From the IMG/VR virus record IMGVR_UViG_3300032103_000073: a stretch of 64,000 nt of DNA; one strand, given 5' to 3'. The translations under genes and the position numbers were made by a program. The notes under the pieces are model-generated. The model had not been told where the DNA came from. It ran no database searches and worked only from the letters and a program-made list of their open reading frames with translations. The number at the start of each line of letters is the position of its first letter. Positions within the stretch are counted from its first letter, which is position 1. Positions 1 through 64,000 of the stretch are shown piece by piece. The DNA comes from a virus. Taxonomy: Duplodnaviria; Heunggongvirae; Uroviricota; Caudoviricetes.

Positions 1-100
1 TTACTACATAACGCCTCCTACTATATTTTTACCAGAAGAAGGCATTAGGATTACTGTAATAGGTACCGATGAAGATTGGACAGAACAGTTAAGCGATGAT

Positions 101-406
101 TTGGAAAATACCTTCCCAACCGTACCAATGACTTTTTATCATTTGGATGACAGAACAAGCGACAATTGGCAATGGCTTTATCATATGGTTGACTCTAGTG
201 ATTTGATCATGGTAAATGTGGGACGTTGCACACCGTTGGAAGTAAACTTATCCTTGCTAACAGCAAACGGAAGTAAAGTTTGGTTTTATGTGGACAAAGA
301 GCTGGTTGACAAAGACCTTAGAATATTGTTAAATAGCATAAATGCAAATGTGTTTAACAACAGCGAACAACTTCACGCAATGCTTAGAAATTTTGTCGGC
401 GAATGA
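101..406 (+). CDS. hypothetical protein
   Basis: ORF whose stop overlaps the clpX start (ATGA). Confidence 0.4.
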   Translation: MENTFPTVPMTFYHLDDRTSDNWQWLYHMVDSSDLIMVNVGRCTPLEVNLSLLTANGSKVWFYVDKELVDKDLRILLNSINANVFNNSEQLHAMLRNFVGE

Positions 407-1641
407 CTGAAAAGACTAAACCTTTAATGTGTTGCAGTTTTTGCGACAAAAATCAAAACGAAGTTAAAAAATTAGTTGCAGGTAGCAAAGGTTATATCTG
501 CGATGAGTGTATTGTCTTATGCAACGAGGCAATTAAAGATGATATTGTAAAAACTTCTACTACCGGCGAACTGCCAAGTCCTCGAGAAATTTATCAACAT
601 TTAGATCAATATGTTATCAGCCAGGACATGCCTAAACTGTCACTAAGTGTTGCAGTTTACAATCATTACAAACGTTTACAAAATACCAGCGACATTGAAA
701 TTGAAAAAAGCAACGTGCTGTTTATTGGTCCCACTGGATCCGGCAAAACACTGCTGGCAAAAACAATTGCCAAGTTTCTTAATGTTCCTTTTGCTATCAC
801 CGATGCTACAAGTTTAACTGAAGCAGGCTATGTTGGCGAAGATGTTGAAAACGTTATACATAAACTTTATCAAGCAGCAGACAATAATATTGAACGTTGC
901 GAGCAGGGCATTATCTACATCGACGAAATAGACAAGAAGGGTCGCAAAAGCGAAGGTGCTAGCATTACACGCGATGTATCCGGTGAAGGTGTACAACAGG
1001 CCCTGCTAAAGATTATCGAAGGTACTGAATGTCGCGTTCCGCAAACAGGCGGACGAAAGCATCCAGGGCACGAGATGCTGACTATCAATACAAAAAATAT
1101 TTTGTTTATATTAGGCGGTGCATTTGTTGGTCTAGAAGAAGTTATCAATAAGAGAATCAACACTGGTTCTACTATTGGCTTTGGACCGGCAGACTCTAGA
1201 AAGAAACCTAACCTAAATCAAGTAATACACGAAGATGTGATCAAATGGGGAATTATTCCCGAGCTTGCTGGACGCATGCCAAAGATCGCAGTGTTAGAAG
1301 AACTAACAGAAGAACAATTGGTTCGCTCTATGAAGGAACCAAAAAACAGTATCATAAGTCAATATCAAGAGCTATTCCGCATGGACGGGGTTGAGTTGAT
1401 AATAGATGATAGTGCATGCCGCGCTATTGCTAGAAAATGCTTGACTATGAAATTAGGCGCCCGTGGCCTTAGAGCAGAATTGGAATCTGTACTCTTAAAA
1501 ACACAATTTGTCTTGCCTGATTTAGCCAACGAAAATGTTGCTAAAGTCACAATAACCGAGGAAACAGTCAACCAAGGCAAGGAACCACTACTAGTATATG
1601 GCAACAAACGTAAAAAGACAAGAGAACAGAGTTCTCAGTAA
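403..1641 (+). CDS. clpX: ClpX-like AAA+ unfoldase
   Basis: N-terminal C4 zinc finger (CxxC...CxxC), Walker A GPTGSGKT, overall ClpX-like architecture. Confidence 0.9.
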   Translation: MTEKTKPLMCCSFCDKNQNEVKKLVAGSKGYICDECIVLCNEAIKDDIVKTSTTGELPSPREIYQHLDQYVISQDMPKLSLSVAVYNHYKRLQNTSDIEIEKSNVLFIGPTGSGKTLLAKTIAKFLNVPFAITDATSLTEAGYVGEDVENVIHKLYQAADNNIERCEQGIIYIDEIDKKGRKSEGASITRDVSGEGVQQALLKIIEGTECRVPQTGGRKHPGHEMLTINTKNILFILGGAFVGLEEVINKRINTGSTIGFGPADSRKKPNLNQVIHEDVIKWGIIPELAGRMPKIAVLEELTEEQLVRSMKEPKNSIISQYQELFRMDGVELIIDDSACRAIARKCLTMKLGARGLRAELESVLLKTQFVLPDLANENVAKVTITEETVNQGKEPLLVYGNKRKKTREQSSQ

Positions 1642-2137
1642 TAGAGAAATTCGCGCTCGCGAAGTTCGCTTGATCGATGCCGATGGCAGCAACGTCGGAG
1701 TTGTTGCTTACTTTAAAGCATTAAACTCTGCACAGGACCAAGGGCTTGACCTTATCCTAATCAACGGTGCTACAAATCCACCTGTTTGCAAAATAGGTGA
1801 CGTGGGCAAGTACAAATACGAAATGCAAAAGCGCCAAAAAGAACAGGATCGTAAAAATAGAGAAAATCGAGTTGAACTAAAAGAAGTGCAACTACGACCT
1901 GGTATCGGCGAGCACGACCTTGAAGTTAAAATGAAACACATCAAGGAATGGCTAACCGAAGGCGACAAGGTTAAGATTGTTATTAAATTCCGTGGTCGCG
2001 AAATGGCTAATACCGGTCAAGGTACCACAATTATAAATAATATTTTAGAACAAGTGCCCGCAGCTAAACTAGAAGGAACTAGCGAACTGCAAGGCAATAG
2101 AATGATAGCAACATTATTTCAAGGTAAAACAAAATGA
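1598..2137 (+). CDS. infC: translation initiation factor IF-3
   Basis: REIRAREVRL...PPVCKI...KFRGRE motifs typical of IF3; start overlaps the clpX 3' end by 44 nt in another frame. Confidence 0.85.
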   Translation: MATNVKRQENRVLSNREIRAREVRLIDADGSNVGVVAYFKALNSAQDQGLDLILINGATNPPVCKIGDVGKYKYEMQKRQKEQDRKNRENRVELKEVQLRPGIGEHDLEVKMKHIKEWLTEGDKVKIVIKFRGREMANTGQGTTIINNILEQVPAAKLEGTSELQGNRMIATLFQGKTK

Positions 2138-2370
2138 GTAAAAAACAAGGACCATTGATGGGTAGTACAGTTATTGTACAAAATGATAACTGGGAAAAAG
2201 CTCTGCGCATCTTTAAAAAGAAGATTACAGAAAGCGGCAAACTGATTGAACTTAAAGAAAAAGAGTTCTACGAAAAGCCCAGCGTGACCAAGCGCAAGAC
2301 AAAAAATCAACAGGCACGTAGAGCACAGAAGAAGCGTGAAGCTGACGCACTACCAAAGAAACTTTACTAA
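2134..2370 (+). CDS. rpsU: ribosomal protein S21
   Basis: ALRIFKKK...GKL.ELKEKEFYEKPS..KRK...ARRRAQKK signature; ATGA overlap with the infC stop. Confidence 0.85.
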   Translation: MSKKQGPLMGSTVIVQNDNWEKALRIFKKKITESGKLIELKEKEFYEKPSVTKRKTKNQQARRAQKKREADALPKKLY

Positions 2371-2675
2371 TGAGTAATACCATAGACTTGTCTAGCATTG
2401 AACCTGTTGCATTTGAATGGGATGACACTGCTACTACAATTGGAGTTGTAGCACAGGATATTTCTACTATAGCAGGAGTAGGGTCTGCTATTACTGTTTC
2501 TGCTAACAATTGGAATTCTTCTATTAGCTACACTGATCCATACGAAGCAATTGAAAAGAGATTAGCAGCAGTTGAATCGGTTTTGGCAGAAGAAAAAGCC
2601 ATTAGAGATAACTGTCCAGCAGTCAAACAGGCCTATGATGAATACCGACTTTTGCTTGAATTGGCAAAAGGATAA
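2370..2675 (+). CDS. hypothetical protein
   Basis: ORF coupled to the rpsU stop. Confidence 0.4.
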   Translation: MSNTIDLSSIEPVAFEWDDTATTIGVVAQDISTIAGVGSAITVSANNWNSSISYTDPYEAIEKRLAAVESVLAEEKAIRDNCPAVKQAYDEYRLLLELAKG

Positions 2676-2704
2676 TTGACAGGCTTACGAAATCAGCGTA
2701 TAAA
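2676..2704 (+). promoter_or_regulatory. sigma70-like promoter (TTGACA-N17-TATAAA) upstream of hsp20
   Basis: ttgaca 2676-2681, 17-nt spacer, tataaa 2699-2704. Confidence 0.6.
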
Positions 2705-2709
2705 TATAC

Positions 2710-2736
2710 TTGTACAACGCCATTAGGGTTGTACAA
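2710..2736. promoter_or_regulatory. perfect inverted repeat TTGTACAAC-N9-GTTGTACAA (CIRCE-like operator architecture)
   Basis: 9-nt arms with a 9-nt spacer immediately downstream of the -10 box and upstream of hsp20. Confidence 0.55.
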
Positions 2737-2780
2737 TGGGCACATTGCCCAAAACGTTCTTGCTTATTAAAGGAGAAAAT

Positions 2781-3218
2781 ATGAACGCACTTACACGATT
2801 TGACACTACAGCTCTTAACCAATTAAACAGAGCACTGGTTGGATTTGATCGCATGTTTAATGAACGAATCAATTCTAACCAATCTTACCCTCCCTACAAC
2901 ATCATCAAGAAAGATGACAACAACTATGAAATTGAAATCGCAGTTGCTGGCTTTACACTTGGAGAAATTGATGTTGAAGTGAATCAAAACATGCTAACAA
3001 TTTCCGGACAGCGTGATAGAGAAGAAGAAGAAGCAGATGTAGAATATCTACACCGCGGTCTTGCTTATCGTAGCTTTGAAAAGACACTAACTCTTGCAGA
3101 GCATATGGAAGTTGGAACTGCAAGTATTAAAGATGGCGTTCTACGAATTGCTATTACTAGGATCGTTCCTGAAGCACTAAAGCCCCGCAAGGTTGAAGTT
3201 ATCAGCTACGACAAGTAA
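2781..3218 (+). CDS. small heat-shock protein (Hsp20/alpha-crystallin family)
   Basis: alpha-crystallin-like core (IAVAGF...L.I); SD AAAGGAG before ATG 2781 (track ORF begins at 2736). Confidence 0.75.
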   Translation: MNALTRFDTTALNQLNRALVGFDRMFNERINSNQSYPPYNIIKKDDNNYEIEIAVAGFTLGEIDVEVNQNMLTISGQRDREEEEADVEYLHRGLAYRSFEKTLTLAEHMEVGTASIKDGVLRIAITRIVPEALKPRKVEVISYDK

Positions 3219-3228
3219 GCACTAAAAC

Positions 3229-3245
3229 GGGGGCACTGTGCCCCC
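3229..3245 (+). terminator. GC hairpin gggggcactgtgccccc (weak terminator)
   Basis: perfect stem after the hsp20 stop; no strong T-run. Confidence 0.35.
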
Positions 3246-3273
3246 AATTGATAAATACTTTTGAAAGTTAAAA

Positions 3274-3579
3274 ATGAGCGTAATGGCAGAAACAAGTCAA
3301 TCAACTAAACAAGACGTTGTTATCAAGCAACCTAGCATGTATAAAGTCGTGTTTAATAACGACGATGCAACTCCGATGGATTTTGTTATTGATTTACTCA
3401 AGGCAGTTTTTCATCAAGACGAAGACCGTGCTACCCAAACTACAATGGAAATTCACGAAAAAGGTCGTGGCATTGCAGGTGTTTATACTTTTGAAGTAGC
3501 AGAACAAAAGCACAGCGAAGCAACGTATATCGCCCGAAATAATGGGCATCCACTTAACATTAACCTAGAGTCTGAATAA
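3274..3579 (+). CDS. clpS: ClpS-like adaptor
   Basis: PSMYKVVFNNDDATPMDFVIDLL...ATQ...H..G.....FEVAE matches the ClpS core. Confidence 0.8.
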   Translation: MSVMAETSQSTKQDVVIKQPSMYKVVFNNDDATPMDFVIDLLKAVFHQDEDRATQTTMEIHEKGRGIAGVYTFEVAEQKHSEATYIARNNGHPLNINLESE

Positions 3580-3857
3580 TGGACGCAAAAACAAAAGAAA
3601 TCCTGGACATCACCCAAGAGGAATGTGCAGAAGTAGTAGTAGCCGTGAGCAAAATTAGCCGCTTTGGCATAGACAACGTTAAACCCGGTAAGCCTAAAAC
3701 AAACAGGGAACACTTGGAAGAAGAAGTAGGTGACTTGTTAGCTATGGTGGACTTGATGATTGAACATAAAGTTATTGACGTTAATAGCGTTAATCTAGCT
3801 CGTGCCGCCAAAAAAGACAAGCTAAAGCTGTGGAGTAATATCTACTCCGAAAATTGA
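3579..3857 (+). CDS. MazG-like nucleotide pyrophosphohydrolase domain protein
   Basis: EEVGDLLAMV-type MazG motif, small all-alpha protein. Confidence 0.5.
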   Translation: MDAKTKEILDITQEECAEVVVAVSKISRFGIDNVKPGKPKTNREHLEEEVGDLLAMVDLMIEHKVIDVNSVNLARAAKKDKLKLWSNIYSEN

Positions 3858-4267
3858 TAATATCAGTAGAAACCATGATATAATGTTGCGGTGCCAGATA
3901 AATAAGTAGAAACACTGAGTTTTTATTTAAGAAAGGCACCACAACATGCTATCACTTATTGCATACTTAATCAAACCGCTGATTAACGAACAGCAAAATC
4001 AACAAAATGATTTAGATCGTTATATAACCAGCAAACAGCCTACTACAACAGCAGAAGTAGAATACTGGCAACGAGAATATGATAAAAAACAATCTGTAGG
4101 AGGTTGGTTATCATGAAACATATTAAACAAATCTTTTGGGAATTTATATTAGAATATGCAGAGTATCGCCGAGCTCAAATTGAGCGCCGCGGTTATGCAA
4201 ACTGGTATTAATGCGTAGTTAATATTCTGCTGATACTGCTAAATATTTTATATAGGGGGTATTTGCA

Positions 4268-4696
4268 GTGCCAAGAAAACCAAACGTAACCCAAACTAAA
4301 CTGTTCAAAATGGTGCAACAGTTCGACGAATTTGACTGCAAATTTAGACCTACTATACAGGATTGTCGTAGCGTATTTCGTCAGATAAACAAGCAGGTAT
4401 TTAATAATGAATTAAAAATGCCAGCATTTAGATTAGTTTATTCTAGTGCATTTTGGGGTGAATGCACAGGCGATCAATATGACCAAACTAAATGCACTAT
4501 TAAAATGAACAAAAGCTTCTTATCTAAGAGGCTTTTTGTTTATACATTAGCACATGAAATGGTGCATCAATGGGAATGGTTAACCTATGAGAATATGACA
4601 CATGGCCCGAGATTCTTTATATGGCGAGAAGAATTAAGTAAATTCGGTATTATATTAAGTAGAAAATATCGAATAAAGCATTATAAGCTAAAGTAA
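4268..4696 (+). CDS. HExxH zinc-metallopeptidase-like protein (SprT-like)
   Basis: TLAHEMVHQWEW motif. Confidence 0.5.
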   Translation: MPRKPNVTQTKLFKMVQQFDEFDCKFRPTIQDCRSVFRQINKQVFNNELKMPAFRLVYSSAFWGECTGDQYDQTKCTIKMNKSFLSKRLFVYTLAHEMVHQWEWLTYENMTHGPRFFIWREELSKFGIILSRKYRIKHYKLK

Positions 4697-4719
4697 TACT
4701 CGAGTATTATCTAAATAAA

Positions 4720-4748
4720 TTGGCACAAATTGGGCTCCATGTTATAAT
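4720..4748 (+). promoter_or_regulatory. conserved early promoter (TTGGCA-N17-TATAAT)
   Basis: member of the repeated promoter family. Confidence 0.7.
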
Positions 4749-4754
4749 ACATAC

Positions 4755-5069
4755 ATGATGAAGCGCAAAACACGTTCCGACCGCAAGCATGCAATCTACG
4801 TTATTACTAACGTAGTTACTAAAGACCAATACATTGGTGTTACAGTTTGCTCAGGCAACCTTCGCAAAGCACTAAAAGTTCGCATGCAAAAGCACATCCG
4901 CCGCGCACTTACAGAAAACAAAGACTGGGCACTGTGCCGCAACATCCGTGACTACGGTGTTGAAGCATTTGAGTATGGTGTTGTTGAAACTGTGCGCGGC
5001 AAAGCGGCAGCTCACGCACGTGAGCGCGAGCTTACTCGCGTACATGCTCCTGTTTTGAACACACTGTAA
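4755..5069 (+). CDS. small GIY-YIG-domain protein
   Basis: IYVITN...YIGVT...R..E motif spacing. Confidence 0.5.
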   Translation: MMKRKTRSDRKHAIYVITNVVTKDQYIGVTVCSGNLRKALKVRMQKHIRRALTENKDWALCRNIRDYGVEAFEYGVVETVRGKAAAHARERELTRVHAPVLNTL

Positions 5070-5083
5070 AAGAAAGTATTACA

Positions 5084-5269
5084 ATGAGCTATTTGCGTTT
5101 TATTTGGTTTGTTGTTGAACGTGACGGCGTTCGTGAAGCTATTCGCTGGGCTGAAAACGCTAGCCCTATGCCCGGACGCCAAACCCTGCCTGAATACTGT
5201 GCAGATCAGGGTTATGCTATCATGTCAGGTCCTTACAAAACTCGCAAAAAGGCTCTTGAAAACTTATAA
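5084..5269 (+). CDS. hypothetical protein
   Basis: ORF. Confidence 0.35.
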   Translation: MSYLRFIWFVVERDGVREAIRWAENASPMPGRQTLPEYCADQGYAIMSGPYKTRKKALENL

Positions 5270-5271
5270 AT

Positions 5272-5300
5272 TGGCACAAATTGGTTTTGGCGCTATAATA
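5272..5300 (+). promoter_or_regulatory. conserved early promoter plus UTR cassette
   Basis: TTGGCA-N17-TATAAT followed by ACATACATAGCGTAACAAAACAGGAG and ATG 5332. Confidence 0.75.
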
Positions 5301-5331
5301 CATACATAGCGTAACAAAACAGGAGTTAAAG

Positions 5332-5544
5332 ATGTCGGCAAATCCAGGAGCTTTTATGACTTATGCAGGCTTGAAGAAGATGTTGGAGCAGATGACACCT
5401 GAGCAGTTGCAACAGAATGTAGTAGTCTATGCAGGAGACATCGACGAAACTATGCCTGTCTTTGGTACTTGTACAAATACTGAAGAAGAAATGGGCGAGG
5501 TGTTGGACACTGATCCCGAAGGTGCGTTCTTCCTGTTGGTTTAA
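5332..5544 (+). CDS. hypothetical protein
   Basis: ORF downstream of the UTR cassette. Confidence 0.5.
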   Translation: MSANPGAFMTYAGLKKMLEQMTPEQLQQNVVVYAGDIDETMPVFGTCTNTEEEMGEVLDTDPEGAFFLLV

Positions 5545-5639
5545 GGAGTAGAAAATGACCGCTATTACTAATCTCATTATCGTACTCATGCCGGTTATCA
5601 TCATGGGCCTATCAATCATTGTCAAGGATGGATTCTAAA

Positions 5640-5849
5640 ATGAACGAACGAATTTTATCACCACAACTACTCAAGTTAGTTCAAGATGCTGGCCCCGGGT
5701 ATTCGTTAGCCGATCCTAAATGGGTTAAAAAGTTCGCCGAGTTGATTGTCAGAGAATGTGCTATAATTGCTAATCGTGCTGAGAATACTGAAACCGAGAT
5801 ACGGTGTATGTATGATGTGATTACTGAACATTTCGGAGTTGAAGAATGA
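5640..5849 (+). CDS. FAELIVREC-family small protein
   Basis: KFAELIVRECA...EHFGVEE; paralogs at 5846, 33366, 60368 and 63139. Confidence 0.6.
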   Translation: MNERILSPQLLKLVQDAGPGYSLADPKWVKKFAELIVRECAIIANRAENTETEIRCMYDVITEHFGVEE

Positions 5850-6037
5850 ACGAACGAATTCAAGAACTCGCTGAACAGGCCAGCGACACTAGCGATTACG
5901 GACTTGAGTGTGTGACTGACAAATTTCTAGAACACTTTGCTGAGTTGATTGTTCGGGAGTGTGCTGATTTTGCGGCAAGTCAAGGATCCGGTTGGGAAGC
6001 AAGAAAATCAATTGAAAAACATTTCGGAGTTGAATGA
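5846..6037 (+). CDS. FAELIVREC-family small protein
   Basis: HFAELIVRECADF...KHFGVE; ATGA overlap with the upstream paralog. Confidence 0.6.
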   Translation: MNERIQELAEQASDTSDYGLECVTDKFLEHFAELIVRECADFAASQGSGWEARKSIEKHFGVE

Positions 6038-6206
6038 TGAAAACAATGTATGAAGTGATTATGATTGACGGGCACTGCCCGAGCGAAACCTGCTCCCTGG
6101 GCTTGTACTCGACTCGAGAGTCTGCTGAAATAACCATTGAGAAAGAGGCTCCTCAATATTCTGATCATATGATTTTTGAAATCGAAGAAAAGTATGTTGG
6201 CGAGTG
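6036..6206 (+). CDS. hypothetical small protein (56 aa)
   Basis: ATGA-coupled ORF not present in the track. Confidence 0.35.
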
Positions 6207-6219
6207 AATAGCAAATAAA

Positions 6220-6248
6220 TTGACACAAATTGATGTCTGCGTTATAAT
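6220..6248 (+). promoter_or_regulatory. conserved early promoter plus UTR cassette
   Basis: TTGACA-N17-TATAAT and GATACATAGCGTAAACAAACAGGAGTTAAAG before ATG 6281. Confidence 0.75.
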
Positions 6249-6280
6249 TGATACATAGCGTAAACAAACAGGAGTTAAAG

Positions 6281-6733
6281 ATGGGTACACGTTCGATTAT
6301 TGGTGTTATGCATGGTGATGTTTGCAAAAGCGTTTATTGCCATTGGGATGGCTATTTGGCTCACAACGGCAAAATCTTGCTGGACAACTACGACAGTGCT
6401 AAAGCCAATCACTTGGTTGCTTTGGGCGACATCAGCTCGCTTGCCGCCAAAATCGAAGTGCCTGATTTAGTTGAGCACACCTTTGACAAGCCCGCAGAAG
6501 GTATCACAGTGTTCTACGGTCGTGACCGTGGCGCGACCGGCACCGAGTTTCGTGTGTCACACACCTTCCAAGACTTCCTGGAACGTGCTGATAGTTGCGG
6601 CGCAGAGTATTACTATATTATGAAAGACGGTGTTTGGTACTGCGGTACTACTTACGCCTCGGGCGTTCTGGCTAACAAGTTGACTAGTTTGGCAGAAGCA
6701 ATTGCCCAAGAAGAATCTATGGCTACTATCTAA
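6281..6733 (+). CDS. hypothetical protein
   Basis: ORF; the track N-terminus MIHSVNKQELK is the translated UTR. Confidence 0.55.
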   Translation: MGTRSIIGVMHGDVCKSVYCHWDGYLAHNGKILLDNYDSAKANHLVALGDISSLAAKIEVPDLVEHTFDKPAEGITVFYGRDRGATGTEFRVSHTFQDFLERADSCGAEYYYIMKDGVWYCGTTYASGVLANKLTSLAEAIAQEESMATI

Positions 6734-7050
6734 TGGACTACGAAAAGCGTTATAACGAACAAGGACAAGTTGCAGTTCTAATCAGCCCGGGCTTCGGGGC
6801 TGGTTGGAGCACTTGGTCTGGCGAGCATGCAGAAGCTATGATCTTCGACAGCCGGTTGGTTGACTATGTCTTGCTCAACGATACTATAGGTTTGGGCGAA
6901 TACGCACAATCATTAGGCTACGACAGCTACATGGGCGGCGCCGAAGATGTTGAAGTGATTTGGGTAGATGCAGGTACTAGATTTGTTATTGAAGAATATG
7001 ACGGAAGCGAAAGCATCCTAACGTTTGAAGATTTGTCTTATATTGCATAA
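6733..7050 (+). CDS. hypothetical protein
   Basis: coupled ORF. Confidence 0.5.
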   Translation: MDYEKRYNEQGQVAVLISPGFGAGWSTWSGEHAEAMIFDSRLVDYVLLNDTIGLGEYAQSLGYDSYMGGAEDVEVIWVDAGTRFVIEEYDGSESILTFEDLSYIA

Positions 7051-7059
7051 GGATTAAAC

Positions 7060-7422
7060 ATGGCAGGCTATCAAGCAGTTTTAGAACTTCGTCGCATTGA
7101 AGCAGATCTGGATGCTATGGGTCTTATGCTTTGCAACCCTAAGCACGGTAGCTGGAGCGAAGAAACATATGGCGACCGTGCTGGAGTAAAGCCTAAAGAT
7201 GCAGATGCACTGCCTATCTACAGTCGTGATGCAGAATTGTTTACTGGCACACTAGAACAGATTCGTACTTGGATGATTGGTGTTAAGTGGGCACGTGAAT
7301 ATGACATGATGCTACGACTCTCTGACGACAAGAAGCGAGTAAAGAAAGAAGATGATTATCGCCATCGCGAAATGTTGCGCCGTCTGGCACACGACCACAC
7401 TAAAGTAAAAGAGGACCAATAA
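7060..7422 (+). CDS. hypothetical protein
   Basis: ORF. Confidence 0.5.
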   Translation: MAGYQAVLELRRIEADLDAMGLMLCNPKHGSWSEETYGDRAGVKPKDADALPIYSRDAELFTGTLEQIRTWMIGVKWAREYDMMLRLSDDKKRVKKEDDYRHREMLRRLAHDHTKVKEDQ

Positions 7423-7715
7423 TGACTGATGACAACAACCCAACAAAACCCGAAGACCTTAAAATTGTTTTTGCTGAAGGTTGCTTTGACAACTTCGAAG
7501 GCACACAGGAAGAACTAGACGAGATGATTGCAGAAATCAACCGCATGGTCACTAGCGGCGAAATCTTCGAAAAGAGTCGTCCCGTTGACCTTGACAACAT
7601 GGACGAAGAAGAACTCGTTGCACTTGCACAGGCAATGGGTTTGAATTTTGAGGAACTAGGTATTCCTGAAGAGCTTGCAGACTCGATTGCTAAAAAGCCA
7701 CGGTCACTACAATGA
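7422..7715 (+). CDS. hypothetical acidic protein
   Basis: ORF with ATGA overlap. Confidence 0.5.
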   Translation: MTDDNNPTKPEDLKIVFAEGCFDNFEGTQEELDEMIAEINRMVTSGEIFEKSRPVDLDNMDEEELVALAQAMGLNFEELGIPEELADSIAKKPRSLQ

Positions 7716-8038
7716 GTAGGTTTCTTGCCATGTGGGACTGCCAGGGTCTAGAATGTATGTTTGACATTACAGATCTCGACCACGATGCTATGATTGCAGG
7801 CATAAAAGACGAGCCATTTAAGACTCCTTTTAACTTGACTGCAATGATGCTTCGTGCCCGTTATAATAGTCAACGCAGTTATGAAATCTACACATTTGAA
7901 ACTGAAGACCAAGTCGACCTGCATGAAATGAAAACTATGTTTAATAATAGTCCGCAAGGTTTTGCAGAGCTTATTAGAGAAAAGGGTAATAAGATTTACA
8001 GCGACTATACTCCTAGCAATAAAAAGGTGATTGCATAA
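7712..8038 (+). CDS. hypothetical protein
   Basis: ORF. Confidence 0.5.
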   Translation: MSRFLAMWDCQGLECMFDITDLDHDAMIAGIKDEPFKTPFNLTAMMLRARYNSQRSYEIYTFETEDQVDLHEMKTMFNNSPQGFAELIREKGNKIYSDYTPSNKKVIA

Positions 8039-8259
8039 TGCCGCGAATATATACAGAAGTTGAAGTAGATGTAGACTTGGATGAGTTTGACGAAGAAGAT
8101 CTAATCGAAGAACTTGAACGCCGAGGTAAAGGTTTTGAGATTGCTAGTCGCAACGGAACTGAGATTGTTAGGGCGATACACGAAAAGCGCAGACTTGGGC
8201 AAGATTACCAGCGTGAACTTGACGAACTGATTTATCTTGCTATTGGCAAAGTTATATAA
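8038..8259 (+). CDS. hypothetical acidic protein
   Basis: ORF. Confidence 0.45.
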   Translation: MPRIYTEVEVDVDLDEFDEEDLIEELERRGKGFEIASRNGTEIVRAIHEKRRLGQDYQRELDELIYLAIGKVI

Positions 8260-8477
8260 TGACTTATCAGATTTTCCATCGAATTAAAATCCCATGCGGC
8301 GCCATTGCATCTTATGATGAAGGCTCGGGCTATGGGTATCGTTGCGAAGATTGCATGGCTGTTGTAGGTAGTATAGGGCAACCGCGCGAGTGTAAAGATA
8401 AAGCACTGGAATACAAGCTAATAGAAAAGCTAGGCGGACCCGGCTGGAATTATGCAGAACACGTTGTCAAAGACTAA
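8259..8477 (+). CDS. hypothetical Cys-rich protein
   Basis: ORF. Confidence 0.45.
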   Translation: MTYQIFHRIKIPCGAIASYDEGSGYGYRCEDCMAVVGSIGQPRECKDKALEYKLIEKLGGPGWNYAEHVVKD

Positions 8478-8498
8478 TACTCAAGTATTACCGTTTAA

Positions 8499-8527
8499 TT
8501 GACACAAATTGGCTCCTGCGCTATAAT
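8499..8527 (+). promoter_or_regulatory. conserved early promoter plus UTR cassette
   Basis: TTGACA-N17-TATAAT and the UTR before ATG 8560. Confidence 0.75.
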
Positions 8528-8559
8528 TGATACATAGCGTAAACAAACAGGAGCAATAA

Positions 8560-8925
8560 ATGGCACGTGAAACTAAAACACAACGACAAGCCCGCGAGCA
8601 AGCAGAGCAGTTTGCTCAGTTGTCGGTTGCCAAGTCTACCTATACAGAGCGTATGATGTCTGTGCTGGCCCGTGCTACTAAGTCGAACTTCGAACTGGAA
8701 GTTAAAGAAGCCCTGTTTGTACTAGAGGACCGAGACGACCGCCGTGCTGGGACTTTTACAGTGAATCCCGTGTGGAGTGAAATGGCAGACGTTGATTTGT
8801 ACAGCCTGGAGCAAGAAGTTTCTTGGAAAGAAGAATCCGTAGCAGAACGTGAGCGTGTTGCTAACCTGCGTAAGACTGCACTGTCCAAGCTGACTGCCGA
8901 AGAGCGAGAAGCACTAAGCCTTTAA
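8560..8925 (+). CDS. hypothetical protein
   Basis: ORF. Confidence 0.5.
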   Translation: MARETKTQRQAREQAEQFAQLSVAKSTYTERMMSVLARATKSNFELEVKEALFVLEDRDDRRAGTFTVNPVWSEMADVDLYSLEQEVSWKEESVAERERVANLRKTALSKLTAEEREALSL

Positions 8926-8934
8926 GGAAATAAA

Positions 8935-9180
8935 ATGAAAAATCGTTATGGTGACGAATACAGTTTTGACGCAGTAGATGCAAATACCTACACCATTGTA
9001 GGTGAGCTTGAGTACTGGCGATATGGCGGACGTGAAGGTCAAGAGCGTATGGACTTTACCGACTTGGGCTTTGTTGACCCTAGCGGCGGACCGTTTATTG
9101 AATTGGGCATGAAGATCGAAGGTCGAAAGATTGTCAATATCAGTGCCGTTGAAGATAACATTTATTTTAAGGTAGAATAA
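8935..9180 (+). CDS. hypothetical protein
   Basis: ORF. Confidence 0.45.
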   Translation: MKNRYGDEYSFDAVDANTYTIVGELEYWRYGGREGQERMDFTDLGFVDPSGGPFIELGMKIEGRKIVNISAVEDNIYFKVE

Positions 9181-9181
9181 C

Positions 9182-9931
9182 ATGAGTCAAATTCTAGTTT
9201 GGAAATGTGATCAAACGGGTAAACTGTTTGAGGATAAAAACAAGTACAAGGGTCACCTAAGTAAGCTGGCTCGCGAACGTAATACCAAGCGTAAGCTCAT
9301 GGTCGCAGAAGCTGTTGCTGATCAAAAGTGGAATGAACTCTACGAGTGCGAACAAACCATTGAGCAGTGGCGCGACATGGTTATTGCCAATCAAAACATG
9401 TTCTGGGCAGAAGCCGCAAAGACAGATCCGCATGACTGGAAGTGTGTTGGTAAATTGTCTGGTCGCAAGAATGGTGTTGTTTGCCCTGTCCCTGAACTGC
9501 TAGAGTTTACCACTTTTGATGTTCGCTGGAACCCTCGAGTTAGCAATAGCCACAGTTGTCCACACAATGGTGTGACTAACTGGTCTCCAAGTTGGAACGA
9601 AGACAAAACTGCACCTACTAGCTACCCTGGTTGGAGTGGCCGTGTTGAATGGATTGTTAAGTGGCCTAAAGAATGGGATGGCTGGTATCTGGGCAGTGAT
9701 CTGTTCCGCGACGGCTACAACACTCGCACTCGTGCTTACACCGGCACAGGTGGCGGTGGAGGTATGCGTTATAGCGAAAAGCATGGTTGCCATGTTCAGA
9801 GCTTTGGCTATGACTTCCGCATGTTTGCCGCAGACTGGCCGGGTATGGCTCGCGTTGTTGCTCGGGACCAGCTTGCAGAAGTCCTTAAAGGAAATCGGAC
9901 CAGCATTGATTATGCTCCGGAGCCGGCATGA
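9182..9931 (+). CDS. hypothetical Trp-rich protein (249 aa)
   Basis: ORF. Confidence 0.5.
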   Translation: MSQILVWKCDQTGKLFEDKNKYKGHLSKLARERNTKRKLMVAEAVADQKWNELYECEQTIEQWRDMVIANQNMFWAEAAKTDPHDWKCVGKLSGRKNGVVCPVPELLEFTTFDVRWNPRVSNSHSCPHNGVTNWSPSWNEDKTAPTSYPGWSGRVEWIVKWPKEWDGWYLGSDLFRDGYNTRTRAYTGTGGGGGMRYSEKHGCHVQSFGYDFRMFAADWPGMARVVARDQLAEVLKGNRTSIDYAPEPA

Positions 9932-10158
9932 AAGACTTTCTCGGGCAAGAACTTAACGTAGGTGACTATGTTATGTATATGAAACAACATTATCGTGAAC
10001 TTGGTATGGGAAAGATTACTAAGTTCACGCCCAAGAAGGTTCATGTTAAATGGGGCACAAGCGAGTGGGCAAGCATCCTCCAAACACCTGACCAACTGGT
10101 AAAAGTATCAGGTGAGGAAGTATTTGCCTACGCACTTAAAAATGGAATTGATGTATGA
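9928..10158 (+). CDS. hypothetical small protein (KOW/SH3-like paralog group)
   Basis: similar to 33104, 56634 and 23537 (VGD.V...K..KV...WG). Confidence 0.45.
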   Translation: MKDFLGQELNVGDYVMYMKQHYRELGMGKITKFTPKKVHVKWGTSEWASILQTPDQLVKVSGEEVFAYALKNGIDV

Positions 10159-10520
10159 ACGACACACTACTGCTCATCTTGCTATTGTTTACAAAACATT
10201 TTATTGTAGACTTTCCCTTGCAACATCGCTACCAATGGAGCAATAAAGGCACATACGGACACCCAGGCGGCATCTTGCACTCTTTTTTGCATGGCCTGGG
10301 CACTTATTTTTGTGTTGTTTGGTTCGCTCCTGCGGCAGCGCCATATTTGGCTGCTATTGACTATTTTGCACACTACCACATTGACTGGGCCAAAATGAAT
10401 ATCAACAAGCGATTGGGCTGGACGCCTGCTACACATGAACAGTTTTGGTGGTTGTTGGGCTTGGACCAATTTCTCCATGTATTGACATATATTGGCCTAG
10501 TTGCTATAATTACACCATGA
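10155..10520 (+). CDS. hypothetical membrane protein
   Basis: hydrophobic segments, His-rich. Confidence 0.4.
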   Translation: MNDTLLLILLLFTKHFIVDFPLQHRYQWSNKGTYGHPGGILHSFLHGLGTYFCVVWFAPAAAPYLAAIDYFAHYHIDWAKMNINKRLGWTPATHEQFWWLLGLDQFLHVLTYIGLVAIITP

Positions 10521-10786
10521 GCTTAACTTATTACAAAATTCGCAGTAAAAAGAATCCTGAAATGTTCCGCAAGGCCGATGGCACATGGAACGGCTCTGGC
10601 AAAGTCTACGACACTCTGGGCAAACTTCGTAGCACAATTACTCTTAATATGAACAGCTACAACGATTATACTCGCAAGCAAGTTCAAGACTGGGAAATTG
10701 TAGAGTACGAAGTTCGCGTCAAAGAAGTCAAACATCTAGCAGATGTTATTGATCCAAAGAAACTTTTTGAATTGTTAGGCAAATGA
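10517..10786 (+). CDS. hypothetical protein
   Basis: ATG 10517 overlaps the previous stop. Confidence 0.45.
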   Translation: MSLTYYKIRSKKNPEMFRKADGTWNGSGKVYDTLGKLRSTITLNMNSYNDYTRKQVQDWEIVEYEVRVKEVKHLADVIDPKKLFELLGK

Positions 10787-11073
10787 TTTTTTTAAAACTT
10801 AATCTCACAAACCCCTTATGGAATAATCGCTGGGCAAATATTCGAAATTGGTCCGGCAAAACTCCATGGAAGCACAAGTATTTCGAGTTCCAAATTATGA
10901 AGGACTCCTGTCTTGTAAATATCGAGTTTAACTGCAACTTTAGAACAGATCACGCAGGTTTTGGTCTAGGCCTCGGTCTTCTTGGCTATAGTGCAGACTT
11001 TACGTTTTATGATAGCCGTCATTGGGATGACGATTCTAACACATGGACTGAATATGAAAAAGATTTTCTATGA
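10783..11073 (+). CDS. hypothetical protein
   Basis: ORF. Confidence 0.4.
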   Translation: MIFLKLNLTNPLWNNRWANIRNWSGKTPWKHKYFEFQIMKDSCLVNIEFNCNFRTDHAGFGLGLGLLGYSADFTFYDSRHWDDDSNTWTEYEKDFL

Positions 11074-11515
11074 GAAAAAAGGCCGCCGATATGTTCCTGT
11101 CGCTGAGTACGACAATGATTTTCTCGATAGTTTTACAAAGGGTAATCACCTCGTTATGTGTTATCCTGGGGGCACTAGTCGTAGGTTTAATATTGAACCT
11201 GCTCTTGCACCTATGATTGCCGCTGGGCGTCTTGCAGAAGATGCTATGTGTACAGCTATGAACAAGGCCAGCGAGCTAAAGCCCAGCAAGAAACCTATCA
11301 CCGAAGAACAGCGAGCAGCTTGGCAACATCTTGCACAAACATTTGGTGACGACATGTATACACTGCATGGTGTTAGTGTTCGCGACATTGTTGAAGCAGG
11401 CATCCAAGCACAAATAGCGGAAACTGAAAAGTTGATGAAGCATCCAGCAGTTAAAGAAGCCTACGACCATTTTATGTTTGTTGCAAAACTGGCCTATGAA
11501 GATCCGGCCAAATAA
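11054..11515 (+). CDS. hypothetical protein
   Basis: probable start at ATG 11054 (track ORF from 10982). Confidence 0.45.
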   Translation: MKKIFYEKKGRRYVPVAEYDNDFLDSFTKGNHLVMCYPGGTSRRFNIEPALAPMIAAGRLAEDAMCTAMNKASELKPSKKPITEEQRAAWQHLAQTFGDDMYTLHGVSVRDIVEAGIQAQIAETEKLMKHPAVKEAYDHFMFVAKLAYEDPAK

Positions 11516-11747
11516 GAATCCCAAACGAACTAGTGTAGTAGTTGAGTTCGATGAATTCTTTTTCTATACAACTAGCTCGGATGCACTAGCTGGAGATATC
11601 AATCAACTAGCAGAAAGTTTTTCAGCCCGGCGTTTGTCTTACAACATGTGGGAATTTGTCTCGCAAGAAGTTGCAGACAAGTTTGTTTTTATGTATAATT
11701 TAGCTGACTATGAAAATAAACGTAAAGCGAACAGATCGAAGACATAA
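11478..11747 (+). CDS. hypothetical protein
   Basis: ORF. Confidence 0.4.
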   Translation: MLQNWPMKIRPNKNPKRTSVVVEFDEFFFYTTSSDALAGDINQLAESFSARRLSYNMWEFVSQEVADKFVFMYNLADYENKRKANRSKT

Positions 11748-12027
11748 GTGCTCTGATAAGTTTAAGTATTACATTGATGTTGATTACGACACATTTGGAC
11801 AACGAATAAGTAGCCCTGAACTATTATCGGGAAAGTTTTTTGAACTTAGGGTATGGTGCTGGGCTACCTGGGGTCCTAGTAGAGAAGCAGACCAATACGA
11901 TACACGACCGCAGGCATTTGTCCTGGATCAAAACCCTCATTGGTCTTGGTTAAACGATGAGTATAGGCAACGGCTTTACCTTGCAGGCACCGATGAGGCA
12001 GCATTGTTTGCATTGAAGTGGTCATGA
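11710..12027 (+). CDS. MF-x-LRWS-motif family small protein
   Basis: C-terminus ...EAALFALKWS; first member of tandem array 1. Confidence 0.6.
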   Translation: MKINVKRTDRRHKCSDKFKYYIDVDYDTFGQRISSPELLSGKFFELRVWCWATWGPSREADQYDTRPQAFVLDQNPHWSWLNDEYRQRLYLAGTDEAALFALKWS

Positions 12028-12221
12028 CACGCATTGAATACTGGACTGTCTTGAGAAATTTAAAGACAGAATGGTCGCGTCAAAAGCCTGGCAATGATTT
12101 TGATGATTACGTTTTAGAAAAAACGGGTATTGTAATTTGTTATACAGAAGGCCATATTAGTAGCGAATATAAAGTTGCAAACAAAGAACAATATCTGATG
12201 TTTACATTAAAGCACACATGA
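12024..12221 (+). CDS. MF-x-LRWS-motif family small protein
   Basis: C-terminus ..YLMFTLKHT; TGGTCATGA stop-start overlap. Confidence 0.6.
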   Translation: MTRIEYWTVLRNLKTEWSRQKPGNDFDDYVLEKTGIVICYTEGHISSEYKVANKEQYLMFTLKHT

Positions 12222-12475
12222 CACGAGTTTACCATTGGTCGTTCCACAACGGCGTAGATTCTATCAATCCCGGTAGCAATTTTCCTATGGTGCCACCGCG
12301 CAGTTGGACCTGTTGGGTCTACCCTGAAGACGATCGAGAGTTTGAACAATGGATGGAAACCAACTGCCCAACAGCAGAATGTATCCATCGTTTTAATAGC
12401 GGTGATCCTATGTACACTGTGTCAATTACCAGTGATGAAGAATGTATGATGTTTAAACTTAGGTGGCAAGTATGA
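12218..12475 (+). CDS. MF-x-LRWS-motif family small protein
   Basis: C-terminus ..ECMMFKLRWQV. Confidence 0.6.
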   Translation: MTRVYHWSFHNGVDSINPGSNFPMVPPRSWTCWVYPEDDREFEQWMETNCPTAECIHRFNSGDPMYTVSITSDEECMMFKLRWQV

Positions 12476-12684
12476 GAGTTTTAAAGAAAGAGTTATGGCC
12501 GCATTGTGTGACATTAGACGGTGTAGACGATACTAGGCTGAAAATAGACGATGTCGAGATTTGGTTAGCAGATAGACTGGGTGCCTTTAAATCTAATTGG
12601 AATGCTGTCTATCATTACAATCGCACAGATTTTTATTTTAAGTCGGGCGACGACGCATTGATGTTTAAATTAAAGTGGTCATGA
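12463..12684 (+). CDS. MF-x-LRWS-motif family small protein
   Basis: C-terminus ..DALMFKLKWS. Confidence 0.6.
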   Translation: MASMRVLKKELWPHCVTLDGVDDTRLKIDDVEIWLADRLGAFKSNWNAVYHYNRTDFYFKSGDDALMFKLKWS

Positions 12685-13043
12685 GAACAAGTATTTGGTT
12701 TAGAACAGAAGAACGTCAGCCTGATAAGTCTGGGTCTTATCTCACTTATCGTGGATTCGGCATGGGCGGTATGGCTGATGGCGATCATCACAATGGCTAC
12801 TTGTATTACCACAAGAAAACCAATCAGTGGTATGAGTATGAAAGTGAAGTGAGGTCATCATTTCCTAGAACTTGTATTGTCTATTATTGGACTGATGCGG
12901 ATCCTGATGGCTGGACTGATCAAGATCCCCCTAGTATCCATATTAAGTCCTTAAAATCTATCAACCCTGCACTAGAGTCTGCTTGGCGAGATGTAGAAGA
13001 AGCTGTTAAGAAATATGAGTTTTTGAAAAAGTTAGTAGAATGA
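12681..13043 (+). CDS. hypothetical protein inside the array (no C-terminal motif)
   Basis: ATGA-coupled. Confidence 0.5.
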   Translation: MRTSIWFRTEERQPDKSGSYLTYRGFGMGGMADGDHHNGYLYYHKKTNQWYEYESEVRSSFPRTCIVYYWTDADPDGWTDQDPPSIHIKSLKSINPALESAWRDVEEAVKKYEFLKKLVE

Positions 13044-13324
13044 AAAAACGTCTAATACCAAATGATATTAGTATCTACGAACAATTCAGAATCAGAGAAG
13101 ATTTTCTAAAGCAAGTAGACACTTGGTCTAAACAAAAAAGATTTAGTCAGTATGTTGGTTATACTCCTGATCAATATCGATATATTGATCTAAACGATCT
13201 AGAACAAGCAAGCGGCGTTAGGTGTTTTTGGAGAAAATATATTGGCGAAAATCAACAGATGCTGGCAGGTTTTGAGTTAGTCAATATTGAAGCATATACC
13301 ATGTTTGTGTTAAAATACAGCTAA
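13040..13324 (+). CDS. MF-x-LRWS-motif family small protein
   Basis: C-terminus ..AYTMFVLKYS. Confidence 0.6.
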   Translation: MKKRLIPNDISIYEQFRIREDFLKQVDTWSKQKRFSQYVGYTPDQYRYIDLNDLEQASGVRCFWRKYIGENQQMLAGFELVNIEAYTMFVLKYS

Positions 13325-13554
13325 TGCCCTACGAAGTTAAAACAAATGGATTTCACGACGAAGTTGTAGAATGGCTACAGGAAAATGTAGGCGACTTACT
13401 TTGGAGTAGACCTATCGTTGAATGGAAGGGACAAGGCTGGACAATGAATCATTTTGGATCATTAGTCAATGAATCAAACCCTGGCAGATATAGGTATCTT
13501 ATTAGGATAAACGATGCTGAGTTAGCAACTATGTGTGCATTAAGGTGGTCATGA
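13324..13554 (+). CDS. MF-x-LRWS-motif family small protein
   Basis: C-terminus ..LATMCALRWS. Confidence 0.6.
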   Translation: MPYEVKTNGFHDEVVEWLQENVGDLLWSRPIVEWKGQGWTMNHFGSLVNESNPGRYRYLIRINDAELATMCALRWS

Positions 13555-13802
13555 AAACATACGACGGACATTTATACGAAACTTGCGAAGATTGGCATCC
13601 GGTTGTTATACGCAACACCGGCGTCTTTATGCAGGATCAAATTCTCCGCGGCCAGTGGTTAAGTGAAAACTGTCCTGACGGGAATTATGATTATGACGCT
13701 TGGTGCTATCCCGGCGACAATCTAACAGATCCTGATCATCGCACAATTTACTTTTTTAGAGACCAAGAAGTTGCTTTTAGATTCTCATTGAGGTGGTCAT
13801 GA
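13533..13802 (+). CDS. MF-x-LRWS-motif family small protein
   Basis: C-terminus ..VAFRFSLRWS. Confidence 0.6.
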   Translation: MCIKVVMKTYDGHLYETCEDWHPVVIRNTGVFMQDQILRGQWLSENCPDGNYDYDAWCYPGDNLTDPDHRTIYFFRDQEVAFRFSLRWS

Positions 13803-13963
13803 GAAACCCGTTGTACTGGCAGTATAATGGTGTAGCACCAATAACAGAACTCGTAGCCTGGTGCGAGCAACAGATCCCTGATGAGTATGTCTATCACGGC
13901 TGGGAGAGTATTTTATTTCTAACTAAAGGTGCAAAGATGTTATTTTTGTTGAGGTGGTCGTGA
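13799..13963 (+). CDS. MF-x-LRWS-motif family small protein (54 aa, not in the track)
   Basis: C-terminus ..AKMLFLLRWS. Confidence 0.5.
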   Translation: MRNPLYWQYNGVAPITELVAWCEQQIPDEYVYHGWESILFLTKGAKMLFLLRWS

Positions 13964-14160
13964 AGTTCTGGAACAAAAATAAAGAGCACAGATCCTGGAC
14001 TAAGGTTAGCGTGGCCGGCACCGACCTCAAGAAAGAGAAATTTTTGTGGTGTAAAAGGCAACCCAGCACAGGTAGATTTTATCGGTTTTACGGTGCTCCA
14101 TCTTGGTGGTTTGAATACCCCGAAGACGCTGTTATGTTTAGTTTAAGGTGGGGGCAATGA
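13960..14160 (+). CDS. MF-x-LRWS-motif family small protein
   Basis: C-terminus ..DAVMFSLRWGQ; GTGA start overlap. Confidence 0.55.
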   Translation: MKFWNKNKEHRSWTKVSVAGTDLKKEKFLWCKRQPSTGRFYRFYGAPSWWFEYPEDAVMFSLRWGQ

Positions 14161-14429
14161 GACCAGAATATAAAGTAGATGTCCCTCACACATACGAAGA
14201 AGATGCATTAGACGCTATGACTGAATGGTTGCAGTCTAATGTCGGTAAGCCCTATCCTTGGGACGATGAAGAAACAAGTTATAAACGATTTGACTGGGAA
14301 GCTGATGGTAAATGGTGTTGTGTTGCCGGATCAAACAAGTATAATAGACAGCCCGGCGACACTCTTTTGGATACATGGTGGTTCGCCGCCAAGGACGATG
14401 CTATGATGTTTTCGCTGAGGTTTGCATGA
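14148..14429 (+). CDS. MF-x-LRWS-motif family small protein
   Basis: C-terminus ..DAMMFSLRFA. Confidence 0.6.
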   Translation: MGAMRPEYKVDVPHTYEEDALDAMTEWLQSNVGKPYPWDDEETSYKRFDWEADGKWCCVAGSNKYNRQPGDTLLDTWWFAAKDDAMMFSLRFA

Positions 14430-14647
14430 TAGACAATAAACTAATCAAAGTCCCTGTTAAAGTAAGAAACTGGTGGGACTTGGAAAATCGTTTAATTGAA
14501 ATCAACCAACTGAGAGCATGGCTTGACGAAATTACAGATTGGCAACCGGATATGTATGAGCTGCGGTTTCACGGCATGGGACGCTATTGTAATGCATGGT
14601 TTGCAAACGAAGAACATGCCATGCTTTGTGCGTTAAAGTATTCATAA
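14375..14647 (+). CDS. MF-x-LRWS-motif family small protein
   Basis: C-terminus ..HAMLCALKYS. Confidence 0.55.
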   Translation: MVVRRQGRCYDVFAEVCMIDNKLIKVPVKVRNWWDLENRLIEINQLRAWLDEITDWQPDMYELRFHGMGRYCNAWFANEEHAMLCALKYS

Positions 14648-14895
14648 TGTTTATTCATACATATACACAAAAGAACTACGATGCACAAGAGCCGGAAATA
14701 GCAAGATGGTATGTGGCAGCATTTACTACTCCGAAAAACTATTATGATATTGCCAAGTGGTGCTACAATACATTCGGAGAACCTGGATTTATTCACAATA
14801 CGCAAAGAACTAGGTGGGCCGATGATATTCATTATGGTGAAATATATTTTAGTAATGAAGAAGACCTTTTGATGTTTATATTGAGGTGGTCGTGA
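14646..14895 (+). CDS. MF-x-LRWS-motif family small protein
   Basis: C-terminus ..DLLMFILRWS; WCYNTFGEPG motif. Confidence 0.6.
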
Positions 14896-15272
14896 AGTTT
14901 TATCAGGCACCTTGGATAACAGAAAAAACACAAAGACAAATGGCACGTTGGGAAATACACAAACGATTTGGTATAAAGCAAGCCTTATGGTGGCAGTTTA
15001 TGCCCGGCACTATCATAGAAGTAAAATGGCCTAGAGGTTGGGCTGTGCTGGATGAAGACCCAGACGGCGGCCAGACTGCCGTGGAATCCTCAGACCCAAA
15101 CGACCATTATAGACCTTGGCTGGAACAGAATGTCGGCAAGCAGGGCTGGGATTGGGATTGGCGTGTTGGGCAAGTCACATTATATGATGATCACCAAAGT
15201 GATACTTTGCTAATTAAAATTAGACACAAATATCGAAATACTGCTATAATAGCTAAACTAAAATGGTCATAG
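14892..15272 (+). CDS. MF-x-LRWS-motif family small protein
   Basis: C-terminus ..AIIAKLKWS. Confidence 0.55.
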   Translation: MKFYQAPWITEKTQRQMARWEIHKRFGIKQALWWQFMPGTIIEVKWPRGWAVLDEDPDGGQTAVESSDPNDHYRPWLEQNVGKQGWDWDWRVGQVTLYDDHQSDTLLIKIRHKYRNTAIIAKLKWS

Positions 15273-15274
15273 CT

Positions 15275-15574
15275 ATGAATATACGTGAGTTTATCAATAA
15301 AACACAAGAAGAACACGATCGTAGGTATCGAAATCAGTCTGCTGCTGAAGTTTTAATGGGCTGGGTTCACCGAGAGATTAAAGACTGGGGATCGGTGTTC
15401 GCAGAGGGAGGATATTATAGTGTCGTCCCTGCAAGCATTTCGCAATGGCAAGAACTGCACGAATGGTGTAATCAAACTTTTGGTCGAGAACACTATGCAT
15501 GGTCGGGCAATAACTTTTGGTTCGAAACTCCCGAAGACGCTACTATGTTTGCCTTACGTTGGGGGTCGCTATGA
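15275..15574 (+). CDS. MF-x-LRWS-motif family small protein
   Basis: C-terminus ..DATMFALRWGSL; WCNQTFG motif. Confidence 0.6.
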   Translation: MNIREFINKTQEEHDRRYRNQSAAEVLMGWVHREIKDWGSVFAEGGYYSVVPASISQWQELHEWCNQTFGREHYAWSGNNFWFETPEDATMFALRWGSL

Positions 15575-15810
15575 AACCAGAATATGATGAATACTGGTAC
15601 GAGCACAATGTCTTTTATTTTAAGATAGCAACGTGGAGTCGCCGATTTTGTTTTATCCCTCGCAAGTGTTGGTTATCTCAGTCGTGGATGTGGCTGCGCC
15701 CTGCTATGCGAGGCGTTAGGATTATTAAAGGCCCAGGATCCGATGTTGTTGAAATATACTGGGTCAATGAAAACGAGTATTTATTTCATAAGTTAAGGTA
15801 CGGATACTAA
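15573..15810 (+). CDS. MF-x-LRWS-motif family small protein
   Basis: C-terminus ..EYLFHKLRYGY. Confidence 0.5.
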
Positions 15811-16049
15811 TGGAATACTTTTGGAGTGATGGCGGCAATAATAGACCTTACTTTAGATATAGGGTTAAGGTAGCCAAATGCACTGAAGAAATGTATAAAT
15901 GGTGCGAAGCATTTGACGACGAAGGAGCGTACTTTCGTCGTTTTCATGTTGAGTGGAAAACCGTACATGCTGGTAAAGAATACGAAGTTGTTCAGTTTGA
16001 ATGGGATAAGGCTGCGCTAATGTTTAAGCTAACTTGGGGCGGCGAATGA
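15810..16049 (+). CDS. MF-x-LRWS-motif family small protein
   Basis: C-terminus ..AALMFKLTWGGE. Confidence 0.55.
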   Translation: MEYFWSDGGNNRPYFRYRVKVAKCTEEMYKWCEAFDDEGAYFRRFHVEWKTVHAGKEYEVVQFEWDKAALMFKLTWGGE

Positions 16050-16456
16050 TGCAGTTTATCAAAGTCATTAAAGAACGATATCAAGCGTGGCAAGATCAAC
16101 GTTTCCTAAAGAAACACTGCTGTAATAATTGGGAACAATATCTCCGTCAAACAGATCCTGACGTATTTTATCCTGCTACAAGAATCCGAGATTTTTATCA
16201 CGGCTACCCGTATGTTTATTGTTTTGAAAATCGCAGTCATCAAATATATCAGTGGGACTTGGGATTTGACGGTTCTGCCGAAATAGTTGATTGGGCAAAA
16301 TTCTACTGCGAAAGTAAAGTTAGGTTTGATGGTTTTCGCTGTGTCAAAGACAGCCAAGGAGATTGGTGTACAAACGAATTGGGCGGCGGCGACTATTATT
16401 TTGCCGCTTTTAAAAATGAACTCGATATGTTTAATTTTATATTGAGGTGGGCCTAA
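16034..16456 (+). CDS. MF-x-LRWS-motif family small protein
   Basis: C-terminus ..LDMFNFILRWA. Confidence 0.55.
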   Translation: MGRRMMQFIKVIKERYQAWQDQRFLKKHCCNNWEQYLRQTDPDVFYPATRIRDFYHGYPYVYCFENRSHQIYQWDLGFDGSAEIVDWAKFYCESKVRFDGFRCVKDSQGDWCTNELGGGDYYFAAFKNELDMFNFILRWA

Positions 16457-16701
16457 TGGCTCAAAAAACATTCATCGAAACTAACGGCTTAAAACTTATA
16501 AGCGATGAGCGCGACATTATGGTTCCTTCTCGACTCTTTGACGATGTAGTTGCATGGTGCAATATAAATCATATTGATGTCACTGTGCCGCAAGGTACTT
16601 ATAGTCATAGCACTGCTGCTAGCATATTTAAGGTACATCTTTGGCGTGTAAAAGATCAAGAACAGCGAATGTTGTTTGCACTACGTTGGGATTTGTTTTG
16701 A
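16447..16701 (+). CDS. MF-x-LRWS-motif family small protein
   Basis: C-terminus ..QRMLFALRWDLF. Confidence 0.55.
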   Translation: MGLMAQKTFIETNGLKLISDERDIMVPSRLFDDVVAWCNINHIDVTVPQGTYSHSTAASIFKVHLWRVKDQEQRMLFALRWDLF

Positions 16702-16985
16702 GTTATAACGGCATAGCAAAATTTAGACCAACAGGATTAAAGCTAGTGAAAATTTCACAAGTAATAGAAAACGGTGCAGACTGCTATCCTTGGCGTGAAG
16801 TATTTGTTTGGTTTCCCTGGGTCACTACTGTTTCGGGAAAGCGTATTTGGTGGGAGCGAGTATTTAAACGTAGAGTTTGGGTAGTATGGGGAACGGGATT
16901 TCATACGGAGCCCGAAGTGCAGTACGCAACTTTATTTGAACTGTTAGCTTACAAAGACGAAGATTATTTTAATATGGAAAAATAA
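16641..16985 (+). CDS. array member (divergent C-terminus)
   Basis: ..ATLFELLAYKDEDYFNMEK. Confidence 0.45.
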   Translation: MACKRSRTANVVCTTLGFVLSYNGIAKFRPTGLKLVKISQVIENGADCYPWREVFVWFPWVTTVSGKRIWWERVFKRRVWVVWGTGFHTEPEVQYATLFELLAYKDEDYFNMEK

Positions 16986-17290
16986 TGGCAGCACTAGTAA
17001 ACGAAGATTGGATAAGAGCACGTAGCTTACTTGATAAGGGCTGGGTGCATCATTTTATACCACTTAGTAGTTTGATTAGCACACGAGTAGGATGGTTAGT
17101 AGACACGTATGGACCGCCTGCTAACGTTAACCGTCCTATGTACATGGGCTTGGATTTTGACAACTGCTCCTGGATGTTTGTTAAAATGGAAGATGCTTTT
17201 AAAAAAACTTTAGACTTTAAACACGATTGGATGTTATTGTTTGAATCGGAAGAAATGCTGATGATGTATAAATTGAGATTTGGGGAATAA
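16985..17290 (+). CDS. MF-x-LRWS-motif family small protein
   Basis: C-terminus ..EMLMMYKLRFGE. Confidence 0.55.
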   Translation: MAALVNEDWIRARSLLDKGWVHHFIPLSSLISTRVGWLVDTYGPPANVNRPMYMGLDFDNCSWMFVKMEDAFKKTLDFKHDWMLLFESEEMLMMYKLRFGE

Positions 17291-17587
17291 ATGGATATTG
17301 TAATGGCAGGTCGCCGTGTGGGCAAAAGCATTATGTCTCAAATGTGGCGAGAAATAAATGAAATGACAGACAAATTATACAGCGAACTGACCAGTGCAGA
17401 AGTTGATGGCTGCATGTGGTATACTATTAAATGCACCGAGCCTGTTGCAGCATGGATTAGGCAACAGCCAGGTGAACACACTCAATGGGATAATCTTATC
17501 GATAACAAATGGTATGTGCATTTTGATCAATTTGATGTGCATGAGGAATTTTACTTGATGTTAAAATTGCGGTGGGGTGCGCAATGA
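17291..17587 (+). CDS. MF-x-LRWS-motif family small protein
   Basis: C-terminus ..FYLMLKLRWGAQ. Confidence 0.55.
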   Translation: MDIVMAGRRVGKSIMSQMWREINEMTDKLYSELTSAEVDGCMWYTIKCTEPVAAWIRQQPGEHTQWDNLIDNKWYVHFDQFDVHEEFYLMLKLRWGAQ

Positions 17588-17853
17588 ATAAAGCGTTAAA
17601 AGAATACGAAGATATACTTGCAGAAGAGATTCGCAAGGAAATTGATGCTGAAATATTGTTTAGTATGTATAAGACGTTTGGCTGGCATCCCGTTGTGGAT
17701 TGTCGAAATCTCAGTTTTAATCATGCCTTACTAAAACAAGTAGAAGAATGGCTTACTACAATGCCTCGTGGCAAGTATCATATTAAAAGTCATACCGACT
17801 ATATCTTCCAATTACAGGAAGATGCTATGATGTTTAAGCTAAAGTGGTCATAA
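17572..17853 (+). CDS. MF-x-LRWS-motif family small protein
   Basis: C-terminus ..DAMMFKLKWS. Confidence 0.6.
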   Translation: MGCAMNKALKEYEDILAEEIRKEIDAEILFSMYKTFGWHPVVDCRNLSFNHALLKQVEEWLTTMPRGKYHIKSHTDYIFQLQEDAMMFKLKWS

Positions 17854-17854
17854 T

Positions 17855-18028
17855 ATGACAGTAGTAGGTCGTAAAAAAGTCAGTGATGTGTTAAACTGGC
17901 TCAATGAGAAAAAGTTTAAATATACTATCAATACCTTGTTATCAAATTCACTTCACGGCGTTTATTATTTAGAAATGAAAAACAGCGAAGAAGAACTTCT
18001 AACACGACTTACTTGGGGAATCACATGA
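17855..18028 (+). CDS. MF-x-LRWS-motif family small protein (57 aa, not in the track)
   Basis: C-terminus ..EELLTRLTWGIT. Confidence 0.45.
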   Translation: MTVVGRKKVSDVLNWLNEKKFKYTINTLLSNSLHGVYYLEMKNSEEELLTRLTWGIT

Positions 18029-18783
18029 AAAAACTTTTAATAGCTCTTTTGCTCTTGCCTGCACTATCATGGGCTACTGCCAGCTATGGGGTATTTGATT
18101 TTGCCTCAGTAGAATACCAACACAGCAAGAACACAGACGAAGTTCGTAGCATTGCTAGCATTACAAAACTATTCACCGCGCAAACAGTATTAGACAGCGG
18201 CGTTGATTTAAGAGAATTGGTTCAAGTTAGGGGTAAAGCTACAGGCAGATTTGCCCGGGGCACTTTAATATCTCGTTATGAACTACTTCGCGCCATGTTG
18301 ATGAGCAGCGACAACTTGGCGGCAGAAACGCTAGCTCATGCCCATCCTGGTGGTTTTGAACGGTTTATACAAGACGTCAATACACGAGTCGGCGATATGG
18401 CACTTAAGAATACTGTAATTGTAGACAGCACTGGTTTACTACCTGGCAATAAAAGTACAGTTGACGACCTTCGTGATTTCTTGTTCACTTTACGTAAATA
18501 TATGTTGATACAGGCGTTAAGCGTAGAGAAAACTTATAGCACAGAATACCGCAGAGGTGCAAAGATAGTTAAAGTAAATTTAAAAAACACCAACCCGCAG
18601 ATGTGGTCATATGATAATATTGTTCTCACTAAAACGGGATTTACTAATCCAGCAGGTCGGTGTTTGGCTATGCTAGTTGAAAAAGATGGCGGTTTGTTTG
18701 CTGTGGTTAGTCTAGGGAATTTATCGGTGCAAGAACGATCGAAGAATATCGCCAACTTAATGAATGAAATAGGTAGTAAGTAA
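18025..18783 (+). CDS. secreted D-alanyl-D-alanine endopeptidase/PBP-like serine hydrolase
   Basis: signal peptide MKKLLIALLLLPALSWA; SxxK (SITK), SxN (SSDN) and KTG motifs. Confidence 0.65.
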   Translation: MKKLLIALLLLPALSWATASYGVFDFASVEYQHSKNTDEVRSIASITKLFTAQTVLDSGVDLRELVQVRGKATGRFARGTLISRYELLRAMLMSSDNLAAETLAHAHPGGFERFIQDVNTRVGDMALKNTVIVDSTGLLPGNKSTVDDLRDFLFTLRKYMLIQALSVEKTYSTEYRRGAKIVKVNLKNTNPQMWSYDNIVLTKTGFTNPAGRCLAMLVEKDGGLFAVVSLGNLSVQERSKNIANLMNEIGSK

Positions 18784-19301
18784 TGCAATATTATAAAGCA
18801 GTAGAATTTGATAATTTAGAAATTATACAGAAAAAGGTATTTGATCTTTTTCCGAAAGATGACTTTGAAAAGAATAAGTTATTTTATATAGATGATAATT
18901 TAAACAGTTTTCTTTCTATTCCCGAGTTAAAGGATAACTTAATTAGATTAGGATTATTAGACCATGTTATGGGTTTTGGCTTTTATGTGACAACAAAGCC
19001 CAATCCAATTCATACAGATAATACTGCTTATGATTATAGTTTGAATATTCCTATAGTTGGCTGCGAAAATACGTTTGTGGAGTTTTATGAATCTACTAGC
19101 GAGCCGATTAAGCTGCAATTATATACTGGTGTAATTTATTATCATTATAAACAACAATCCTGCACACTAAAAGATAAACTTGAACTAACAAGTCCGCATA
19201 TTATAAAAGTAAATGTGCCGCATGCAGTTATAAACAATAACAGTTCGCAACGAATCACCCTGTTGATCAGACTGAAAAAAACAGTCGGCGAAATATTTTG
19301 A
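18783..19301 (+). CDS. Fe(II)/2OG dioxygenase-like paralog
   Basis: IHTDN...YSLNIPIVGCENTFVEF...VPHAVIN (HxD...H); paralog of the 53041(-) ORF. Confidence 0.45.
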   Translation: MQYYKAVEFDNLEIIQKKVFDLFPKDDFEKNKLFYIDDNLNSFLSIPELKDNLIRLGLLDHVMGFGFYVTTKPNPIHTDNTAYDYSLNIPIVGCENTFVEFYESTSEPIKLQLYTGVIYYHYKQQSCTLKDKLELTSPHIIKVNVPHAVINNNSSQRITLLIRLKKTVGEIF

Positions 19302-19327
19302 CACAAATTGACGTCTACGTTATAATA
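19299..19327 (+). promoter_or_regulatory. conserved early promoter plus UTR cassette
   Basis: TTGACA-N17-TATAAT and the UTR before ATG 19359. Confidence 0.75.
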
Positions 19328-19358
19328 GATACATAGCGTAAACAAACAGGAGCAGACG

Positions 19359-19538
19359 ATGACTGTAGCAGAATTGATTGCTAAACTTCAGCAGTGTGAT
19401 CCTAACTTGCCTGTCAGCGTCAATGACGAAGCCAATGGCAATTTTATCGAAGACATTGATGCCGTATTTTTCTGTCCCGAAGATAAAGAATATGGCGATC
19501 GAGCTTGTGTCACACTAGTAGTCAATGAGGTAAACTAA
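19359..19538 (+). CDS. hypothetical small protein (59 aa)
   Basis: ORF after the UTR cassette, not in the track. Confidence 0.4.
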   Translation: MTVAELIAKLQQCDPNLPVSVNDEANGNFIEDIDAVFFCPEDKEYGDRACVTLVVNEVN

Positions 19539-19539
19539 A

Positions 19540-19737
19540 ATGGGTTATCGTGTTATGAATTCTGTTGACAATATGCGTGAGCGTTTTGGGGCACGGGCAG
19601 GACTCGAAGGTCCTTTTAACTACGATGGTCGCGTTCTTTACTACGATCCAAAAGAAGGTCAGTACTACGATCCTACTACAGACTTCTACATCGAAAACGA
19701 TGAGCTGGCTGTAATTATGAAGATGTCCGATGTCTAA
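19540..19737 (+). CDS. hypothetical protein
   Basis: ORF. Confidence 0.4.
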   Translation: MGYRVMNSVDNMRERFGARAGLEGPFNYDGRVLYYDPKEGQYYDPTTDFYIENDELAVIMKMSDV

Positions 19738-19978
19738 AGAAAACCGCAGTTGGCAATTTAACCTTGCCTTTTGGACTATTACCTTGCCAGTTGTGCCGTT
19801 TGCGGTGCTACTGGTGATTATGGTCATGATCAATCCGTTTTGGTTCAGGGAAGATTTTGCCGGCTGGGCAGAAACAACTGTAAACCGTTTTAGTGAATGG
19901 CGTTTTAAAATCTTAAAACCTTTGTATTACCGAGACAACTTCTTTGACATTCTTAAAAACCCCGAGGATCTAAAATGA
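19730..19978 (+). CDS. hypothetical membrane protein
   Basis: hydrophobic TM segment. Confidence 0.4.
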   Translation: MSKENRSWQFNLAFWTITLPVVPFAVLLVIMVMINPFWFREDFAGWAETTVNRFSEWRFKILKPLYYRDNFFDILKNPEDLK

Positions 19979-20145
19979 GCGTTATGAGTGAACTGCACAT
20001 GGATATCGTTGACATGTTGGCCGCAGGCGACCGGCCGATTAAGATTGCAACCCTGCTGGACATTCCTGTTAGCATTGTTTACGATGTCTTGGAAGATATG
20101 GAAGCTACAGAAGAATACAGCCCGTTTGAAACAGTCAATTCTTAA
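19975..20145 (+). CDS. hypothetical small protein with HTH-like segment
   Basis: 56-aa ORF, ATGA-coupled. Confidence 0.3.
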   Translation: MSVMSELHMDIVDMLAAGDRPIKIATLLDIPVSIVYDVLEDMEATEEYSPFETVNS

Positions 20146-20146
20146 A

Positions 20147-20175
20147 TTGGCACAAATTGGTTTTGGTGCTATAAT
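20147..20175 (+). promoter_or_regulatory. conserved early promoter plus UTR cassette
   Basis: TTGGCA-N17-TATAAT and the UTR before ATG 20208. Confidence 0.75.
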
Positions 20176-20207
20176 TGATACATAGCGTAAACAAACAGGA
20201 GTTAAAG

Positions 20208-20546
20208 ATGACTGCAAAACTGCTCAAGCGTTTCCAAAACCAAGCGGAATCTTGCCAAGCCAGCTTGGATAAGTTTGCCGCAGAATTTGCCAAGGATCCT
20301 GCTTATGCATTGAGTTGGGGCACTGGCGCATTTGAAAAGGCTGCTCGTCTGCGAGTGCTCAAGCAAATTGTCGCCGCCCTAGAAGACGGCACTGCTACAG
20401 TAGACAACATTCGTTCTACTATGATGGACCGTGTTCTGCACAAGAGCAAGTATCCTGCACAAAGCACTAGCCCTACGAGCAACCTGATTGAACAGTACGA
20501 ACTGGCAGCTTGCGCCGATATTTTGTCTGATTTGCAATACGTTTAA
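20208..20546 (+). CDS. hypothetical protein
   Basis: ORF. Confidence 0.5.
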   Translation: MTAKLLKRFQNQAESCQASLDKFAAEFAKDPAYALSWGTGAFEKAARLRVLKQIVAALEDGTATVDNIRSTMMDRVLHKSKYPAQSTSPTSNLIEQYELAACADILSDLQYV

Positions 20547-20556
20547 GGAGTCAAGA

Positions 20557-20883
20557 ATGAGCTATTCTAATCTGCCCGCCAGTGTTGTTATCCGTGCCTG
20601 TGAAGGTTACCTGCAAGCTCGCGAGGCTCGCATCCAGCGCGAATGTGAACAGGAAATCGTCCGATGGACAGGCGCTAAACTTTGGCGATGGAGTCGTCCC
20701 ATGACCCGTGAGCAGGCCCAAGACTTCTGTTCAGAAGAATTGAGCATAATCCGGATCGCCGGCGGGCGATGGGCTCGTGATATTGCAGACCTGTTGAGCT
20801 TGGCAAGGTTGTCACAAAAACGCAACGCCTTGGTCGCAGTTAAGGCAGACCTTGCCCCCTTGTTGGAACCGCACTTTAACTGA
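20557..20883 (+). CDS. hypothetical protein
   Basis: SD GGAG before ATG 20557. Confidence 0.5.
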   Translation: MSYSNLPASVVIRACEGYLQAREARIQRECEQEIVRWTGAKLWRWSRPMTREQAQDFCSEELSIIRIAGGRWARDIADLLSLARLSQKRNALVAVKADLAPLLEPHFN

Positions 20884-20905
20884 TTATTAACTAACTGGTA
20901 TTAAA

Positions 20906-21115
20906 ATGAAACAAGCATTAACAAAAGAACAAATCATTGCTTTATTTTGCAAGGATATGGAACAGCCAATTATCCAAATGGCATTGTATCGATCTTTTAA
21001 AAGATATGCCGAATTGAGAGACAAATTAGCATCGGACTACGAGTCTATTACAAAAATTCCTGCCAATGAATTTACAAGTGCCTATGCATTGTATTCCTTT
21101 AATAAGGTTAATTGA
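20906..21115 (+). CDS. hypothetical protein
   Basis: ORF. Confidence 0.4.
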   Translation: MKQALTKEQIIALFCKDMEQPIIQMALYRSFKRYAELRDKLASDYESITKIPANEFTSAYALYSFNKVN

Positions 21116-21140
21116 CACAAATTGGTTTTGGTAATATAAT
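21112..21140 (+). promoter_or_regulatory. conserved early promoter
   Basis: TTGACA-N17-TATAAT and a UTR variant before ATG 21171. Confidence 0.7.
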
Positions 21141-21170
21141 ACTTGTATCGTAAACAAAACGGAGCAGAAA

Positions 21171-21446
21171 ATGGCTACTATTCAAGAAATCAATTCCTTG
21201 ATTATGTTTGGTGATTTTAATAACGAACAGTTGACGTCGATTATTGATGCAATCAAATTTCGTCGCGCACAGATGACCCGGGATGCTAAACGTTCGTTTA
21301 CAGTTGGTAGTGATGTTAAGTTTTTTAGTACCAAACGCGGTATCACAGTGTCGGGTCGAGTGACAAAGGTAGCTATTAAATATATTACTGTTAGCACCGC
21401 ACAGGGCCTGTGGCGAGTTCCTGCTAACATGCTCGAAGCCGCTTAA
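21171..21446 (+). CDS. hypothetical protein
   Basis: ORF. Confidence 0.5.
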   Translation: MATIQEINSLIMFGDFNNEQLTSIIDAIKFRRAQMTRDAKRSFTVGSDVKFFSTKRGITVSGRVTKVAIKYITVSTAQGLWRVPANMLEAA

Positions 21447-21475
21447 TTGACACGAATTGGTTTTGGCGTTATAAT
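21447..21475 (+). promoter_or_regulatory. conserved early promoter plus UTR cassette
   Basis: TTGACA-N17-TATAAT and the UTR before ATG 21508. Confidence 0.75.
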
Positions 21476-21507
21476 TGATACATAGCGTAAACAAACAGGA
21501 GTTAGAA

Positions 21508-21795
21508 ATGAGCAAGAAAGATTGGACCGTTGCAGTTTACAAAGCTGACAAGCGTTGCAAAGCTGGCGAGCGTTTTGTTGCTAAGTATCCTTTTAACGGT
21601 ATGGACCGTGAGGCTGTTGAGCGCGAACTGCGCGAACTCACTGCTCAACTGTATCCTAAAAAGGACGGCTGGCGATTTGATGTGCAAGAGCGTTATATGA
21701 CGGTCAAGAACCTGATGATTGGCAAGGATGTGCAGATTGAAGCCGACACTCCTTGGTGTTGCAATCCTGCTAGCGAAACCTACTGGTCAATGTGA
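21508..21795 (+). CDS. hypothetical protein
   Basis: ORF. Confidence 0.5.
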   Translation: MSKKDWTVAVYKADKRCKAGERFVAKYPFNGMDREAVERELRELTAQLYPKKDGWRFDVQERYMTVKNLMIGKDVQIEADTPWCCNPASETYWSM

Positions 21796-22011
21796 TGCAT
21801 ACGTTTGTTTTTACCTATAAACAAGTAGTGCAAATCACAGTGCAAGCAGATGATGAACCGTCTGCACGCCAGGAATTACAAAACAAAATAGATGCTGCCG
21901 AAACCTGGGGCATCCAAGTCCCGCGCAGTCATATCATATACGAACTGTTTACGTCCTATTGAATTGACTTGTTATTTTTAATCTGTTAAACTAATTTTTT
22001 AAGGAGACCTT

Positions 22012-23046
22012 ATGAAGGCATCTAAATTTATTTCTGCTGTTGTAGTTGCATCCGCATTGGTTGCCGCAGTAGCTGAAGCTGGTAGTATCGGACGAAGCGG
22101 CAGCGGGTCTAGTTCAAGCTCAAGCTCAAGCCGTTCTAGTTCTAGTGTAAGCAAACCGTCTTACTCTGCTCCATCAAAGCAGGCAGTGGCTCCTGCTCCG
22201 AGCCATCCTGGCGGTATCGGTGGCACAACATCTAGCGTAGGTGTTCGTAAAAGCGAAGTGACTAACGGCGTCCGAAACGATGTAGCTGTTAGCAAAGGTG
22301 CAACTACTGGCACCTCAGGCACACATTCTACGCCTAGCACTAGTCCGCAGTATGCACCTGCACCGCAATACGGTTATCAACAGCCGCCAGCGCCTACAGT
22401 AGGCGGTGGATGGGCTGCTCCGTTCCTAGGCGCTATGGGCGGCACACTAGTAGGTAATGCACTGTTTGGCAATCACGGACACAGTGGCGGTACTACAGTA
22501 ATCAATAACGGCACTCCTGGAAGTTCGTCCGGTGGTGTTGTGGCAAGTGGTCCTGGTGCAGTTGCCGGTGATGCACAATTTAACCCGGGCGGCGTAGCTG
22601 CTCAACCTAAAAAGGAGTATACCGTGTGGAGTTTTATCGCTGATGTATTTGGTTTCGTAATTGTAGTTGCCCTGCTTCTTGGTGTTGCTTGGCTGTTCTA
22701 CAAAGGCTTTCAACTGGTTCGCAATTTTATCAACAAGGAGCGCGGCGTGAGTTCACAACCTTTTAACCCTACCCAACAATTTTGGCGTATTCAACGAGCA
22801 TTTGCAGAAGCAGATGTGACTGAACTTAAGGTACTGCTGGGTCCGGATGTTGTATATGAACTGACTAATGGCTTGACTCCTAGCACCATTACATTGTCTA
22901 ATGTAAGTCACGAAGTGCGGCTTGCTAACAACACTGAGTTCAGTATTTGGTACAAGTTCGAAGACAACGAATCTGAGATCAACCAAGTGTGGCATTTCGA
23001 GAAGTTCGGCAAAGATTGGAAGCTGAACGGTATCGAAAACGTGTAA
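22012..23046 (+). CDS. secreted/membrane protein with Ser/Gly-rich low-complexity region and a C-terminal globular domain
   Basis: signal peptide, poly-S tract, one TM helix (FVIVVALLLGVAWLF). Confidence 0.6.
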   Translation: MKASKFISAVVVASALVAAVAEAGSIGRSGSGSSSSSSSSRSSSSVSKPSYSAPSKQAVAPAPSHPGGIGGTTSSVGVRKSEVTNGVRNDVAVSKGATTGTSGTHSTPSTSPQYAPAPQYGYQQPPAPTVGGGWAAPFLGAMGGTLVGNALFGNHGHSGGTTVINNGTPGSSSGGVVASGPGAVAGDAQFNPGGVAAQPKKEYTVWSFIADVFGFVIVVALLLGVAWLFYKGFQLVRNFINKERGVSSQPFNPTQQFWRIQRAFAEADVTELKVLLGPDVVYELTNGLTPSTITLSNVSHEVRLANNTEFSIWYKFEDNESEINQVWHFEKFGKDWKLNGIENV

Positions 23047-23062
23047 TACACTAGTATTAAAA

Positions 23063-23086
23063 CCCGCCCAGGCGGGTTTTTTGTTT
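23063..23086 (+). terminator. rho-independent terminator
   Basis: cccgcccaggcggg stem followed by a T6 run. Confidence 0.8.
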
Positions 23087-23088
23087 AG

Positions 23089-23117
23089 TTGACACAAATT
23101 GGTGCTTGCGTTATAAT
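23089..23117 (+). promoter_or_regulatory. conserved early promoter plus UTR cassette
   Basis: TTGACA-N17-TATAAT and the UTR before ATG 23149. Confidence 0.75.
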
Positions 23118-23148
23118 ACATACATAGCGTAAACAAACAGGAGTTGAT

Positions 23149-23475
23149 ATGCGTACAGTAAATCTGGATACTAAAGAAGCTACTAACAAGTGGTGGGCAG
23201 TGCAGGATCGCCGTATGCGCAATATTGCAAACCAAAGTTTGTATACGCAGGCTCAACAAGTGCGAATGGACCGTATTAAACTAGCACTCGAGTTAGTTGT
23301 TTCAGGCCAAGTATTTGAAGTAAATTATGGCAAACGCGGTGCTAGCGTTAAGATTGCAGTAGGGTTTAACATTAAGGATCGTAAAGGTCTACGCCAACTG
23401 GAAAATGATTGGGCACAAGAAGGCATTTTTCGTAAAGAAACAGCACAAGGCACCCTTTACTTCATGCCCCGATAA
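23149..23475 (+). CDS. hypothetical protein
   Basis: ORF. Confidence 0.5.
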   Translation: MRTVNLDTKEATNKWWAVQDRRMRNIANQSLYTQAQQVRMDRIKLALELVVSGQVFEVNYGKRGASVKIAVGFNIKDRKGLRQLENDWAQEGIFRKETAQGTLYFMPR

Positions 23476-23504
23476 TTGACACAAAATCCAATCTGCGTTA
23501 TAAT
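23476..23504 (+). promoter_or_regulatory. conserved early promoter plus UTR cassette
   Basis: TTGACA-N17-TATAAT and the UTR before ATG 23537. Confidence 0.75.
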
Positions 23505-23536
23505 ACATACATAGCGTAAACAAACAGGAGTTAGAG

Positions 23537-23782
23537 ATGACTACACTTAAAGTTGGCGATTTCGTTAAATCCCTGGATTTCAATGGCATTGACGATTGCT
23601 ATATGGAAGGCCAAGTTGTTAGCATTTCCCAGCAGTTTGGTGACTTCCGAGCTCGTTTTACTCGCCGTGTTTGGCAAGGTAAAGTCGACAAGAAGTTCAA
23701 GACAGATTTCTTCACTGCTCCTATGCAAGGCAACATGTTTATGGATCGCGCTGATTCTCCTCGTGTTATTGTTGTCGCTTAA
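23537..23782 (+). CDS. hypothetical small protein (KOW/SH3-like paralog group)
   Basis: ORF. Confidence 0.45.
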   Translation: MTTLKVGDFVKSLDFNGIDDCYMEGQVVSISQQFGDFRARFTRRVWQGKVDKKFKTDFFTAPMQGNMFMDRADSPRVIVVA

Positions 23783-23791
23783 GGACTCGAT

Positions 23792-24284
23792 CATGCAAAA
23801 TAATGTTATCGTGACAGCTGAAGAATTTAAGAGCATTCACAATGCTGTCTGTGATATTGACAACGTTGTCTGTCGCTTGGAAGGTGTCTTAAACCCAGAA
23901 TTGTTTTCTACTCTGTCTAAAGCTCGTGACAGTATTCGACTTGGCTTGCAAGGTGCGTATAAACAAGAAGACAATGATTTGGAAGCAAAAAGCGAACACT
24001 ACAGCCAAGTGCAATACGATTTGTTGCTGGCTGCCATCTGGAGTATCTACGAAGTAAAGAACCTCAGTGCTCGTCATCCTTTCCTTGGTGCCACTAAAGT
24101 GCATTACAAAGATCACTGGGGCAAGCCTGTCACTAAAGACATTGTTGGTGCAACCTGGGCCGCTTTGTATGTTGCAGGCGATGCATGCATTAGAGCTAGC
24201 GGTGACAATCATCACGTTTTTATCGAGCAGTTTGAACCTAGTAAAGAAGACGCTAGTGTGTTGATCATGCAAACAGGAAGTTGA
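23792..24284 (+). CDS. hypothetical protein
   Basis: probable start at ATG 23792 (track frame begins at 23553 and overlaps the previous gene). Confidence 0.45.
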
Positions 24285-24285
24285 T

Positions 24286-24990
24286 ATGGATAGTAATGAC
24301 AAAGGCTTTTTCGGAACAGTGTTGGCTATGTTGGCATTGTTTATGGGCTACCCTGTAGCGGCATTTTTTATTTTTCTAGTTGCAGTCTATTAAGGAGACA
24401 TTATGTTTGAAGTTTGGGATGGAGATTTGTTTCTGTTTACGTGTGAAGCATGTGAAGCAGACCTTTATGAAGAACAAGGCTTTACTGTTCGGATGCAGGA
24501 GGCAGCATAATGTCTACACTGCGAGAATTGATGATCGAGTATATTCTGTTTGCCTTTAGCGACGAAGAACTCATGGAAAAGTTTATGATTGCAGAACACG
24601 AGCTGAAAGAGATTTCGGACGAAGATTTGCTAGAAGTTTATGATCAAACCCTACTCACTCCCATAAAGGAATAATCATGGAAAGTAAATGGTTGGCTATT
24701 ATGATGATTGGCACTATGGCTGCGGGCATGACAGCCGTTGCAGTTGAATCGTATAACGAGAGTCAATGTAAATTGGCCTATGTGCAGTCTACAAAGACTG
24801 CTGAAGAAATCAACAAAATTTGTAAGTGAGAAATAATATGGACAAGTACGAACAAATCACCAAGCTGGCGGAAGCCGCCGCATTGATTCAAGAAGTTATC
24901 AATTCAGGCGACTGCCCGCTTACTTTTGAGCTTGAAGAAGTCAACGTAACAATTGCCGATTTGGCAGACGAAATTGAAGGAGTAGAATAA
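24286..24990 (+). other. cluster of five micro-ORFs (about 35-54 aa each), ATGA-coupled
   Basis: ATG ORFs at 24286, 24403, 24510, 24677 and 24838, all below the track cutoff. Confidence 0.35.
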
Positions 24991-25427
24991 TGGGACTGGA
25001 TATGTATCTGAATGCCAAGCGTCACCTTTGGTATAATGAAACGGACTTGGCAGAAAAAATTGGCAAAGAGTTCCCCGAGATCGGTGCCGCCAAAATTAAG
25101 TCAATTACCGCAGAAGCCATCTACTGGCGCAAGTCAAACGCAATCCATAAATGGTTCGTAGACAATGTACAAGGTGGTAACGACGACTGTGGTTATTACG
25201 ATGTTAGCCGGGAAGATCTAGAAAAGCTTCTGGCTGTAATCGAAGAAGTGTTGGAGGATCATACAAAAGCTGCAACATTGCTTTGTCCACAAGCAGGCTT
25301 CTTCTTTGGTAGCAAAGACATCGACGAATGGTATTGGCAAGATCTCGAGAATACTCGAGATCGGCTCACTAAACTGCTAGCACAAGAAATGCCTAATTGG
25401 TGGTTTGAATATCATTCTAGCTGGTAA
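24990..25427 (+). CDS. hypothetical protein
   Basis: ORF. Confidence 0.5.
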   Translation: MGLDMYLNAKRHLWYNETDLAEKIGKEFPEIGAAKIKSITAEAIYWRKSNAIHKWFVDNVQGGNDDCGYYDVSREDLEKLLAVIEEVLEDHTKAATLLCPQAGFFFGSKDIDEWYWQDLENTRDRLTKLLAQEMPNWWFEYHSSW

Positions 25428-25623
25428 CCAAATTATGACAACCAAAATTAAATACAGCTATCATGCTCAAATTCTTTTTTCCAAAACAACCGGTCCAAGC
25501 CGATACACCTCATACTGAATATCAGGACCCTTATCTTGAGCAAGTTGCTGATCAACTTCGCTTGCTCGTAGAACAAAACACTGTTAAAATTACACAATCA
25601 CAACAAACTGAAAAGGAAGTAGA

Positions 25624-26241
25624 ATGAGTTTAGTCCCAATGGTGCTCGAGCGTACAGGCAACAGCGAACGAGCAATGGATTTGTATAGCCGATTGATGCG
25701 TGACCGCATTATCTTGCTAGAAGGCGAAGTAGAAGATCGCATGGCTAACCTAATCGTAGCCCAGCTACTGTTTTTGGAAAGCGAAGATCCTGACCGCGAT
25801 ATCACTATGTTTATCAACAGCCCAGGTGGCAGTGTAAGTGCAGGACTTGCAATCTACGACACTATGAACTTTATCCGCCCCGATGTTGCAACTTATGTAG
25901 TTGGGCAAGCATGTAGCATGGGTTCGTTCCTTGCGCAAGCAGGAGCCAAAGGCAAGCGTTTTGTTCTACCCGAAGCTCGTACAATGATTCACCGGGTTAG
26001 TTCGGGCACTCGTGGTACCAGCGGAAGTGTGCATGTCCAGGACTTGCAGTTTGAAGATGCTCGTCGAAGCTTCGAGGAAAGTAAACGCATCAATGAACGT
26101 CTAACTCAACTTTACGTTAAACATAACACTGCTGGAAAAGGCTACGATGAATTGTTTAACGACATGAAGTTTGACACCTTCTTGAGCAGTCGAGAAGCAG
26201 TGGCATATGGTTTGGCTGATCAAGTTATTGAAAAACGATGA
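25624..26241 (+). CDS. clpP: ClpP-like serine protease subunit
   Basis: [15 protein letters not shown]......[10 protein letters not shown]...[10 protein letters not shown] matches the ClpP core with a Ser/His/Asp triad. Confidence 0.85.
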
Positions 26242-26567
26242 ACGAACTACTTAGCCTTCTTTGGGGTTTTATTGTTGGTGCAGCTATTGCATGGCTGATC
26301 CTAAAACTGGTTGCTGGATACCTTCGTGCAAAAAACGAAGTACTAAAAAAGGAACTTGAAGTTCTAAACAAGAACCTCAAAGAAAAGTTTATCTCCTGCG
26401 ACATTGAAAAGCACGGTGAAGTATTTTACCTTTTTGAAAAAGAAACCGACAGGTTTATTGCACAAGGTCGTAATATGGATGAACTAAAACAACACTGCGA
26501 TTCTCGTTTTAAAACACAGATCATTGTTGCAGATAACGAGCAATTGGAAAAGTTTGGTTTGAAGTAA
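26238..26567 (+). CDS. hypothetical membrane/coiled-coil protein
   Basis: N-terminal TM helix. Confidence 0.4.
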
Positions 26568-26575
26568 TTTGAGTG

Positions 26576-26605
26576 TTGACAGCCCACTTGAATCTTTGTT
26601 ATAAT
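26576..26605 (+). promoter_or_regulatory. sigma70-like promoter (TTGACA-N18-TATAAT)
   Basis: consensus hexamers. Confidence 0.55.
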
Positions 26606-26639
26606 AGGCTGTTGTTTTTAACTTTTAAGGTAAATTAAA

Positions 26640-26816
26640 ATGAGTGGTATGACTTGGACTGTGACTTGCGGCAAATTCCGTAAAACTTTTGTAGATTTCC
26701 AAAGCGCAAAAGCTGAAGCGGAAAAGGAAAGCTGGCTGCAAGATCGAGCTGCTGAGATTAAAACTAATCAAGGCAACGTTAAACGAGTTCGTGTTCGCCA
26801 GCCCTTTAACGTATAA
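26640..26816 (+). CDS. hypothetical small protein (58 aa)
   Basis: ORF not in the track. Confidence 0.35.
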   Translation: MSGMTWTVTCGKFRKTFVDFQSAKAEAEKESWLQDRAAEIKTNQGNVKRVRVRQPFNV

Positions 26817-27037
26817 TGGGCTTTAACAAGCGATGGGACTCGGGCGAAGTTATTCGCCAATTGCGAGCCATGGCATATGAGTGTAGCCATCCAGGAACAG
26901 ATGGCTACACTGGATTTTACATCAAGCAGGATCTATTAAAAATAAAATTCCTGCTTGATGATTTGCTTGAACAGTGCCCGAAGTTTGAGGGCGAAGAAGA
27001 AATTTATCATGCCCGTTTAGTAGACAAATTAAAATGA
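26816..27037 (+). CDS. hypothetical protein
   Basis: ORF. Confidence 0.45.
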   Translation: MGFNKRWDSGEVIRQLRAMAYECSHPGTDGYTGFYIKQDLLKIKFLLDDLLEQCPKFEGEEEIYHARLVDKLK

Positions 27038-27501
27038 CCTATACTGAAAAAGATTACGATGCATTTGTTAAGGATATCGAAACACAGTATCCTGCAATGT
27101 TTTCGCAACGATATGGCGGCATTGCAGTGGGTGCCGGCTGGTGGCCTATTGTTAAGTTGCTATGTGCAAACATCCAAGGCCATATTGATTGGATGAATGA
27201 ACGTCGGGCACTACTACAAAAAGAAAACCCGCATAATCTTGTAATTCCTGAACAAGTGGAGCAGGTAGTAGTTTCGCAAATTAAAGAAAAGTTTGGTGGA
27301 CTGCGTTTCTATTACGATGGCGGCGACACTTATATTCGCGGGTTGGTAACTATGGCGGAAGCCTGGGCTAGCATCGCTTGCGAAGAATGTGGCGCACCTG
27401 GACGAACTCGTGGTGATGGTTGGGTAAAAGTTCTATGCGACGAACATGAAGCTGAACGCACAGCCCGAAGAAACATTGACATAAAATACAATCCTGTATA
27501 A
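27034..27501 (+). CDS. hypothetical protein
   Basis: ORF. Confidence 0.5.
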   Translation: MTYTEKDYDAFVKDIETQYPAMFSQRYGGIAVGAGWWPIVKLLCANIQGHIDWMNERRALLQKENPHNLVIPEQVEQVVVSQIKEKFGGLRFYYDGGDTYIRGLVTMAEAWASIACEECGAPGRTRGDGWVKVLCDEHEAERTARRNIDIKYNPV

Positions 27502-27510
27502 AATAGTAAA

Positions 27511-28362
27511 ATGAAAATTAAAGTTGTATCAGATCTACATTTGGAATTTGGTGACGTCAACATCAAGAATGATGAAAATTGTGACGTGCTGATTCTCTCG
27601 GGTGACATTCTTGTTGCTGAGGATCTCTACGACTATCCCAGTCCTGATCCTTACACACCTGGCGGTATGGCTAACTATGGTCGCCGTATGCAAGCCAGTG
27701 GTCGCTACAATGATTTCTTCAAGCGTGTAAGTTTCCAATTCCCTCACGTGATCTACGTAGCAGGCAATCACGAACTGTATCACGGCAAGTGGGTCAAAAG
27801 CATCAACTATCTGCGTGAGTTTTTTGCACAGCGATTTAGTAATGTTTACTTTCTAGAACGGGACATTAAGACTATCGGTGATGTGACTTTTATTGGCAGT
27901 ACCTTGTGGACTGACATGAACAAGCATGATCCTATTACCTTGCATGCAGTTCGAGACATGATGAACGACTATAGACTTATTCGCAACGACGACAAAGGCT
28001 ACACTGCTCTTAAACCGGCAGACACTGTTATTCGTCATCGCGAAAGTCTTGGCTACATCAAATCAATTGTAGAAGGCATGCACGACGAAAAGTTTGTGGT
28101 TGTAGGACATCACAGCCCAAGTTTCCAAAGTGTACATGAACAGTACAAGAGCCAATACTTGATGAACGGCGCTTATCACAGTAGCTTGGAAGACTTTATC
28201 ATGGATCATCCGCAGATCAAACTGTGGACACATGGACATACCCATCATGTATTTGACTACATGATTGGCGGCACTCGTGTTGTTTGCAACCCTCGTGGTT
28301 ATTGCAACGCAGACTACGTGGAAGAAACCGGTTTCGACCCTAACATGTTTATTGAAATTTAA
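27511..28362 (+). CDS. calcineurin-like metallophosphoesterase
   Basis: DLHLE, GDIL, GNHE and GHTH metal-ligand motifs. Confidence 0.65.
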   Translation: MKIKVVSDLHLEFGDVNIKNDENCDVLILSGDILVAEDLYDYPSPDPYTPGGMANYGRRMQASGRYNDFFKRVSFQFPHVIYVAGNHELYHGKWVKSINYLREFFAQRFSNVYFLERDIKTIGDVTFIGSTLWTDMNKHDPITLHAVRDMMNDYRLIRNDDKGYTALKPADTVIRHRESLGYIKSIVEGMHDEKFVVVGHHSPSFQSVHEQYKSQYLMNGAYHSSLEDFIMDHPQIKLWTHGHTHHVFDYMIGGTRVVCNPRGYCNADYVEETGFDPNMFIEI

Positions 28363-28371
28363 GGAAACAAA

Positions 28372-28935
28372 ATGATCAGTCTAAAAGATTTTTTGGAAGT
28401 TATCGACTACAGTATTACCGAAGGCTGGACCTACTGCTGGCAGTGTTTTGGTGATAATGCCTATGCACTGGATCATCACGATCCTGATCGTAGCAAGAAC
28501 AGCTTTACTATTGTTTTTGATAAAAAAGACCGAACCGTATATTGTGTAGAAGCACACGACTACGAAAACAATCGTAGCTATCGTTTGCTACATCCTGCGC
28601 ATGCCCAGGCCTACCAAGATGAATGCACAGCTAAAGGTATTAAGGACATGGCCTGGGACGATGTTGCCTACACTGATTTGGAAACAGATGAGGATTGGCT
28701 TGAGAAAGCTCGTGCAATCTTTGCTGGTGAACCTTACGATACTCGTGTTAGTGTTCCTGTAAATTTTACAGATGAAGAACTGCTCAAGTATATGGTTGCT
28801 GCTCATGAACGTGACATGACCTTTAATCAGTTTGTTGAAGCTGCTTTGCGAGAAGCTATCAATGAACATCAACGTGACCCCGAAGCTTTTAAGGCAAGAG
28901 CAGACCAGTGGAAAGCTGAACATGCTGGCGATTGA
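28372..28935 (+). CDS. hypothetical protein
   Basis: ORF. Confidence 0.5.
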   Translation: MISLKDFLEVIDYSITEGWTYCWQCFGDNAYALDHHDPDRSKNSFTIVFDKKDRTVYCVEAHDYENNRSYRLLHPAHAQAYQDECTAKGIKDMAWDDVAYTDLETDEDWLEKARAIFAGEPYDTRVSVPVNFTDEELLKYMVAAHERDMTFNQFVEAALREAINEHQRDPEAFKARADQWKAEHAGD

Positions 28936-29488
28936 AACAATCACAAGAGATCAGCTTGAGCAGCACCTGCTTGAGCTTGATCAGGACAGTTGTGTTTGCC
29001 GTTTTGGCTATGCTGCTAACCCTACTACAATTAAAATGTATGTGGACAGTATTCCAGAAGGAGACATGCTATTTGGTATTCGTCCCAGCTTGATCAATGA
29101 CCGTGTAGCTGCCGCAGTGCATCTTGCTATAAGTCCCGATGGCTCAACCGCAGAGCTTGGTATTAGCACCTTGCCTGAATTTAAGCGTAGAGGCATGGGC
29201 GAACGTGTCCTACGTTATGCAGTTGATATTTTACGCAACAGAGGTATTAAGCAGATCTACAGTGTTTGTATGCCTGATAATAGTCCCTTGATGAATCTTA
29301 TTCGCAAGCTAAACATTACTTCTATTACCAGCAGTCCGGGACAGCGCGAAGCAACTATCAACATTCCTATGGCGGGGATTGACAGTGTTTTGGCAGAGTT
29401 GCGAAATGATCGTATGATTATTGTTGACAGTGCTATGAAGCCTTGGGCAGAGCTTTGGGGCAAAATGCTCAATATTGACACAAAATAA
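28922..29488 (+). CDS. GNAT-family acetyltransferase-like protein
   Basis: R-R-G-M-G acetyl-CoA-binding motif; probable start at 28922 (track from 28832). Confidence 0.5.
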   Translation: MLAIETITRDQLEQHLLELDQDSCVCRFGYAANPTTIKMYVDSIPEGDMLFGIRPSLINDRVAAAVHLAISPDGSTAELGISTLPEFKRRGMGERVLRYAVDILRNRGIKQIYSVCMPDNSPLMNLIRKLNITSITSSPGQREATINIPMAGIDSVLAELRNDRMIIVDSAMKPWAELWGKMLNIDTK

Positions 29489-29509
29489 CTTTGGCAGTAT
29501 ACTGCTAAT

Positions 29510-29872
29510 ATGAAGATTCGAGTTAAAAATCCAGAGTTTAATCGCCCGGGCGTTTGGTATTTTGAGCAGCCCGAGTATTTTGAATACGAGGGTGATGAAG
29601 TCCAAGTTAAATGGCTCAAGCCCGACGAAATAGCCTTGTCTACAGGAAACCCAGAGTTTCCTTTTCGTGTGATCAAACGAGCAAAGATTTTGCTCATTGA
29701 CGATAAGCCTGTAGAGCAAGAAAAAGACAATACTGTTAAGACCTTTACGGTTAAAGGCAGCAAAGGTGATTCTTATACAGTGACCGTTGCACCGGGTAAA
29801 TATCACTGTACCTGTAGCGGCTTTCAGTTTAGGCGTTCATGTAAACATATCACGGAGTTTGCCCATGCGTAA
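29510..29872 (+). CDS. SWIM zinc-finger-like small protein
   Basis: CTCSGFQFRRSCKH (CxC...CxH). Confidence 0.4.
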   Translation: MKIRVKNPEFNRPGVWYFEQPEYFEYEGDEVQVKWLKPDEIALSTGNPEFPFRVIKRAKILLIDDKPVEQEKDNTVKTFTVKGSKGDSYTVTVAPGKYHCTCSGFQFRRSCKHITEFAHA

Positions 29873-30227
29873 AGTTTTATCAGTAGTTCTATTAAGTACA
29901 GTTTTAATGGGCTGTGCTACACATCATCAAGCTAACCAAACTACCGGAGCGGTGATCGGTGGAGTTGTTGGCAAACAAATAGGTGGAACTCCTGGAGCAA
30001 TTCTTGGCGCTGGCATGGGCGCAGTTATAGGCGGACAGCAGCCTGTAGAACAACCCCGATATTATCCTCCTGTTTATCAGCAAGAATATAGATACTACGA
30101 CAGGTCTGCTCAGTGCGAAATTTATCGCCGTAGAGAGCACGCCTGCTATCAATATCATTATCGCGATACTCGTGCCATGTGTTTAGAAGATGCACGTAGC
30201 AGGCATTTTTATTGTATGACTCGATAA
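29865..30227 (+). CDS. glycine-zipper lipoprotein
   Basis: lipobox LMGC; GxxxG repeats GAVIGGVVGKQIGG... Confidence 0.5.
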   Translation: MRKVLSVVLLSTVLMGCATHHQANQTTGAVIGGVVGKQIGGTPGAILGAGMGAVIGGQQPVEQPRYYPPVYQQEYRYYDRSAQCEIYRRREHACYQYHYRDTRAMCLEDARSRHFYCMTR

Positions 30228-30254
30228 ATAACTATAACAAACTTAGGAGTTATT

Positions 30255-30557
30255 ATGATTAGAATTACATTTTCTATGATCAGACCAAATACTAATGTCG
30301 ATTGGTGGTTCAATACCCCCGATGGCGCAGTATATAGCAATTACAGAGCAAGCAATTATAGCGATAAAATTAGCAACCCAGAGGTAATTTTAAGCGATGA
30401 TGGTCTTGCTTGGACTTACAGTGTCACTTGGGCAACTAGAGAAGACTACGAAGCAAGATTAGCCGACGACAAATATAGTCTAGCACTAGAAGCAAGAGCC
30501 GCGTACAATCTCGAAAACGGCATTACTGAAACTAAACACCAAATTGTCAATCTTTAA
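30255..30557 (+). CDS. hypothetical protein
   Basis: ORF. Confidence 0.45.
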   Translation: MIRITFSMIRPNTNVDWWFNTPDGAVYSNYRASNYSDKISNPEVILSDDGLAWTYSVTWATREDYEARLADDKYSLALEARAAYNLENGITETKHQIVNL

Positions 30558-30567
30558 TCTAGTTTAA

Positions 30568-30596
30568 TTGACACAAAATCCTCGTTATGCTATAAT
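30568..30596 (+). promoter_or_regulatory. conserved early promoter
   Basis: TTGACA-N17-TATAAT. Confidence 0.7.
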
Positions 30597-30626
30597 ACAT
30601 TTATAGTTAGATAACGGGGATTTTTT

Positions 30627-31355
30627 ATGTTTAATCAACCGCGCAGAAAACCTAAATCTCAACCAAAAAAGCCCTACACCATTCCCGACGCATGGGTAGC
30701 AGTTGCCTACGCAGATCGTATCAATCAAGGTCAGTATGTAAACGACCGTACTGTCTTTGGTCCAGAAGATACCAAAAAGAACACCAATCGGGCGTTAGCT
30801 ATTGCAGTGCTAGATAATATTGTCACTGCCGATCAAATTCAACTAGTTGATCGCGAATTTGCTTCTACCCTTGCTGCCCACTTTTCGGGCTTGATGTTTC
30901 ACACTCTCAAGCAGGCGAGCGAAACTCAACTGCATCCATCGCGCGGAACTTTTACGGATACCATTGCTTCTATTATTGGCATGAGCGAAGTAGGTGTTTA
31001 TGAAGTTGCTTGCATGGTTTGCTTGCCTTCCACTTACCGTAAAGACTTGAAAAAAGAAGCAAGGGCAGAAACAATGTTTGCCCTGAACGCTACAAGCGAA
31101 TATGTTGGTATGCCGGGCAGTAAGCACGAATTGCCTGTTGATGTTATCAGTACTGTCTACAGTCAAAAATACGAAGCATTGATTGTCACTGCAAAAAGCG
31201 GAGGTAATATTGTAAAATTTTTTACAAGTAAGGATCGTGGAGAATTTCCCGATAACACTACGGTTAAAATTAAAGGAACCGTAAAGCACGCTAGTGTAAA
31301 CGAGCGCACCGGCGGCAAAGAAACTTGGTTGACTCGTGTAAAGGTTATTGTATGA
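30627..31355 (+). CDS. hypothetical protein (242 aa)
   Basis: ORF. Confidence 0.5.
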   Translation: MFNQPRRKPKSQPKKPYTIPDAWVAVAYADRINQGQYVNDRTVFGPEDTKKNTNRALAIAVLDNIVTADQIQLVDREFASTLAAHFSGLMFHTLKQASETQLHPSRGTFTDTIASIIGMSEVGVYEVACMVCLPSTYRKDLKKEARAETMFALNATSEYVGMPGSKHELPVDVISTVYSQKYEALIVTAKSGGNIVKFFTSKDRGEFPDNTTVKIKGTVKHASVNERTGGKETWLTRVKVIV

Positions 31356-31528
31356 TTAGAGTGGTTTTTCTGTTTTTGGTTTTAAGTGTGCTGGCCTATT
31401 TGGCAATCAAGGCTACAGAAATGATGACAGGTCAGCAGTTGATTAAATTGACAAAAATTGCAGGCTATGTTATAATCAGTTCTATGTTAGCAATCATGCT
31501 AATGTTTGGACTAGTAATGTTCTTTTAA
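31352..31528 (+). CDS. small membrane protein
   Basis: two TM helices; ATGA overlap. Confidence 0.4.
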   Translation: MIRVVFLFLVLSVLAYLAIKATEMMTGQQLIKLTKIAGYVIISSMLAIMLMFGLVMFF

Positions 31529-31621
31529 GGATTTTATGATTAGTAATATTTGGGTTCGCCCTTTGTATTTTGTTTTGGGTTTTAGTGTTTCTTTCTTTCT
31601 TTTTTCTACAGGAGTTCTTTA

Positions 31622-32419
31622 ATGAAAAGCGTTTTTAAATTTGGTTTTGTTGTTGCCGCAGTTGCTCTGGCTACTGGTTGTACTCGTATCGAGACTGGTG
31701 AAGTTGGCGTACGGGTTGGGTTTGATAAACAGGTTAAACCGGGTGAACTCGAGCCAGGTAGTTTCAATCAGGTATTGATTGGTGATGTGCTGACTTTCCC
31801 TTACAAGGATGTTAACGTGGTTCTAGAGAATATGACCCCAGTGGCTAAAGACAACAGCACTATGAAAGATTTAGATGCTGTAGTTGTTTATAACCTCAAT
31901 AAGAATCAAGCAGCAGAACTGTATAGTTCTAAGAACCGCAGCTTCCACGCAGAGTTTAAAGGCGATACTTACTTAATGTATAACTACATCGTCCAAAATG
32001 CTCGTAATGCTATCTACAAAGCGGCACGAAAGCATGAAGCCTTGGACATGGCAGACAATCGTGATGCTATGGAAAACTTTATCAAGGAAGAAATCACTCG
32101 GAATCTTGCTGAGGAAAAACTGGATGGTGCTATCACTATTAGCCAGGTCATGATTCGTAACGTAACTCCTGCTGACAGTGTTGTTCAGAGTGCTAACGAA
32201 TTGGTTCGTAGTAAGAACGAACTCAAGCAAAAAGAAATTGAAGTTAAGACTGCCGAAGCAGAAGCACGTCGAATGGCTGCTCTAGCTAACAACAGCTCTA
32301 GCTCGATTGCTTTTATGAATGCCCAAGCTGCTCTTAATATCTCTGAAGGTATCAAGAACGGCAAGGTGCAGACTATTGTTGTTCCTAGCAACATGACCAG
32401 CTTGATGCTGCCTAAGTAA
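31622..32419 (+). CDS. SPFH/Band-7-like lipoprotein
   Basis: lipobox ATGC; TGEVGVRVGFDK prohibitin-like start; coiled-coil C-terminus. Confidence 0.5.
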   Translation: MKSVFKFGFVVAAVALATGCTRIETGEVGVRVGFDKQVKPGELEPGSFNQVLIGDVLTFPYKDVNVVLENMTPVAKDNSTMKDLDAVVVYNLNKNQAAELYSSKNRSFHAEFKGDTYLMYNYIVQNARNAIYKAARKHEALDMADNRDAMENFIKEEITRNLAEEKLDGAITISQVMIRNVTPADSVVQSANELVRSKNELKQKEIEVKTAEAEARRMAALANNSSSSIAFMNAQAALNISEGIKNGKVQTIVVPSNMTSLMLPK

Positions 32420-32420
32420 T

Positions 32421-32618
32421 ATGAAACTACCGATGAGTCCCGGCGAGTACATGTTCTGGACGGGACTCGTCTATTTTGTTGTAGGAATGTATGCGATCTT
32501 TGTTGATAGGTTTGTAGAACCCGAATACATTCAAATGGTGTGGATACTAGTGCTACTGATTCCCGTACTATTCCCCGTCCGTTGGTTAGTTCGTGGCACA
32601 CCTTTTTGGAAAAGCTAA
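32421..32618 (+). CDS. small membrane protein
   Basis: TM helices. Confidence 0.4.
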   Translation: MKLPMSPGEYMFWTGLVYFVVGMYAIFVDRFVEPEYIQMVWILVLLIPVLFPVRWLVRGTPFWKS

Positions 32619-32956
32619 TGAAAAACTTTGTTTACTTTATCGGTTGGTTGCTTAAACGAATGTTTGGGGGCGTAATCGACATATACTACAAATATGATAA
32701 ACTTGTAGTTAAAGAGCCCTGGCTCGGCCTGCTGCCTACACTAATGATTAGTGTAGTCGTATTGTTTGTCGCTATGCTAGTATTCGTTTCAATAGACTTT
32801 ATTAGCCACGCTTCACTAAAGCTGTCTTTTGGTATTGCTGGCTTAGTATATGTAAACTACTTTCGTATTTTACTTCGCGAGCAATATGGCAAGTATATGC
32901 AAGAGCGAGACAAGTTTGTTGACACGCTAAAAGGTTCAAATGATTCCCCACACTAA
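32618..32956 (+). CDS. membrane protein
   Basis: TM helices; probable start at 32618. Confidence 0.4.
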   Translation: MKNFVYFIGWLLKRMFGGVIDIYYKYDKLVVKEPWLGLLPTLMISVVVLFVAMLVFVSIDFISHASLKLSFGIAGLVYVNYFRILLREQYGKYMQERDKFVDTLKGSNDSPH

Positions 32957-33103
32957 ATGGGAGCGACTAATCCTGCTTGAAGAAATTGAGCGCGGTGAGA
33001 AAATTGTAATTCCTACCAGCATCGAGCATGCCGAGAACATGATACGTGTAGCACAATTTTATATCAATCAACATCACGAAGAAATGGTCGAGGTATTATC
33101 AAA

Positions 33104-33364
33104 GTGACCGAAGAACTTAATCCGCACCTAGACATTCTAGGACGTGAACTTAAAGTAGGTATGCCTGTGGCAGTGAGTGCAGGGCAAACAGGTCTAAAGA
33201 TCTGCACAGTTAAAGCACTTACACCTAAAATGGTGCGTGTGGAACCCGTTAAAAAGCAAACAAGTTGGGGAGGTAAAGTAAAGACATATCTCGAGTACGG
33301 TAATCAAATGGTTATTATTGGTGGGGAAGATGTTCTCATGTATGTATTAAAACACGGTGGTTAA
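33104..33364 (+). CDS. hypothetical small protein (KOW/SH3-like paralog group)
   Basis: paralog of 9928. Confidence 0.45.
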   Translation: MTEELNPHLDILGRELKVGMPVAVSAGQTGLKICTVKALTPKMVRVEPVKKQTSWGGKVKTYLEYGNQMVIIGGEDVLMYVLKHGG

Positions 33365-33365
33365 A

Positions 33366-33581
33366 ATGAATGAACTAATTGCACAACTAGCAGAACAAGC
33401 GGCACAGGCTACAGCCGCAGAACCTAACGAAGTAAACTTGGAAGTAGAAGTCGATGACACCAAGTTCCAAATCCCTGGCAACTTTATTGAGAAGTTTGCA
33501 GAGTTGATTGTTCGGGAATGTTCTACACTAGCGTATGACGGTCCCGGAGGTATCTTGGAACATTTTGGAGTTGAAGAATGA
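33366..33581 (+). CDS. FAELIVREC-family small protein
   Basis: KFAELIVRECSTL...EHFGVEE. Confidence 0.6.
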   Translation: MNELIAQLAEQAAQATAAEPNEVNLEVEVDDTKFQIPGNFIEKFAELIVRECSTLAYDGPGGILEHFGVEE

Positions 33582-33702
33582 AAACAATACTAGCAGTCGT
33601 CGGCGGCTTTGTTCTTGCACTAGCTATTTTAGGTACGTTTAATATCGGCAATTTTGTTTTAATGTATAGCCCTGATAAAATCTCTTGCGTTAAGGAACAA
33701 CA

Positions 33703-34089
33703 ATGAAAATCGGAACAAGTCTCGGGAAGTGTGTTAAGAGTCTGCTTGACGGTGATGTTGCCTACGAGGATGTGTTGTTCGTTGTAAGCAACACTTTGGG
33801 TCCTGATGAGGAAAAGCTCAAGGACATCATGCAACAATATTATTACGGATACGCAGATAACCCTGCATATGATCTTTCTGAGCATACTCTTGAAGAAGCC
33901 CAGGATATGGCAGTACGATTGTTTAGAAACGGCAAGTTGTTCCAACCCCGTATCCATATTAAAGACCTATGGGGTAATGCCCATGGCCTAAAGGACACTT
34001 GGTATGATATCGTCCCCAGCCTTGGTAGTAGCGAAAGCGCCAAGAATGCATGGGATGCTTATGTTATGATGAGCAAGTTGAGCCAATGA
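33703..34089 (+). CDS. hypothetical protein
   Basis: ORF. Confidence 0.5.
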   Translation: MKIGTSLGKCVKSLLDGDVAYEDVLFVVSNTLGPDEEKLKDIMQQYYYGYADNPAYDLSEHTLEEAQDMAVRLFRNGKLFQPRIHIKDLWGNAHGLKDTWYDIVPSLGSSESAKNAWDAYVMMSKLSQ

Positions 34090-34090
34090 T

Positions 34091-34288
34091 ATGCCGCAGT
34101 ATAGAAACATTGTTGTCCGGGTCCCGCGTGGCAATGCAGGCTGGCAATGGGGTCGCAATCAATGGCAAGAGTGGTGTGCATTAAATTGCCGGGGCGATTA
34201 TCAAGTGGTTGCATATAACAATCGTGAAATTACAGGCGGCTTCGATTTAGAGTCGGATGCAATGATGTTTATGTTGAGATGGTCATGA
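34091..34288 (+). CDS. MF-x-LRWS-motif family small protein
   Basis: C-terminus ..DAMMFMLRWS; start of array 2. Confidence 0.6.
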   Translation: MPQYRNIVVRVPRGNAGWQWGRNQWQEWCALNCRGDYQVVAYNNREITGGFDLESDAMMFMLRWS

Positions 34289-34740
34289 ATTATAATTCTC
34301 TATCGGATAAAGAACTATTAAACTATTTAGATCTATACAACGATGATCCTTTGGTTCGTCGCTTGTTAAAGATATTAGAAGAAGGAAGTATTGTACAAGA
34401 GCTGGTCGATGCAGGCATGGATCCTACTGACAGGACCTTTGAACATGATTGGCAGAATTTGAGTCCTGGTGATTACATCGAGCAACTTCGTAGAGACATG
34501 GAATACCATATCGAAGAACGTGACGAGATTGAACAAGAAAAAGAACACCTTGAGCGTGAAGTGACCCGTTTGTCTACTATGAGTCTTGTTAAATTTATCG
34601 CTGATGTTAGCGAGAAATTGGATGTTGCAAAATCAGAGATGCATCGTGCTCAACGTATTGCAGACAACGAAAAGAAGCTACGACAAGAATCTGAACAGAA
34701 ATTTGAGTTCTGGGAAAAACTAAATCACGGCATTAAATGA
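34285..34740 (+). CDS. hypothetical coiled-coil protein
   Basis: ATGA-coupled. Confidence 0.5.
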   Translation: MNYNSLSDKELLNYLDLYNDDPLVRRLLKILEEGSIVQELVDAGMDPTDRTFEHDWQNLSPGDYIEQLRRDMEYHIEERDEIEQEKEHLEREVTRLSTMSLVKFIADVSEKLDVAKSEMHRAQRIADNEKKLRQESEQKFEFWEKLNHGIK

Positions 34741-34940
34741 CAATCACAGACCTGCACGTACACAATGACGATAGGTATCCTTACAAGTATCGTTTAGATG
34801 TTCACATAGGTAACTTGAATCGTTATGAAGATGTACGGGACTGGATCGACCAACAAGGGATACCGGCCGTTATCGGACCGGGGTTTGGTTATTTTCGAAC
34901 CAAAGAAGATGCCTTGTTAGTAGCTTTACGATGGTCCTAA
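34737..34940 (+). CDS. MF-x-LRWS-motif family small protein
   Basis: C-terminus ..DALLVALRWS. Confidence 0.6.
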   Translation: MTITDLHVHNDDRYPYKYRLDVHIGNLNRYEDVRDWIDQQGIPAVIGPGFGYFRTKEDALLVALRWS

Positions 34941-34947
34941 CCAAATA

Positions 34948-34976
34948 TTGACACAAAATAATCATAGTGCTATAAT
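34948..34976 (+). promoter_or_regulatory. conserved early promoter
   Basis: TTGACA-N17-TATAAT. Confidence 0.7.
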
Positions 34977-34981
34977 AAGCT

Positions 34982-35230
34982 ATGATGAAGCTGGAAACTA
35001 CAACGTCAACATGGCACGGTGCAAAGTATACGTGCATCCGTCCTCGTCTTTCCAGCTGGAGTGTTAGTGCCAATCAAGCTACATGGACTGCTATTTCACA
35101 GTGGTGCTATGACTCGTTTGGCGAGCCTGGAGACCTGTTTGATTCTACTTGTGCTCGATGGTATATTAGCAATGGCTATTTGTTCCGACAGCCCGAAGAT
35201 GCAATGATGTTTATGTTGAGGTGGTCATGA
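34982..35230 (+). CDS. MF-x-LRWS-motif family small protein
   Basis: C-terminus ..DAMMFMLRWS; WCYDSFGEPG motif. Confidence 0.6.
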   Translation: MMKLETTTSTWHGAKYTCIRPRLSSWSVSANQATWTAISQWCYDSFGEPGDLFDSTCARWYISNGYLFRQPEDAMMFMLRWS

Positions 35231-35496
35231 GTATTACTAAACCCGAATGCTATTTAGAGCCCGAGTTTTTAAACAAACTTTGGTGCAATTATGTTGAGAT
35301 TAATCACCTTGGCAAAGGCAAGTTTTATTACCTGGAGACGGAGTATTGTAGGGTAAGCCGCCGTGGGTATCTATCACAACAATTTGAATTGTGGTTGTGG
35401 AAAGAAGGTGCAAGTGTTCGACAAATCAACGGCAAGTGTTATTTAGAATTTATCGATGCAGAAGATGCAATGATGTTCAGATTGAGGTTTAGTTGA
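35227..35496 (+). CDS. MF-x-LRWS-motif family small protein
   Basis: C-terminus ..DAMMFRLRFS. Confidence 0.6.
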   Translation: MSITKPECYLEPEFLNKLWCNYVEINHLGKGKFYYLETEYCRVSRRGYLSQQFELWLWKEGASVRQINGKCYLEFIDAEDAMMFRLRFS

Positions 35497-35497
35497 T

Positions 35498-35761
35498 ATG
35501 TTTGAGTTTGCATCAATGACTACAAAGTACGAAAATTTCACTGGAAAGAAGTGGAATTACAGTGGCAACAATGACACTAACTACCTAAGGAAGAACTTTC
35601 CGATGGTAAGTCTCGAAGGCAATAAACAACTGCTAGACGAAATGCATTTAGTACGAGACTGGTGTCAAGAACAGTTTGGAGACTATTGGATCTACGATTG
35701 GAATGACTTTTACTTTAAGAATAAAGATGATGCAGTTTTGTTTGCGTTGAGGTGGCTATGA
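35498..35761 (+). CDS. MF-x-LRWS-motif family small protein
   Basis: C-terminus ..DAVLFALRWL. Confidence 0.6.
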   Translation: MFEFASMTTKYENFTGKKWNYSGNNDTNYLRKNFPMVSLEGNKQLLDEMHLVRDWCQEQFGDYWIYDWNDFYFKNKDDAVLFALRWL

Positions 35762-36033
35762 ACTTTGAGTTGCAAGAAGGATATAACAAGCGAGTTGAGT
35801 TTAGTCCGGCTGTTGTATACCGCATTATGTCCACTTGGACTGAAGTTAAAGTCACTAGAGCAATGGCCGAACAACTGGTATCAGTACCTGTAAAATATCC
35901 AGCATCAAAGGGATACCCTCGTATCAGAAAATGGGTCGACGATAACATCGAAGGCCGCTGGGCAAGTCATATTCATTTGTTTTATTTTGAAGAACCAACA
36001 GATGCGTTCCTTTTTAGATTGAGGTTTGGTTGA
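35752..36033 (+). CDS. MF-x-LRWS-motif family small protein
   Basis: C-terminus ..DAFLFRLRFG. Confidence 0.6.
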   Translation: MAMNFELQEGYNKRVEFSPAVVYRIMSTWTEVKVTRAMAEQLVSVPVKYPASKGYPRIRKWVDDNIEGRWASHIHLFYFEEPTDAFLFRLRFG

Positions 36034-36293
36034 TGGCAATAACTTATACAATGTCCGAAAAATGGCCTACTATAAAGTTCCCGAAATTACATAAGGTTGT
36101 TTATGATCAGCGATCAGATGAACAAGTATTAGCCGGATATCAACGAAGCTATAAGGATCATTTAGTAGATACATGGCTCGAAACAAACTGTAAGCATCCT
36201 TACTATCACAGTCCTGGGTATCAACGCGAAAAGTATATTCAATTTGAATGCGACGAAGAAGCATTTATGTTTGCACTACAGTGGAGCAACTAA
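36030..36293 (+). CDS. MF-x-LRWS-motif family small protein
   Basis: C-terminus ..EAFMFALQWSN. Confidence 0.6.
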   Translation: MMAITYTMSEKWPTIKFPKLHKVVYDQRSDEQVLAGYQRSYKDHLVDTWLETNCKHPYYHSPGYQREKYIQFECDEEAFMFALQWSN

Positions 36294-36517
36294 TGTTTTT
36301 CCATTGGTTTAAGTATAAAGTTCCAGTTGAAAGACATTCGAGTGAGATAATCATTAAAATGACATCAGAAGGCATCGTACCTTTAGCGAGAACAAATTTC
36401 TGGGACTATCTTAAACGAGAGTTTGGTGTCAAGCAATACTTTAACTGGCGCAACTGTACTAACTATATGGTGTTCAACAATGAAGAACACTACCTAATGT
36501 TTTTGTTAAAATTATGA
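36293..36517 (+). CDS. MF-x-LRWS-motif family small protein
   Basis: C-terminus ..HYLMFLLKL. Confidence 0.5.
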   Translation: MFFHWFKYKVPVERHSSEIIIKMTSEGIVPLARTNFWDYLKREFGVKQYFNWRNCTNYMVFNNEEHYLMFLLKL

Positions 36518-36819
36518 AACGAGATGATCTAATTAATATGATTGATAGCCTGTCACGAGGCATAGCAATACATCGACATCACGAAAAACGAGCCACCATG
36601 GCAAAAGATTCATTCAAGTTCAGCCGTAAATGGTATCAAGCACATTTCGATGTCGAGCAATATTTTGAAGTAGATGCATGGTGCGAAGAACAGTTCGGTC
36701 CACATCCTCGTCAACCCGATGCATGGAGCCGTTGGTGGCACAAGTTCGAGGACAGCATCTTGTTCCGTGACCAAGATGATTACATGATGTTTGTTTTACG
36801 ATGGGGCAAGCATGATTAA
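36514..36819 (+). CDS. MF-x-LRWS-motif family small protein
   Basis: C-terminus ..DYMMFVLRWGKHD; WCEEQFGPHP motif. Confidence 0.6.
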   Translation: MKRDDLINMIDSLSRGIAIHRHHEKRATMAKDSFKFSRKWYQAHFDVEQYFEVDAWCEEQFGPHPRQPDAWSRWWHKFEDSILFRDQDDYMMFVLRWGKHD

Positions 36820-37003
36820 AGTAAGTAAGAACCCGTTAGAAAGAAACAGCTATATTATTAGCAAAGGTCTCGATTATAAAACCGAAGACTGGTTAGAACT
36901 AAAAGAATGGCTCGAGCAACAAGACCACTTTTATCTCAACGGCGGAGTGCTGCATTTTAAAAGCGACGAAGTCAGTATGATGTTTGCATTAAAATACCTA
37001 TGA
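36812..37003 (+). CDS. MF-x-LRWS-motif family small protein
   Basis: C-terminus ..VSMMFALKYL. Confidence 0.55.
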   Translation: MIKVSKNPLERNSYIISKGLDYKTEDWLELKEWLEQQDHFYLNGGVLHFKSDEVSMMFALKYL

Positions 37004-37617
37004 TTAAACTACTTGGAAAACTCCCTTTAAATCCTGTTATCGCTCTTAGTGGCGGTGTGGATAGTATGGCTGTGGCTGATTTTGTTAGTCGTAGCAGAAG
37101 TGTGCAATGTGCATTTTTCCATCATGGCACCGGGGTTAGTGATATTGCAGCCCAAGTTGTCAAGGACTATTGCCTCAAACGAGGTTGGCATTTGTTTATG
37201 GGTCATATCGTCAATGAACGACCTGAGGACATTAGCCCCGAAGAACACTGGCGTAATGAACGTTATGCGTTCTTAGATAACCTACAGCGTGATGTGATTA
37301 CAGGTCATCATCTTGACGACAGTGTAGAAACTTACCTATGGAGCACCTTGCACGGCACTGCTAAGGTTATCCCGTATCAACGCAATCGTGTAATTCGCCC
37401 GTTCTCTTTGGCAAAGAAAGAGGACCTAGAAGCATGGGCTGAACGAAACAACGTGCCTTGGGTTGAAGATTACACTAACGGTGATACTAAGTATATGCGA
37501 AACTATGTGCGACACAATATTGTTCCGCATGCTCTAGCAGTGAATCCTGGCTTGCACAAAGTGGTAGCACGTAAAGTTGAAGAACAATATCACAAAACAC
37601 TTGACACAAATTATTAA
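37000..37617 (+). CDS. tilS: tRNA(Ile)-lysidine synthetase-like PP-loop domain (TilS N-terminal catalytic domain)
   Basis: SGGVDS PP-loop; TGHHLDDSVETYLW and VIRPF...WVEDYTNGD..Y.RN motifs match the TilS core; 205 aa, catalytic domain only. Confidence 0.75.
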   Translation: MIKLLGKLPLNPVIALSGGVDSMAVADFVSRSRSVQCAFFHHGTGVSDIAAQVVKDYCLKRGWHLFMGHIVNERPEDISPEEHWRNERYAFLDNLQRDVITGHHLDDSVETYLWSTLHGTAKVIPYQRNRVIRPFSLAKKEDLEAWAERNNVPWVEDYTNGDTKYMRNYVRHNIVPHALAVNPGLHKVVARKVEEQYHKTLDTNY

Positions 37618-37630
37618 ATACTGCTATAAT
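37601..37630 (+). promoter_or_regulatory. conserved promoter driving the tRNA pair
   Basis: TTGACA-N18-TATAAT overlapping the tilS stop. Confidence 0.65.
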
Positions 37631-37650
37631 AGATACAATAAATAAAACAC

Positions 37651-37728
37651 TGCTCCTATAGCACAATTGGTTAGTGCAATCGACTCATAATCGATAGGTT
37701 ACTGGTTCGAGTCCAGTTGGGAGCACCA
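37651..37728 (+). tRNA. tRNA-Ile2 (anticodon CAT, lysidine type) or Met
   Basis: cloverleaf; anticodon arm ..TCGACTCATAATCGAT.. as in E. coli tRNA-Ile2; encoded CCA; adjacent to tilS. Confidence 0.8.
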
Positions 37729-37733
37729 AGATT

Positions 37734-37809
37734 TCTGGCGTTCGTTCAATGGATAGGACAAGATTCTTCTAAAGTCTTTATGGGGGTTCGATTCCCTCAC
37801 GCCGGACCA
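37734..37809 (+). tRNA. tRNA-Arg (TCT)
   Basis: cloverleaf; anticodon loop CTTCTAA. Confidence 0.75.
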
Positions 37810-37810
37810 A

Positions 37811-37850
37811 ACAAAAACAAAAACCCGCATAATGCGGGTTTTTGTTTTAT
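37811..37850. terminator. bidirectional rho-independent terminator
   Basis: A-run, cccgcataatgcggg stem, T-run. Confidence 0.8.
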
Positions 37851-38725
37851 CCATTATAGTTAAACGTCGAACGAACTAAAACACGCTCTCTTAATATATT
37901 AGGGTCGTCTTGATCTCGTTTGTGTATGGTCAAGATTTGATCCATCAGAATAATATCACCGGGCTCCCATGGGTGCGAATAGATAAACTTATCCTGAAGA
38001 CAGTGTTCTTTTAAATCTTCTAACAAGCATGGATCTTGCGGAAATGAGCACTTGTTATGAAAGTGAAAATATAATCCTTTTTTTCCTCTAAAGCTATCGT
38101 TGATCAACGGCATTTGATAAGGAACTTTATTTTTTGCCATAGCGTTATATTGATCTGCTGGTAATCCTTCTGCCCATATTTCGGGAGCATACTCAAAATT
38201 GCCCACTATGCCCTGGCAACGCTCTTTGAGGTCTGCAGGCATAGCTTCGTAAGCTAGTGTAGTATCCATGAAACTAGTGCTGGTCCCCTTAATGCCTTCG
38301 CTTACACCCTGCAAGGCAACACCGTTAGCCCTACCCGGTCCGTTGTAGTTGCTATGCCAGTCTAGTGTGCCGGTTCCGAATATACCACTGCGTTTGCCAT
38401 TTTTTATTTGTCCGGTTACTCGCTGCACAGGATACAGATCATCTATGCCTTCATAATTAAATGGATCGATAACTTCTTTGGCTTTGTTAAACAAGACATT
38501 ACCGTGAATGTCCCACGTGCATTGGTCCCAGTTAGCAACATTGCCTTGACCCATGCGATAAATTAGTTTCATATAAGGAACGGTTAGCCTGGGTTGATTT
38601 TTAAATACAACAACTAAATCGCGCAGCAGTGACTCTTTAATATCTACATAATCTTGTTCTGTTAGTTCTCGTATGTCGCAGTCGGAAATTTCTACGGCAC
38701 AATTGTTTAATGGTGTAATCTTCAT
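37847..38725 (-). CDS. TauD/TfdA-like Fe(II)/alpha-ketoglutarate dioxygenase (putative)
   Basis: WEPGDIILMDQILTIHKR C-terminal motif; 292 aa. Confidence 0.45.
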   Translation of the reverse strand: MKITPLNNCAVEISDCDIRELTEQDYVDIKESLLRDLVVVFKNQPRLTVPYMKLIYRMGQGNVANWDQCTWDIHGNVLFNKAKEVIDPFNYEGIDDLYPVQRVTGQIKNGKRSGIFGTGTLDWHSNYNGPGRANGVALQGVSEGIKGTSTSFMDTTLAYEAMPADLKERCQGIVGNFEYAPEIWAEGLPADQYNAMAKNKVPYQMPLINDSFRGKKGLYFHFHNKCSFPQDPCLLEDLKEHCLQDKFIYSHPWEPGDIILMDQILTIHKRDQDDPNILRERVLVRSTFNYNG

Positions 38726-38779
38726 ATGTTTATTTAATCAATAGAGCCTGTAAGCTAGAAAAGTCTAATAAATATTTGC

Positions 38780-39568
38780 ATGTCATATTCTAAAATCATA
38801 ACAAACAAACTAGCTTCTAATACAGAATTTTTACCTTACATTCAATTGGCAGCAACTGCACTGGTTGCAGCATTTGTTATATTTTATCCCCAGTCTCATG
38901 CAGGATGGCTAACAGCAGTTCTTATGTATGCGGCGATTGGCTGTTTTGGCATTAGCATTGGTTATCATAGACTACTAACGCATAAGAGTTTTAAGACTAC
39001 AAAATTTTGGGAATATTTTTGTGCCTTGTGGGGAACATTGGCATTTACTGGCAGTGCGATAGGTTGGGTAGGCATGCACAGAGACCATCACAAATACAGC
39101 GACAAGCCGGGTGACCCGCATAGTCCAGTAGTTCGCAGCTGGCGCATGCTAGTAGCAGCTTACGATTATGCCCCGGATAAATGGAAGATTCGCCATTTAA
39201 TCTTTGATAAATTTCACGTCTTTATTCACACTTGGTATTTTGGTTTATTGTTAGCATGGACAGCTTTTTGGTTTTCACTTGGTGGAATAGCATTAGCTAT
39301 GTATGTGGTTATTATCCCTGCGGTAATTAGCGTTTGGGTTAGCACTACTAGCAACTATATGAACCACAAATGGGGATATAGGAATTTTGAAACAACAGAT
39401 AACAGCCGCAACCTTTGGTTTAATGCAGTCTTTACATTTGGAGAAGGATGGCATAACAACCATCACGCTCGCCCGGGTAATTATGACTTTGGATCTGGTA
39501 CTAGTGGCAAGTGGTGGGAATTTGATCCCGGTGCTAGAATTATAGAATTGATACGATCTTGCAAATAA
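38780..39568 (+). CDS. membrane fatty-acid desaturase/hydroxylase family protein
   Basis: three His boxes HRLLTH, HRDHH and HNNHH; four TM helices. Confidence 0.7.
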   Translation: MSYSKIITNKLASNTEFLPYIQLAATALVAAFVIFYPQSHAGWLTAVLMYAAIGCFGISIGYHRLLTHKSFKTTKFWEYFCALWGTLAFTGSAIGWVGMHRDHHKYSDKPGDPHSPVVRSWRMLVAAYDYAPDKWKIRHLIFDKFHVFIHTWYFGLLLAWTAFWFSLGGIALAMYVVIIPAVISVWVSTTSNYMNHKWGYRNFETTDNSRNLWFNAVFTFGEGWHNNHHARPGNYDFGSGTSGKWWEFDPGARIIELIRSCK

Positions 39569-40077
39569 TTATAAGTTGCACTTGAATCTAGTAAAATTTG
39601 CAAAAAAGAAAAATCGCTGTCGCTATTATTTACAAACATCCCTTTTAATGAGCGGTCTATAATAAAAGGTAGTGGCTGAAGATTATGTTTCTCTGCTTTA
39701 CTTTTATCGTTATTGGCACTAAAATAATTAACGTCAATAGTTCCCGGCGTTAGTGGGATATATAACTCAACTGAAGTTTTGACATCATTGACATACAAAT
39801 CGATAAATCCTTTGCGCTTTTTCGGGTGCATATTATAAAGCATTATTCTTGAAATATTTAAATTGCAATTACTTATGAAATTAAAAATCTCGTAAGTGTG
39901 TAATCGATCATATTGGATGAATTTATTTTTAATATTTTTTGAATGGGACCCCCAGTCGAATTGACAAGAAGATCGGTCTTTTATGACCTCTATATCCGAT
40001 TGCAGCAATTGATAAAAATCAACCGAAGCTTTATGGTCTTGAAAAAAAGTTATTGACATTATTCTAAAAAATAACAA
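39481..40077 (-). CDS. hypothetical protein
   Basis: minus-strand ORF in the island. Confidence 0.4.
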   Translation of the reverse strand: MLFFRIMSITFFQDHKASVDFYQLLQSDIEVIKDRSSCQFDWGSHSKNIKNKFIQYDRLHTYEIFNFISNCNLNISRIMLYNMHPKKRKGFIDLYVNDVKTSVELYIPLTPGTIDVNYFSANNDKSKAEKHNLQPLPFIIDRSLKGMFVNNSDSDFSFLQILLDSSATYNYLQDRINSIILAPGSNSHHLPLVPDPKS

Positions 40078-41240
40078 TGGCTAGTAGATCGAACTAGGCC
40101 GTATTTTATACCCTTCATGCTTGTCCATTCGGGTCCTGCAATTTGTTGCAATTTTTTAATCCCGTTTGTATATATTCTCCTCTGCTCGCTATGTTCGTCT
40201 TTTAAAAACCAAGCGTCACGAGGACTCCACATTAACAAAAAATCATCTTTACCGCTACTATAAGTGTCAGTATTCCAATCTGGATATACAATACGATGTA
40301 ATCCGTTGTTTGTTAGATAAATGAATGTATTGTTATATTTGGCTTTTCCTAACACATTATATTCCGGCGTTAGCCAACCAGCCTTGACATCGTATTCTGG
40401 CACATTTTTTAAATAGTTCATGACTAAATGGCCCTGCTTACATAGTATGTCACATGCATCTGGACTCCAGTAAAAAAACTCATCATTTTCCCAACTTCTG
40501 TTTAGTTCCTGAGTTAAAGGGTTAACGGCATTATCTACAATGTCTATGAAGTTAATTGCATATTTGTTGTTTATTAAATTAACACGCGGTTTATCAATAC
40601 CCCAAACAAAGCAAACAGATTTTCCTTTCGAGTACAAGTCTAAATAATCTTTTTCTTGTTCCCTGATATATCGTCTTGCTTGTTGATTTGGACTAAAAAC
40701 AGCATTTGATTTATACAAGAAATCAAATTTATTGTTATCTTTTGAAAACAAGTCTTTTTGATAGTCTAAATGATCTACTAACCGGAATTTGGTCAATGGG
40801 CTATGTTCTAGCAATTGTTTTGCTACCGGCATTGCAACTCTACTAACTTCACTATTTAAATAAGTGTCCCAACTTCCATCACCGCCGAAATTATGAAAGG
40901 TTGCAATTTCATCTACAAACAGACCTTGATCAACAAATGCTCGTAGCATTGTATAACTGTCTGCTCCACCGGACCACCAAAGCACTATGTAATCATAACG
41001 TTCTCTAATTTGCCTTGCTCGTTTTTGATAAAGAGTTCTTAAGTCCTCGGTTGGTTCGATTTTCCAATTATATGATGCAAATTCATAGTCATTGAAATTC
41101 CAATGTATCTTGTCTACATTATTTTTTTTAGCTGCTTCTATAGCAGATACTTTGCTATAGAATTTCAAATCATTGACTTGATAAAAGCCAAATTTATCTT
41201 TAGACAAATAAGGCTTTGAAATAAGCGAATCGTAGGTCAT
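40059..41240 (-). CDS. PP-loop (SGGxDS) ATP-pyrophosphatase-like protein
   Basis: IVLWWSGGADSYTML motif; 393 aa. Confidence 0.5.
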   Translation of the reverse strand: MTYDSLISKPYLSKDKFGFYQVNDLKFYSKVSAIEAAKKNNVDKIHWNFNDYEFASYNWKIEPTEDLRTLYQKRARQIRERYDYIVLWWSGGADSYTMLRAFVDQGLFVDEIATFHNFGGDGSWDTYLNSEVSRVAMPVAKQLLEHSPLTKFRLVDHLDYQKDLFSKDNNKFDFLYKSNAVFSPNQQARRYIREQEKDYLDLYSKGKSVCFVWGIDKPRVNLINNKYAINFIDIVDNAVNPLTQELNRSWENDEFFYWSPDACDILCKQGHLVMNYLKNVPEYDVKAGWLTPEYNVLGKAKYNNTFIYLTNNGLHRIVYPDWNTDTYSSGKDDFLLMWSPRDAWFLKDEHSEQRRIYTNGIKKLQQIAGPEWTSMKGIKYGLVRSTSHCYFLE

Positions 41241-41269
41241 AAGTAAGTGTATAATTAACTTTATTTATT

Positions 41270-42196
41270 ATGAACAAAACATTTTTAACACTACTGGGAT
41301 CTCTAATGATTTCCACTTCTCTTTTTGCAAAAGAAAAGATTTCGATTTATTTTCCATATGCAGCCAGCGCAAGTCCGACACCTAGCGTCATACGTATGGT
41401 AGATGAAGCAAATAACTTGCAAGAAAAATATAATTTCCAACTGGTATTTAAACCAGGTGGCAATCAGGGTATTGCAGTGAATTCGATGGATCGAGAACCT
41501 AACAACTCGTTGTCTGTTATTGCGCCTGCTTATGTAGAAAATTACAAAACTAACATGTTTGACAAAAACAATCACGTACCGATATGGTCGATGGGTAATG
41601 CTTGTTGGTTGGTTATTTCTAATTTAGGAGACGAAAAAACAGGATTATCAAGTTTAAAACACGAAAAAGAAATAAATGTCGGCGGGGTCGGCTTTGGTAA
41701 TGCTACACACCTGACTGCACTTGCGTTGGGAGAGAAATATAACATAAAAATAAATTATATTGTTTTCAAATCAAACACAGATGCTCTGATGAATATGGTC
41801 GGAAAAAACGGTATTAACATGGTTATAGATAAAGCAGATAACTATATTAATTTTAAAGAAAAAGGTAATCTTCGTGCATTAGCAGTGAGCTGCAATAAAA
41901 AAATAGGGAAATTGAATTTCGTTAAAACATTAGAAGAACAAAAAATAACAGCGCCTTCAGTTTTTAATATTATTATTGCAAACAAAAATATGCCGATAGA
42001 CTTGCAGCAAGACATCAAGTCTATTTTACAAAAAAGTGCAGAAAACATTGGACAAGATTTTTTCTTAGAACATAGTGGTTTTAGACCTAGTCAATTTGAT
42101 AAAATATCAGAAGACATGTTTTACAACAAATCGTTGCTTTTGTTAGAAGAATTGCTTGCAAAGCATAAATATGCTATAGAACTAAGTAAAAAATAA
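41270..42196 (+). CDS. secreted periplasmic solute-binding-like protein
   Basis: signal peptide plus about 290-aa mature domain. Confidence 0.35.
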   Translation: MNKTFLTLLGSLMISTSLFAKEKISIYFPYAASASPTPSVIRMVDEANNLQEKYNFQLVFKPGGNQGIAVNSMDREPNNSLSVIAPAYVENYKTNMFDKNNHVPIWSMGNACWLVISNLGDEKTGLSSLKHEKEINVGGVGFGNATHLTALALGEKYNIKINYIVFKSNTDALMNMVGKNGINMVIDKADNYINFKEKGNLRALAVSCNKKIGKLNFVKTLEEQKITAPSVFNIIIANKNMPIDLQQDIKSILQKSAENIGQDFFLEHSGFRPSQFDKISEDMFYNKSLLLLEELLAKHKYAIELSKK

Positions 42197-42205
42197 GGAG
42201 ATACT

Positions 42206-42565
42206 ATGTTTACTTTAACGATTACAACAACAAGACCTGATACTTCTGCACCGTTTTTTCCGCATTCGCCGGCTGGGCGTTTATACGAAGAAACTTCGCA
42301 AGAACTAATGTTAGAAAGAAATAGTAGCATGCACAATAAACTCGTAGAGTTTACAAGGGTAGAATCGACTGACCATTTAACATTAATAACGACTCTTGTG
42401 TTTGAAAACGTCGAAGGTAGGAAAATATACGGAGATACGCTACTAAGTAGATTATTAGAAAAAAATCTATTAGCAATAGCATCCGCCAGGGAATTATACA
42501 ATCAAACAGTAAATCACGTCAGTACTGTAGAGGTTAAAAACGAAGGTTCTAATACACCGAATTGA
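42206..42565 (+). CDS. hypothetical protein
   Basis: ORF. Confidence 0.4.
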   Translation: MFTLTITTTRPDTSAPFFPHSPAGRLYEETSQELMLERNSSMHNKLVEFTRVESTDHLTLITTLVFENVEGRKIYGDTLLSRLLEKNLLAIASARELYNQTVNHVSTVEVKNEGSNTPN

Positions 42566-42645
42566 CCCTTATTTGTAAAATAGAGTAAACGACTAAGTCG
42601 TTTACTCAGTAGGCAAGCATAAAATAAAAGATTGCAATGTAGACT

Positions 42646-43389
42646 ATGAGCACACGCTTACCTGTATACGCCCCTTTAAATAATAGATTTACGTTTGATG
42701 CTGCTCGTTTAATTGCAGAAATTAACAGTCTAATTGCAAATCAAGCAGAAGAAAGAACATTACCTTTTGAAAACGGTCGTAGCGTATATGACCCTGCTGG
42801 CCGGCTGCAAATCGCAAGCGATGCCGACTTAAACAACACTACGAAATATGAAATAAACGAACACAGACAACGAGTTAAAATCCCTGGCAAGATTAAAACT
42901 TACCATGTTTTTAACTTAACCTATTTGCCTGAAGAACAAGACAGTCTAATAGATATATATCGAAATAACGATCCTGAGAAAAAGATTTTTTGGCATACTT
43001 ATAAAAAGCCCTTTACGTGGCGTAAAGAATTAGAAAATACTTACATTAAACAGTGCGTGGAACAATTTCCGTGGGAGTATATACAAGGTGTTAGACTAAT
43101 ACATATGTCACCGCCTAGTATTGGACAAATTCATAGAGATAGTCACCCCAGAGATAATCTACGCTATTTTAGAGAAGGTTTTGCCAGTATCAGTTTTAAC
43201 ATAGACTCGGGCAATGGAGTTCTTAAGTATTTAGACGCAGGCGAAGAAAAGCAAGTTAATAATAATGTTAAAATATTTCACTTTGATGACAGTGTTGCCC
43301 ATGGTGTCACTGCAATTTCATCTCCACGCTACCAACTGAGAATGTGGGGGAAATTATCTGTTCCGTATTTGGATTTATTAAATGTTTAA
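42646..43389 (+). CDS. Fe(II)/2OG dioxygenase-like paralog
   Basis: QIHRDSHP ... VAHGVTA (HxD...H). Confidence 0.4.
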   Translation: MSTRLPVYAPLNNRFTFDAARLIAEINSLIANQAEERTLPFENGRSVYDPAGRLQIASDADLNNTTKYEINEHRQRVKIPGKIKTYHVFNLTYLPEEQDSLIDIYRNNDPEKKIFWHTYKKPFTWRKELENTYIKQCVEQFPWEYIQGVRLIHMSPPSIGQIHRDSHPRDNLRYFREGFASISFNIDSGNGVLKYLDAGEEKQVNNNVKIFHFDDSVAHGVTAISSPRYQLRMWGKLSVPYLDLLNV

Positions 43390-43933
43390 AAAACTTGATA
43401 ATTCTTTTTTAAATTTAGAACTAGATTGGAAGTCGTTTATAACAGATGATATATTTACAGAATATTATTCTAAAAAACGCGGCGGCGGTAGCTTCTTTTA
43501 TACCCTGCCTTGTAGTAAGAAAGACTTCTTAAATCTGCAAAAAAAGAATATTTTTACTATCGAACCAACTTTTATCCAGTACTGCGAATTTACCGGTCCC
43601 GGTTTGGTTACTCCGCATATTGACCGAGGGTCAACTGTTGCATTGAACTTTTACCTGGAACCGCAAGGTGATCGCACAATTTTTTATGAAACTACTTTAG
43701 ACTGTGACAGTGGTACCGGGTACCACGGGGATAAATCAAAGTTGTCATATGTAACAGACTTGAGCACCTTAAAAGAAATAGGATCTTTTGTTGCTGCACC
43801 ACTTGACGTTTATTTGCTAGACGTTAACAAATTGCACGGGATAGAAAAAGTAAACGACCTGCCGCGAACAATGATTACCTTCAGGTGGTTTAAACATTCG
43901 TATGAAGAAGTGTTATCAAGCCTGTCCTTATAA
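43382..43933 (+). CDS. Fe(II)/2OG dioxygenase-like paralog
   Basis: TPHIDRGSTVALNFYL ... KLHGIEK (HxD...H). Confidence 0.4.
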   Translation: MFKKLDNSFLNLELDWKSFITDDIFTEYYSKKRGGGSFFYTLPCSKKDFLNLQKKNIFTIEPTFIQYCEFTGPGLVTPHIDRGSTVALNFYLEPQGDRTIFYETTLDCDSGTGYHGDKSKLSYVTDLSTLKEIGSFVAAPLDVYLLDVNKLHGIEKVNDLPRTMITFRWFKHSYEEVLSSLSL

Positions 43934-43938
43934 AATAA

Positions 43939-43967
43939 TTGACACAAAGGCTAAATAGAAGTACAAT
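43939..43967 (+). promoter_or_regulatory. promoter (TTGACA-N17-TACAAT)
   Basis: upstream of tRNA-Thr. Confidence 0.6.
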
Positions 43968-43975
43968 AACAACAT

Positions 43976-44052
43976 TGCTGGATTAGCTCAGTTGGTAGAG
44001 CACTCGCCTTGTAAGCGAAAGGTCGTCAGTTCGAACCCGACATCCAGCACCA
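43976..44052 (+). tRNA. tRNA-Thr (TGT)
   Basis: cloverleaf; loop CTTGTAA; CCA encoded. Confidence 0.8.
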
Positions 44053-44086
44053 AAGTTAAATTTTTTATCTATTTTGCCAAAAGATA

Positions 44087-44115
44087 TTGACACAAGAGAT
44101 AAATAAACTTATAAT
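44087..44115 (+). promoter_or_regulatory. promoter (TTGACA-N17-TATAAT)
   Basis: consensus hexamers. Confidence 0.6.
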
Positions 44116-44164
44116 AGAAGCTTACGTTAACAAAGTTAGCGTAGAAATTTTTAGGAATAACCAA

Positions 44165-44314
44165 ATGCAAACGATTGCGAAACATTTTAGTCAGTTTAGT
44201 TCACAAGCCAAACAGGTGGCAATGCCCACCTATTGGTGTGCTCTAGGCTCTGGCTCTAATGATCGCACACCGGAGATTAGGTCAGGGTTCCATGAAGGAT
44301 CAGGTTACGCATAA
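44165..44314 (+). CDS. hypothetical small protein
   Basis: ATG 44165 after the promoter (track ORF begins at 44087). Confidence 0.35.
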   Translation: MQTIAKHFSQFSSQAKQVAMPTYWCALGSGSNDRTPEIRSGFHEGSGYA

Positions 44315-44337
44315 GTAATCAAAGAATTCAAAAGGAA

Positions 44338-44370
44338 CCCTGGAACTAAAAACTCCAGGGTTTTTGTTTG
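44338..44370 (+). terminator. rho-independent terminator
   Basis: ccctggaactaaaaactccaggg stem plus T-run. Confidence 0.8.
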
Positions 44371-44379
44371 CTGAAAAGG

Positions 44380-44760
44380 AAAAATGATAGACACCGAGAC
44401 AAGAATTAAACAGCAAGCAGAATGGTTGAAGTTGCATACTTTAACTCAGGAGCAAACGAAAGTTTTGATCCAGAACAAGTTAAGGCGTGCAACAGAGATG
44501 CATACTGCTTTAAACAAGCGAGAGGTGCTTTGTAAGCTCCGTTAAAATCGCAAACGTGGGATAGGGAACGCGACCCTGCAGACACGCAAAACACTGCTAG
44601 TAATGTGGGCGGCCTACCCGATGGTAAGTCTATGGTGAGAACGTAGATGTGTAAAACGGTAGAGTATTAAAGTGTATTAGGTCCCACACCAGGCAATTGG
44701 AGCCGAAATGTCGTCTAGTATACTTTAATACACACATTCGAAAGAGTGTGTTAACAAATA
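44380..44760. other. ORF-free structured region (candidate ncRNA)
   Basis: no ORF of 60 aa or more; multiple inverted repeats (e.g. acacacattcgaaagagtgtgt). Confidence 0.35.
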
Positions 44761-44761
44761 T

Positions 44762-44839
44762 GTACGGGTGGCAGAGAGGCCCAATGCAACGGTCTGCAAA
44801 ATCGTAAAACCGTCGGTTCAAATCCGACCCCGTACTCCA
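44762..44839 (+). tRNA. tRNA-Cys (GCA)
   Basis: cloverleaf; loop CTGCAAA. Confidence 0.65.
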
Positions 44840-44845
44840 AATTTA

Positions 44846-44923
44846 GCGTGGTTAGTGTTTAACGGCCTAGCACGACTGGCTTCCACCCAGTAAGAAAGAG
44901 TTCGAATCTCTTACCCCGCACCA
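44846..44923 (+). tRNA. tRNA-Gly (TCC)
   Basis: loop CTTCCAC; one acceptor mismatch. Confidence 0.6.
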
Positions 44924-44928
44924 AATTT

Positions 44929-45004
44929 ATCCTGTTAGTTTATCGGTTTAGAACAGTGGCCTTTCAAGTCGCAGAGACGGGTTCGATTCCCGTACAGGAT
45001 GCCA
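44929..45004 (+). tRNA. tRNA-Glu (TTC)
   Basis: loop CTTTCAA. Confidence 0.7.
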
Positions 45005-45011
45005 AGTTAGT

Positions 45012-45085
45012 AGGGGTATAGTGTAATGGTAGCACAACACACTTTGACTGTGTCGGTCTAGGTTCAAATCCTGGTACCCCCGCCA
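45012..45085 (+). tRNA. tRNA-Gln (TTG)
   Basis: strong similarity to the E. coli tRNA-Gln scaffold; loop CTTTGAC. Confidence 0.75.
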
Positions 45086-45092
45086 ATTTTAT

Positions 45093-45170
45093 CTCTGCGT
45101 AATGTCAATCTGGTAGACGGCCTGATCTGGAGTCAGGAGGCTGTAGGTTCGAATCCTACCGTGGAGACCA
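45093..45170 (+). tRNA. tRNA-Pro (TGG)-like, atypical (C33)
   Basis: anticodon arm CCTGA-TCTGGAG-TCAGG with C at position 33. Confidence 0.5.
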
Positions 45171-45177
45171 ATTTTAT

Positions 45178-45216
45178 ATCTCCGTAGCTCAATCAGGCAG
45201 AACACCGGTTTTGTAT
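45178..45216 (+). pseudogene. truncated tRNA 5' fragment (acceptor, D-arm and anticodon 5' half)
   Basis: ATCTCCGTAGCTCAATCAGGCAGAACACCGGTTTTGTA; no matching 3' half; resembles the 5' half of the tRNA at 49363. Confidence 0.55.
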
Positions 45217-45225
45217 AAATAAGCT

Positions 45226-45855
45226 ATGAACTATATAATTTACAAGACTACAAATCTGCTAAACGGTATGTACTACATTGGTTCTCATCAAACCAATGAC
45301 TTAAATGACGGATACTTAGGTTCGGGTAAACATTTAAAAAGAGCCATTACTAAGTACGGCAGAGAAAATTTTAAATTTGAAATTCTTTACTTTCTTCCCT
45401 CAAAAGAGGAAATGTTTAAAGTAGAACGAGAAATCGTAAATGAATCTTTTGTGCAAGATCCGCTAACGTATAATTTAAAAATCGGTGGTAGCGGAGGGAA
45501 TCCTGGTATTATCGGAGCTTTTTCTGGAAGAAGGCATACCGAAGAAACTAGAGAAAAAATGAGAGTTTCGAGGTCGAAACAAGCGCCCATGTCAGAAACA
45601 AGTAGACAAAAACTTTCAGAAAATAACTGGTCTAAAAGAGATCCCGGCGCGCATAGAGAACACATGCGTAAGATAGCATCTATGCCACGGTCGGAAGAAC
45701 ATAACAAAAAAGTCGCCGAAGCAAACATAGGCAAAACAATAGTTAATAATGGTATTATTGCTAAAAGAATAGATAAGAAAGATTTGAGCTACTATGAAGA
45801 TAGTGTTGGAAAAGAGGCGCAATGCCTCGTAAGAAATAATATGCCCTTAAGATAA
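45226..45855 (+). CDS. GIY-YIG homing endonuclease (Seg-like)
   Basis: IIYKTTNLLNGMYYIGSH...KRAITKYG GIY-YIG module plus basic C-terminal DNA-binding region. Confidence 0.75.
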   Translation: MNYIIYKTTNLLNGMYYIGSHQTNDLNDGYLGSGKHLKRAITKYGRENFKFEILYFLPSKEEMFKVEREIVNESFVQDPLTYNLKIGGSGGNPGIIGAFSGRRHTEETREKMRVSRSKQAPMSETSRQKLSENNWSKRDPGAHREHMRKIASMPRSEEHNKKVAEANIGKTIVNNGIIAKRIDKKDLSYYEDSVGKEAQCLVRNNMPLR

Positions 45856-45915
45856 CGGCAGTCGTCAGGTCTCCAAAACCTTGAAGTCGCGGTTCGAATC
45901 CGTGAGGGTATGCCA
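45841..45915 (+). tRNA. tRNA-Trp (CCA)
   Basis: acceptor ATGCCCT/AGGGTAT; loop CTCCAAA; overlaps the last 15 nt of the endonuclease ORF. Confidence 0.65.
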
Positions 45916-45922
45916 ATTTAAT

Positions 45923-46014
45923 GGAAAGTAATGCAGCGGGGATGGTCCTGCGACTGGCCTTGAAAACCAGGTTCTCAGAAATGGGATGGGGTTCGACTCC
46001 TCTGCTTTCCGCCA
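45923..46014 (+). tRNA. tRNA-Ser (TGA)
   Basis: type II; loop CTTGAAA; resembles E. coli tRNA-Ser. Confidence 0.75.
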
Positions 46015-46184
46015 ATTTTGAGACTGCTCTACGGGCACTGCAATGAACGTAGACAGGTTGTGTGGTGTGTTGGCAGCACAGCGGAAGCGAGTACCTAACA
46101 GAAAAGTTTGCAGACCGAGTAAGTTAGCGAAAGGGGAGCAGGGTTAGGTTCGAATCCTATCACATTTACTCAAATCTAATATAT
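46015..46184 (+). other. unassigned tRNA-like/structured RNA with a T-arm (GGTTCGAATCC)
   Basis: no ORF; T-arm motif at 46143-46159; no consistent acceptor pairing found. Confidence 0.3.
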
Positions 46185-46278
46185 AGTGAGTTGACAGAGT
46201 CTGGCTAATTGTGCCTCCCTGCTAAGGAGTGCGTCCTTGAAAGAGGGCACAAGGGTTCGAATCCCTTGCTCACTGCCA
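46185..46278 (+). tRNA. tRNA-Ser (GCT)
   Basis: type II; loop CTGCTAA; long variable arm. Confidence 0.75.
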
Positions 46279-46310
46279 AGTTGTCGAATGTTAAGATAAA
46301 TAAATTCATG

Positions 46311-46335
46311 CGGCTGTAGCTCAGTTGGTAGATTT
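46311..46335 (+). pseudogene. truncated tRNA 5' fragment (acceptor plus D-arm)
   Basis: GCGGCTGTAGCTCAGTTGGTAGA followed by unrelated sequence and the HNH gene. Confidence 0.5.
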
Positions 46336-46376
46336 ATGCGATAGAGTATAAATACAGTATAGGAGATACTCTACCA

Positions 46377-46763
46377 ATGAAAGCAATTTGCTTACAATGT
46401 AATAAAGATTTTGAATACGGGCATAGTTCCACTGGGAAGTTTTGTAGCAACCAGTGTAGCGGCTTATATAAGAAAACAGAACATAAACAAAAGTTCTTTT
46501 CAGGTTTGTTAAAACGAATTGAACGACCTACAGCAAGGAAATATCTTGCTGAGGAAAGAGGATATAAATGTGAAGTATGTAGCGTAAGTGATTGGCAAGG
46601 CAAGCCAATCACTTTACATGTAGATCATATAAATGGCGATCCGTCAAACGATCACCCAGGTAACTTAAGGTTAATTTGCCCTAACTGCCATAGTCAAACA
46701 GAGTTTTTGGGTGCGGCAAATAAAGGTAGAGGACGCGGTTCATTAGGAATCGCAAAGTATTAA
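46377..46763 (+). CDS. HNH homing endonuclease
   Basis: CxxC ... HVDHINGDPSNDHPGNLRLICPNCH (HNH with zinc ligands). Confidence 0.75.
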   Translation: MKAICLQCNKDFEYGHSSTGKFCSNQCSGLYKKTEHKQKFFSGLLKRIERPTARKYLAEERGYKCEVCSVSDWQGKPITLHVDHINGDPSNDHPGNLRLICPNCHSQTEFLGAANKGRGRGSLGIAKY

Positions 46764-46838
46764 GCAGGATTAATTCAGTGGTAGAATGTCTCGTTGCCAA
46801 CGAGAATGTCGTCGGTTCGAACCCGACATCCTGCTCCA
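46764..46838 (+). tRNA. tRNA-Gly (GCC)
   Basis: loop TTGCCAA; begins one nt after the HNH stop. Confidence 0.8.
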
Positions 46839-47061
46839 AATAACACGGCTCCTATCATTTGCTCATTGAGGAATGCTTGGGAGTTCTTTTATAAACTTCT
46901 AATGAACGCTCTTGCAGATGCCATGCTGGTAAAAAACTTCATGTCAAACTTTAGCGTATACAAATCGAGAACAAAGATATAGCAAACATCATTAGTCTCT
47001 GTCATAGACAAGTGGATTAATAACCCGCCTTTAGTTATAGAGTCGTATGTTTGCATTAAAA

Positions 47062-47138
47062 TATTTATCATGGGTCTTTAACTCAGTTGGATAGAGTGCC
47101 AGTCTTCGAAACTGGAAGTCGTGGGTTCGAATCCTGCA
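47062..47138 (+). tRNA. tRNA-Arg (TCG)
   Basis: loop CTTCGAA. Confidence 0.7.
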
Positions 47139-47163
47139 AGACCCGCCAATTATAAATATTAAC

Positions 47164-47760
47164 ATGATACTAAAGTACAGAGATCCAAGATTTTATTCTG
47201 TAGATTCGTTGAAGTGCTGGAAAAATGTCAACGTTCCTTTAAATGTTGTTCATCCCGATGCAACTATAGACATTAGATCAAATAGTTTGAAAGAAATATT
47301 GCTTCCATTATCTGCAATAGATCCCAATTTTAAATTATGGTTAGCAGAACTAGGATTAGAAATTTCCCTAGTAAGATTGTTTATTGCTAGTGCAAATTAC
47401 GAGTATACAAAACATGTAGATCGTCAAACATTTAACGACCAGTCAGTGGCGTTAAATTTTGCCTTCGATGACACTGGCACTGTTTTTTCATGGCATAATT
47501 TAAATAAAGATGGCAGGATCGAAGTTACAAAAAATAAAAACAATATCCCGATTTGGAATTTTTCCAACTGTGCTACTGTTTTGGCAGAAGAAATTAAACA
47601 TCGAGAAAATCAGCCGTTTTTAGTCAACACTGGATATATTCATTCTTTAAAAGTTGGCAATCAGGACAGACATTGTTATAGTTATTTCCTGCGGAAAGCC
47701 GGTACAGCCGTTCCGTTGCAATGGGATGATGCAATAATAGCATTTGACAGATTTATATAA
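47164..47760 (+). CDS. Fe(II)/2OG dioxygenase-like paralog
   Basis: KHVDRQ...LNFAFDD...NTGYIHSL; paralog of 52449. Confidence 0.45.
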   Translation: MILKYRDPRFYSVDSLKCWKNVNVPLNVVHPDATIDIRSNSLKEILLPLSAIDPNFKLWLAELGLEISLVRLFIASANYEYTKHVDRQTFNDQSVALNFAFDDTGTVFSWHNLNKDGRIEVTKNKNNIPIWNFSNCATVLAEEIKHRENQPFLVNTGYIHSLKVGNQDRHCYSYFLRKAGTAVPLQWDDAIIAFDRFI

Positions 47761-47764
47761 TTAA

Positions 47765-47839
47765 CTCGCTGTAGTTCAATGGATAGAACAGTTCTCTCCT
47801 AAAGAATAGATCCAAGAATCGAACTTGGTGGCGAGACCA
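47765..47839 (+). tRNA. tRNA-Arg (CCT)
   Basis: loop CTCCTAA; unusual T-loop AATCGAA. Confidence 0.6.
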
Positions 47840-47853
47840 TAAAGGAGATCGTA

Positions 47854-48027
47854 TGAAAACACTTTACTTTGAAAATATTCGCAACCGCGAACGCTTTTAT
47901 TGTAAAAACGCTCGAGACATACATATGATCGACGGCATTGAATACATGAAAGTTTTTAGACTGGGAACGCAACGCGAAGTTCTTGTTAAACGAGAATCTC
48001 TCAAGAAAGTTGCAGAGCCCAAGTAAG
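47854..48027 (+). CDS. hypothetical small protein (57 aa)
   Basis: SD AAAGGAG plus ATG. Confidence 0.35.
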
Positions 48028-48101
48028 GCTGCTATAGTATAATGGTATTACATACCCTTGGTAAGGGTAAAACACAAGTTCAATTCTTGTTAGCAGCACC
48101 A
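48028..48101 (+). tRNA. tRNA-Thr (GGT)
   Basis: loop TTGGTAA. Confidence 0.8.
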
Positions 48102-48105
48102 TTAA

Positions 48106-48134
48106 TTGACACAAAATAGAGAACATGCTACAAT
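48106..48134 (+). promoter_or_regulatory. promoter (TTGACA-N17-TACAAT)
   Basis: drives leader A and the tRNA-like at 48347. Confidence 0.6.
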
Positions 48135-48139
48135 AGATA

Positions 48140-48346
48140 CAAGTTAAGAAATTAACTGTTTTGATAGATGTTGTTGGGAGCGATCCCCCACAACAGAGAT
48201 GTAAGGTCCTCAACTGCGAGGCGTTAGCAACATTTATCATCTTGTTCTTTAAAAATTTGCAGTGTTGTTTAGGCTGATTGACGGCAATCGAAAAGCAGTC
48301 TGAGTCTTGTCCCCGGCGCACCGCTTTGCCGAGCGTACCGCAGGGA
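48140..48346 (+). other. structured leader A (candidate small RNA), homologous to leader B
   Basis: shared 5' box AGAT(A/G)(C/T)AAGTTAAG(A/C)AATTAACT and a GGGA(A)GCGATC hairpin. Confidence 0.4.
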
Positions 48347-48420
48347 GTCTCTATAGTGTAAGGGTAGCACGCCAGCTTGTAAGAGTTGGAGGATTGGGTT
48401 CGAATCCCAATAGAGTTTAA
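48347..48420 (+). tRNA. tRNA-Gln-scaffold paralog with an 8-nt anticodon loop (TTGTAAGA); no CCA
   Basis: D-arm and T-arm nearly identical to the tRNA-Gln at 45012; stem CCAGC/GTTGG encloses 8 nt. Confidence 0.4.
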
Positions 48421-48453
48421 CAAGACATCAGCCTAAACAACATTGCAAATAAG

Positions 48454-48482
48454 TAGACACAAATTCTTGTGTTTGCTATAAT
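48454..48482 (+). promoter_or_regulatory. promoter (TAGACA-N17-TATAAT)
   Basis: drives leader B and tRNA-Glu. Confidence 0.5.
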
Positions 48483-48489
48483 AGATGTA

Positions 48490-48641
48490 AGTTAAGCAAT
48501 TAACTTACTTGCTCTTTAAAAAGTTCATCCAACATATAAGTCGCTGGGAAGCGATCATTATATGCAAACACATTAGATCAGCTACCGGCGAAGGGAGTAA
48601 CCGGCGATTGTTAAAGTGAGTGTGTTTACATATAATGTTTT
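48490..48641 (+). other. structured leader B (candidate small RNA)
   Basis: homologous to leader A. Confidence 0.4.
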
Positions 48642-48716
48642 ACTCGGTTCGTCTATCGGTTAGGACGACAGCCTTTCAAGTTGTAAAGACGGGTTCGATT
48701 CCCGTACCGAGTACCA
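48642..48716 (+). tRNA. tRNA-Glu (TTC), second copy
   Basis: loop CTTTCAA; T-arm identical to the copy at 44929. Confidence 0.7.
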
Positions 48717-49362
48717 AAAATAATCGTAGCGGTTGATGAGACTGATTAAACAAGTCAACTGAATAATCTCCCACAGATCAGTTGTAAAGGAGAACGTCTA
48801 AACACTAAGGCAATGCTTAGTACTATAGTAGATGGAAACCGACCCCTGTCAGAGCGCGGGGGCTTTTACAGTGTTTATAGTAGAGTAGGAAGTATCCGAA
48901 GCGACTTAGTTAGGATGCAGCCAACAGACCAACATTGACCGCGTAGATAGTCCGGACTATCGCTTGAAACGGAAGATGCGTCCACCCCCTGCCCTGCTTT
49001 ACTATAAACACTGTGAACGATGCGAAAGTAAGTCGGTCCAGTAGGGTAAGGAAAAGTATTGCTAGCGGAAAGAGCTGCCGAAGGACAGAAGTTAGTCCCG
49101 CATGGCAATGACTAATGCGGATAGGCTAACGCCGTGTAATCCTTCAAGAATTTGCTAACACAGGGTGGATTTACATGCCGATGTGTTTAATGTTGTTTAA
49201 AACCGAGCAGTGTGCCTTATCAGCGCAATAGTTAGACTCTACCTGGCAACAGCAAACCAAATGTAAGATAGTTGCTATCGCGTCCTGCAGGTAAGTTAGC
49301 AACCGTAACATCACGGACGGGCGTATTTTATGCCGTGTAATCAAATGCGACTCAGTAATTTA
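48717..49362 (+). other. about 640-nt ORF-free structured region (candidate ribozyme or ncRNA; group-I-intron-like P7 elements)
   Basis: AGATAGTCCGGACTA (48947-48961) and GTTAGTCCCGCATGG / GACTAATGCGGATA about 140 nt downstream; G/C-rich helices. Confidence 0.35.
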
Positions 49363-49437
49363 GCTCTGTTATTTCATGTGGTAGAATACCGGTTTTGTAG
49401 TCCGGAGAGGGCAGTTCAAGTCTGTCACGGAGCACCA
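49363..49437 (+). tRNA. tRNA with anticodon arm CCGGT-TTTGTAG-TCCGG (TGT, Thr-like; U:U closing pair)
   Basis: cloverleaf with CCA; anticodon assignment uncertain. Confidence 0.5.
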
Positions 49438-49503
49438 TATTAAAACACATTACTAAGAGTCCAGGTTCATAGCGTGGCCTAGTGTGTTTTAATATGTTTA
49501 TGT

Positions 49504-49581
49504 CCGGGTGTAGCGCAGTCTGGTTAGCGCATCTGCTTTGGGAGCAGAGGGTCGTGAGTTCGAATCCCACCACCCGGACCA
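49504..49581 (+). tRNA. tRNA-Pro (TGG)
   Basis: loop TTTGGGA. Confidence 0.75.
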
Positions 49582-49590
49582 AGTTTATGT

Positions 49591-49668
49591 TGGGGTATAG
49601 CTTAGTTTGGCCTAAAGCAACGGTCTTTGAAATCGTGATCACTGGTTCGAATCCAGTTACCTCTGCCA
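49591..49668 (+). tRNA. tRNA-Gln (TTG), second copy
   Basis: loop CTTTGAA; U1:U72. Confidence 0.6.
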
Positions 49669-49724
49669 AGTTTTAGGAGAATCGCGTAAGCGTATTCTTA
49701 ATCGACCCAGTATCAGGGCGTCCT

Positions 49725-49752
49725 GACATTAGTATTTTTTGGGGGCAGCAGC
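49725..49752 (+). terminator. hairpin plus T-run (weak terminator)
   Basis: tcagggcgtcctga ... tttttt. Confidence 0.35.
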
Positions 49753-49827
49753 GGGCTGCGGTGATCCCTTGCAAGGATCATGACTAGAAGGGTTCAACTC
49801 CCTCGGCCTCCACCAAACAATGCCCGG
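49753..49827 (+). tRNA. tRNA-Ala (TGC)-like
   Basis: G3:U70; loop CTTGCAA; atypical D region and 8-nt variable loop; T-loop TTCAACT. Confidence 0.5.
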
Positions 49828-49833
49828 TTAATT

Positions 49834-49907
49834 AAATGGTATAATACACCCCTGATAAGGGTGAATCACTGGATCGTAACCAGTACTGGGTACCAATGTT
49901 AGTTAGA
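49834..49907 (+). tRNA. tRNA-Ile (GAT)
   Basis: loop CTGATAA. Confidence 0.7.
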
Positions 49908-49948
49908 GCATTCTGTTGATCTATGATAAATAATATTATGGAGACAAT

Positions 49949-50542
49949 ATGTTTTGTAAATTTTGCAACAAAGAATGTAAGAATAAGAATAGTCTAGTAA
50001 ACCATGAGCGTTTATGTCCAGCGAACCCTGACAGAAAATATGTGTCACACACGCTAGGTAAAAACGGTCATGTCGCTTGGAATAAAGGACTGTCCAAAGA
50101 AACTTCTAGATCTTTGGCACAGTTAAGTGAAACACATAAGCGAAACGGTCACGGTGGCTGGTCTAAGAAAGCTAGTTCCAACGGAGGCAAAGCAGGTGGC
50201 GGATATCGTGAAAATGCAGGAAGAAGTAAGAAATTCAAAGTAGTCGATTCTTTCGACAAAACGGTGTGCTTGCAAAGCACATACGAACTTAGATGCAGTC
50301 GACTATTGAATGAGTTGGGCATTAAGTGGATAAGACCATCAGCATTAAAGTATGATAGTAAAAATTATTTTGCTGATTTTTATTTACCGGAGTATGATTT
50401 GTATCTAGATCCAAAGAATAATTATAAAGCAAAATTGGATACTGACAAAATCAATAAAGTAAAAGAACAAAATAATGTAAGAGTTGTGATTCTCACTGAG
50501 GATCAGTTGACTCAAGATTATATAAAAAGCCTTTGTAGTTAA
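49949..50542 (+). CDS. zinc-finger protein, possible homing-endonuclease-like
   Basis: N-terminal CKFC...HERLC zinc finger; basic middle region; inserted between tRNAs. Confidence 0.35.
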   Translation: MFCKFCNKECKNKNSLVNHERLCPANPDRKYVSHTLGKNGHVAWNKGLSKETSRSLAQLSETHKRNGHGGWSKKASSNGGKAGGGYRENAGRSKKFKVVDSFDKTVCLQSTYELRCSRLLNELGIKWIRPSALKYDSKNYFADFYLPEYDLYLDPKNNYKAKLDTDKINKVKEQNNVRVVILTEDQLTQDYIKSLCS

Positions 50543-50602
50543 ATGGTATAACGGTCGCTTGATAAGCGATTATTACAAGTTCAATTCTTGTCGAAGGCAC
50601 CA
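50529..50602 (+). tRNA. tRNA-Ile (GAT)-like, second copy
   Basis: loop TTGATAA; overlaps the preceding ORF's 3' end. Confidence 0.55.
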
Positions 50603-50841
50603 AGTTTTGTAGCGTTAGCAAGAGAAAAGTACCAATTCGTGTAGCTGGCCAGCGAAAGAGGAGGTAAAACAGGAGGGGGTTCAACTCCCCACCGCGGGTA
50701 GCCATGCGGTAGCTGGAATGGAGCATCTGACCAAGTATCCCAAGTAACAAGTCCTGGAAGAACTCGACGTAAGGAAGTCCGGCTCTGTACGTCTAAACAC
50801 TAGTGATAAACCTGAGGACGCTAGGCTACAAATTAATTTAT
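50603..50841 (+). other. ORF-free structured region with a tmRNA-type T-arm motif (GGGGGTTCAACTCCCC)
   Basis: motif at 50667-50682; no CCA end. Confidence 0.3.
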
Positions 50842-50917
50842 TCCCCAGTAGCACAGCGGTAGTTGCGCCTGACTGTTAATCAGGATGTCCGTGGTTCGAT
50901 CCCACGCTGGGGAGCCA
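50842..50917 (+). tRNA. tRNA-Asn (GTT)
   Basis: loop CTGTTAA. Confidence 0.75.
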
Positions 50918-50971
50918 ATTAATAAACACATTGCCGAGCGACGAAGGAAATGAGTAGTGTGTTTTTTAATT

Positions 50972-51061
50972 GGAGAGTGTTCCCGTCAGCGGCCTGTAAA
51001 GTCGTTGTCCTTAATTTGGCGGGTGGCTGGACAGATGGTTCGATTCCTTCACTCTTCACCA
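50972..51061 (+). tRNA. tRNA-Tyr (GTA)-like, atypical (reduced D-arm, about 28-nt variable arm)
   Basis: acceptor GGAGAGT/ACTCTTC; anticodon arm GCGGC-CTGTAAA-GTCGT as in E. coli tRNA-Tyr. Confidence 0.45.
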
Positions 51062-51066
51062 ATTTT

Positions 51067-51141
51067 GGCCTTGTCATATAGTGGTTATTATACCGGTCTG
51101 TCTAATCGGATATCGGGGTTCGATTCCCCGCAAGGTCGCCA
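51067..51141 (+). tRNA. tRNA-Asp (GTC)
   Basis: loop CTGTCTA (U37). Confidence 0.6.
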
Positions 51142-51148
51142 GTTTAAT

Positions 51149-51225
51149 GCGTCTGTAGCTCAGTTGGATAGAGTACTTGGCTACGAACCAAGGGGTCGTG
51201 GGTTCGAATCCTGCCAGACGCGCCA
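51149..51225 (+). tRNA. tRNA-Arg (ACG)
   Basis: loop CTACGAA. Confidence 0.8.
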
Positions 51226-51230
51226 AATAT

Positions 51231-51307
51231 GCCAATGTAGCTCAGACGGTAGTAGCAGCGGATTGAAAATCCGCGTGTCGGTGGTTCGATTCCACTCGTT
51301 GGCACCA
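51231..51307 (+). tRNA. tRNA-Phe (GAA)
   Basis: loop TTGAAAA. Confidence 0.8.
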
Positions 51308-51453
51308 GTTAAGGGATAGACGGTACGATGAGTCCCACACAACCTAGCATTGGGTCTAGCAATGCGAAACGGCAGATCGGTTGAAGTGGTTGTATAAACT
51401 CTTGTATGCGAGACAATCCGGTAAGGTCTGCGGGAACAGACGAGCTGGGCTCC
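51308..51453 (+). other. ORF-free structured spacer (candidate ncRNA)
   Basis: no ORF; G/C-rich hairpins. Confidence 0.3.
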
Positions 51454-51530
51454 CAATCTATATGCCTTGGTGACGGAATTGGTATACGTGCTTGACTCAA
51501 AATCAAGATTCTGTGGGTTCGAGTCCCACC
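51454..51530 (+). tRNA. class-I (short variable arm) tRNA with Leu anticodon CAA
   Basis: arm CTTGA-CTCAAAA-TCAAG; 4-nt variable loop. Confidence 0.55.
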
Positions 51531-51531
51531 C

Positions 51532-51560
51532 AAGGTACCAGTTGACACAAAATAGCAGAT
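51532..51560 (+). promoter_or_regulatory. promoter (TTGACA-N17-TATAAT) plus SD and 7-codon mini-ORF (MKRSGKR)
   Basis: AACAGGAG then ATG 51585 and stop 51606. Confidence 0.55.
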
Positions 51561-51681
51561 GCTATATAATTTAATTTTAAACAGGAGTATGATATGAAAC
51601 GTTCAGGTAAACGATAGTGTCATCCTAGACCCCGTAATTGGTCTGGGTTGGCACGTAAAAGAAAATGTAATTTACGACTAA

Positions 51682-51755
51682 CCCTTCGAGATGTTATGGT
51701 TGCATAGCGGACTCTTAATCCGACAAGTGACGGTTCAAATCCGTCCGGAGGGACC
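51682..51755 (+). tRNA. tRNA-Lys (CTT)
   Basis: loop CTCTTAA; 4-bp anticodon stem. Confidence 0.6.
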
Positions 51756-51761
51756 AATTAT

Positions 51762-51835
51762 GGGATTGAAGCTTTAAGGTGAAGCAACGGACTTTTAATC
51801 CGTAGATCTGGGATCGTTGGCCCAGCAGTCCTACC
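51762..51835 (+). tRNA. tRNA-Lys (TTT)
   Basis: loop CTTTTAA; atypical T-loop. Confidence 0.65.
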
Positions 51836-51956
51836 ATATAAAAACACATTATTAGTTCAGTAGAGAACGATAACAGGCCATCTTTTGGTAGATCAGTATG
51901 TTATAGGACAACAGATGAAATTTCTGTTATAGTGTGTTTCTATATGGTATTTTTAT
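51836..51956 (+). other. spacer with hairpin and T-runs (terminator-like)
   Basis: aacagatgaaatttctgtt hairpin. Confidence 0.3.
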
Positions 51957-52032
51957 GCAGCGTTTAGTGGAGTGGTTACCATACTTGTCTGTGAAACAAG
52001 TGAGAACGGTTCGAATCCGTAACGTCTGCCCA
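51957..52032 (+). tRNA. tRNA-His (GTG) with G-1 and a bulged U in the acceptor 3' strand
   Basis: loop CTGTGAA; G-1:C73. Confidence 0.55.
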
Positions 52033-52227
52033 AACAATATTTTTTGTTAAGCTGTAGTTTAAATGAAAGCCTGAGTGTTTCCCGACGGGGATTAGCAAGG
52101 GACGCGGTAAGTTAGTAGACAAAAACGACAATGGGCCCTGCGTTGTTGGCGGCTACTGATGATGACAATAGAATAACGTCCGCGGAGGACGAGGTGCTCA
52201 GAGTTGAGCCAGCTTTACAAAGAATAT
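52033..52227 (+). other. ORF-free structured region (candidate ncRNA)
   Basis: 195 nt, no ORF. Confidence 0.3.
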
Positions 52228-52303
52228 GGTGATGTAGCTCAGTTGGTAGAGTACCTCCTTCATACGGAGAGTGTCGGCGGTTCAAGTCCGTCCATCACCA
52301 CCA
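52228..52303 (+). tRNA. tRNA-Met (CAT), elongator-like
   Basis: loop TTCATAC. Confidence 0.7.
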
Positions 52304-52310
52304 AATATAA

Positions 52311-52437
52311 TCTGTAGGTGCTGAAACGGTAGACAGCAGACGGCAGTCTGTGTAAAGGGTTCGAATCCCTTGGAAGTCCGCAAGACTTTTAGTATGGTAC
52401 TATTGGTGGTTCGAGTCCATCCCTGCAGACCAAATAA
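52311..52437 (+). ncRNA. about 125-nt tRNA-like element (acceptor CTGTAGG/CCTGCAG, CCA, two T-arm-like hairpins)
   Basis: 7-bp terminal pairing, D-arm-like helix, internal AAGGGTTCGAATCCCTT and GGTGGTTCGAGTCCATC. Confidence 0.4.
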
Positions 52438-52448
52438 ATAAATAGTCA

Positions 52449-53051
52449 ATGGAACAAAAATTTTTATTTGCAGAAAAGTCAAAATGTTTTAGACACATCA
52501 CTATGCCGTTTACCTTTATTCAACCGCATGTTCCTATCGATCTGACTAGCATTACTTCTCCTAAGGAAATACACATTAATATCAATTCAGTAGACGCCTG
52601 TTTTATAACATGGTTGCATAATCTAGGTTTGTATTCACTCCATCCTAGGTTATTTGTTACTCCGCCTGGGACAAAATACAATATCCATGTTGATATTTTG
52701 TTCCCGCGAGAAAATACTGCTACTTATTTAAATTTTCCGTTTAATGACGCTGGTTCATTTATGAGGTGGTTTAATTTAAAAAACGAAAAAAATGCTTATA
52801 TAACAACTACTAGTGTAGAAGACAAAAAATTTCAAGTTATTAATGCAAACGAAGATGATTGCTCTGTTATCGAAATTATGCACGCGCCCGGCAATTCTCC
52901 TATATTAGTTAATGCCGGTTACTTACATGATTTAACGAATCCGAGTAATTTCAGACATTGTTGGAGTTTCCCTTTGCTAAAATTAATCGACAACACACGA
53001 ATAAATTGGGACGAAGCAGTGGAGATTTTTTCCTCTTACATTAAAAATTAA
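52449..53051 (+). CDS. Fe(II)/2OG dioxygenase-like paralog
   Basis: IHVDIL...LNFPFNDAG...NAGYLHDL. Confidence 0.45.
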   Translation: MEQKFLFAEKSKCFRHITMPFTFIQPHVPIDLTSITSPKEIHININSVDACFITWLHNLGLYSLHPRLFVTPPGTKYNIHVDILFPRENTATYLNFPFNDAGSFMRWFNLKNEKNAYITTTSVEDKKFQVINANEDDCSVIEIMHAPGNSPILVNAGYLHDLTNPSNFRHCWSFPLLKLIDNTRINWDEAVEIFSSYIKN

Positions 53052-53574
53052 CAGGTAAGTCAAATATTCGAATCAGTAGCATCACTCGCATATTTGGAGA
53101 TTTGTTTTCTACTCTATGCGGAACTTTAACCGATAGCAAATAAGGCACAGAAGTTTCGTGAGATTCTATTAACTTACAATCATCCGGGTAGTACCTGAAA
53201 AAATGATGAGTTTTTCCTTTATTTTCTACTGTTACTACGTGCGGGTTTGCTAGCGTGTTATAAAAATTTATCCAAGTATTTTCGCACCCAGAAATGGGAA
53301 TGTTTAAACTATATCGGTAAGGACCGCTGTCCATATGATAATTTCCGTTGTCATATCCCATTGTTACATTTATTGCAACCTGGCCTACGCAATGGTTGGG
53401 TAATTTTAGATCATTAATTACTTTTTTGATAGACGGAAGTGTTAAAAAAACATCTTTGTTATTTTCTATATAAGTTAAATTAGTAGAAAGCAAAAGGTGT
53501 TTGGGTATAGACATCAATACTTCGTTTTGTATGTCTGTGAGATTTTCTATATGTATTTCTCTAAAAGGAGCCAT
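53041..53574 (-). CDS. Fe(II)/2OG dioxygenase-like paralog
   Basis: YHMDSGPYRYSLNIPISGCENTWINF...VPHRVEN; paralog of 18783. Confidence 0.45.
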   Translation of the reverse strand: MAPFREIHIENLTDIQNEVLMSIPKHLLLSTNLTYIENNKDVFLTLPSIKKVINDLKLPNHCVGQVAINVTMGYDNGNYHMDSGPYRYSLNIPISGCENTWINFYNTLANPHVVTVENKGKTHHFFRYYPDDCKLIESHETSVPYLLSVKVPHRVENKSPNMRVMLLIRIFDLPVNF

Positions 53575-54195
53575 ACTAGTATTTATAAAATATCTCGCAG
53601 ATCAAGTTTATGTGGCGTGTATAGGTCATACACGATTTCTGGCAGTTGAAGTGACAGGAGTAATTATCCTGAGAACGATACTGGTGCTGGGAGGTAACGT
53701 TGCCCGGCGAGAAATCCGAGATTGTTTGCGTTCGAGTCGCAAACGCTACACACAAAGTTTCTTGCAAGAAGAACAGAGGTACGGTGGTCCTACTTGAGTG
53801 GGGACTATAAAAGCCGACAAACGCCTGGGGTACAACTCCATACGCTCAGCCAAATAAGGCGGATTCTGTTTCTCCGTAACAGCCCTAGCAGGCACCTGAA
53901 AAGGACTTGGGACAGCGTATTGCTACATCGACGACGAAATGTCGAGCTGGAGAATGTAACCAGCATCCATAGTCAATAACATTCATCATTGGTAGATAGC
54001 CTTAAGCGGTTGGCAAACCGGGACTACACTACGAAGCAGCTTAGCCAGCGCGATGAAAAGACCCTTTACGTCGAGAGTGTTATTGACTATGGTCCACAAG
54101 GGTGGTATGTAGGCAACGTGGATTTGCCGAGGACCGGGATTCCTTAACTAGCCAACAACTAGTGCCATATAGTATATTGGTATTACATTTATAAT
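53575..54195 (+). other. about 620-nt ORF-free structured region (candidate ncRNA or ribozyme)
   Basis: no ORF of 100 aa or more; AGGTAACGTTGCCCGG; AACCGGGACTAC / CATAGTC elements. Confidence 0.35.
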
Positions 54196-54270
54196 GTCCG
54201 GTTATTTCAGCGGTAGAATACTTCCATGACACGGAAGAGGTCACTGGTTCGATCCCAGTACCGGACACCA
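54196..54270 (+). tRNA. tRNA-Val (GAC)
   Basis: loop ATGACAC. Confidence 0.7.
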
Positions 54271-54271
54271 A

Positions 54272-54300
54272 TTGACACAAAATCACAGAACAACTATAAT
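54272..54300 (+). promoter_or_regulatory. promoter (TTGACA-N17-TATAAT)
   Basis: upstream of the tRNA at 54304. Confidence 0.6.
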
Positions 54301-54303
54301 AAC

Positions 54304-54380
54304 AACTAATAATGCCCCGGTGGTGGAATTGGTAGACACGCTACGTTGAGGTCGTAGCATTTGCAGGTTCGAGTCCTGTC
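54304..54380 (+). tRNA. class-I tRNA with Leu anticodon GAG (G37)
   Basis: 5' half resembles E. coli tRNA-Leu (TGGTGGAATTGGTAGACAC) but the variable loop is only 4-5 nt. Confidence 0.55.
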
Positions 54381-54432
54381 CAGGGTACCATTGAATGTAA
54401 AGTTAAATACATATGTAAACAAAGGAGTAATC

Positions 54433-54993
54433 ATGTCTGTACTAGCACTCGACATTTCTGGAATCCCACGTCAGTGGATTTCCTTTGATGACGCTATCAC
54501 TTACCACGCCAAAGATGCAGTAGCATGGAGCATGGGAGAAGTAGTAGCGAAGTATCGCGGTGGCTTACAAAATGATGGATCTGAAAGTTACTTGGAAACC
54601 ACTAGCATTATTGCTATTAAGGGTCACGGATTTAATCCCCATAAGCACGGAACTGTGGCGTTGAGCAACCGAACATTGTTTGGTCGTGACCGCAACACTT
54701 GTGCCTACTGCGGGGGTCATTTCCCTAACTATCACCTGTTGAGTAGGGATCATATTGTTCCTAAATATCACGGCGGTGAAAATACTTGGATGAACTGTGT
54801 TACGGCTTGCAAGGAATGTAACAGCAAAAAAGGACATAAGACTTTGAAAGAAGCTCGTATGGAATTGCTCTACGTGCCATATGCACCTAACCACTTTGAA
54901 AATATGATTTTGCAAAACCGAAGCATCATGGCGGATCAGATGGAATATTTGATCCAAGGTGTGCCTAAGCACAGCAGGATCCTGCTTTCATAG
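54433..54993 (+). CDS. HNH endonuclease
   Basis: CAYCGGHF...DHIVPKYHGGENTWMNCVTACKECNSKK; SD GGAG before ATG 54433. Confidence 0.75.
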   Translation: MSVLALDISGIPRQWISFDDAITYHAKDAVAWSMGEVVAKYRGGLQNDGSESYLETTSIIAIKGHGFNPHKHGTVALSNRTLFGRDRNTCAYCGGHFPNYHLLSRDHIVPKYHGGENTWMNCVTACKECNSKKGHKTLKEARMELLYVPYAPNHFENMILQNRSIMADQMEYLIQGVPKHSRILLS

Positions 54994-55005
54994 ATTGAGG
55001 GTGAT

Positions 55006-55218
55006 TTATTTCCCCCGAAGTTTAGCCCTGGCGTTGACGACTCTTTTAATACGGTTTCTCAAGTTGTTTTCGAGAATCCAATCATTTCTAAGCTCGTCAG
55101 CTAACATACCAAGTAAGAATCCTAACTCCCATATTAGGCGTTCTTGCTTGGTTTTCTCGCCGTGATCAACTAGGGCCAGTTGCTCTTGTATAAGTTTAAC
55201 TGCTTGTTCTAGTTTCAT
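55006..55218 (-). CDS. hypothetical small protein
   Basis: minus-strand 70-aa ORF. Confidence 0.35.
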   Translation of the reverse strand: MKLEQAVKLIQEQLALVDHGEKTKQERLIWELGFLLGMLADELRNDWILENNLRNRIKRVVNARAKLRGK

Positions 55219-55280
55219 ATTAAATATTTACCAAAATTTAGTAGGTAAGCGTCAATAAATATCAACACAAGGAGAATACC

Positions 55281-55952
55281 ATGAAACGTATCATCGAAAT
55301 CAGAGCCGCCGAGGGCGGAGAAGATAGTAAACTATTTGTTAAAGATTTGGCACAAGCATATATTAAGTTCGCACAAAGCAAGGGCTGAGCTACCCGCCTG
55401 ATAGGTGAGTATCAAGGCGAACTTCATATTGAAGTCCAGGGTACTGATTTATCCGGCTTGTATAACGAAAGCGGAGGACATCGCATACAGCGAATTCCGC
55501 CCACAGAACGAAAAGGCCGAGTGCATACCAGCACAGTCACAGTTGCCATCGTAGATCCCGCAGAAGTTGCTTTAGAATTAAAGGACTCTGATTTACGAAT
55601 AGAATGGTACAGTGGTACAGGCGCCGGCGGGCAGCACAGGAACAAGCACCAAAACTCGTGCCGCATTACACACATTCCTTCTGGCATAGTTGCAACAGCA
55701 CAATGTCGCTCAAGGGAAAACAGTTTAGCGGAAGCACGAAGCGCGATTGTTGCCCGTGTAAACGAACAAGTTAAAAAACAGTTTACAGATGGGCTAGCAC
55801 AAAATAGGCGTGAGCAAGTGGGCTCTGGCATGCGAGGAGACAAAATTCGCACTTACAGATTCCAAGACGACAGGGTGCAGGACCATGTAACAAGCAAAAC
55901 AGCCAGTACTAAAAAAGTATTACAAGGCAACTTTGACTTGCTGTGGGCTTAA
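55281..55952 (+). CDS. RF1-like peptide chain release factor (domains 2-4) interrupted by an in-frame TGA at 55386-55388
   Basis: strong SD; GGQ motif SGTGAGGQHRNK; PxT-type tripeptide (PPT); ESGGHRIQRIP; a single reading frame across the TGA. Confidence 0.65.
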
Positions 55953-55953
55953 A

Positions 55954-55982
55954 TTGGCACAAATTGGCTTTGGTGCTATAAT
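55954..55982 (+). promoter_or_regulatory. conserved early promoter plus UTR cassette
   Basis: before ATG 56015. Confidence 0.75.
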
Positions 55983-56014
55983 ACATACATAGCAAAACAA
56001 AACAGGAGTTAGAG

Positions 56015-56245
56015 ATGGACCGCACACTGTACCGCATTTATGCTCGCAATGAGGATTCTGATCGTGTTGTTATGTACGAAACAGATATGAACGGTATGTA
56101 TATGGACCGCTTTTACGACTTCGGTGCTATGAGCGTGTTTGATGTTAAGCGAGTCCTTAACACCTACGATGGCATCGACCCCAAAATTGAAAGTGTTTCT
56201 AAAACTGAATTCACTAAAAAGTTCGGTAAAGCATTCGCACTGTAA
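56015..56245 (+). CDS. hypothetical protein
   Basis: ORF. Confidence 0.5.
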   Translation: MDRTLYRIYARNEDSDRVVMYETDMNGMYMDRFYDFGAMSVFDVKRVLNTYDGIDPKIESVSKTEFTKKFGKAFAL

Positions 56246-56256
56246 GGAACTGACAA

Positions 56257-56627
56257 TGGCAAGCCTGTTCGTTATCCGCGAAAAGAACACTAACACCTAC
56301 TGCACTGGTAGCAATCGTTGCACTTTTAATGCCGACCTGCAAAGTGCGGCTATGTTTAACAAGCGTGAAAACGCAGAGAAAGCGGCTCGTACGATGTTTG
56401 CCAAGGCTGACAAAGGTGAGGTAAACCGCTACGGTGGATGGACTTGGGAAGTCTACAACGAAGATGGCACTGTTCAACACTTCCATCACGCACACCTAAA
56501 GGCCTACATCGAACTCCTGCGGAACAGCACAAACGATCACACTGACCGTATCAAATGGATCGAAGAAGAAGTTAAAGAACAACGATGCGAAATGGAAGTC
56601 CTGGAAGTAAAGTTATCTTTGATTTAA
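56257..56627 (+). CDS. hypothetical protein
   Basis: ATG 56257 after SD AAGGAA. Confidence 0.5.
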
Positions 56628-56633
56628 TAATAT

Positions 56634-56885
56634 ATGAAAGACATTGTTAAGCAAGAACTGGCGGTTGGGAATATGGTTGTTTTTAACCCGCCAAAATACA
56701 AAGGCTTGGTCACAGGCACGGTTGTCGGCTTCACTCCCAAAATGATTAAAGTGAAATACTCAGCCGCTTGGGTTAGCAATTGGGTCGATGGTCAACGAGT
56801 CAATTGGGATATTACTAATGTTTACCCTACAGATGTTATGAAAGTTGACGAACAATTGGCATTTATTCATACATTGAGTGTTTAA
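56634..56885 (+). CDS. hypothetical small protein (KOW/SH3-like paralog group)
   Basis: paralog of 9928. Confidence 0.45.
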   Translation: MKDIVKQELAVGNMVVFNPPKYKGLVTGTVVGFTPKMIKVKYSAAWVSNWVDGQRVNWDITNVYPTDVMKVDEQLAFIHTLSV

Positions 56886-56914
56886 TTGGCACAAATTGGT
56901 TTTGGTGCTATAAT
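56886..56914 (+). promoter_or_regulatory. conserved early promoter
   Basis: before ATG 56946. Confidence 0.7.
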
Positions 56915-56945
56915 ACTTGTATAGTAAGAAGCAAAGGATAACACA

Positions 56946-57152
56946 ATGGGTTTTGAAACAGTGGTTCTGGACAAGGTTGCACGAGTTCTTAAAAACGACA
57001 ACTCTGCAAGTTTCTTCTGCGGTACGCTGAGTGTTATTTGTACACGAGCAGAAGCCCGCACAGTCCTGCATCAGCTGAACAAGGACTACAACAACAAGGT
57101 AGAGATGAGCAAAGATGGCTCGTATGGCTACCTATTTGATTTTACTGCATAA
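56946..57152 (+). CDS. hypothetical protein
   Basis: ORF. Confidence 0.45.
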   Translation: MGFETVVLDKVARVLKNDNSASFFCGTLSVICTRAEARTVLHQLNKDYNNKVEMSKDGSYGYLFDFTA

Positions 57153-57161
57153 GGAATAAAA

Positions 57162-57725
57162 ATGCCCTGGATACAAAATGTCAGCATGAGCGATGTCAAG
57201 CGCGGCTTGCATTTCGAGGCCGGCGAAAATAGCATGCTGATTCAGATTGTTGACCCAGCATATGAGTTTCCTGCACCGTTGAAGCAGTTTAAAGAAGTTC
57301 ATCAGTTTGAATTTCTCGATGTAGAAGCAACTGACTTGGAGTTTGCAGAGTTTGCCTGCACACAAGAGCAAGCAGACCGCTTGGTGGAACTGCTAACTCA
57401 TGCTATGGACAAACGCATGAACGTTCTCGTGCATTGCCATGCAGGTGTTTGCCGCAGTGGTGCAGTCTGCGAAGTAGGTGTTATGATGGGATTTAGCGAC
57501 ACAGAAGTGTTTCGCAGTCCTAACCTGCTGGTCAAGCACTTAATGATGAAGCGACTTGGATGGACCTATGATGCCGATGAAAAGCATAGCACAAACGGCT
57601 ATACTACTCCCAGCGGCATTATTGTTCCCAAGCAAGAATTAGATTGGACAAACGATAACGAAAAGGTGTTTACACTGGCTGATGCCCGGCGCAAGTATCG
57701 TTTTAACACCGGAGAAGATGTATGA
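57162..57725 (+). CDS. protein tyrosine/dual-specificity phosphatase
   Basis: CX5R P-loop VHCHAGVCRSG. Confidence 0.65.
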   Translation: MPWIQNVSMSDVKRGLHFEAGENSMLIQIVDPAYEFPAPLKQFKEVHQFEFLDVEATDLEFAEFACTQEQADRLVELLTHAMDKRMNVLVHCHAGVCRSGAVCEVGVMMGFSDTEVFRSPNLLVKHLMMKRLGWTYDADEKHSTNGYTTPSGIIVPKQELDWTNDNEKVFTLADARRKYRFNTGEDV

Positions 57726-58057
57726 GCAAGCGACTGATTTTAGATTGCAAAGCAAAGTATTACGTTGACTTTGATGATTTTGACGGCAAGACTCCCGAGG
57801 AGATCATCGAGACTATGCAAGCACTCCGTGCAGAAGTAGGCACCGATGATGTGTACTACTCCATCGAAAGCTATGGATACGATGGCGGCAAGGAACTGAC
57901 TTTGCGCGAACGCCGCGAGGAAACTGACAAGGAATACAACAAGCGCATCGCAGAAGAAAAGAAAGTTAAGGCCAAAGCAAAAGAAGCCAAGGCTACAAAG
58001 GAAGCTAAAGAGCTAGCTGAGTTTTTGCGTTTGAAGAAGAAGTTCGAAAAGGCTTAA
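57722..58057 (+). CDS. hypothetical Lys/Glu-rich protein
   Basis: ORF. Confidence 0.45.
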   Translation: MSKRLILDCKAKYYVDFDDFDGKTPEEIIETMQALRAEVGTDDVYYSIESYGYDGGKELTLRERREETDKEYNKRIAEEKKVKAKAKEAKATKEAKELAEFLRLKKKFEKA

Positions 58058-58058
58058 T

Positions 58059-58289
58059 ATGGATAAACTAGAAAAAATTCTCAGCAAGTCACCTGAAGAA
58101 AAGAAAATTCATCGGCTGGAGCGAGAAATCGAAAAGTATAAAGATCAAATTAAAGATTTGGAAAAAGAAAACGCTCTGTTAGAAAAAAGTGTTGCTTCGG
58201 AACGAGAATGGCGCAGGGATTTCCAACGCCTAATGAAGGCAGCAGTGCATGAAGATAATTTAACAGACTATGAACGGAGATATTGGTAA
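58059..58289 (+). CDS. hypothetical coiled-coil protein
   Basis: ORF. Confidence 0.4.
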   Translation: MDKLEKILSKSPEEKKIHRLEREIEKYKDQIKDLEKENALLEKSVASEREWRRDFQRLMKAAVHEDNLTDYERRYW

Positions 58290-58520
58290 TTGTTTAAGGT
58301 AATTTACAATAACGTCGAGCAAGAGTTCGACACATTAGATTTGGCAATGAGGCATGCAAAACTGCTCAATGCCTTTGTCACAATTAAAAGCGACACGTTT
58401 GAAATTGTAGGCAAGTTTGGAGTAGATAGTGTCCGAGACGGACGATGTCCCGACGGCGTTGTCTACGACTGGAATAAAGCAAGTCGTATCGGTCGTGTTA
58501 AGAAAGAACGGGTAGTATAA
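58290..58520 (+). CDS. hypothetical protein
   Basis: ORF. Confidence 0.4.
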   Translation: MFKVIYNNVEQEFDTLDLAMRHAKLLNAFVTIKSDTFEIVGKFGVDSVRDGRCPDGVVYDWNKASRIGRVKKERVV

Positions 58521-58536
58521 AGTACTACCTTTTTAT

Positions 58537-58565
58537 TTGACACTAATTGGTTTTGGACATATAAT
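58537..58565 (+). promoter_or_regulatory. conserved early promoter
   Basis: before ATG 58594. Confidence 0.7.
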
Positions 58566-58593
58566 AACTGTATTAAACAGAAAGGAGCACGAT

Positions 58594-58806
58594 ATGACTA
58601 GATTCTTCTGGCAAGATGCCAAAGGTCTCAAAGCCGATGTTGAACGTCATCGTGCTAAAGAGGCTGAACTGGATGCTCGTATCGCAGAACTCGAAGGCAA
58701 AGATGATCCTATGAGCATCGCAGCCATGCGAGTGTATCGCAGATTTCGTGCGCAACTGCAACAAAGCAAGGCTGATGTTGTAAGCAAGATTGGAAAAAGA
58801 AAATGA
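58594..58806 (+). CDS. hypothetical protein
   Basis: ORF. Confidence 0.45.
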   Translation: MTRFFWQDAKGLKADVERHRAKEAELDARIAELEGKDDPMSIAAMRVYRRFRAQLQQSKADVVSKIGKRK

Positions 58807-59345
58807 AAAAATGGATCACCTCGGATTTACATTTCGGGCATGCCAATATTATGAAGTTCTGCCCGGTGACCCGTGTGGGATTCACCGATGTGACAGACAT
58901 GCGAGAACAGATGATCGCAGAATGGAATGCAAGTGTTGCACCAGAAGATGAAACATTTATCTTGGGCGACTTTGCATTTTTGCCTGCGAAAGATGCGGTT
59001 GCTATTCTGCGTAGACTAAATGGCACAAAGATTTTGATTGAAGGCAATCACGACCGCAAACTGTTGAACGACCCGAGCTTCCGCGGGGAGTTTAAAGAAG
59101 TACATCAGTACTTGCGTTATAATCATGAAGGTACTACTGTGATTATGTTGCACTACCCTATCTGGGAGTGGGATCAAATGCATCGCGGTAGTGTGCATTT
59201 TTATGGGCATGTGCATGGCGCAAAGACTGGCATGGAAAAGTATCGTGCCCGTGATGTAGCGTTTGACGCTACGGGACGAGTCGTTAGTAACTTGGATGCT
59301 ATGATTGCAGATGCATTAAAGGGCGAAATTCGCAGTCATCACTAA
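58803..59345 (+). CDS. metallophosphoesterase (Ser/Thr phosphatase-like)
   Basis: SDLHFGH, GDFAF, GNHDRK and GHVHG motifs. Confidence 0.65.
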   Translation: MKKWITSDLHFGHANIMKFCPVTRVGFTDVTDMREQMIAEWNASVAPEDETFILGDFAFLPAKDAVAILRRLNGTKILIEGNHDRKLLNDPSFRGEFKEVHQYLRYNHEGTTVIMLHYPIWEWDQMHRGSVHFYGHVHGAKTGMEKYRARDVAFDATGRVVSNLDAMIADALKGEIRSHH

Positions 59346-59362
59346 ACAATTTCGGAGCATAC

Positions 59363-59770
59363 ATGGTGCTTTCTAAAAACAGCTTAAACAAACTAAAGTC
59401 CAGTATGATGTCATCGGATTCGAGTGCAGATTATGCTGGACCTGTTTATAACTATTTGGTCTACGGTTTCCATCCGGGTAGCTTTTTTCGAGCACTGTTA
59501 GCTAACGATTTTATGAGTGCAATTGCTCACAGTCATCCTGCTAACAGCGTATATGAGCTTAAAAAGCTAGTAGGATGGCTATGTCAAACTTTCCCACCCG
59601 ATGTTGTTTATGGTAATTATGAAGTAGTAGAAGGTTGGTGCAAGAAAACTGACGAAGAACGGTATCAAGTATTACTAGATGCTAAACTTGTATACGATAA
59701 AGAAACTGAAATGATGCTAATCCTACAGGGAAAACTGCAAGCAGATGTACGGGAAATCGAATTTGTTTAA
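59363..59770 (+). CDS. hypothetical protein
   Basis: ORF. Confidence 0.45.
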   Translation: MVLSKNSLNKLKSSMMSSDSSADYAGPVYNYLVYGFHPGSFFRALLANDFMSAIAHSHPANSVYELKKLVGWLCQTFPPDVVYGNYEVVEGWCKKTDEERYQVLLDAKLVYDKETEMMLILQGKLQADVREIEFV

Positions 59771-59799
59771 TTGACACAAATTCGGTTTGGCGTTATAAT
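59771..59799 (+). promoter_or_regulatory. conserved early promoter
   Basis: before ATG 59830. Confidence 0.7.
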
Positions 59800-59829
59800 A
59801 CTTGTATAGTAAGAAACAAGGAGTCAGTC

Positions 59830-60366
59830 ATGGAAGATTTTACCATGGATCAAAGCGGTATGGATATCGTGCGTAAGGCACAAGTCTATGCCATGGCTGC
59901 TCATGCGGCTGTTGGACAAAAGCGTAAGTACACCAACGAACCCTACATTGTTCACCCTGCAGAAGTTGCCAGCATCGTTGCCAGTGTTCCCGGTAGTACT
60001 CCTGACATGGTTGCGGCCGCGTGGCTTCATGACGTTATCGAGGATACTGGTTGCACATTTACTGATGTGCATATGGCTTTTGGTATCGACATTGCTACTC
60101 TCGTTGGCTGGTTGACTGATGTGAGCCGGCCCGAAGATGGCAATCGTGCCCACCGCAAGGCTATGGACCGTGAGCATACTGCACAAGCACCTGCTGAGGC
60201 ACAGACCATCAAGTTGGCTGACCTTATCAGCAACAGCCGTAGCATCATGCAACATGACCCGGAGTTTGCAAAGACTTACCTCGAAGAAAAGCGTCAGCTT
60301 CTTGCAGTTATGACCAAGGGTGACCGCAGTCTTCATGCAGAAGCTAGCAAGTTTGTTGGAGTTTGA
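59830..60366 (+). CDS. HD-domain phosphohydrolase
   Basis: H..H...HPAEV and WLHDVIEDT (H-HD-D metal ligands). Confidence 0.6.
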   Translation: MEDFTMDQSGMDIVRKAQVYAMAAHAAVGQKRKYTNEPYIVHPAEVASIVASVPGSTPDMVAAAWLHDVIEDTGCTFTDVHMAFGIDIATLVGWLTDVSRPEDGNRAHRKAMDREHTAQAPAEAQTIKLADLISNSRSIMQHDPEFAKTYLEEKRQLLAVMTKGDRSLHAEASKFVGV

Positions 60367-60367
60367 A

Positions 60368-60634
60368 ATGAACGAACAAATGCTGGAACTTTATAGACGG
60401 GCTCAAGTGCCGTATACTGCTATTGACCCGTCTAATAATATGCCTTATGAGACAACTACTTTTAGTGCGGAAAAGTTCGCCGAGTTGATTGTTCGGGAAT
60501 GTTTGAACCAATTACAAGAATTAACGCCACTGAAAATTTCCAATGAAGAACACCAGAAATTAGTTGATGCTACACATATAGCGGCAGTGAGTATCGGTGT
60601 TGCTAAGATTAAACATCATTTCGGAGTTGAATAA
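60368..60634 (+). CDS. FAELIVREC-family small protein
   Basis: KFAELIVRECLNQ...HHFGVE. Confidence 0.55.
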   Translation: MNEQMLELYRRAQVPYTAIDPSNNMPYETTTFSAEKFAELIVRECLNQLQELTPLKISNEEHQKLVDATHIAAVSIGVAKIKHHFGVE

Positions 60635-61179
60635 TGAAGTTAGTTTTAATTCGAGGATTGCCCGGTTCGGGTAAAAGCACAATGGCACAAACTTTGTGCT
60701 ATAGCCCAGACTGGGTACATCAAGAAGCAGATCAGTTTTGGATGCATAACGGAGAGTACCGTTTTGATGCCGCTCGGTTGCGCGAAGCTCACGAATGGTG
60801 TCAATCTAAGACTCGCGAAGCATTGGCCGCAGGCTGTGATGTTGTGGTCTCTAACACCTTTACTACCATCAAAGAACTGCGTCCTTACTTTGACATTGCA
60901 AAAGAATTTAACATTGTGCCCAATGTATTTGTAGCACAAAACGACTTTGGTAGTGTTCACAATGTTCCTGCTGAGACTTTGGCTAAGATGCGTGAGCGTT
61001 TTCAGTTCAATATTGACAGCCTGTTTGCAGAGTACCGGCCTGCAAAGGTTATCCCTATTGCTGTAGACGGGGAAGATGGATGGCACACTTGTCCCTACAA
61101 GATGGAAATCCACGACGACTTCGAGTCGCTGTGTCAATGTTCAGATGAACAAGAGCACGAATGTGCTATGGATGTTTAA
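60634..61179 (+). CDS. P-loop polynucleotide-kinase-like protein
   Basis: Walker A GLPGSGKST; PNK/zeta-toxin-type kinase fold size. Confidence 0.55.
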   Translation: MKLVLIRGLPGSGKSTMAQTLCYSPDWVHQEADQFWMHNGEYRFDAARLREAHEWCQSKTREALAAGCDVVVSNTFTTIKELRPYFDIAKEFNIVPNVFVAQNDFGSVHNVPAETLAKMRERFQFNIDSLFAEYRPAKVIPIAVDGEDGWHTCPYKMEIHDDFESLCQCSDEQEHECAMDV

Positions 61180-61180
61180 T

Positions 61181-61429
61181 ATGGGCTGGGTAGTTTATGC
61201 TAAAGGCGATGGAGAAATTCTTCGCTATTACAAGTCGGAGAAGGCAGCACAGAGCCAAGTCACAGGACACAATAAAAAACTGTTTCTGGACATCCTGCAT
61301 AACGGCCATAGTCGTTATGAAAGTCGCAAGGAGTGGGCATACTGCAACTGGCACGACTTTGAAGAAGTTTATAAAAAGTATTATGAACATAACAAGCACC
61401 ATATGCTGGTTATGAGCTCATTTCGCTAG
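61181..61429 (+). CDS. hypothetical protein
   Basis: probable ATG 61181 (track from 61076). Confidence 0.4.
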   Translation: MGWVVYAKGDGEILRYYKSEKAAQSQVTGHNKKLFLDILHNGHSRYESRKEWAYCNWHDFEEVYKKYYEHNKHHMLVMSSFR

Positions 61430-61439
61430 AGTCGAAAAA

Positions 61440-61468
61440 TAGACATAAATCGGTTTGAGTGTTATAAT
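61440..61468 (+). promoter_or_regulatory. promoter (TAGACA-N17-TATAAT)
   Basis: before ATG 61497. Confidence 0.55.
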
Positions 61469-61496
61469 ACTTTTTTGCATAAAATAGAGTTATATA

Positions 61497-62396
61497 ATGT
61501 TTAAAGACGAATTGAAAAAGTATGTAGAGACTTCGGGCTTAGTGAACATGAAGCCCGCTGGGGACGGAATCTTTGTTCTCAAGTATCGCAAAAAAGTTTT
61601 TTATGACAATCTTTGGGACGAGTATCTGGAACACTGCCGCGGGTCAGTGATTGATAAAGACTTTAATCTAATCTCTTATCCGTTTCAGAAAATCTACAAC
61701 TATGGTATCGAAAAGGAAGCACCTGTGCTAGCGGACGACACTGAAGTTTTAGCATATCGCAAAGTCAATGGCTTTATGGTAGCCATGACTTGGTACAATG
61801 GCGACATCTTAGTTTCAACTACAGGTTCTACAGACAGTCCTTATGTTACTATGGCAAAAGAAATGATGTTGACTCATCAATCTTGGGCAGACTGGCAGTT
61901 GGCACTTAACCGTTCAGACATGGATGGCATGACCGTTATGTTTGAGTGTGTTCATCATAACGACCCGCACATCATTCCAGAAAAGCCAGGTATGTATGTA
62001 TTAGGCTATCGTAACAACCAGTTTGGTTCTAAAGTGGGGCACGATCCTTGCGTATTGCAAGACTTGGCGATTGCATTTAACTGCCACAAGCCAGAAAGCG
62101 TAACAGCGTCCATGACGGCAATAAAGAACTTGGCCAAGGAATGCAAGCACGAAGGGTTTGTATTCTATACCGCTGATGGTGTAAGTGCTAAGATCAAGTC
62201 GCCATACTACTTGACTTCAAAGTGGGTTGCTCGCAATCCACGTACAGATAAGTTAGTAGACTTGAACAAGGACATCAAGCACAATATCGACGAGGAGTAT
62301 TATGGGCTCATCGACGCAATCCGATTAAACATCGCGGCTTACACCGCGATGAATGAACAGGAAAGATTAGAGTGGGTTCGTAAGTTCCTCGGATAA
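61497..62396 (+). CDS. ATP-dependent RNA ligase-like nucleotidyltransferase
   Basis: motif I KVNGF; EGFVFY (motif IV); K-x-K (motif V). Confidence 0.6.
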   Translation: MFKDELKKYVETSGLVNMKPAGDGIFVLKYRKKVFYDNLWDEYLEHCRGSVIDKDFNLISYPFQKIYNYGIEKEAPVLADDTEVLAYRKVNGFMVAMTWYNGDILVSTTGSTDSPYVTMAKEMMLTHQSWADWQLALNRSDMDGMTVMFECVHHNDPHIIPEKPGMYVLGYRNNQFGSKVGHDPCVLQDLAIAFNCHKPESVTASMTAIKNLAKECKHEGFVFYTADGVSAKIKSPYYLTSKWVARNPRTDKLVDLNKDIKHNIDEEYYGLIDAIRLNIAAYTAMNEQERLEWVRKFLG

Positions 62397-63083
62397 CTTA
62401 CAGTTATCACCGTGCCATCGTTTAAGATTGCTCGCACTTACTTCTTTAGAACAGTGAGGGCATCTTAACCTTGGACGGTTTGCGTGATAGGGATTTTCTT
62501 TAATCTTGTTGATATGTTCTGTTGATTTGGGCTTGCTCTGCTTTGCCTTTATTTCTGCCGCATACTCAACACCAAATCGTTCCTCGTAAGTTTTTCCAGC
62601 ATAGTGTTCTCGCATAGTTTGCTTGAACTCATCTGTTTTGGGCTGCGAATGTTTGCCCTTGCCGTTGGCACTCATTTTCTTTCTTGTGCTCTCTTTGTGA
62701 GTTTTGCTATACATAGGATTAAGTTCGCCTCTACGAGATTTACCATACCAAGGATTTTTCTTTCCGCGAATGTCTGCGTGAAAAGTCCCAGCACCGGTTG
62801 CTTGGTTTATGTATAACGGATTCTTGTGTACCTGGTGCTTTTTATGAAAGTATTCTTCTTGTTCTGCCGCTTCTTTTTTAGTAGCATGAACAGTAAGTAT
62901 TTTGGTTTCGAAAAGGTGTGGATTTTGTTCAAGTTCCTCTAACCAAATCTGTTTGTAAAGTTTGCTGGAAACGGAACCGTGATATCCGTTTTGAACATTT
63001 TTTACATTGGAACGCCCAATGTAAAACATAGGCATTTTGGTCCCTTTGTAAATGGTTAGATAGGTACAGTATTCCATTGACAT
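62367..63083 (-). CDS. GIY-YIG homing endonuclease (Seg-like)
   Basis: YLTIYKGTKMPMFYIGRS GIY-YIG; basic C-terminal region; only large minus-strand gene in this block. Confidence 0.7.
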   Translation of the reverse strand: MSMEYCTYLTIYKGTKMPMFYIGRSNVKNVQNGYHGSVSSKLYKQIWLEELEQNPHLFETKILTVHATKKEAAEQEEYFHKKHQVHKNPLYINQATGAGTFHADIRGKKNPWYGKSRRGELNPMYSKTHKESTRKKMSANGKGKHSQPKTDEFKQTMREHYAGKTYEERFGVEYAAEIKAKQSKPKSTEHINKIKENPYHANRPRLRCPHCSKEVSASNLKRWHGDNCKLSEELTNPL

Positions 63084-63138
63084 TTTTCCTTTTCGGTGCT
63101 ATACTTATTTATATGAATACTATCCTTTTGTTGATAAA

Positions 63139-63351
63139 ATGAATAAACTAATCAAAGAACTTAAACACCAAGCAACAGACTATGTTGATAGTATTGATGA
63201 TGGGCTTGGTATAGAACATTATAGAGAATTTGTGGATCTAAAGTTCGCTGAGTTGATTGTAGGGGAATGTGCTAAAGTTGCTTTGTGGGAGCAAGGCAAG
63301 GGATATGATGTTGGTGAAATTATCCTAAAACATTTTGGAGTAAAAGAATGA
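63139..63351 (+). CDS. FAELIVREC-family small protein
   Basis: KFAELIVGECAKV...KHFGVKE. Confidence 0.55.
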   Translation: MNKLIKELKHQATDYVDSIDDGLGIEHYREFVDLKFAELIVGECAKVALWEQGKGYDVGEIILKHFGVKE

Positions 63352-63449
63352 CGCTAGTAGATGCTATTCGTGCTAACATTGTAGAATACACTGCCATGGA
63401 CGAGCAAGCTCGTCTTGCATGGGTACGCAACTATATGGAGGCGGCCTAA
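63348..63449 (+). CDS. duplicated C-terminal fragment of the RNA ligase (33 aa)
   Basis: MTLVDAIRANIVEYTAMDEQARLAWVRNYM versus ligase C-terminus LIDAIRLNIAAYTAMNEQERLEWVRKFL. Confidence 0.5.
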   Translation: MTLVDAIRANIVEYTAMDEQARLAWVRNYMEAA

Positions 63450-63672
63450 GGATGAAATGTTTAATGGAACATGGGGTACAACCTATGTTCCAAGAAAGCG
63501 AACAGTAAGTCCTTGGGTTAAATGGTTTGCTTGGCGGCCTGTTACAACAGTAGGAGGCCATCGTATGTGGCTTAAATCTGTATATCGACGATGCATAAAC
63601 ACTTATGTTGATATGGACAACTGGCGCAGGTATGAATATGCTACTTTATTTGATGTGCTGAAAGGTAACTGA
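63415..63672 (+). CDS. hypothetical protein
   Basis: ORF. Confidence 0.45.
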   Translation: MHGYATIWRRPKDEMFNGTWGTTYVPRKRTVSPWVKWFAWRPVTTVGGHRMWLKSVYRRCINTYVDMDNWRRYEYATLFDVLKGN

Positions 63673-64000
63673 TGAGACTAATGTTAGGTACTAAAGAACG
63701 ACCAAGTTTGTTAGTTGACGTTGAGCAGGAATACAGTCCTACTCACTTTGAGTTTTGGGTAGTCAACGGGGCATGGGAAGGTACTTACACTAACGGGCAT
63801 GTCACTGTTTGGCATCCCTGTGAGCCGTGGTCTGAACTAGGCAAAACTGAAATCTTGTGCGATAATCAAGACAGGTTGCGTAGTTTGCCTAGTTATGATT
63901 ATCAGACCGTGTTTGACAACTTTCACGATCCTGATTATGTTGCACCCAAGCCCGAGAAGGTTGTACTGCCTGCTGACTGGGACGATGATATACCATTTTA
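63672..64000 (+). CDS. hypothetical protein (3' partial at the window edge)
   Basis: ATGA-coupled ORF running off the end. Confidence 0.4.
   Translation, partial: MRLMLGTKERPSLLVDVEQEYSPTHFEFWVVNGAWEGTYTNGHVTVWHPCEPWSELGKTEILCDNQDRLRSLPSYDYQTVFDNFHDPDYVAPKPEKVVLPADWDDDIPF

Follow-up and report, generated by a model that had tools for sequence, protein, structure and literature searches.

The stretch at positions 43977-54390 of the analysed window (64,000 nt, part of a contig of 267,009 bp) belongs, with a probability of about 0.88, to an uncultivated jumbo phage as its tRNA island; the contig is 267 kb or more, and on jumbo phage contigs such islands are a known kind of feature. About one-third of the island lies outside tRNA genes and ORFs; this third is made of conserved structured RNA modules, which recur, in shuffled order, among the tRNA islands of many IMG/VR phages related to this one. 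Two families of modules, designated here ‘Leader RNA’ and ‘Big RNA’, have strong covariation support. The spacers treated as empty in an earlier note on this DNA turned out to be mostly conserved RNA elements.

The same note had counted about 35 tRNA genes, a number which ARAGORN and the Rfam models confirmed: 33 genes at 43977-54390 and two at 37652-37809, six kilobases farther upstream, 35 in total, all on the plus strand and together covering all 20 amino acids. In the window ARAGORN reported 32 tRNAs (30 within 43977-54390, two at 37652-37809), every one of plus strand orientation. Rfam RF00005 (family cut-off 29 bits) found 30 at gathering score, 28 of them in the array; with laxer filters it also found Trp at 45841 (42.1 bits) and Ser(GCT) at 46185 (38 bits). 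Covariance models did not reject the candidates on a large scale: 32 of the 35 score as tRNAs with the Rfam model, two more (class II) match a sister model and one fails. For the class II genes Ser(TGA) and Tyr(GTA), whose anticodons were read by eye, the tRNA-Sec model was the best match (34.7 and 26.5 bits, both below cut-off). The anticodon list of the note also agreed with ours, including Arg(CCT), Ser(TGA) and its ‘Tyr-like’ tRNA.

Genes called by both ARAGORN and RF00005 include Arg(TCT) at 37735-37809; Thr(TGT) at 43977-44052; a block of five at 44762-45170 with 5-7 nt spacing, namely Cys(GCA) 44762-44839, Gly(TCC) 44846-44923, Glu(TTC) 44929-45004, Gln(TTG) 45012-45085 and Pro(TGG) 45093-45170; Gly(GCC) at 46764-46838; Arg(TCG) at 47072-47148; Thr(GGT) at 48028-48101; a second Glu(TTC) at 48642-48716; a second Ile(GAT) at 50529-50602; Lys(CTT) at 51682-51756 and Lys(TTT) at 51762-51836; His(GTG), which has G-1, at 51957-52033; an elongator-type Met(CAT) at 52228-52303; Val(GAC) at 54196-54270; and Leu(GAG) at 54314-54390. 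Leu(CAA) at 51464-51540 was called by ARAGORN and scored 63 bits with RF00005; it has a variable loop of 5 nt, a Leu-type D loop GGAATTGGTA and A73. Neither Leu tRNA has the long variable arm, and their description as class I was upheld under the covariance models; such Leu tRNAs were found to be common in phages. The tRNA with anticodon CAT at 37652-37728 (ARAGORN; RF00005, 73 bits) could be an elongator Met or Ile2 tRNA; an initiator is ruled out by G1-C72.

Two further blocks of five genes were seen, one at 49363-49895 with conserved spacers at 49438-49503 and 49669-49740 (Thr(TGT) 49363-49437, Pro(TGG) 49504-49581, Gln(TTG) 49591-49668, an atypical Ala(TGC) 49741-49815, Ile(GAT) 49822-49895), the other at 50842-51307 (Asn(GTT) 50842-50917, class II Tyr(GTA) 50972-51061, Asp(GTC) 51067-51141, Arg(ACG) 51149-51225, Phe(GAA) 51231-51307). 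Trp(CCA) at 45841-45915 overlaps the end of a GIY-YIG ORF and is followed by the class II genes Ser(TGA) at 45923-46014 and Ser(GCT) at 46185-46278, the latter also called by ARAGORN. Arg(CCT) at 47765-47839, with an unusual T loop AATCGAA, was missed by ARAGORN and found with RF00005 (47765-47836, 45.7 bits); its homologue in the related locus L122 is called Arg(cct) by ARAGORN.

Three elements are doubtful as functional tRNAs. The tRNA-like element at 48346-48419 (ARAGORN; RF00005, 46.4 bits) has an 8-nt anticodon loop (TTGTAAGA), and its acceptor stem contains a U:U mismatch; either a pseudogene or a tRNA with a special purpose is conceivable. It is the sole gene without encoded CCA, which is present in the other 34 of 35 (the Tyr and His ends were checked by eye), much as the note had it. 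Ala(TGC) at 49741-49815, called by ARAGORN and rejected by the RF00005 model, shows G3:U70 together with a stunted D arm; it is kept in related phages. The tRNA-like element at 52312-52432 combines a stem resembling an acceptor with a CCA end and a pair of T-arm motifs. Under strict wobble rules ∼85% of the phage's own codons are readable by its tRNA set; about half of the Leu codons and Val GUA/GUG are uncovered, as is AUA if neither CAT tRNA is Ile2.

The motif TTGACACAA-N13-15-TAYAAT, a stereotyped sigma-70-type promoter of this phage, occurs 15 times in the window, always on the plus strand, with none expected from shuffling controls. One copy (TTGACACAA..TATAAT, 37601-37630) lies upstream of the two-tRNA operon, which is followed on its 3′ side by a bidirectional intrinsic terminator at 37814-37848. 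At least seven copies are in the island, among them those at 43939-43967 (−10 box 10 nt ahead of the tRNA-Thr start), 44087-44115, 48106-48134 (conserved in L122), 48454-48482 (TAGACA..TATAAT), 51542-51570 and 54272-54300; at 44087, 51542 and 54272 all 12 of 12 consensus positions match. Internal promoters had been proposed at 48106, 48454, 51532 and 54272; three stand as proposed, while the true position of the other is 51542. The promoter at 48106 begins 5 nt, and those at 51542 and 54272 begin 2 nt, past the preceding CCA; in these gaps of 1-5 nt no terminator lies between promoter and preceding tRNA. Hairpin terminators dividing the array were weakly borne out: inside it we found one convincing intrinsic terminator (hairpin 44336-44362, then a T-run), and terminators divide the array hardly at all. 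The remaining plus strand hairpin-plus-T matches proved to be tRNA arms.

Three homing-type endonuclease genes adjoin a truncated tRNA-Thr, a 5′ fragment of tRNA-Gly and a duplicated tRNA-Ile. The 5′ half of a tRNA-Thr(TGT) at 45178-45215 (plus strand) ends within the anticodon loop and precedes a GIY-YIG homing-endonuclease-like ORF (45226-45855, plus strand, 209 aa; Pfam PF01541, NUMOD3); in the related locus L145 an intact Thr(TGT) occupies the equivalent position, after a tRNA-Pro that is 97% identical. A fragment with acceptor and D arm (46310-46332, plus strand) is located just 5′ of an HNH endonuclease ORF (46377-46763, plus strand, 128 aa) that ends 1 nt before tRNA-Gly, and L122 has an intact tRNA-Gly(GCC) in its place. 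The two tRNA-Ile(GAT) copies are separated by an endonuclease-like ORF (49949-50542, plus strand, 197 aa; PHROG endonuclease/resolvase families). Another HNH ORF follows at 54434-54993 (plus strand; Pfam HNH_5, E = 1e-15), with a likely ATG start after AAGGAG (the ORF list starts it at TTG 54361). The duplicates listed earlier do exist as second copies, several adjoining homing-endonuclease genes, but as divergent copies (∼63-80% identical) rather than as recent tandem duplications.

The island also contains plus strand ORFs of 53 aa (44384-44545, conserved in some relatives) and 57 aa (47853-48026, conserved in L122), and a cupin/2OG-oxygenase-like ORF of 198 aa (47164-47760, plus strand) with an HxD..H..R pattern. 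The latter belongs to a set of five paralogues; cupin-like paralogues are found at 52449-53051 (plus strand, 200 aa) and at 53041-53574 (177 aa), the only minus-strand gene of the island.

Upstream of the Lys tRNA pair we observed a leader mini-ORF, MKRSGKR (51594-51617, plus strand; ATG AAA CGT TCA GGT AAA CGA TAG), with Shine-Dalgarno sequence AGGAG at 51583-51587. Hairpin 1 (regions 2:3; 51617-51654, plus strand) opens with the G that ends the TAG stop codon, and its 3′ arm, GGGTTGG at 51645-51651, is complementary to region 4, CTAA|CCC (51678-51684, plus strand), at the leader/tRNA-Lys junction, where the expected RNase P site is situated. Judged from the sequences compared, mini-ORF and hairpin may constitute a translation-operated switch on tRNA-Lys maturation. 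One could also argue, and this is a possible though somewhat less probable explanation, that the mini-ORF senses no tRNA-Lys, the AAA at codon 2 and the basic penultimate residue being kept solely for efficient initiation and termination; the mini-cistron would then do no more than load ribosomes, e.g. blocking Rho or keeping the leader unfolded at all times. In E. coli AAA is preferred as second codon, and how efficiently translation terminates is affected by the penultimate residue; also, no U-run terminator follows the alternative 3:4 pairing, and in four of eight modelled sequences stalling at the penultimate AAA is enough to flip the fold. On the other hand, a mini-ORF of 6-8 codons (M-K-...-K-x-stop) is present 5′ of the Lys tRNAs in 65 of 66 related loci, followed there by tRNA-Lys(CTT) and in 60 of those by tRNA-Lys(TTT) as well; its two Lys codons are the only invariant sense codons, and the 3:4 pairing, which covers the 5′ end of tRNA-Lys, covaries in at least four groups. 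Because of their common origin the 66 loci are not independent observations. If the switch reading is true, a tiny frame of lysine codons turns lysine tRNA processing on and off.

Leader RNA (∼210 nt; 44544-44755, plus strand) lies directly 5′ of the first tRNA of a block and consists of a stem AGTG/CACT, a hairpin CAGG..CCTG, a long hairpin TATTAAAG..CTTTAATA and an invariant hairpin CACATTC-GAAA-GAGTGTG. Nhmmer found ∼45 loci, and neither Rfam nor the GenBank phages gave a match; compensatory change is seen in 17 of 30 pairs (alignment A2, 22 sequences). Big RNA (48802-49155, plus strand) folds into several helices, closed by one of long range; it is 354 nt long here, versus a core of 190-250 nt, the extra length coming from an inserted arm that a 15-bp stem closes (48867-49015). 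In this family 20 of 49 pairs are compensated and 95% of cells are paired (alignment A4, 20 sequences); in relatives it is directly flanked by tRNAs, and it had no match in Rfam, GenBank phages or reference genomes. In both alignments, 0 of 500 shuffles reached the observed values.

Other modules, all on the plus strand, are less well sampled. A candidate small RNA (44122-44372; folding z-score −7.0) runs from the promoter to the terminator hairpin; the stretch 44190-44375 is shared by at least 10 loci and has four compensated pairs, and a 75-aa TTG ORF here is probably spurious. The module at 46015-46184, which is closed by a stem and bears a T-arm-like hairpin, has four homologues (67-79% identity) and 9 of 40 predicted pairs compensated; the spacer at 46839-47071 is 76% identical to L122/L123. 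Leaders were found at 48135-48345 (3′ 100 nt conserved, four loci) and 48483-48641 (conserved hairpin 48491-48575; seven sequences, 6 of 12 pairs compensated), and conserved modules at 49256-49362, at 50603-50841 (239 nt with a T-arm-like hairpin, 84% identical to L097 over its full length, parts matching six further loci) and at 51308-51463 (three homologues, 10 of 41 pairs compensated). The structured spacer at 52031-52227 (z-score −3.9) had no homologue among the related loci compared. An ORF-free region of 621 nt (53575-54195; z-score −3.5, no Rfam match) includes two or more conserved modules, among them 53727-53855 and 53967-54093, the latter closed by a stem of ∼16 bp with 15 of 39 pairs compensated (six sequences).

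One could suppose that the spacers are decayed tRNAs and endonuclease debris, their conservation reflecting mere recent common descent: T-arm-like motifs occur in several spacers, the fragments at 45178-45215 and 46310-46332 are clear tRNA pieces, and some modules have three to five homologues at most. We consider this improbable. In the two families sampled best, 94-95% of cells remain paired although mean column identity is 46-54%, and double changes occur in 17 and 20 pairs, values that no slid control matched either; variable arms are replaced with GNRA-capped stubs while cores are retained, and the same modules stand in differing orders beside differing tRNAs.

The island would be transcribed as several short polycistrons, in which tRNAs are often 5-7 nt apart; encoded CCA ends and tight packing suggest that tRNAs would be released by host RNase P and 3′ processing, and the modules, since they abut tRNAs, would be freed by the same cuts. 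The island could sustain phage translation when tRNAs of the host run short, are mismatched or have been cleaved by its anticodon nucleases; phage tRNAs are known to overcome tRNA-cleaving defences (PMC11464382, PMC11555353). Neighbouring genes fit a translation-support role, with PHROG matches to IF3-like, RF-1 domain, ClpX, ClpP-like (ClpXP), Pnk-like (polynucleotide kinase) and Rnl1-like (RNA ligase) proteins. Mosaic order and divergent duplicates may have arisen by endonuclease-driven gene conversion.

That the stretch is a ‘tRNA array unit’ of bacterial or plasmid origin, as known from Mycobacterium and Firmicutes chromosomes and plasmids, is very improbable: arrays of similar size do occur in bacteria and plasmids (PMC5966550), and the window has no capsid or tail gene, its ClpP-like ORF having no more than a resemblance to head-maturation proteases, but relatives of the island (25-41 tRNAs per ∼10 kb) were found in IMG/VR viral contigs only, a Big RNA 19-mer diagnostic of these phages had no match in 185,579 reference genomes (RNA motif search alone), small ORFs of one orientation and homing endonucleases crowd the window, a T4-type Pnk/Rnl1 pair is present, one promoter motif is used in 15 copies, and the best matches of the ClpX-like protein are jumbo phages. 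Huge phages carry up to 67 tRNAs, plus translation factors (PMC7162821). The tRNA island itself is ordinary for giant bacteriophages, but its spacers hold conserved structured RNAs absent from Rfam and the small lysine-codon frame.

The tRNA array at 43977-54390 (+) is genuine, and the earlier note was right to read it as a run of about 35 genes. Across the window ARAGORN predicted 32 tRNA genes, every one on the + strand: 30 within 43977-54390 and two upstream, at 37652-37809. The gathering score of the Rfam tRNA covariance model (RF00005; cut-off 29 bits) was reached at 30 loci; Arg(CCT) at 47765-47836, overlooked by ARAGORN, passed this model, and under laxer filters Trp (45841) and Ser(GCT) (46185) scored 42.1 and 38 bits. 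The total is 33 tRNAs in the array, 35 with the upstream pair; the anticodons agree with those listed from manual folding. The reading would have been refuted had covariance models discarded a large share of the folded candidates; RF00005 accepted 32 of the 35 genes, with scores of 34-73 bits.

Two tRNAs with long variable arms, Ser(TGA) at 45923-46014 (34.7 bits) and Tyr(GTA) at 50972-51061 (26.5 bits), matched only the sister model for tRNA-Sec, below its cut-off of 47 bits; their anticodon loops were taken directly from the sequence. Ala(TGC) at 49741-49815, called by ARAGORN, was unmatched by the Rfam tRNA model; in it G3 pairs with U70, the D arm is stunted to a four-pair stub and the anticodon arm is normal, and this Ala-like gene is kept in relatives. 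A 7-nt anticodon loop, an intact acceptor stem and an encoded CCA end, the features of a functional gene, are present in 34 of the 35 tRNAs (the earlier note had reported CCA for many). The sole failure, at 48346-48419, has an 8-nt anticodon loop and a U:U acceptor-stem mismatch, and ends without CCA.

The set covers all 20 amino acids. Under strict wobble rules ~85% of the phage codons, taken from 80 crude ORF calls in the window, are readable; this comparison covers the phage's own codon usage. Not covered are the Leu codons UUA, CUA and CUG, the Val codons GUA and GUG and, unless one of the CAT tRNAs is Ile2, the Ile codon AUA; strict wobble also leaves out the codons that end in a pyrimidine in the four-codon boxes for Ala, Pro and Ser. 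Neither of the CAT tRNAs has initiator identity.

The Leu-anticodon tRNAs of class I that had been noticed are indeed such. Both genes (51464 and 54314) measure 77 nt and have a Leu-type D loop, A73 and a 5-nt variable loop; the long variable arm of class-II tRNA-Leu is missing from both, and they match a class-I Leu group of phages. A pattern combining the Leu D loop with class-I spacing matched more than 119 IMG/VR stretches, and 107 of the 116 tRNAs called there by ARAGORN had Leu anticodons. Across its whole length the Leu(CAA) gene shares 87% identity with a gene annotated as tRNA-Leu in Vibrio phage JSF10; hundreds of Salmonella and Escherichia phage records in GenBank, annotated as tRNA-Leu, match as well. 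Nothing essential distinguishes the pair from the class-I tRNA-Leu of T5-like and other phages: a short-arm tRNA-Leu is unusual in comparison with bacteria, where tRNA-Leu is of class II, but widespread among phages. The long arm is dispensable for the E. coli LeuRS, which makes function of these tRNAs plausible.

The array is the tRNA island of an uncultivated jumbo phage. We conclude this from the size of the source, its protein content, its viral relatives and the absence of an island motif from reference genomes. The source contig, identified by the exact protein of ORF 47164-47760, is 267,009 bp long, thus exceeding 200 kb; two Logan assemblies match the window with no differences. PHROG matches of window proteins include ClpX-like, IF3-like, ClpP-like, TauD-like and RF-1-domain proteins, phosphoesterases, a polynucleotide-kinase-like protein and an RNA ligase of T4 Rnl1 type; the best tblastn matches of the ClpX-like protein include jumbo phages of 470-500 kb. 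Island DNA motifs fetched dozens of IMG/VR viral contigs of up to 356 kb with similar arrays, one of which (locus L145) has 41 tRNAs within 12 kb. A 19-mer from the structured RNA at 48802-49155 (designated Big RNA), diagnostic of these phages, had zero matches in 185,579 reference genomes; among 50,697 GenBank phage records nucleotide similarity to the region was confined to single tRNAs. No structural genes were seen inside the 64-kb window.

The genes for translation and RNA repair lie at 403-2137, 25624-26241, 55458-55952 and 58803-62396; they also include an HD hydrolase, and the RF-1-domain protein is ArfB-like. An HNH homing endonuclease is encoded on the opposite strand at 62367-63083. 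Some relatives have tRNA-like genes that the window lacks. Five of the loci fetched for comparison (L128:3303-3394, L131:3352-3443(-), L149:7434-7525, L152:2906-2997 and L164:645-736(-)) share a conserved 92-nt tRNA with the Ile anticodon TAT, for AUA codons; its long variable arm gives it a class-II-like build that is uncommon in tRNA-Ile. At L144:595-686(-) another 92-nt tRNA has the anticodon TTA and would decode the stop codon UAA; and ARAGORN predicted a permuted tmRNA at L137:3205-3580(-). ARAGORN found no tmRNA in the window, and a faint 23-bit match to a permuted tmRNA at 52276 was judged to be noise.

The earlier claim of embedded promoters is strongly confirmed. The motif TTGACACAA-N13-15-TAYAAT has 15 copies in the window, all on the + strand, versus 0.00 expected from shuffles. 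Six copies drive tRNA blocks (37601, 43939, 44087, 48106, 51542 and 54272), and a degenerate seventh is present at 48454; the promoter 3′ of tRNA-Thr(GGT) is kept in a relative (L122). Other copies of this stereotyped promoter, TTGACACAAAtT..TGCGTTATAAT, are situated at, for example, 6220, 8499, 19298, 21112, 23089, 23476, 30568, 34948 and 59771, and the entire 64 kb has the look of many short units under a single class of promoter. The claim of embedded terminators stands only marginally: convincing intrinsic terminators are just two, at 44336-44362 (the end of a candidate small RNA) and at 37814-37848, whereas promoters 48106, 51542 and 54272 start 1-5 nt past the preceding CCA with no intervening terminator. 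Since the tRNAs are spaced by 5-7 nt and encode their CCA ends, they are probably released by RNase P processing and 3′ trimming. Transcripts from promoters 48106 and 48454 would open with a similar hairpin (AAGTTAAGnAATTAACTT; 48135-48160 and 48483-48505), also present in L122, which could be a 5′ stabiliser or an operator.

Several ORFs interrupt the island. Pfam matches identified a GIY-YIG ORF at 45226-45855 (23.9 bits; cut-off 22.6) and HNH ORFs at 46377-46763 and about 54434-54993 (HNH_3, 24.8 bits, at the cut-off; HNH_5, 57.8 bits); a 197-aa ORF at 49949-50542, between two Ile(GAT) copies, is endonuclease-linked according to PHROGs. As in homing endonucleases, matches to catalytic domains are accompanied by adjoining tRNA remnants or duplicates. 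Directly upstream of the GIY-YIG gene there is a 5′ half of tRNA-Thr(TGT), ending in the anticodon loop; at the same site L145 has an intact Thr(TGT) after a tRNA-Pro that is 97% identical, and another relative, L157, has Val(TAC). Upstream of the first HNH gene a 23-nt 5′ fragment of a tRNA remains where L122 has an intact Gly(GCC), and a different, complete Gly(GCC) follows the stop codon of this gene. That the GIY-YIG gene sits in a group I intron within tRNA-Thr was considered and rejected: there is no downstream 3′ tRNA half or T arm and no Rfam intron match, and relatives have an intact tRNA there. The pattern is as would be expected of intron-less homing with co-conversion of flanks by putative nucleases, a process demonstrated for the GIY-YIG endonuclease SegB inside the T4 tRNA cluster (PMC2330249); it would also explain why the duplicate tRNAs are only 63-80% identical.

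Five paralogues with an HxD...H...R pattern (42646-43389, 43382-43933, 47164-47760, 52449-53051 and 53041-53574(-)) flank and interrupt the island, and a TauD-like dioxygenase is encoded nearby at 37847-38725(-). The HxD..H..R columns are conserved in most of the five. They had no Pfam match; the AlphaFold (AF2) model of one (pLDDT 88) is a beta-sandwich whose top Foldseek matches in PDB are cupins and 2OG prolyl hydroxylases, with low TM-scores of 0.35-0.46, so that the paralogues may be called cupin/2OG-oxygenase-like at most. A role in modification of tRNA or translation factors is possible, if putative. For ORF 47164-47760 the protein-based IMG/VR search gave no relatives, and a large protein search gave six matches, itself and five on contigs of ~1-2 kb. 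A 57-aa ORF at 47853-48026, between Arg(CCT) and Thr(GGT), had no family match; it has the same neighbours in L122 and L123.

What distinguishes the island is its inter-tRNA content: structured RNA families and a candidate switch of tRNA-Lys maturation. In its 10.4 kb, tRNAs account for 2.55 kb and ORFs for ~3.9 kb; the remainder is mostly conserved non-coding sequence. At least two well-supported RNA families found there are absent from Rfam and from cultured phages. The leader RNA (44544-44755, ~210 nt) is positioned 5′ of the first tRNA of its block and was found by nhmmer in ~45 of the compared loci, including loci fetched by unrelated queries. In an alignment of 22 sequences with mean column identity of 54%, 94% of helix cells were paired and 17 of 30 pairs had double changes; none of 500 shuffles and no slid control came near the observed value. 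Big RNA has a core of 190-250 nt, with a long-range closing helix, a three-way junction, a second domain and variable arms, long in some members and reduced to GNRA-capped stubs in others. In an alignment of 20 sequences, 20 of its 49 pairs were compensated and 95% of cells paired, a result reached in 0 of 500 shuffles. An alternative 5′ hairpin, ACTAAG/CTTAGT, was paired in 77% with no covariation and was given up in favor of the long-range helix. In relatives 2-3 nt separate Big RNA from the CCA of the preceding tRNA, and a few nt separate it from the following one; therefore, it would be excised by tRNA processing. Neither RNA had a match in Rfam 15 or in the 50,697 GenBank phages.

Nearly all other spacers have homologues in other viral loci. 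Crude alifold predictions indicate conserved structure in four of them: compensated pairs numbered 9 of 40 at 46015-46184, 6 of 12 at 48491-48575, 10 of 41 at 51308-51463 and 15 of 39 at 53967-54093, counts that are provisional because they come from few sequences without a shuffling control. The segment 52031-52227 has a folding z of -3.9 and no homologue among the compared loci; 52312-52432 is tRNA-like. The motif CCATAT(T/A)AAAACACATTA is repeated at 49434-49503 and 51833-51957, running from the 3′ ends of two tRNAs; the copies form the 5′ arm of a spacer-spanning hairpin, AAACACA..TGTGTTT, and a 20-mer of the motif also follows tRNAs in ~10 other viral loci.

For GOLLD, ROOL, RNase P RNA, group I introns and tmRNA there was no Rfam match with E <= 1 in 37000-56000, and in the two large gaps none even at E <= 10. 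An RNase P RNA in the 621-nt gap, suggested by an apparent likeness to E. coli M1 RNA, was rejected on this ground and for want of a blastn match to E. coli genomes. The 18-mer hairpin CACATTCGAAAGAGTGTG was also dismissed as a widespread recognition element: its 14 matches in 596 Gb are close to the chance number, and the GNRA-capped tips of terminators raise the odds of such coincidences. The 14 chance-level matches of this leader-hairpin 18-mer in reference genomes included no phage relative. The exact 18-mer CACATTC-GAAA-GAGTGTG tops unrelated long hairpins and terminators in other phages and bacteria (loci L127, L130, L134, L136, L139, L160-L163 and L190-L200), and 8 of the 14 matches continue into longer stems. 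Some of the island modules may be among the ~10,000 unnamed candidate viral RNAs of a published catalogue (PMC10690425).

The second element is the leader of the tRNA-Lys genes. Promoter 51542 is followed by a Shine-Dalgarno sequence, a mini-ORF (ATG AAA CGT TCA GGT AAA CGA TAG, 51594-51617, +), a hairpin, Lys(CTT) and Lys(TTT). The 14-pair hairpin (51617-51654, +) begins at the G of the mini-ORF stop codon. The stop codon and hairpin as a search motif alone fetched 97 IMG/VR loci, from which 66 distinct loci with sufficient flanks were counted. An in-frame ATG mini-ORF of 6-8 codons was present in 65 of the 66, with an SD-like motif in 57 of these 65; tRNA-Lys(CTT) came next in 65 of 66 and tRNA-Lys(TTT) too in 60 of 65. 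As the loci are homologous, this association with Lys tRNAs is to be counted as a single observation. The peptides vary (MKRAKR, MKRGKL, MKASAKQ, MKQGKQ, MKLGKP, MKVAKP and others) and differ in length by multiples of three nucleotides, in frame; invariant are Lys codon 2 (AAA, occasionally AAG) and the penultimate Lys, its codon being AAA in all 40 listed variants, which span 65 of the 66 loci.

Region 4 (51678-51684) contains the leader/tRNA junction, C(C/T)AA-CCC (hyphen at the junction), and takes in the expected RNase P site together with the start of the acceptor stem; the GGGTTGG 3′ arm of the hairpin (51645-51651) is complementary to it. Thus, two pairings can be drawn, 2:3 (the hairpin) and 3:4 (its 3′ arm with the junction). 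Of 66 sequences, 63 can form 3:4 with 6-7 contiguous pairs. Arms with GGATGG have an AT-CC junction in 8 of 8 cases, so that these A-variants, which form at least four groups by nearest neighbour outside the region, are all compensated; arms with GGTTGG have AA-CC or AAC-CC in 53 of 56; arms and junctions exchanged between the two classes leave 3-4 contiguous pairs. These comparisons show conservation of a translatable Lys mini-ORF together with two mutually exclusive, covarying pairings. In constrained folding of eight representatives, the free RNA formed the hairpin and the tRNA acceptor stem; with the footprint of a terminating ribosome masked, the 3′ arm shifted to the junction in 8 of 8, and the acceptor stem was wholly lost in five and partly in one more.

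We propose that 51571-51681 (111 nt) could be a translation-operated switch of tRNA maturation, and that the modules could be new RNA families released by the tRNA-processing enzymes; we put the probability of this reading at roughly 0.4. A ribosome reaching the mini-ORF stop would unwind the hairpin and free its 3′ arm, which would then pair with the RNase P site and the beginning of the acceptor stem, blocking folding and processing of tRNA-Lys. Under a shortage of Lys-tRNA the ribosome would stall at AAA, the hairpin would be kept, and the phage Lys tRNAs would mature. The outcome would be feedback on Lys-tRNA supply, in which reading through to the stop would misfold the precursor and a stall at AAA would spare it.

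Alternatively, AAA as the second codon and a basic residue in penultimate position could be kept simply because they make initiation and termination efficient. Two results speak for this explanation: no U-run follows the 3:4 pairing, which ends inside the tRNA, and models of a ribosome stalled at the penultimate codon give results that depend on the sequence. Set beside them are the penultimate AAA of variable peptides and the compensated A-variants. If the maturation switch is real, supply of phage tRNA-Lys would rise exactly upon depletion of tRNA-Lys, e.g. by nucleases of PrrC or PARIS type. Both cut tRNA-Lys, and phage tRNAs can counter them (PMC3025547, PMC11464382, PMC11555353). As tRNA-Lys is a favoured target of anti-phage nucleases, the switch, if true, would be a damage-responsive counter-defence. 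The Pnk-like and Rnl1-like genes are located 9 kb downstream of the leader.

Taken alone, the array is a further case of the giant-phage translation toolkit and another example of a well-known type: huge phages carry up to 67 tRNAs along with the initiation factor IF3, release factors and tRNA repair genes (PMC7162821). Like the tRNA clusters of T4, T5 and huge phages, it is dense and on one strand, with phage promoters and, probably, processing by host RNase P. It differs from them in that non-tRNA structured RNA makes up about one third of the island, and we found no described counterpart of the Lys leader. A phage tRNA island, then, can carry many other structured RNAs. The T4 tRNA cluster itself yields two stable RNAs of unknown function, species 1 and 2.

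GOLLD and ROOL are large structured RNAs of phages and prophages, often near tRNA islands and of unknown function (PMC12286853). The RNAs described here resemble them in being supported by covariation, phage-encoded and near tRNA islands; they are smaller (~200-350 nt), with other sequences and folds, and widen the puzzle of RNAs without known function.

In the Lys leader we have a candidate case of leader-peptide control that applies to tRNA genes and acts at RNase P processing instead of transcription termination; a literature search found no description of either feature. With the trp, his, leu, thr and pheST attenuators it shares a Shine-Dalgarno sequence, a short ORF with cognate codons, and exclusive 2:3 and 3:4 pairings, which in those systems are set by ribosome position and here would be. 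As its 3:4 pairing, lacking a U-run, is not an intrinsic terminator, the leader is attenuator-like at most and falls outside that class. It differs further in having two Lys codons and no codon run; the genes it would regulate are tRNAs, not enzymes, and its 3:4 pairing takes in the RNase P site plus the first three nucleotides of the tRNA-Lys acceptor stem.

Follow-up and report, generated by a model that had tools for sequence, protein, structure and literature searches.

Irregular tRNA genes and conserved tRNA-derived RNAs in the tRNA island of a large uncultivated phage

The tRNA Island

The window, i.e., the whole 64,000-nucleotide stretch of DNA analyzed here, comes from a phage-like genome of a large uncultivated phage with ~35 tRNA genes. 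ARAGORN identified 32 tRNA genes in the window and several more were recognized from other evidence, while 30 tRNA matches were found with Rfam. The tRNA island spans 37.6–54.4 kb on the + strand, and near-consensus sigma-70-type promoters and homing-endonuclease genes are dispersed across it. A TilS-like gene, ClpP and ClpX are also encoded in the window. All five features flagged as aberrant in the original prediction are located in this island, together with the following elements.

45093–45170, + strand: tRNA-Pro(UGG) paralogue with encoded CCA
45181–45225 and 46310–46340: tRNA 5' fragments abutting endonuclease ORFs
45226–45855, 46377–46763 and 54433–54993: homing-endonuclease ORFs
48106–48157, + strand: promoter (TTGACA-17-TACAAT, 11/12 matches, with TG extension) and 5' leader hairpin AAGTTAAGAAATTAACT
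48255–48450, + strand: conserved structured RNA of ~200 nt
48347–48417, + strand: tRNA-shaped domain embedded in the ~200-nt RNA
49949–50542: endonuclease-like ORF
50972–51061, + strand: tRNA-Tyr(GUA)-derived gene, 90 nt
51957–52032, + strand: tRNA-His(GUG) with G-1:C73
52312–52432, + strand: 121-nt tRNA-Leu-derived RNA

Structural statements were checked by direct reading of the sequence, ARAGORN, Rfam and computed coordinates, and the five features were present as described, with one helix detail corrected. Assemblies from two other sequencing runs were identical to the window across 43974–49549 and 49544–51182, and homologues of four of the five features were found in other contigs. Thus, these features are not artefacts of a single assembly. 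The five features are not of one kind and are divided here into three classes: irregular decoding tRNAs, non-decoding tRNA-derived RNAs and a rearranged tRNA-Tyr, a reading that we consider probable. The predicted anatomy and the suggestion that some elements are tRNA-derived non-coding RNAs are retained in this reading; a frameshift suppressor or pseudogene at 48347 and an intron at 52311–52437 are not.

Irregular, Probably Decoding tRNAs

The tRNA-Pro at 45093 was called Pro(tgg) by ARAGORN, and its Rfam tRNA score (35.8 bits) was the second lowest in the window. Its anticodon loop (45126–45132) is TCTGGAG and carries the predicted C33; A37 replaces G37, and one additional nucleotide precedes the D stem. 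Homologues were found in contigs L106 (C33), L016 (U33) and L011_12070 (U33). The members of this paralogue family in the window, L106, L016 and L011 have A37, while within the family C33 is found only in the window and L106, in which a compensatory change converts acceptor pair C6-G67 to T-A. On this distribution, C33 appears to be a young substitution on an older A37 Pro paralogue, common to one related contig (L106).

The tRNA-His at 51957 was called His(gtg) by ARAGORN and scored 44.4 bits with Rfam. In the canonical register it has mismatches at 4:69, 5:68 and 6:67. The acceptor pairs completely only with T69 bulged, which leaves a T stem of 4 bp (ACGG/CCGT), and the bulged acceptor is also the minimum-free-energy fold, in agreement with the bulged nucleotide proposed originally. 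The tRNA-His of L086 is identical, and that of L016 has the same acceptor, its D and anticodon stems differing by compensatory changes. The middle of the acceptor is irregular in all tRNAs-His of the wider clade; among the relatives U4.U69 and U5.U68 are conserved and the flanking pairs covary. Comparison of the homologous sequences indicates that tRNA-Pro and tRNA-His are both maintained by selection. They would constitute the first class, decoding tRNAs whose architecture is irregular yet conserved, and most likely still translate, reading CCN and CAY after normal processing and charging. It should be noted that Ser(UGA) at 45923–46014 fits an 8/4 form and that an 8/4-like form, if one mismatch is allowed, suits Ala(UGC) at 49741.

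The 121-nt tRNA-Leu-Derived RNA

The element predicted at 52311–52437 contains a 121-nt RNA (alignments A1 and A4; model R1) with the following parts.

52311: U-1
52312–52318: acceptor, 5' strand
52320–52336: Leu-type D arm
52337–52350: stem with GGCA tetraloop
52355–52371: T-arm 1
52372–52390: hairpin A
52391–52401: hairpin B
52405–52421: T-arm 2
52422–52428: acceptor, 3' strand
52429–52432: A73 and CCA

The two T-arm hairpins and the CCA claimed for a 125-nt element are present (the RNA ends in ACCA), but the 7-bp helix described as perfect contains one U.G pair. The acceptor/T branch is of the canonical 7/5 form, and the RNA was not called a tRNA by ARAGORN or Rfam. It was found at 24 loci in as many contigs (15 distinct sequences, one copy per array, 131–154 bits), and CCA is retained in 22 of these copies. 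Across the 15 variants, 99.8% of cells were paired, and 11 pairs showed compensatory double changes, compared to 1–4 in slid controls. The next-best matches of model R1 were tRNA-Leu genes, that of T4 among them, with the D arm laid out in the same way; these sequence comparisons indicate a tRNA-Leu ancestry. The canonical anticodon position is occupied by a 6-bp stem that covaries and bears a GGCA or GGCG tetraloop. A 7-nt anticodon loop at that position cannot be obtained by any excision, and the proposed intron-containing tRNA fails, while the alternative proposal of a tRNA-derived non-coding RNA is supported.

The variable region comprises an invariant copy of the T arm and two invariant hairpins. 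Homologues were collected by patterns in the D loop, hairpin A or T-arm 1, so that invariance at these sites is partly imposed, although each pattern site was also invariant in matches from at least one other pattern. The central hairpins vary only once, where C-G becomes U.G in hairpin A, and their pairing is therefore only predicted. Hairpin A can also be drawn with a 6-bp stem, a 7-nt loop (YCGCAAG) and a following hairpin that resembles a type-II variable arm, and decoding through such an arm is possible on this model.

The 121-nt RNA retains the aminoacyl-acceptor side of tRNA-Leu, i.e., U-1, a 7-bp acceptor on a 5-bp T arm, A73, CCA and the D arm. We propose that it is excised from a co-transcript with tRNA-Met by RNase P and 3' trimming and then recognized by enzymes that read the acceptor branch or the elbow. 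LeuRS, which does not read the anticodon, is probably among them. The RNA may thus serve as a tRNA mimic and not as an adaptor.

The ~200-nt RNA and Its Embedded Cloverleaf

The cloverleaf at 48347 was reported by ARAGORN as "tRNA-???" with anticodon gtaa and scored 46.4 bits with the Rfam tRNA model. It had been described as a copy of the tRNA-Gln scaffold with an 8-nt loop and no CCA, and this description holds: 18 of the 19 nucleotides of its D arm are the same as in tRNA-Gln 45012, its loop TTGTAAGA (48377–48384) has 8 nt, and its 3' end continues TTTAAC. It has a T arm and a closing stem of 5 bp plus conserved G.U and U.U. As a free tRNA it was rejected, since it is embedded in a conserved ~200-nt RNA with its own promoter, recognized from inverted repeat I1, its folding energy and its homologues.

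48255–48278 with 48427–48450: P1, 24-bp duplex
48304–48310 with 48420–48426: P2
48311–48345: P3 hairpin
within 48276–48289: invariant segment ACGGCAAUC

The minimum free energy of the RNA is -82 kcal/mol (z = -8.1). Over five homologues its 65 pairs were 96.6% paired, 16 of them with compensatory changes, which none of 500 shuffles equaled; the family has just these five distinct members, and P2 and P3 are too conserved for covariation to show. The promoter and the conserved leader hairpin open the transcription unit containing this RNA, and the same layout was found in L016, L129 and L002. The scaffold is ~95% conserved, while the cloverleaf differs in every phage. The cloverleaf loops (UUGUAAGA, CUUUACCG, UGUGGAA, UGAGUCU and CCUUUGA) differ in sequence in all five homologues and in length in two, and have no common sequence or U33/R37 pattern. 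Given that the cloverleaf is a domain of a larger covarying RNA, that its closing stem has 5 bp and CCA is missing, and that its variable loops break the U33/R37 pattern, neither a frameshift suppressor nor a pseudogene, as suggested before, accounts for it. The selected property appears to be tRNA shape rather than the anticodon. We propose that the RNA is transcribed from its own promoter and closed by the 24-bp terminal duplex, which is of a type cut by RNase III, and that its conserved scaffold (P2, P3 and ACGGCAAUC) would present an exchangeable tRNA-shaped domain. Together with the 121-nt RNA it would form the second class, tRNA-derived RNAs that are unable to decode.

Very unlikely, in our view, is that the aberrant genes are specialized decoders, with 48347 as a quadruplet-reading (+1 frameshift) or suppressor tRNA, the 125-nt element as an intron-containing or expanded tRNA, and the C33 Pro and Tyr-like tRNAs as recoding devices. 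The 8-nt cloverleaf loops in the window and L130 (ARAGORN "ttac"), the alternative drawing of hairpin A and the Pro paralogue without G37 would fit such devices; G37 is generally known as the site of m1G37, which restrains +1 frameshifting. However, the five cloverleaf loops have no shared decoding pattern, and that of the window can fold further to give a 7-bp stem and a GUAA (GNRA) tetraloop. The irregular, CCA-less closing stem lies inside a larger helix, and hairpin A, drawn as an anticodon arm, would carry C33 without stacking on the D stem. In addition, no group I or other intron family was detected with Rfam, and the ORFs of the window read normally with code 11.

The tRNA-like folds could instead be RNase P/RNase Z sites, and the long duplexes RNase III sites, that set the ends of neighboring RNAs in polycistronic transcripts, as do plant mitochondrial t-elements and mascRNA at the 3' end of MALAT1. 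Many near-perfect hairpins of 17–25 bp (I1–I6 and I8) do lie between the genes, weak mascRNA-type matches were obtained with Rfam, and a cut at the cloverleaf, which is located between P3 and the 3' strand of P2, would free a 5' RNA of ~115 nt. We nevertheless regard this role as unlikely: the invariant three-hairpin insert, A73 and CCA of the 121-nt RNA and the conserved scaffold around the exchangeable cloverleaf would be superfluous for it, and the ordinary tRNAs of the island, 5–10 nt apart by ARAGORN, do without such aids.

Phage tRNAs are known to act against defenses that cleave tRNAs, among them PARIS, retrons and anticodon nucleases (PMC10264068, PMC11464382, PMC11555353). Both non-decoding RNAs are located in the tRNA island and hold a tRNA shape with the anticodon lost, and the exchangeable cloverleaf with its hypervariable loops resembles a fast-evolving interface. 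They might thus be decoys or sponges for host tRNA-targeting nucleases, tRNA-modifying toxins or a tRNA-binding sensor, and so shield the real tRNA pool. This proposal is given a low probability; neither RNA is linked to a defense or anti-defense gene, and central hairpins as invariant as those of the 121-nt RNA point to a single fixed partner rather than an arms race.

The Tyr-Like Gene

The gene at 50972 was missed by ARAGORN and the Rfam tRNA model, its sole Rfam match being to tRNA-Sec with a score (26.5 bits) that falls short of the gathering score. A73, CCA and a 7-bp acceptor are present, and the anticodon arm, GCGGC-CTGTAAA-GTCGT, is the same as in the canonical phage tRNAs-Tyr of L124–L128. 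The predicted length of 90 nt and variable arm of roughly 28 nt hold, the variable region being 28 nt (51006–51033), and the site of the predicted minimal D-arm is only 10 nt (50979–50988) and holds no D arm. The T stem has one U.U; in another drawing of the gene, the acceptor has 8 bp and the T stem 4 bp. No other Tyr candidate is in the ARAGORN list for the window.

The aberrant genes might alternatively be functionless pseudogenes, debris of duplication and homing-endonuclease-driven rearrangement. For the Tyr-like gene, no homologue with the long variable region was found in IMG/VR, and the close relative L016 has a normal 87-nt tRNA-Tyr. Such debris does exist in the island as tRNA 5' fragments against endonuclease ORFs, and ARAGORN lists duplicates for Pro, Thr, Glu, Gln and Ile in the window. 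For the Pro, His, 121-nt and ~200-nt elements, however, conservation in diverged contigs and compensatory changes that preserve helices strongly contradict decay, as does the nearly complete pairing of the 121-nt variants, and even the Tyr-like gene keeps A73 and CCA and has no stem-breaking point substitution in its acceptor and anticodon arms. As a general explanation, decay is therefore improbable. In the three-class reading the gene would be specific to this lineage and derive by rearrangement from a normal phage tRNA-Tyr that lost its D arm and gained a longer variable region; it may or may not still be in use.

Comparison with Known Systems

The 121-nt and ~200-nt RNAs had no family match in Rfam 15 beyond generic tRNA and no match in isolated phages. 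As two conserved, non-decoding tRNA-shaped RNAs outside any described family, they are leads for new phage RNA functions.

Frameshift suppressors of the sufD/sufJ type are ordinary tRNAs in which an 8-nt anticodon loop is combined with CCA and a 7-bp acceptor. The cloverleaves of the window and L130 share the 8-nt loop, whereas the one at 48347 forms part of a larger RNA, closes with a stem of 5 bp and lacks CCA, and its loop is not conserved among the homologues. Like metazoan mitochondrial tRNA-Ser(AGY), the Tyr-like gene has intact acceptor, anticodon and T arms without a D arm, but it differs from D-arm-lacking mitochondrial tRNAs in its bacterial/phage setting and its 28-nt variable region; D-armless tRNAs are not known to be functional in bacteria or phage.

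By analogy, the first class appears to belong with the irregular (8/4-type) tRNAs of phage clusters, from which (8/4) tRNA-Ser and tRNA-His, with acceptor/T branches other than 7/5, have been reported (Mukai et al., 2017, PMC5389517). The irregular (8/4, 9/3 and bulged) tRNAs and allo-tRNAs of bacteria and phage clusters described there resemble Ser(UGA), Ala(UGC) and, in its 4-bp T stem, tRNA-His of the window. Their (8/4) tRNA-His is without G-1 and carries A73 or U73, whereas that of the window keeps G-1:C73 with one nucleotide bulged. In the accessible part of that report, the 121-nt and ~200-nt RNAs have no counterpart (PMC5389517).

T4 rnaC and rnaD (species 1 and 2) are small stable RNAs of unknown function in a phage tRNA cluster by a GIY-YIG homing endonuclease; rnaC terminates in a T-arm-like hairpin and rnaD in ACCA. 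A double T arm and a Leu-type D arm are absent from both, and they share no sequence or structure homology with the RNAs of the window; in T4, model R1 matched tRNAs only and neither rnaC nor rnaD.

Bacterial Y RNAs (YrlA, RF02553; Deinococcus radiodurans Yrn1), which also occur in phages near tRNA arrays, combine a long stem of the 5' and 3' ends with a tRNA-like module, as does the ~200-nt RNA. In both Yrn1 and the ~200-nt RNA the terminal stem extends from the acceptor position (PMC4201824). The YrlA order is T arm, closed acceptor hairpin and D arm, whereas the ~200-nt RNA has the normal D, anticodon and T order and lacks the GNCGAA(N0-1)G motif and the bulged Ro-binding helix. The Rfam YrlA model did not match it, and a Pfam scan of 20 window ORFs yielded no TROVE/Ro gene.

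The tRNA-like domain of tmRNA has an acceptor stem, a T arm and CCA but no anticodon, and the synthetase that charges it takes no account of the anticodon. ARAGORN found no tmRNA in the window, and the only Rfam permuted-tmRNA match (23 bits) was rejected as a T-arm artefact. The 121-nt RNA likewise lacks an anticodon and has the acceptor stem, the T arm and CCA; it differs from the tmRNA domain in having neither an mRNA-like reading frame nor pseudoknots and in retaining a full D arm.

The Phage and Its tRNA Island

The window has a G+C content of ~41% and carries almost all of its genes on the + strand. ARAGORN identified 32 tRNA genes in the window at 37652-54390, on the + strand without exception, while 30 tRNA matches were obtained with Rfam, and six near-consensus sigma-70-type promoters were found in the array. 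This interval is the tRNA island of a large phage. The features discussed here are as follows.

Features of the window
403-1641, ClpX, best relatives in jumbo phages (~55% identity)
25624-26241, ClpP
37000-37617, TilS-like PP-loop ATPase (PF01171, 1.5e-28)
37652-37728, +, tRNA with CAU anticodon
45093, +, tRNA-Pro
45226-45855, GIY-YIG homing-endonuclease ORF, inside the array
46377-46763, HNH homing-endonuclease ORF, inside the array
48255-48450, +, ~200-nt RNA with an embedded cloverleaf (48347-48417)
49949-50542, endonuclease-like ORF, inside the array
50972, +, tRNA-Tyr-like gene
51957, +, tRNA-His
52312-52432, +, 121-nt RNA
54433-54993, HNH homing-endonuclease ORF

The CAU tRNA lies immediately downstream of the TilS-like gene, which suggests that the phage encodes both a lysidine synthetase and the tRNA-Ile2 on which it acts. 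A megablast search with 44700-52500 revealed no close isolated phage and gave single-tRNA matches only, while the assemblies of two other sequencing runs were base-for-base identical to the window across 43974-49549 and 49544-51182. The runs SRR4101184 and SRR4101185 stem from the population of the window. Searches of the island with Rfam at E up to 5-10 found no ribozymes, riboswitches, GOLLD or ROOL RNAs. The neighboring protein of 52449-53051, tried as a route to related loci, led to a single distant locus without tRNAs, and the single-sequence folding energies of the individual tRNA-like genes (z from -0.4 to -2.1) were uninformative.

The five tRNA-like features of the original prediction (i.e., those at 45093, 48347, 50972 and 51957 and a 125-nt element at 52311-52437) were all present as described, with two corrections. 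The core of the finding is two conserved, structured and non-decoding tRNA mimics, the 121-nt RNA and the ~200-nt RNA. Neither matched an Rfam 15 family or, by distant blastn, an isolated phage, and a literature search found no description of either RNA.

The 121-nt RNA and Its Relation to tRNA-Leu

Homologues of the 121-nt RNA were collected by three independent sequence patterns (i.e., the D loop, hairpin A and T-arm 1). A 17-mer scan of metagenomes gave 114 matches, most of which occurred by chance in coding DNA and were removed by context. The covariance model of this RNA, R1, detected exactly one copy per locus at 24 of 24 loci, with scores of 131-154 bits. These loci, which represent 15 distinct sequences, were always within tRNA arrays, and their neighbors varied. 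One of them, a contig of 4.5 kb, was assigned to the bin of a Polynucleobacter genome, which hints weakly at the host.

The 5' part of the RNA consists of U-1, a 7-bp acceptor, U8, G9 and a 3-bp D stem with the loop AAACGGUAGA, followed by a 6-bp stem capped with GGCA or GGCG and then by GKYAA. An invariant T-arm 1, an invariant hairpin A (with C-G to U.G as its single change) and hairpin B, whose loop is YGG, come next, and T-arm 2 abuts directly the 3' strand of the acceptor, to which A73 and CCA are added; CUA replaces CCA in two copies. The closing 7-bp helix of the 125-nt element is present, although not perfect as had been stated, as it contains one U.G pair. Across the homologues, 99.8% of the structure was paired, with compensatory changes in 11 pairs (5/7 in the acceptor, 5/6 in the stem that occupies the anticodon position and a single one in T-arm 2), compared to 1-4 compensatory pairs in slid controls; none of 500 shuffles matched the observed values.

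The 121-nt RNA has the 7-bp acceptor, 5-bp T stem, discriminator and CCA of a tRNA. At the canonical anticodon position, however, it has a 4-nt loop instead of a 7-nt loop with U33 and a purine at 37; this tetraloop was found in 14 of the 15 variants, the remaining one having a 7-nt loop. No match to the Rfam tRNA model (RF00005) was found, and the tRNA-Sec model gave only 19.4 bits, which is below its threshold of 47 bits. The best R1 matches below the true copies were type II tRNA-Leu genes (43, 41 and 37 bits; 36 bits for T4 tRNA-Leu). Further comparison revealed that the D arm of the 121-nt RNA (UGCUGAAACGGUAGACAG, versus UGGUGAAAUGGUAUACAC in phage tRNA-Leu) follows the pattern of the phages' own tRNA-Leu, and that A73, the 3-bp D stem, the loop pattern U8-G9-NNG-AAAN-GG-UAGA-C and the type II layout of tRNA-Leu are all found in it. 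The ranking of tRNA-Leu directly after the true copies and the shared D-arm pattern show that the 121-nt RNA is derived from tRNA-Leu, with the canonical 7/5 acceptor branch kept and no anticodon at its canonical position.

This agrees with one of the two proposals made for the element, that of a tRNA-derived ncRNA. The other proposal, an intron-containing tRNA, is contradicted by the lack of any intron-family match, by the covarying stem with its tetraloop at the anticodon position and by the location of the insert in the variable region.

The LeuRS of Escherichia coli recognizes A73, the D-arm and tertiary features of its tRNA and does not use the anticodon, and U-1 together with a 12-bp acceptor/T stack suits RNase P. 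With these features, RNase P-type processing and leucylation of the 121-nt RNA would be plausible. The RNA can also be drawn according to the tRNA-Sec model, with hairpin A as the anticodon arm (loop YCGCAAG, with C33 and GCA) and hairpin B as the variable arm; the two drawings share one secondary structure. In a bolder variant, which we regard as unlikely, hairpin A would be a working anticodon arm and the RNA a Leu-identity adaptor for Cys codons.

The ~200-nt RNA and Its Embedded Cloverleaf

The cloverleaf at 48347 scored 46.4 bits against the RF00005 threshold of 29 bits. It is present as predicted but is understandable only together with its flanks, as it is enclosed by a 24-nt inverted repeat (48255-48278/48427-48450). 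Folding of the 206 nt at 48250-48455 (-82 kcal/mol, z = -8.1) gives P1, the stem formed by this repeat, with P2 (GUCUUGU/ACAAGAC) as an inner stem, and also the hairpin P3 and the cloverleaf. In the related 138-kb contig L016 (JACCDT010081801.1), which contains both the ~200-nt and the 121-nt RNA, the flanks are nearly the same, with few substitutions, while the cloverleaf is wholly different, Leu-like and labeled "Lys" by ARAGORN. A flank-pattern search added three distinct homologues, in contigs L129, L130 (identical to L132) and L131. In the alignment of these five sequences, 96.6% of the 65 pairs were paired and 16 pairs had compensatory changes, compared to 1-5 in slid controls. The covariation was located in P1 and all four cloverleaf arms, while P2, P3 and the segment ACGGCAAUC were invariant.

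The cloverleaf is closed by 5 bp, to which the scaffold adds a conserved G.U and U.U; its 3' side runs on as UUUAAC into P2 without CCA. The "anticodon" loops of the five homologues (UUGUAAGA, CUUUACCG, UGUGGAA, UGAGUCU and CCUUUGA) all differ in sequence and, in two cases, in length, and the 8-nt loop in the window can close to give a 7-bp stem with a GUAA tetraloop. The suggestion that the element is a frameshift-suppressor tRNA is inconsistent with this short closing stem, the missing CCA, the unconserved loops and the position of the domain inside P2 and P1. A promoter (48106-48134) and then a conserved leader hairpin are found upstream of the RNA, with a further promoter downstream at 48454. 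With these features, the ~200-nt RNA is a conserved RNA, probably a transcription unit of its own, in which an exchangeable domain with the shape of a tRNA is presented, and not a pseudogene, the other explanation originally offered.

Irregular tRNA-Pro, tRNA-His and tRNA-Tyr-Like Genes

The tRNA-Pro gene at 45093 (35.8 bits against the RF00005 gathering threshold of 29 bits) has the 7-bp acceptor, 5-bp T stem, discriminator and encoded CCA, and its anticodon loop contains C33 instead of U33. Alignment of all Pro(UGG) genes from related contigs placed it in a paralogue family with those of L106, L016 and L011_12070, in which an additional nucleotide precedes the D stem and A37 is found instead of the G37 of other Pro tRNAs. 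Within the family, C33 is restricted to the window and L106; U33 is found in L016 and L011. The acceptor pair 6:67 changes from C-G to U-A between the window and L106; therefore, the RNA is still under structural selection. It coexists with a canonical Pro(UGG) gene at 49504 (66 bits). We conclude from these comparisons that the gene at 45093 is probably a functional paralogue and that C33 is likely a young variant. Changes in the loop may let phage tRNAs escape anticodon nucleases (PMC10264068), and such an escape would be a plausible reason for the change in this loop.

The tRNA-His gene at 51957 (44.4 bits, threshold 29 bits) has a regular 7-nt anticodon loop (U33, purine at 37). In the canonical register, the acceptor has three mismatched pairs in a row, while bulging of T69 allows the whole acceptor to pair and gives a T stem of 4 bp; this is the form picked by the energy minimum. 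The gene is identical in the contig L086, and that of L016 has unchanged acceptor strands and compensatory changes in the D and anticodon stems. The His genes of distant relatives (L082, L007, L013 and L011) share a short T stem and, between covarying pairs, a conserved tandem U.U (4:69 and 5:68); therefore, the irregular middle of the acceptor is a clade trait of this tRNA-His. The occurrence of (8/4) tRNA-Ser and tRNA-His in phage clusters has been described (PMC5389517). Compared at the level of overall architecture, the gene at 51957 combines a 4-bp T stem with a bulged acceptor and differs from the 8/4 His described there by retaining G-1:C73.

The tRNA-Tyr-like gene at 50972, the sole Tyr candidate in the window, was not matched by the RF00005 model (threshold 29 bits) and gave only 26.5 bits with the tRNA-Sec model (threshold 47 bits). 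It has a 7-bp acceptor, a T stem with one U.U, a discriminator, CCA and a regular 7-nt anticodon loop (U33, purine at 37), and an alternative drawing has an 8-bp acceptor (G8-C65) with a T stem of 4 bp. The ordinary 82-85-nt Tyr tRNAs of other phage contigs have an identical anticodon arm and a similar acceptor and T loop. In contrast to these tRNAs, it has 10 nt in place of the D arm and 28 nt in place of the 11-nt variable arm. The relative L016 carries a normal Tyr gene of a different lineage. A pattern search of IMG/VR found no homologue with a long variable region, an anticodon-arm pattern retrieved canonical Tyr tRNAs only, and exact-protein look-ups gave identical assemblies only. A pseudoknot between CCCG at the D position and CGGG in the variable loop would consist of 4 bp in an 18-nt loop, which is within chance. 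The gene may be a working D-armless tRNA or a recently damaged gene; we regard the former as the less likely of the two.

Other RNA Elements and Genes of the Island

A 92-nt tRNA-Ser(UGA)-like gene at 45923-46014, missed by ARAGORN and the Rfam tRNA model, was matched solely by tRNA-Sec (34.7 bits). Read directly, it fits the 8/4 form cleanly (acceptor GGAAAGTA/TGCTTTCC, T stem GGGG/CCTC). Near-identical genes are found in L082 and, with a compensatory change in the acceptor, in L002 (10012-10101), and an unannotated region of Pseudomonas phage PHB09 (OK040171, 14398-14488) matches it with 90% identity. The tRNA-Ala(UGC) at 49741-49815, which is under the Rfam tRNA threshold and whose anticodon ARAGORN puts at position 30, has G3:U70, a mini D hairpin (GCAGC-GG-GCUGC) and an 8/4-like acceptor branch; this architecture, with covarying stems, is also found in L013, L031/L083 and L130, the last of which has a normal Ala gene too. 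A tRNA-Arg(CCU)-like gene at 47765-47836 was found by Rfam only (45.7 bits) and missed by ARAGORN; its T loop is AATCGAA, with A at position 54, and a homologue is present in L002 (11134-11208). The tRNA-Gly(UCC) at 44846-44923, which was not among the predicted features, is likewise weak in structure and aligned with model positions 5-66 only (34 bits). Bacterial tRNA-Leu is class II; tRNA-Leu(CAA) (51464-51540) and tRNA-Leu(GAG) (54314-54390) are 77 nt each with a short, class I-like variable region, and both 77-80-nt and 83-87-nt Leu genes occur in relatives.

The tRNA 5' fragments at 45181-45225 (Thr(UGU)-like, up to the anticodon loop) and 46310-46340 (acceptor and D arm) adjoin the starts of the GIY-YIG ORF and the first HNH ORF, respectively. 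No matching 3' halves were found downstream, which makes the fragments look like leftovers of endonuclease-driven insertion and not like split or intron-containing tRNAs. In relatives, ARAGORN called 90-95-nt "tRNA-Ile (tat)" genes with a long variable arm (L002 6142-6233, L003 68-157, L066 2384-2473, L092 118-209 and L129 14037-14131; none in the window), which may belong to the allo-tRNA(UAU) group of Mukai et al.

Long near-perfect hairpins between the tRNA genes were also observed (44664-44731, 48556-48637, 48865-49017, 49436-49496, 51832-51949 and 53967-54092), with arms of 17-25 bp, 27-103 nt between the arms and, in several, an AAACAC/GTGTTT motif. They may be RNase III-type processing stems enclosing further small RNAs, and a similar stem in L002 (2380-2500) encloses a T-arm element. 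Two stretches of ~600 nt each, 48717-49362 and 53600-54195, lack a long + strand ORF and any Rfam match, show some excess structure (z = -1.8 and -3.1, respectively) and may be large ncRNAs; the latter is 92-95% conserved in L086, and in L106 part of it follows the 121-nt RNA. T-arm-like hairpins outside the called tRNAs are found at 46020-46175, 50605-50715 and 53718-53745 (GGTTCGAATCC, GGGTTCAACTCCCC and GCGTTCGAGTCGC), the first with a possible 7-bp acceptor-like pairing (GAGTAAG/TTTACTC) and no CCA. Five similar-sized ORFs in or beside the island (42646-43389, 43382-43933, 47164-47760, 52449-53051 and, on the - strand, 53041-53574) each contain an H-x-D ... H motif typical of 2-oxoglutarate/Fe(II) oxygenases and had no Pfam or PHROG match; the pair 52449-53574 is absent from L086, so these ORFs come and go between strains.

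Implications and Comparison with Known Systems

Phage tRNA genes are now regarded as weapons against tRNA-cleaving host defences, beyond the repair of codon usage. Standard annotation misses or mislabels conserved decoding tRNAs of non-canonical build in this island, namely the Pro gene (A37, C33), the His gene (bulged acceptor) and the 8/4-type Ser and Ala genes. Both covariation-supported families keep the tRNA shape without an anticodon, and ARAGORN reported them as "???", as Pro or Lys in relatives, or missed them. The tRNA counts and "suppressor" calls of huge phages need structural checks.

We consider the class assignments of the flagged features probable and have much less confidence in any specific role. 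In the mechanism we favor, both mimics would be processed and recognized as tRNAs via their acceptor side and would act as mimics. A more specific joint reading, which we regard as unlikely, would make each RNA the founder of a new class: the 121-nt RNA a leucine-accepting, non-decoding mimic that is a tRNA to RNase P, the CCA enzyme, LeuRS and perhaps EF-Tu and that serves the phage against tRNA-directed host immunity, in the role of decoy or sponge, or otherwise works as an aminoacyl donor or regulator, and the ~200-nt RNA a scaffold with interchangeable tRNA-shaped domains and fast-evolving loops. If both families are stable RNAs, they would be tractable new cases of tRNA mimicry in DNA phages, and the intact EF-Tu-/LeuRS-type branch of the 121-nt RNA raises the question of the role of a charged, non-decoding tRNA during infection.

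In YrlA and Y RNA, the tRNA-like module is permuted (T arm, closed acceptor hairpin, D arm) and accompanied by a Ro-binding stem, whereas the ~200-nt RNA is unpermuted. Its identity with these RNAs was rejected, as its arms follow the order D, anticodon, T and the GNCGAA(N0-1)G motif is absent; the YrlA model of Rfam did not match it, and no TROVE domain indicative of a Ro gene was found among 20 window ORFs scanned. The tmRNA combines a tRNA-like domain with a tag reading frame and pseudoknots, while the 121-nt RNA is too short for a tag ORF, and ARAGORN found no tmRNA in the window. An unrelated phage contig, L124, carries a tmRNA gene (8093-8480, tag ANDQVYALAA) inside its tRNA array. The T4 rnaC and rnaD are analogous to the 121-nt RNA in location and not homologous to it, as judged from reading their sequences and from the absence of an R1 match on 4909-5172 of L120, the contig with the rnaC/rnaD region. 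Phage clusters are already known to contain irregular tRNAs and, in the case of T4, stable tRNA-like RNAs; the Pro and His variants are new members or variants of the former kind, and the 121-nt and ~200-nt RNAs are rated as new variants of a further known kind, the tRNA-derived or tRNA-mimicking ncRNAs.
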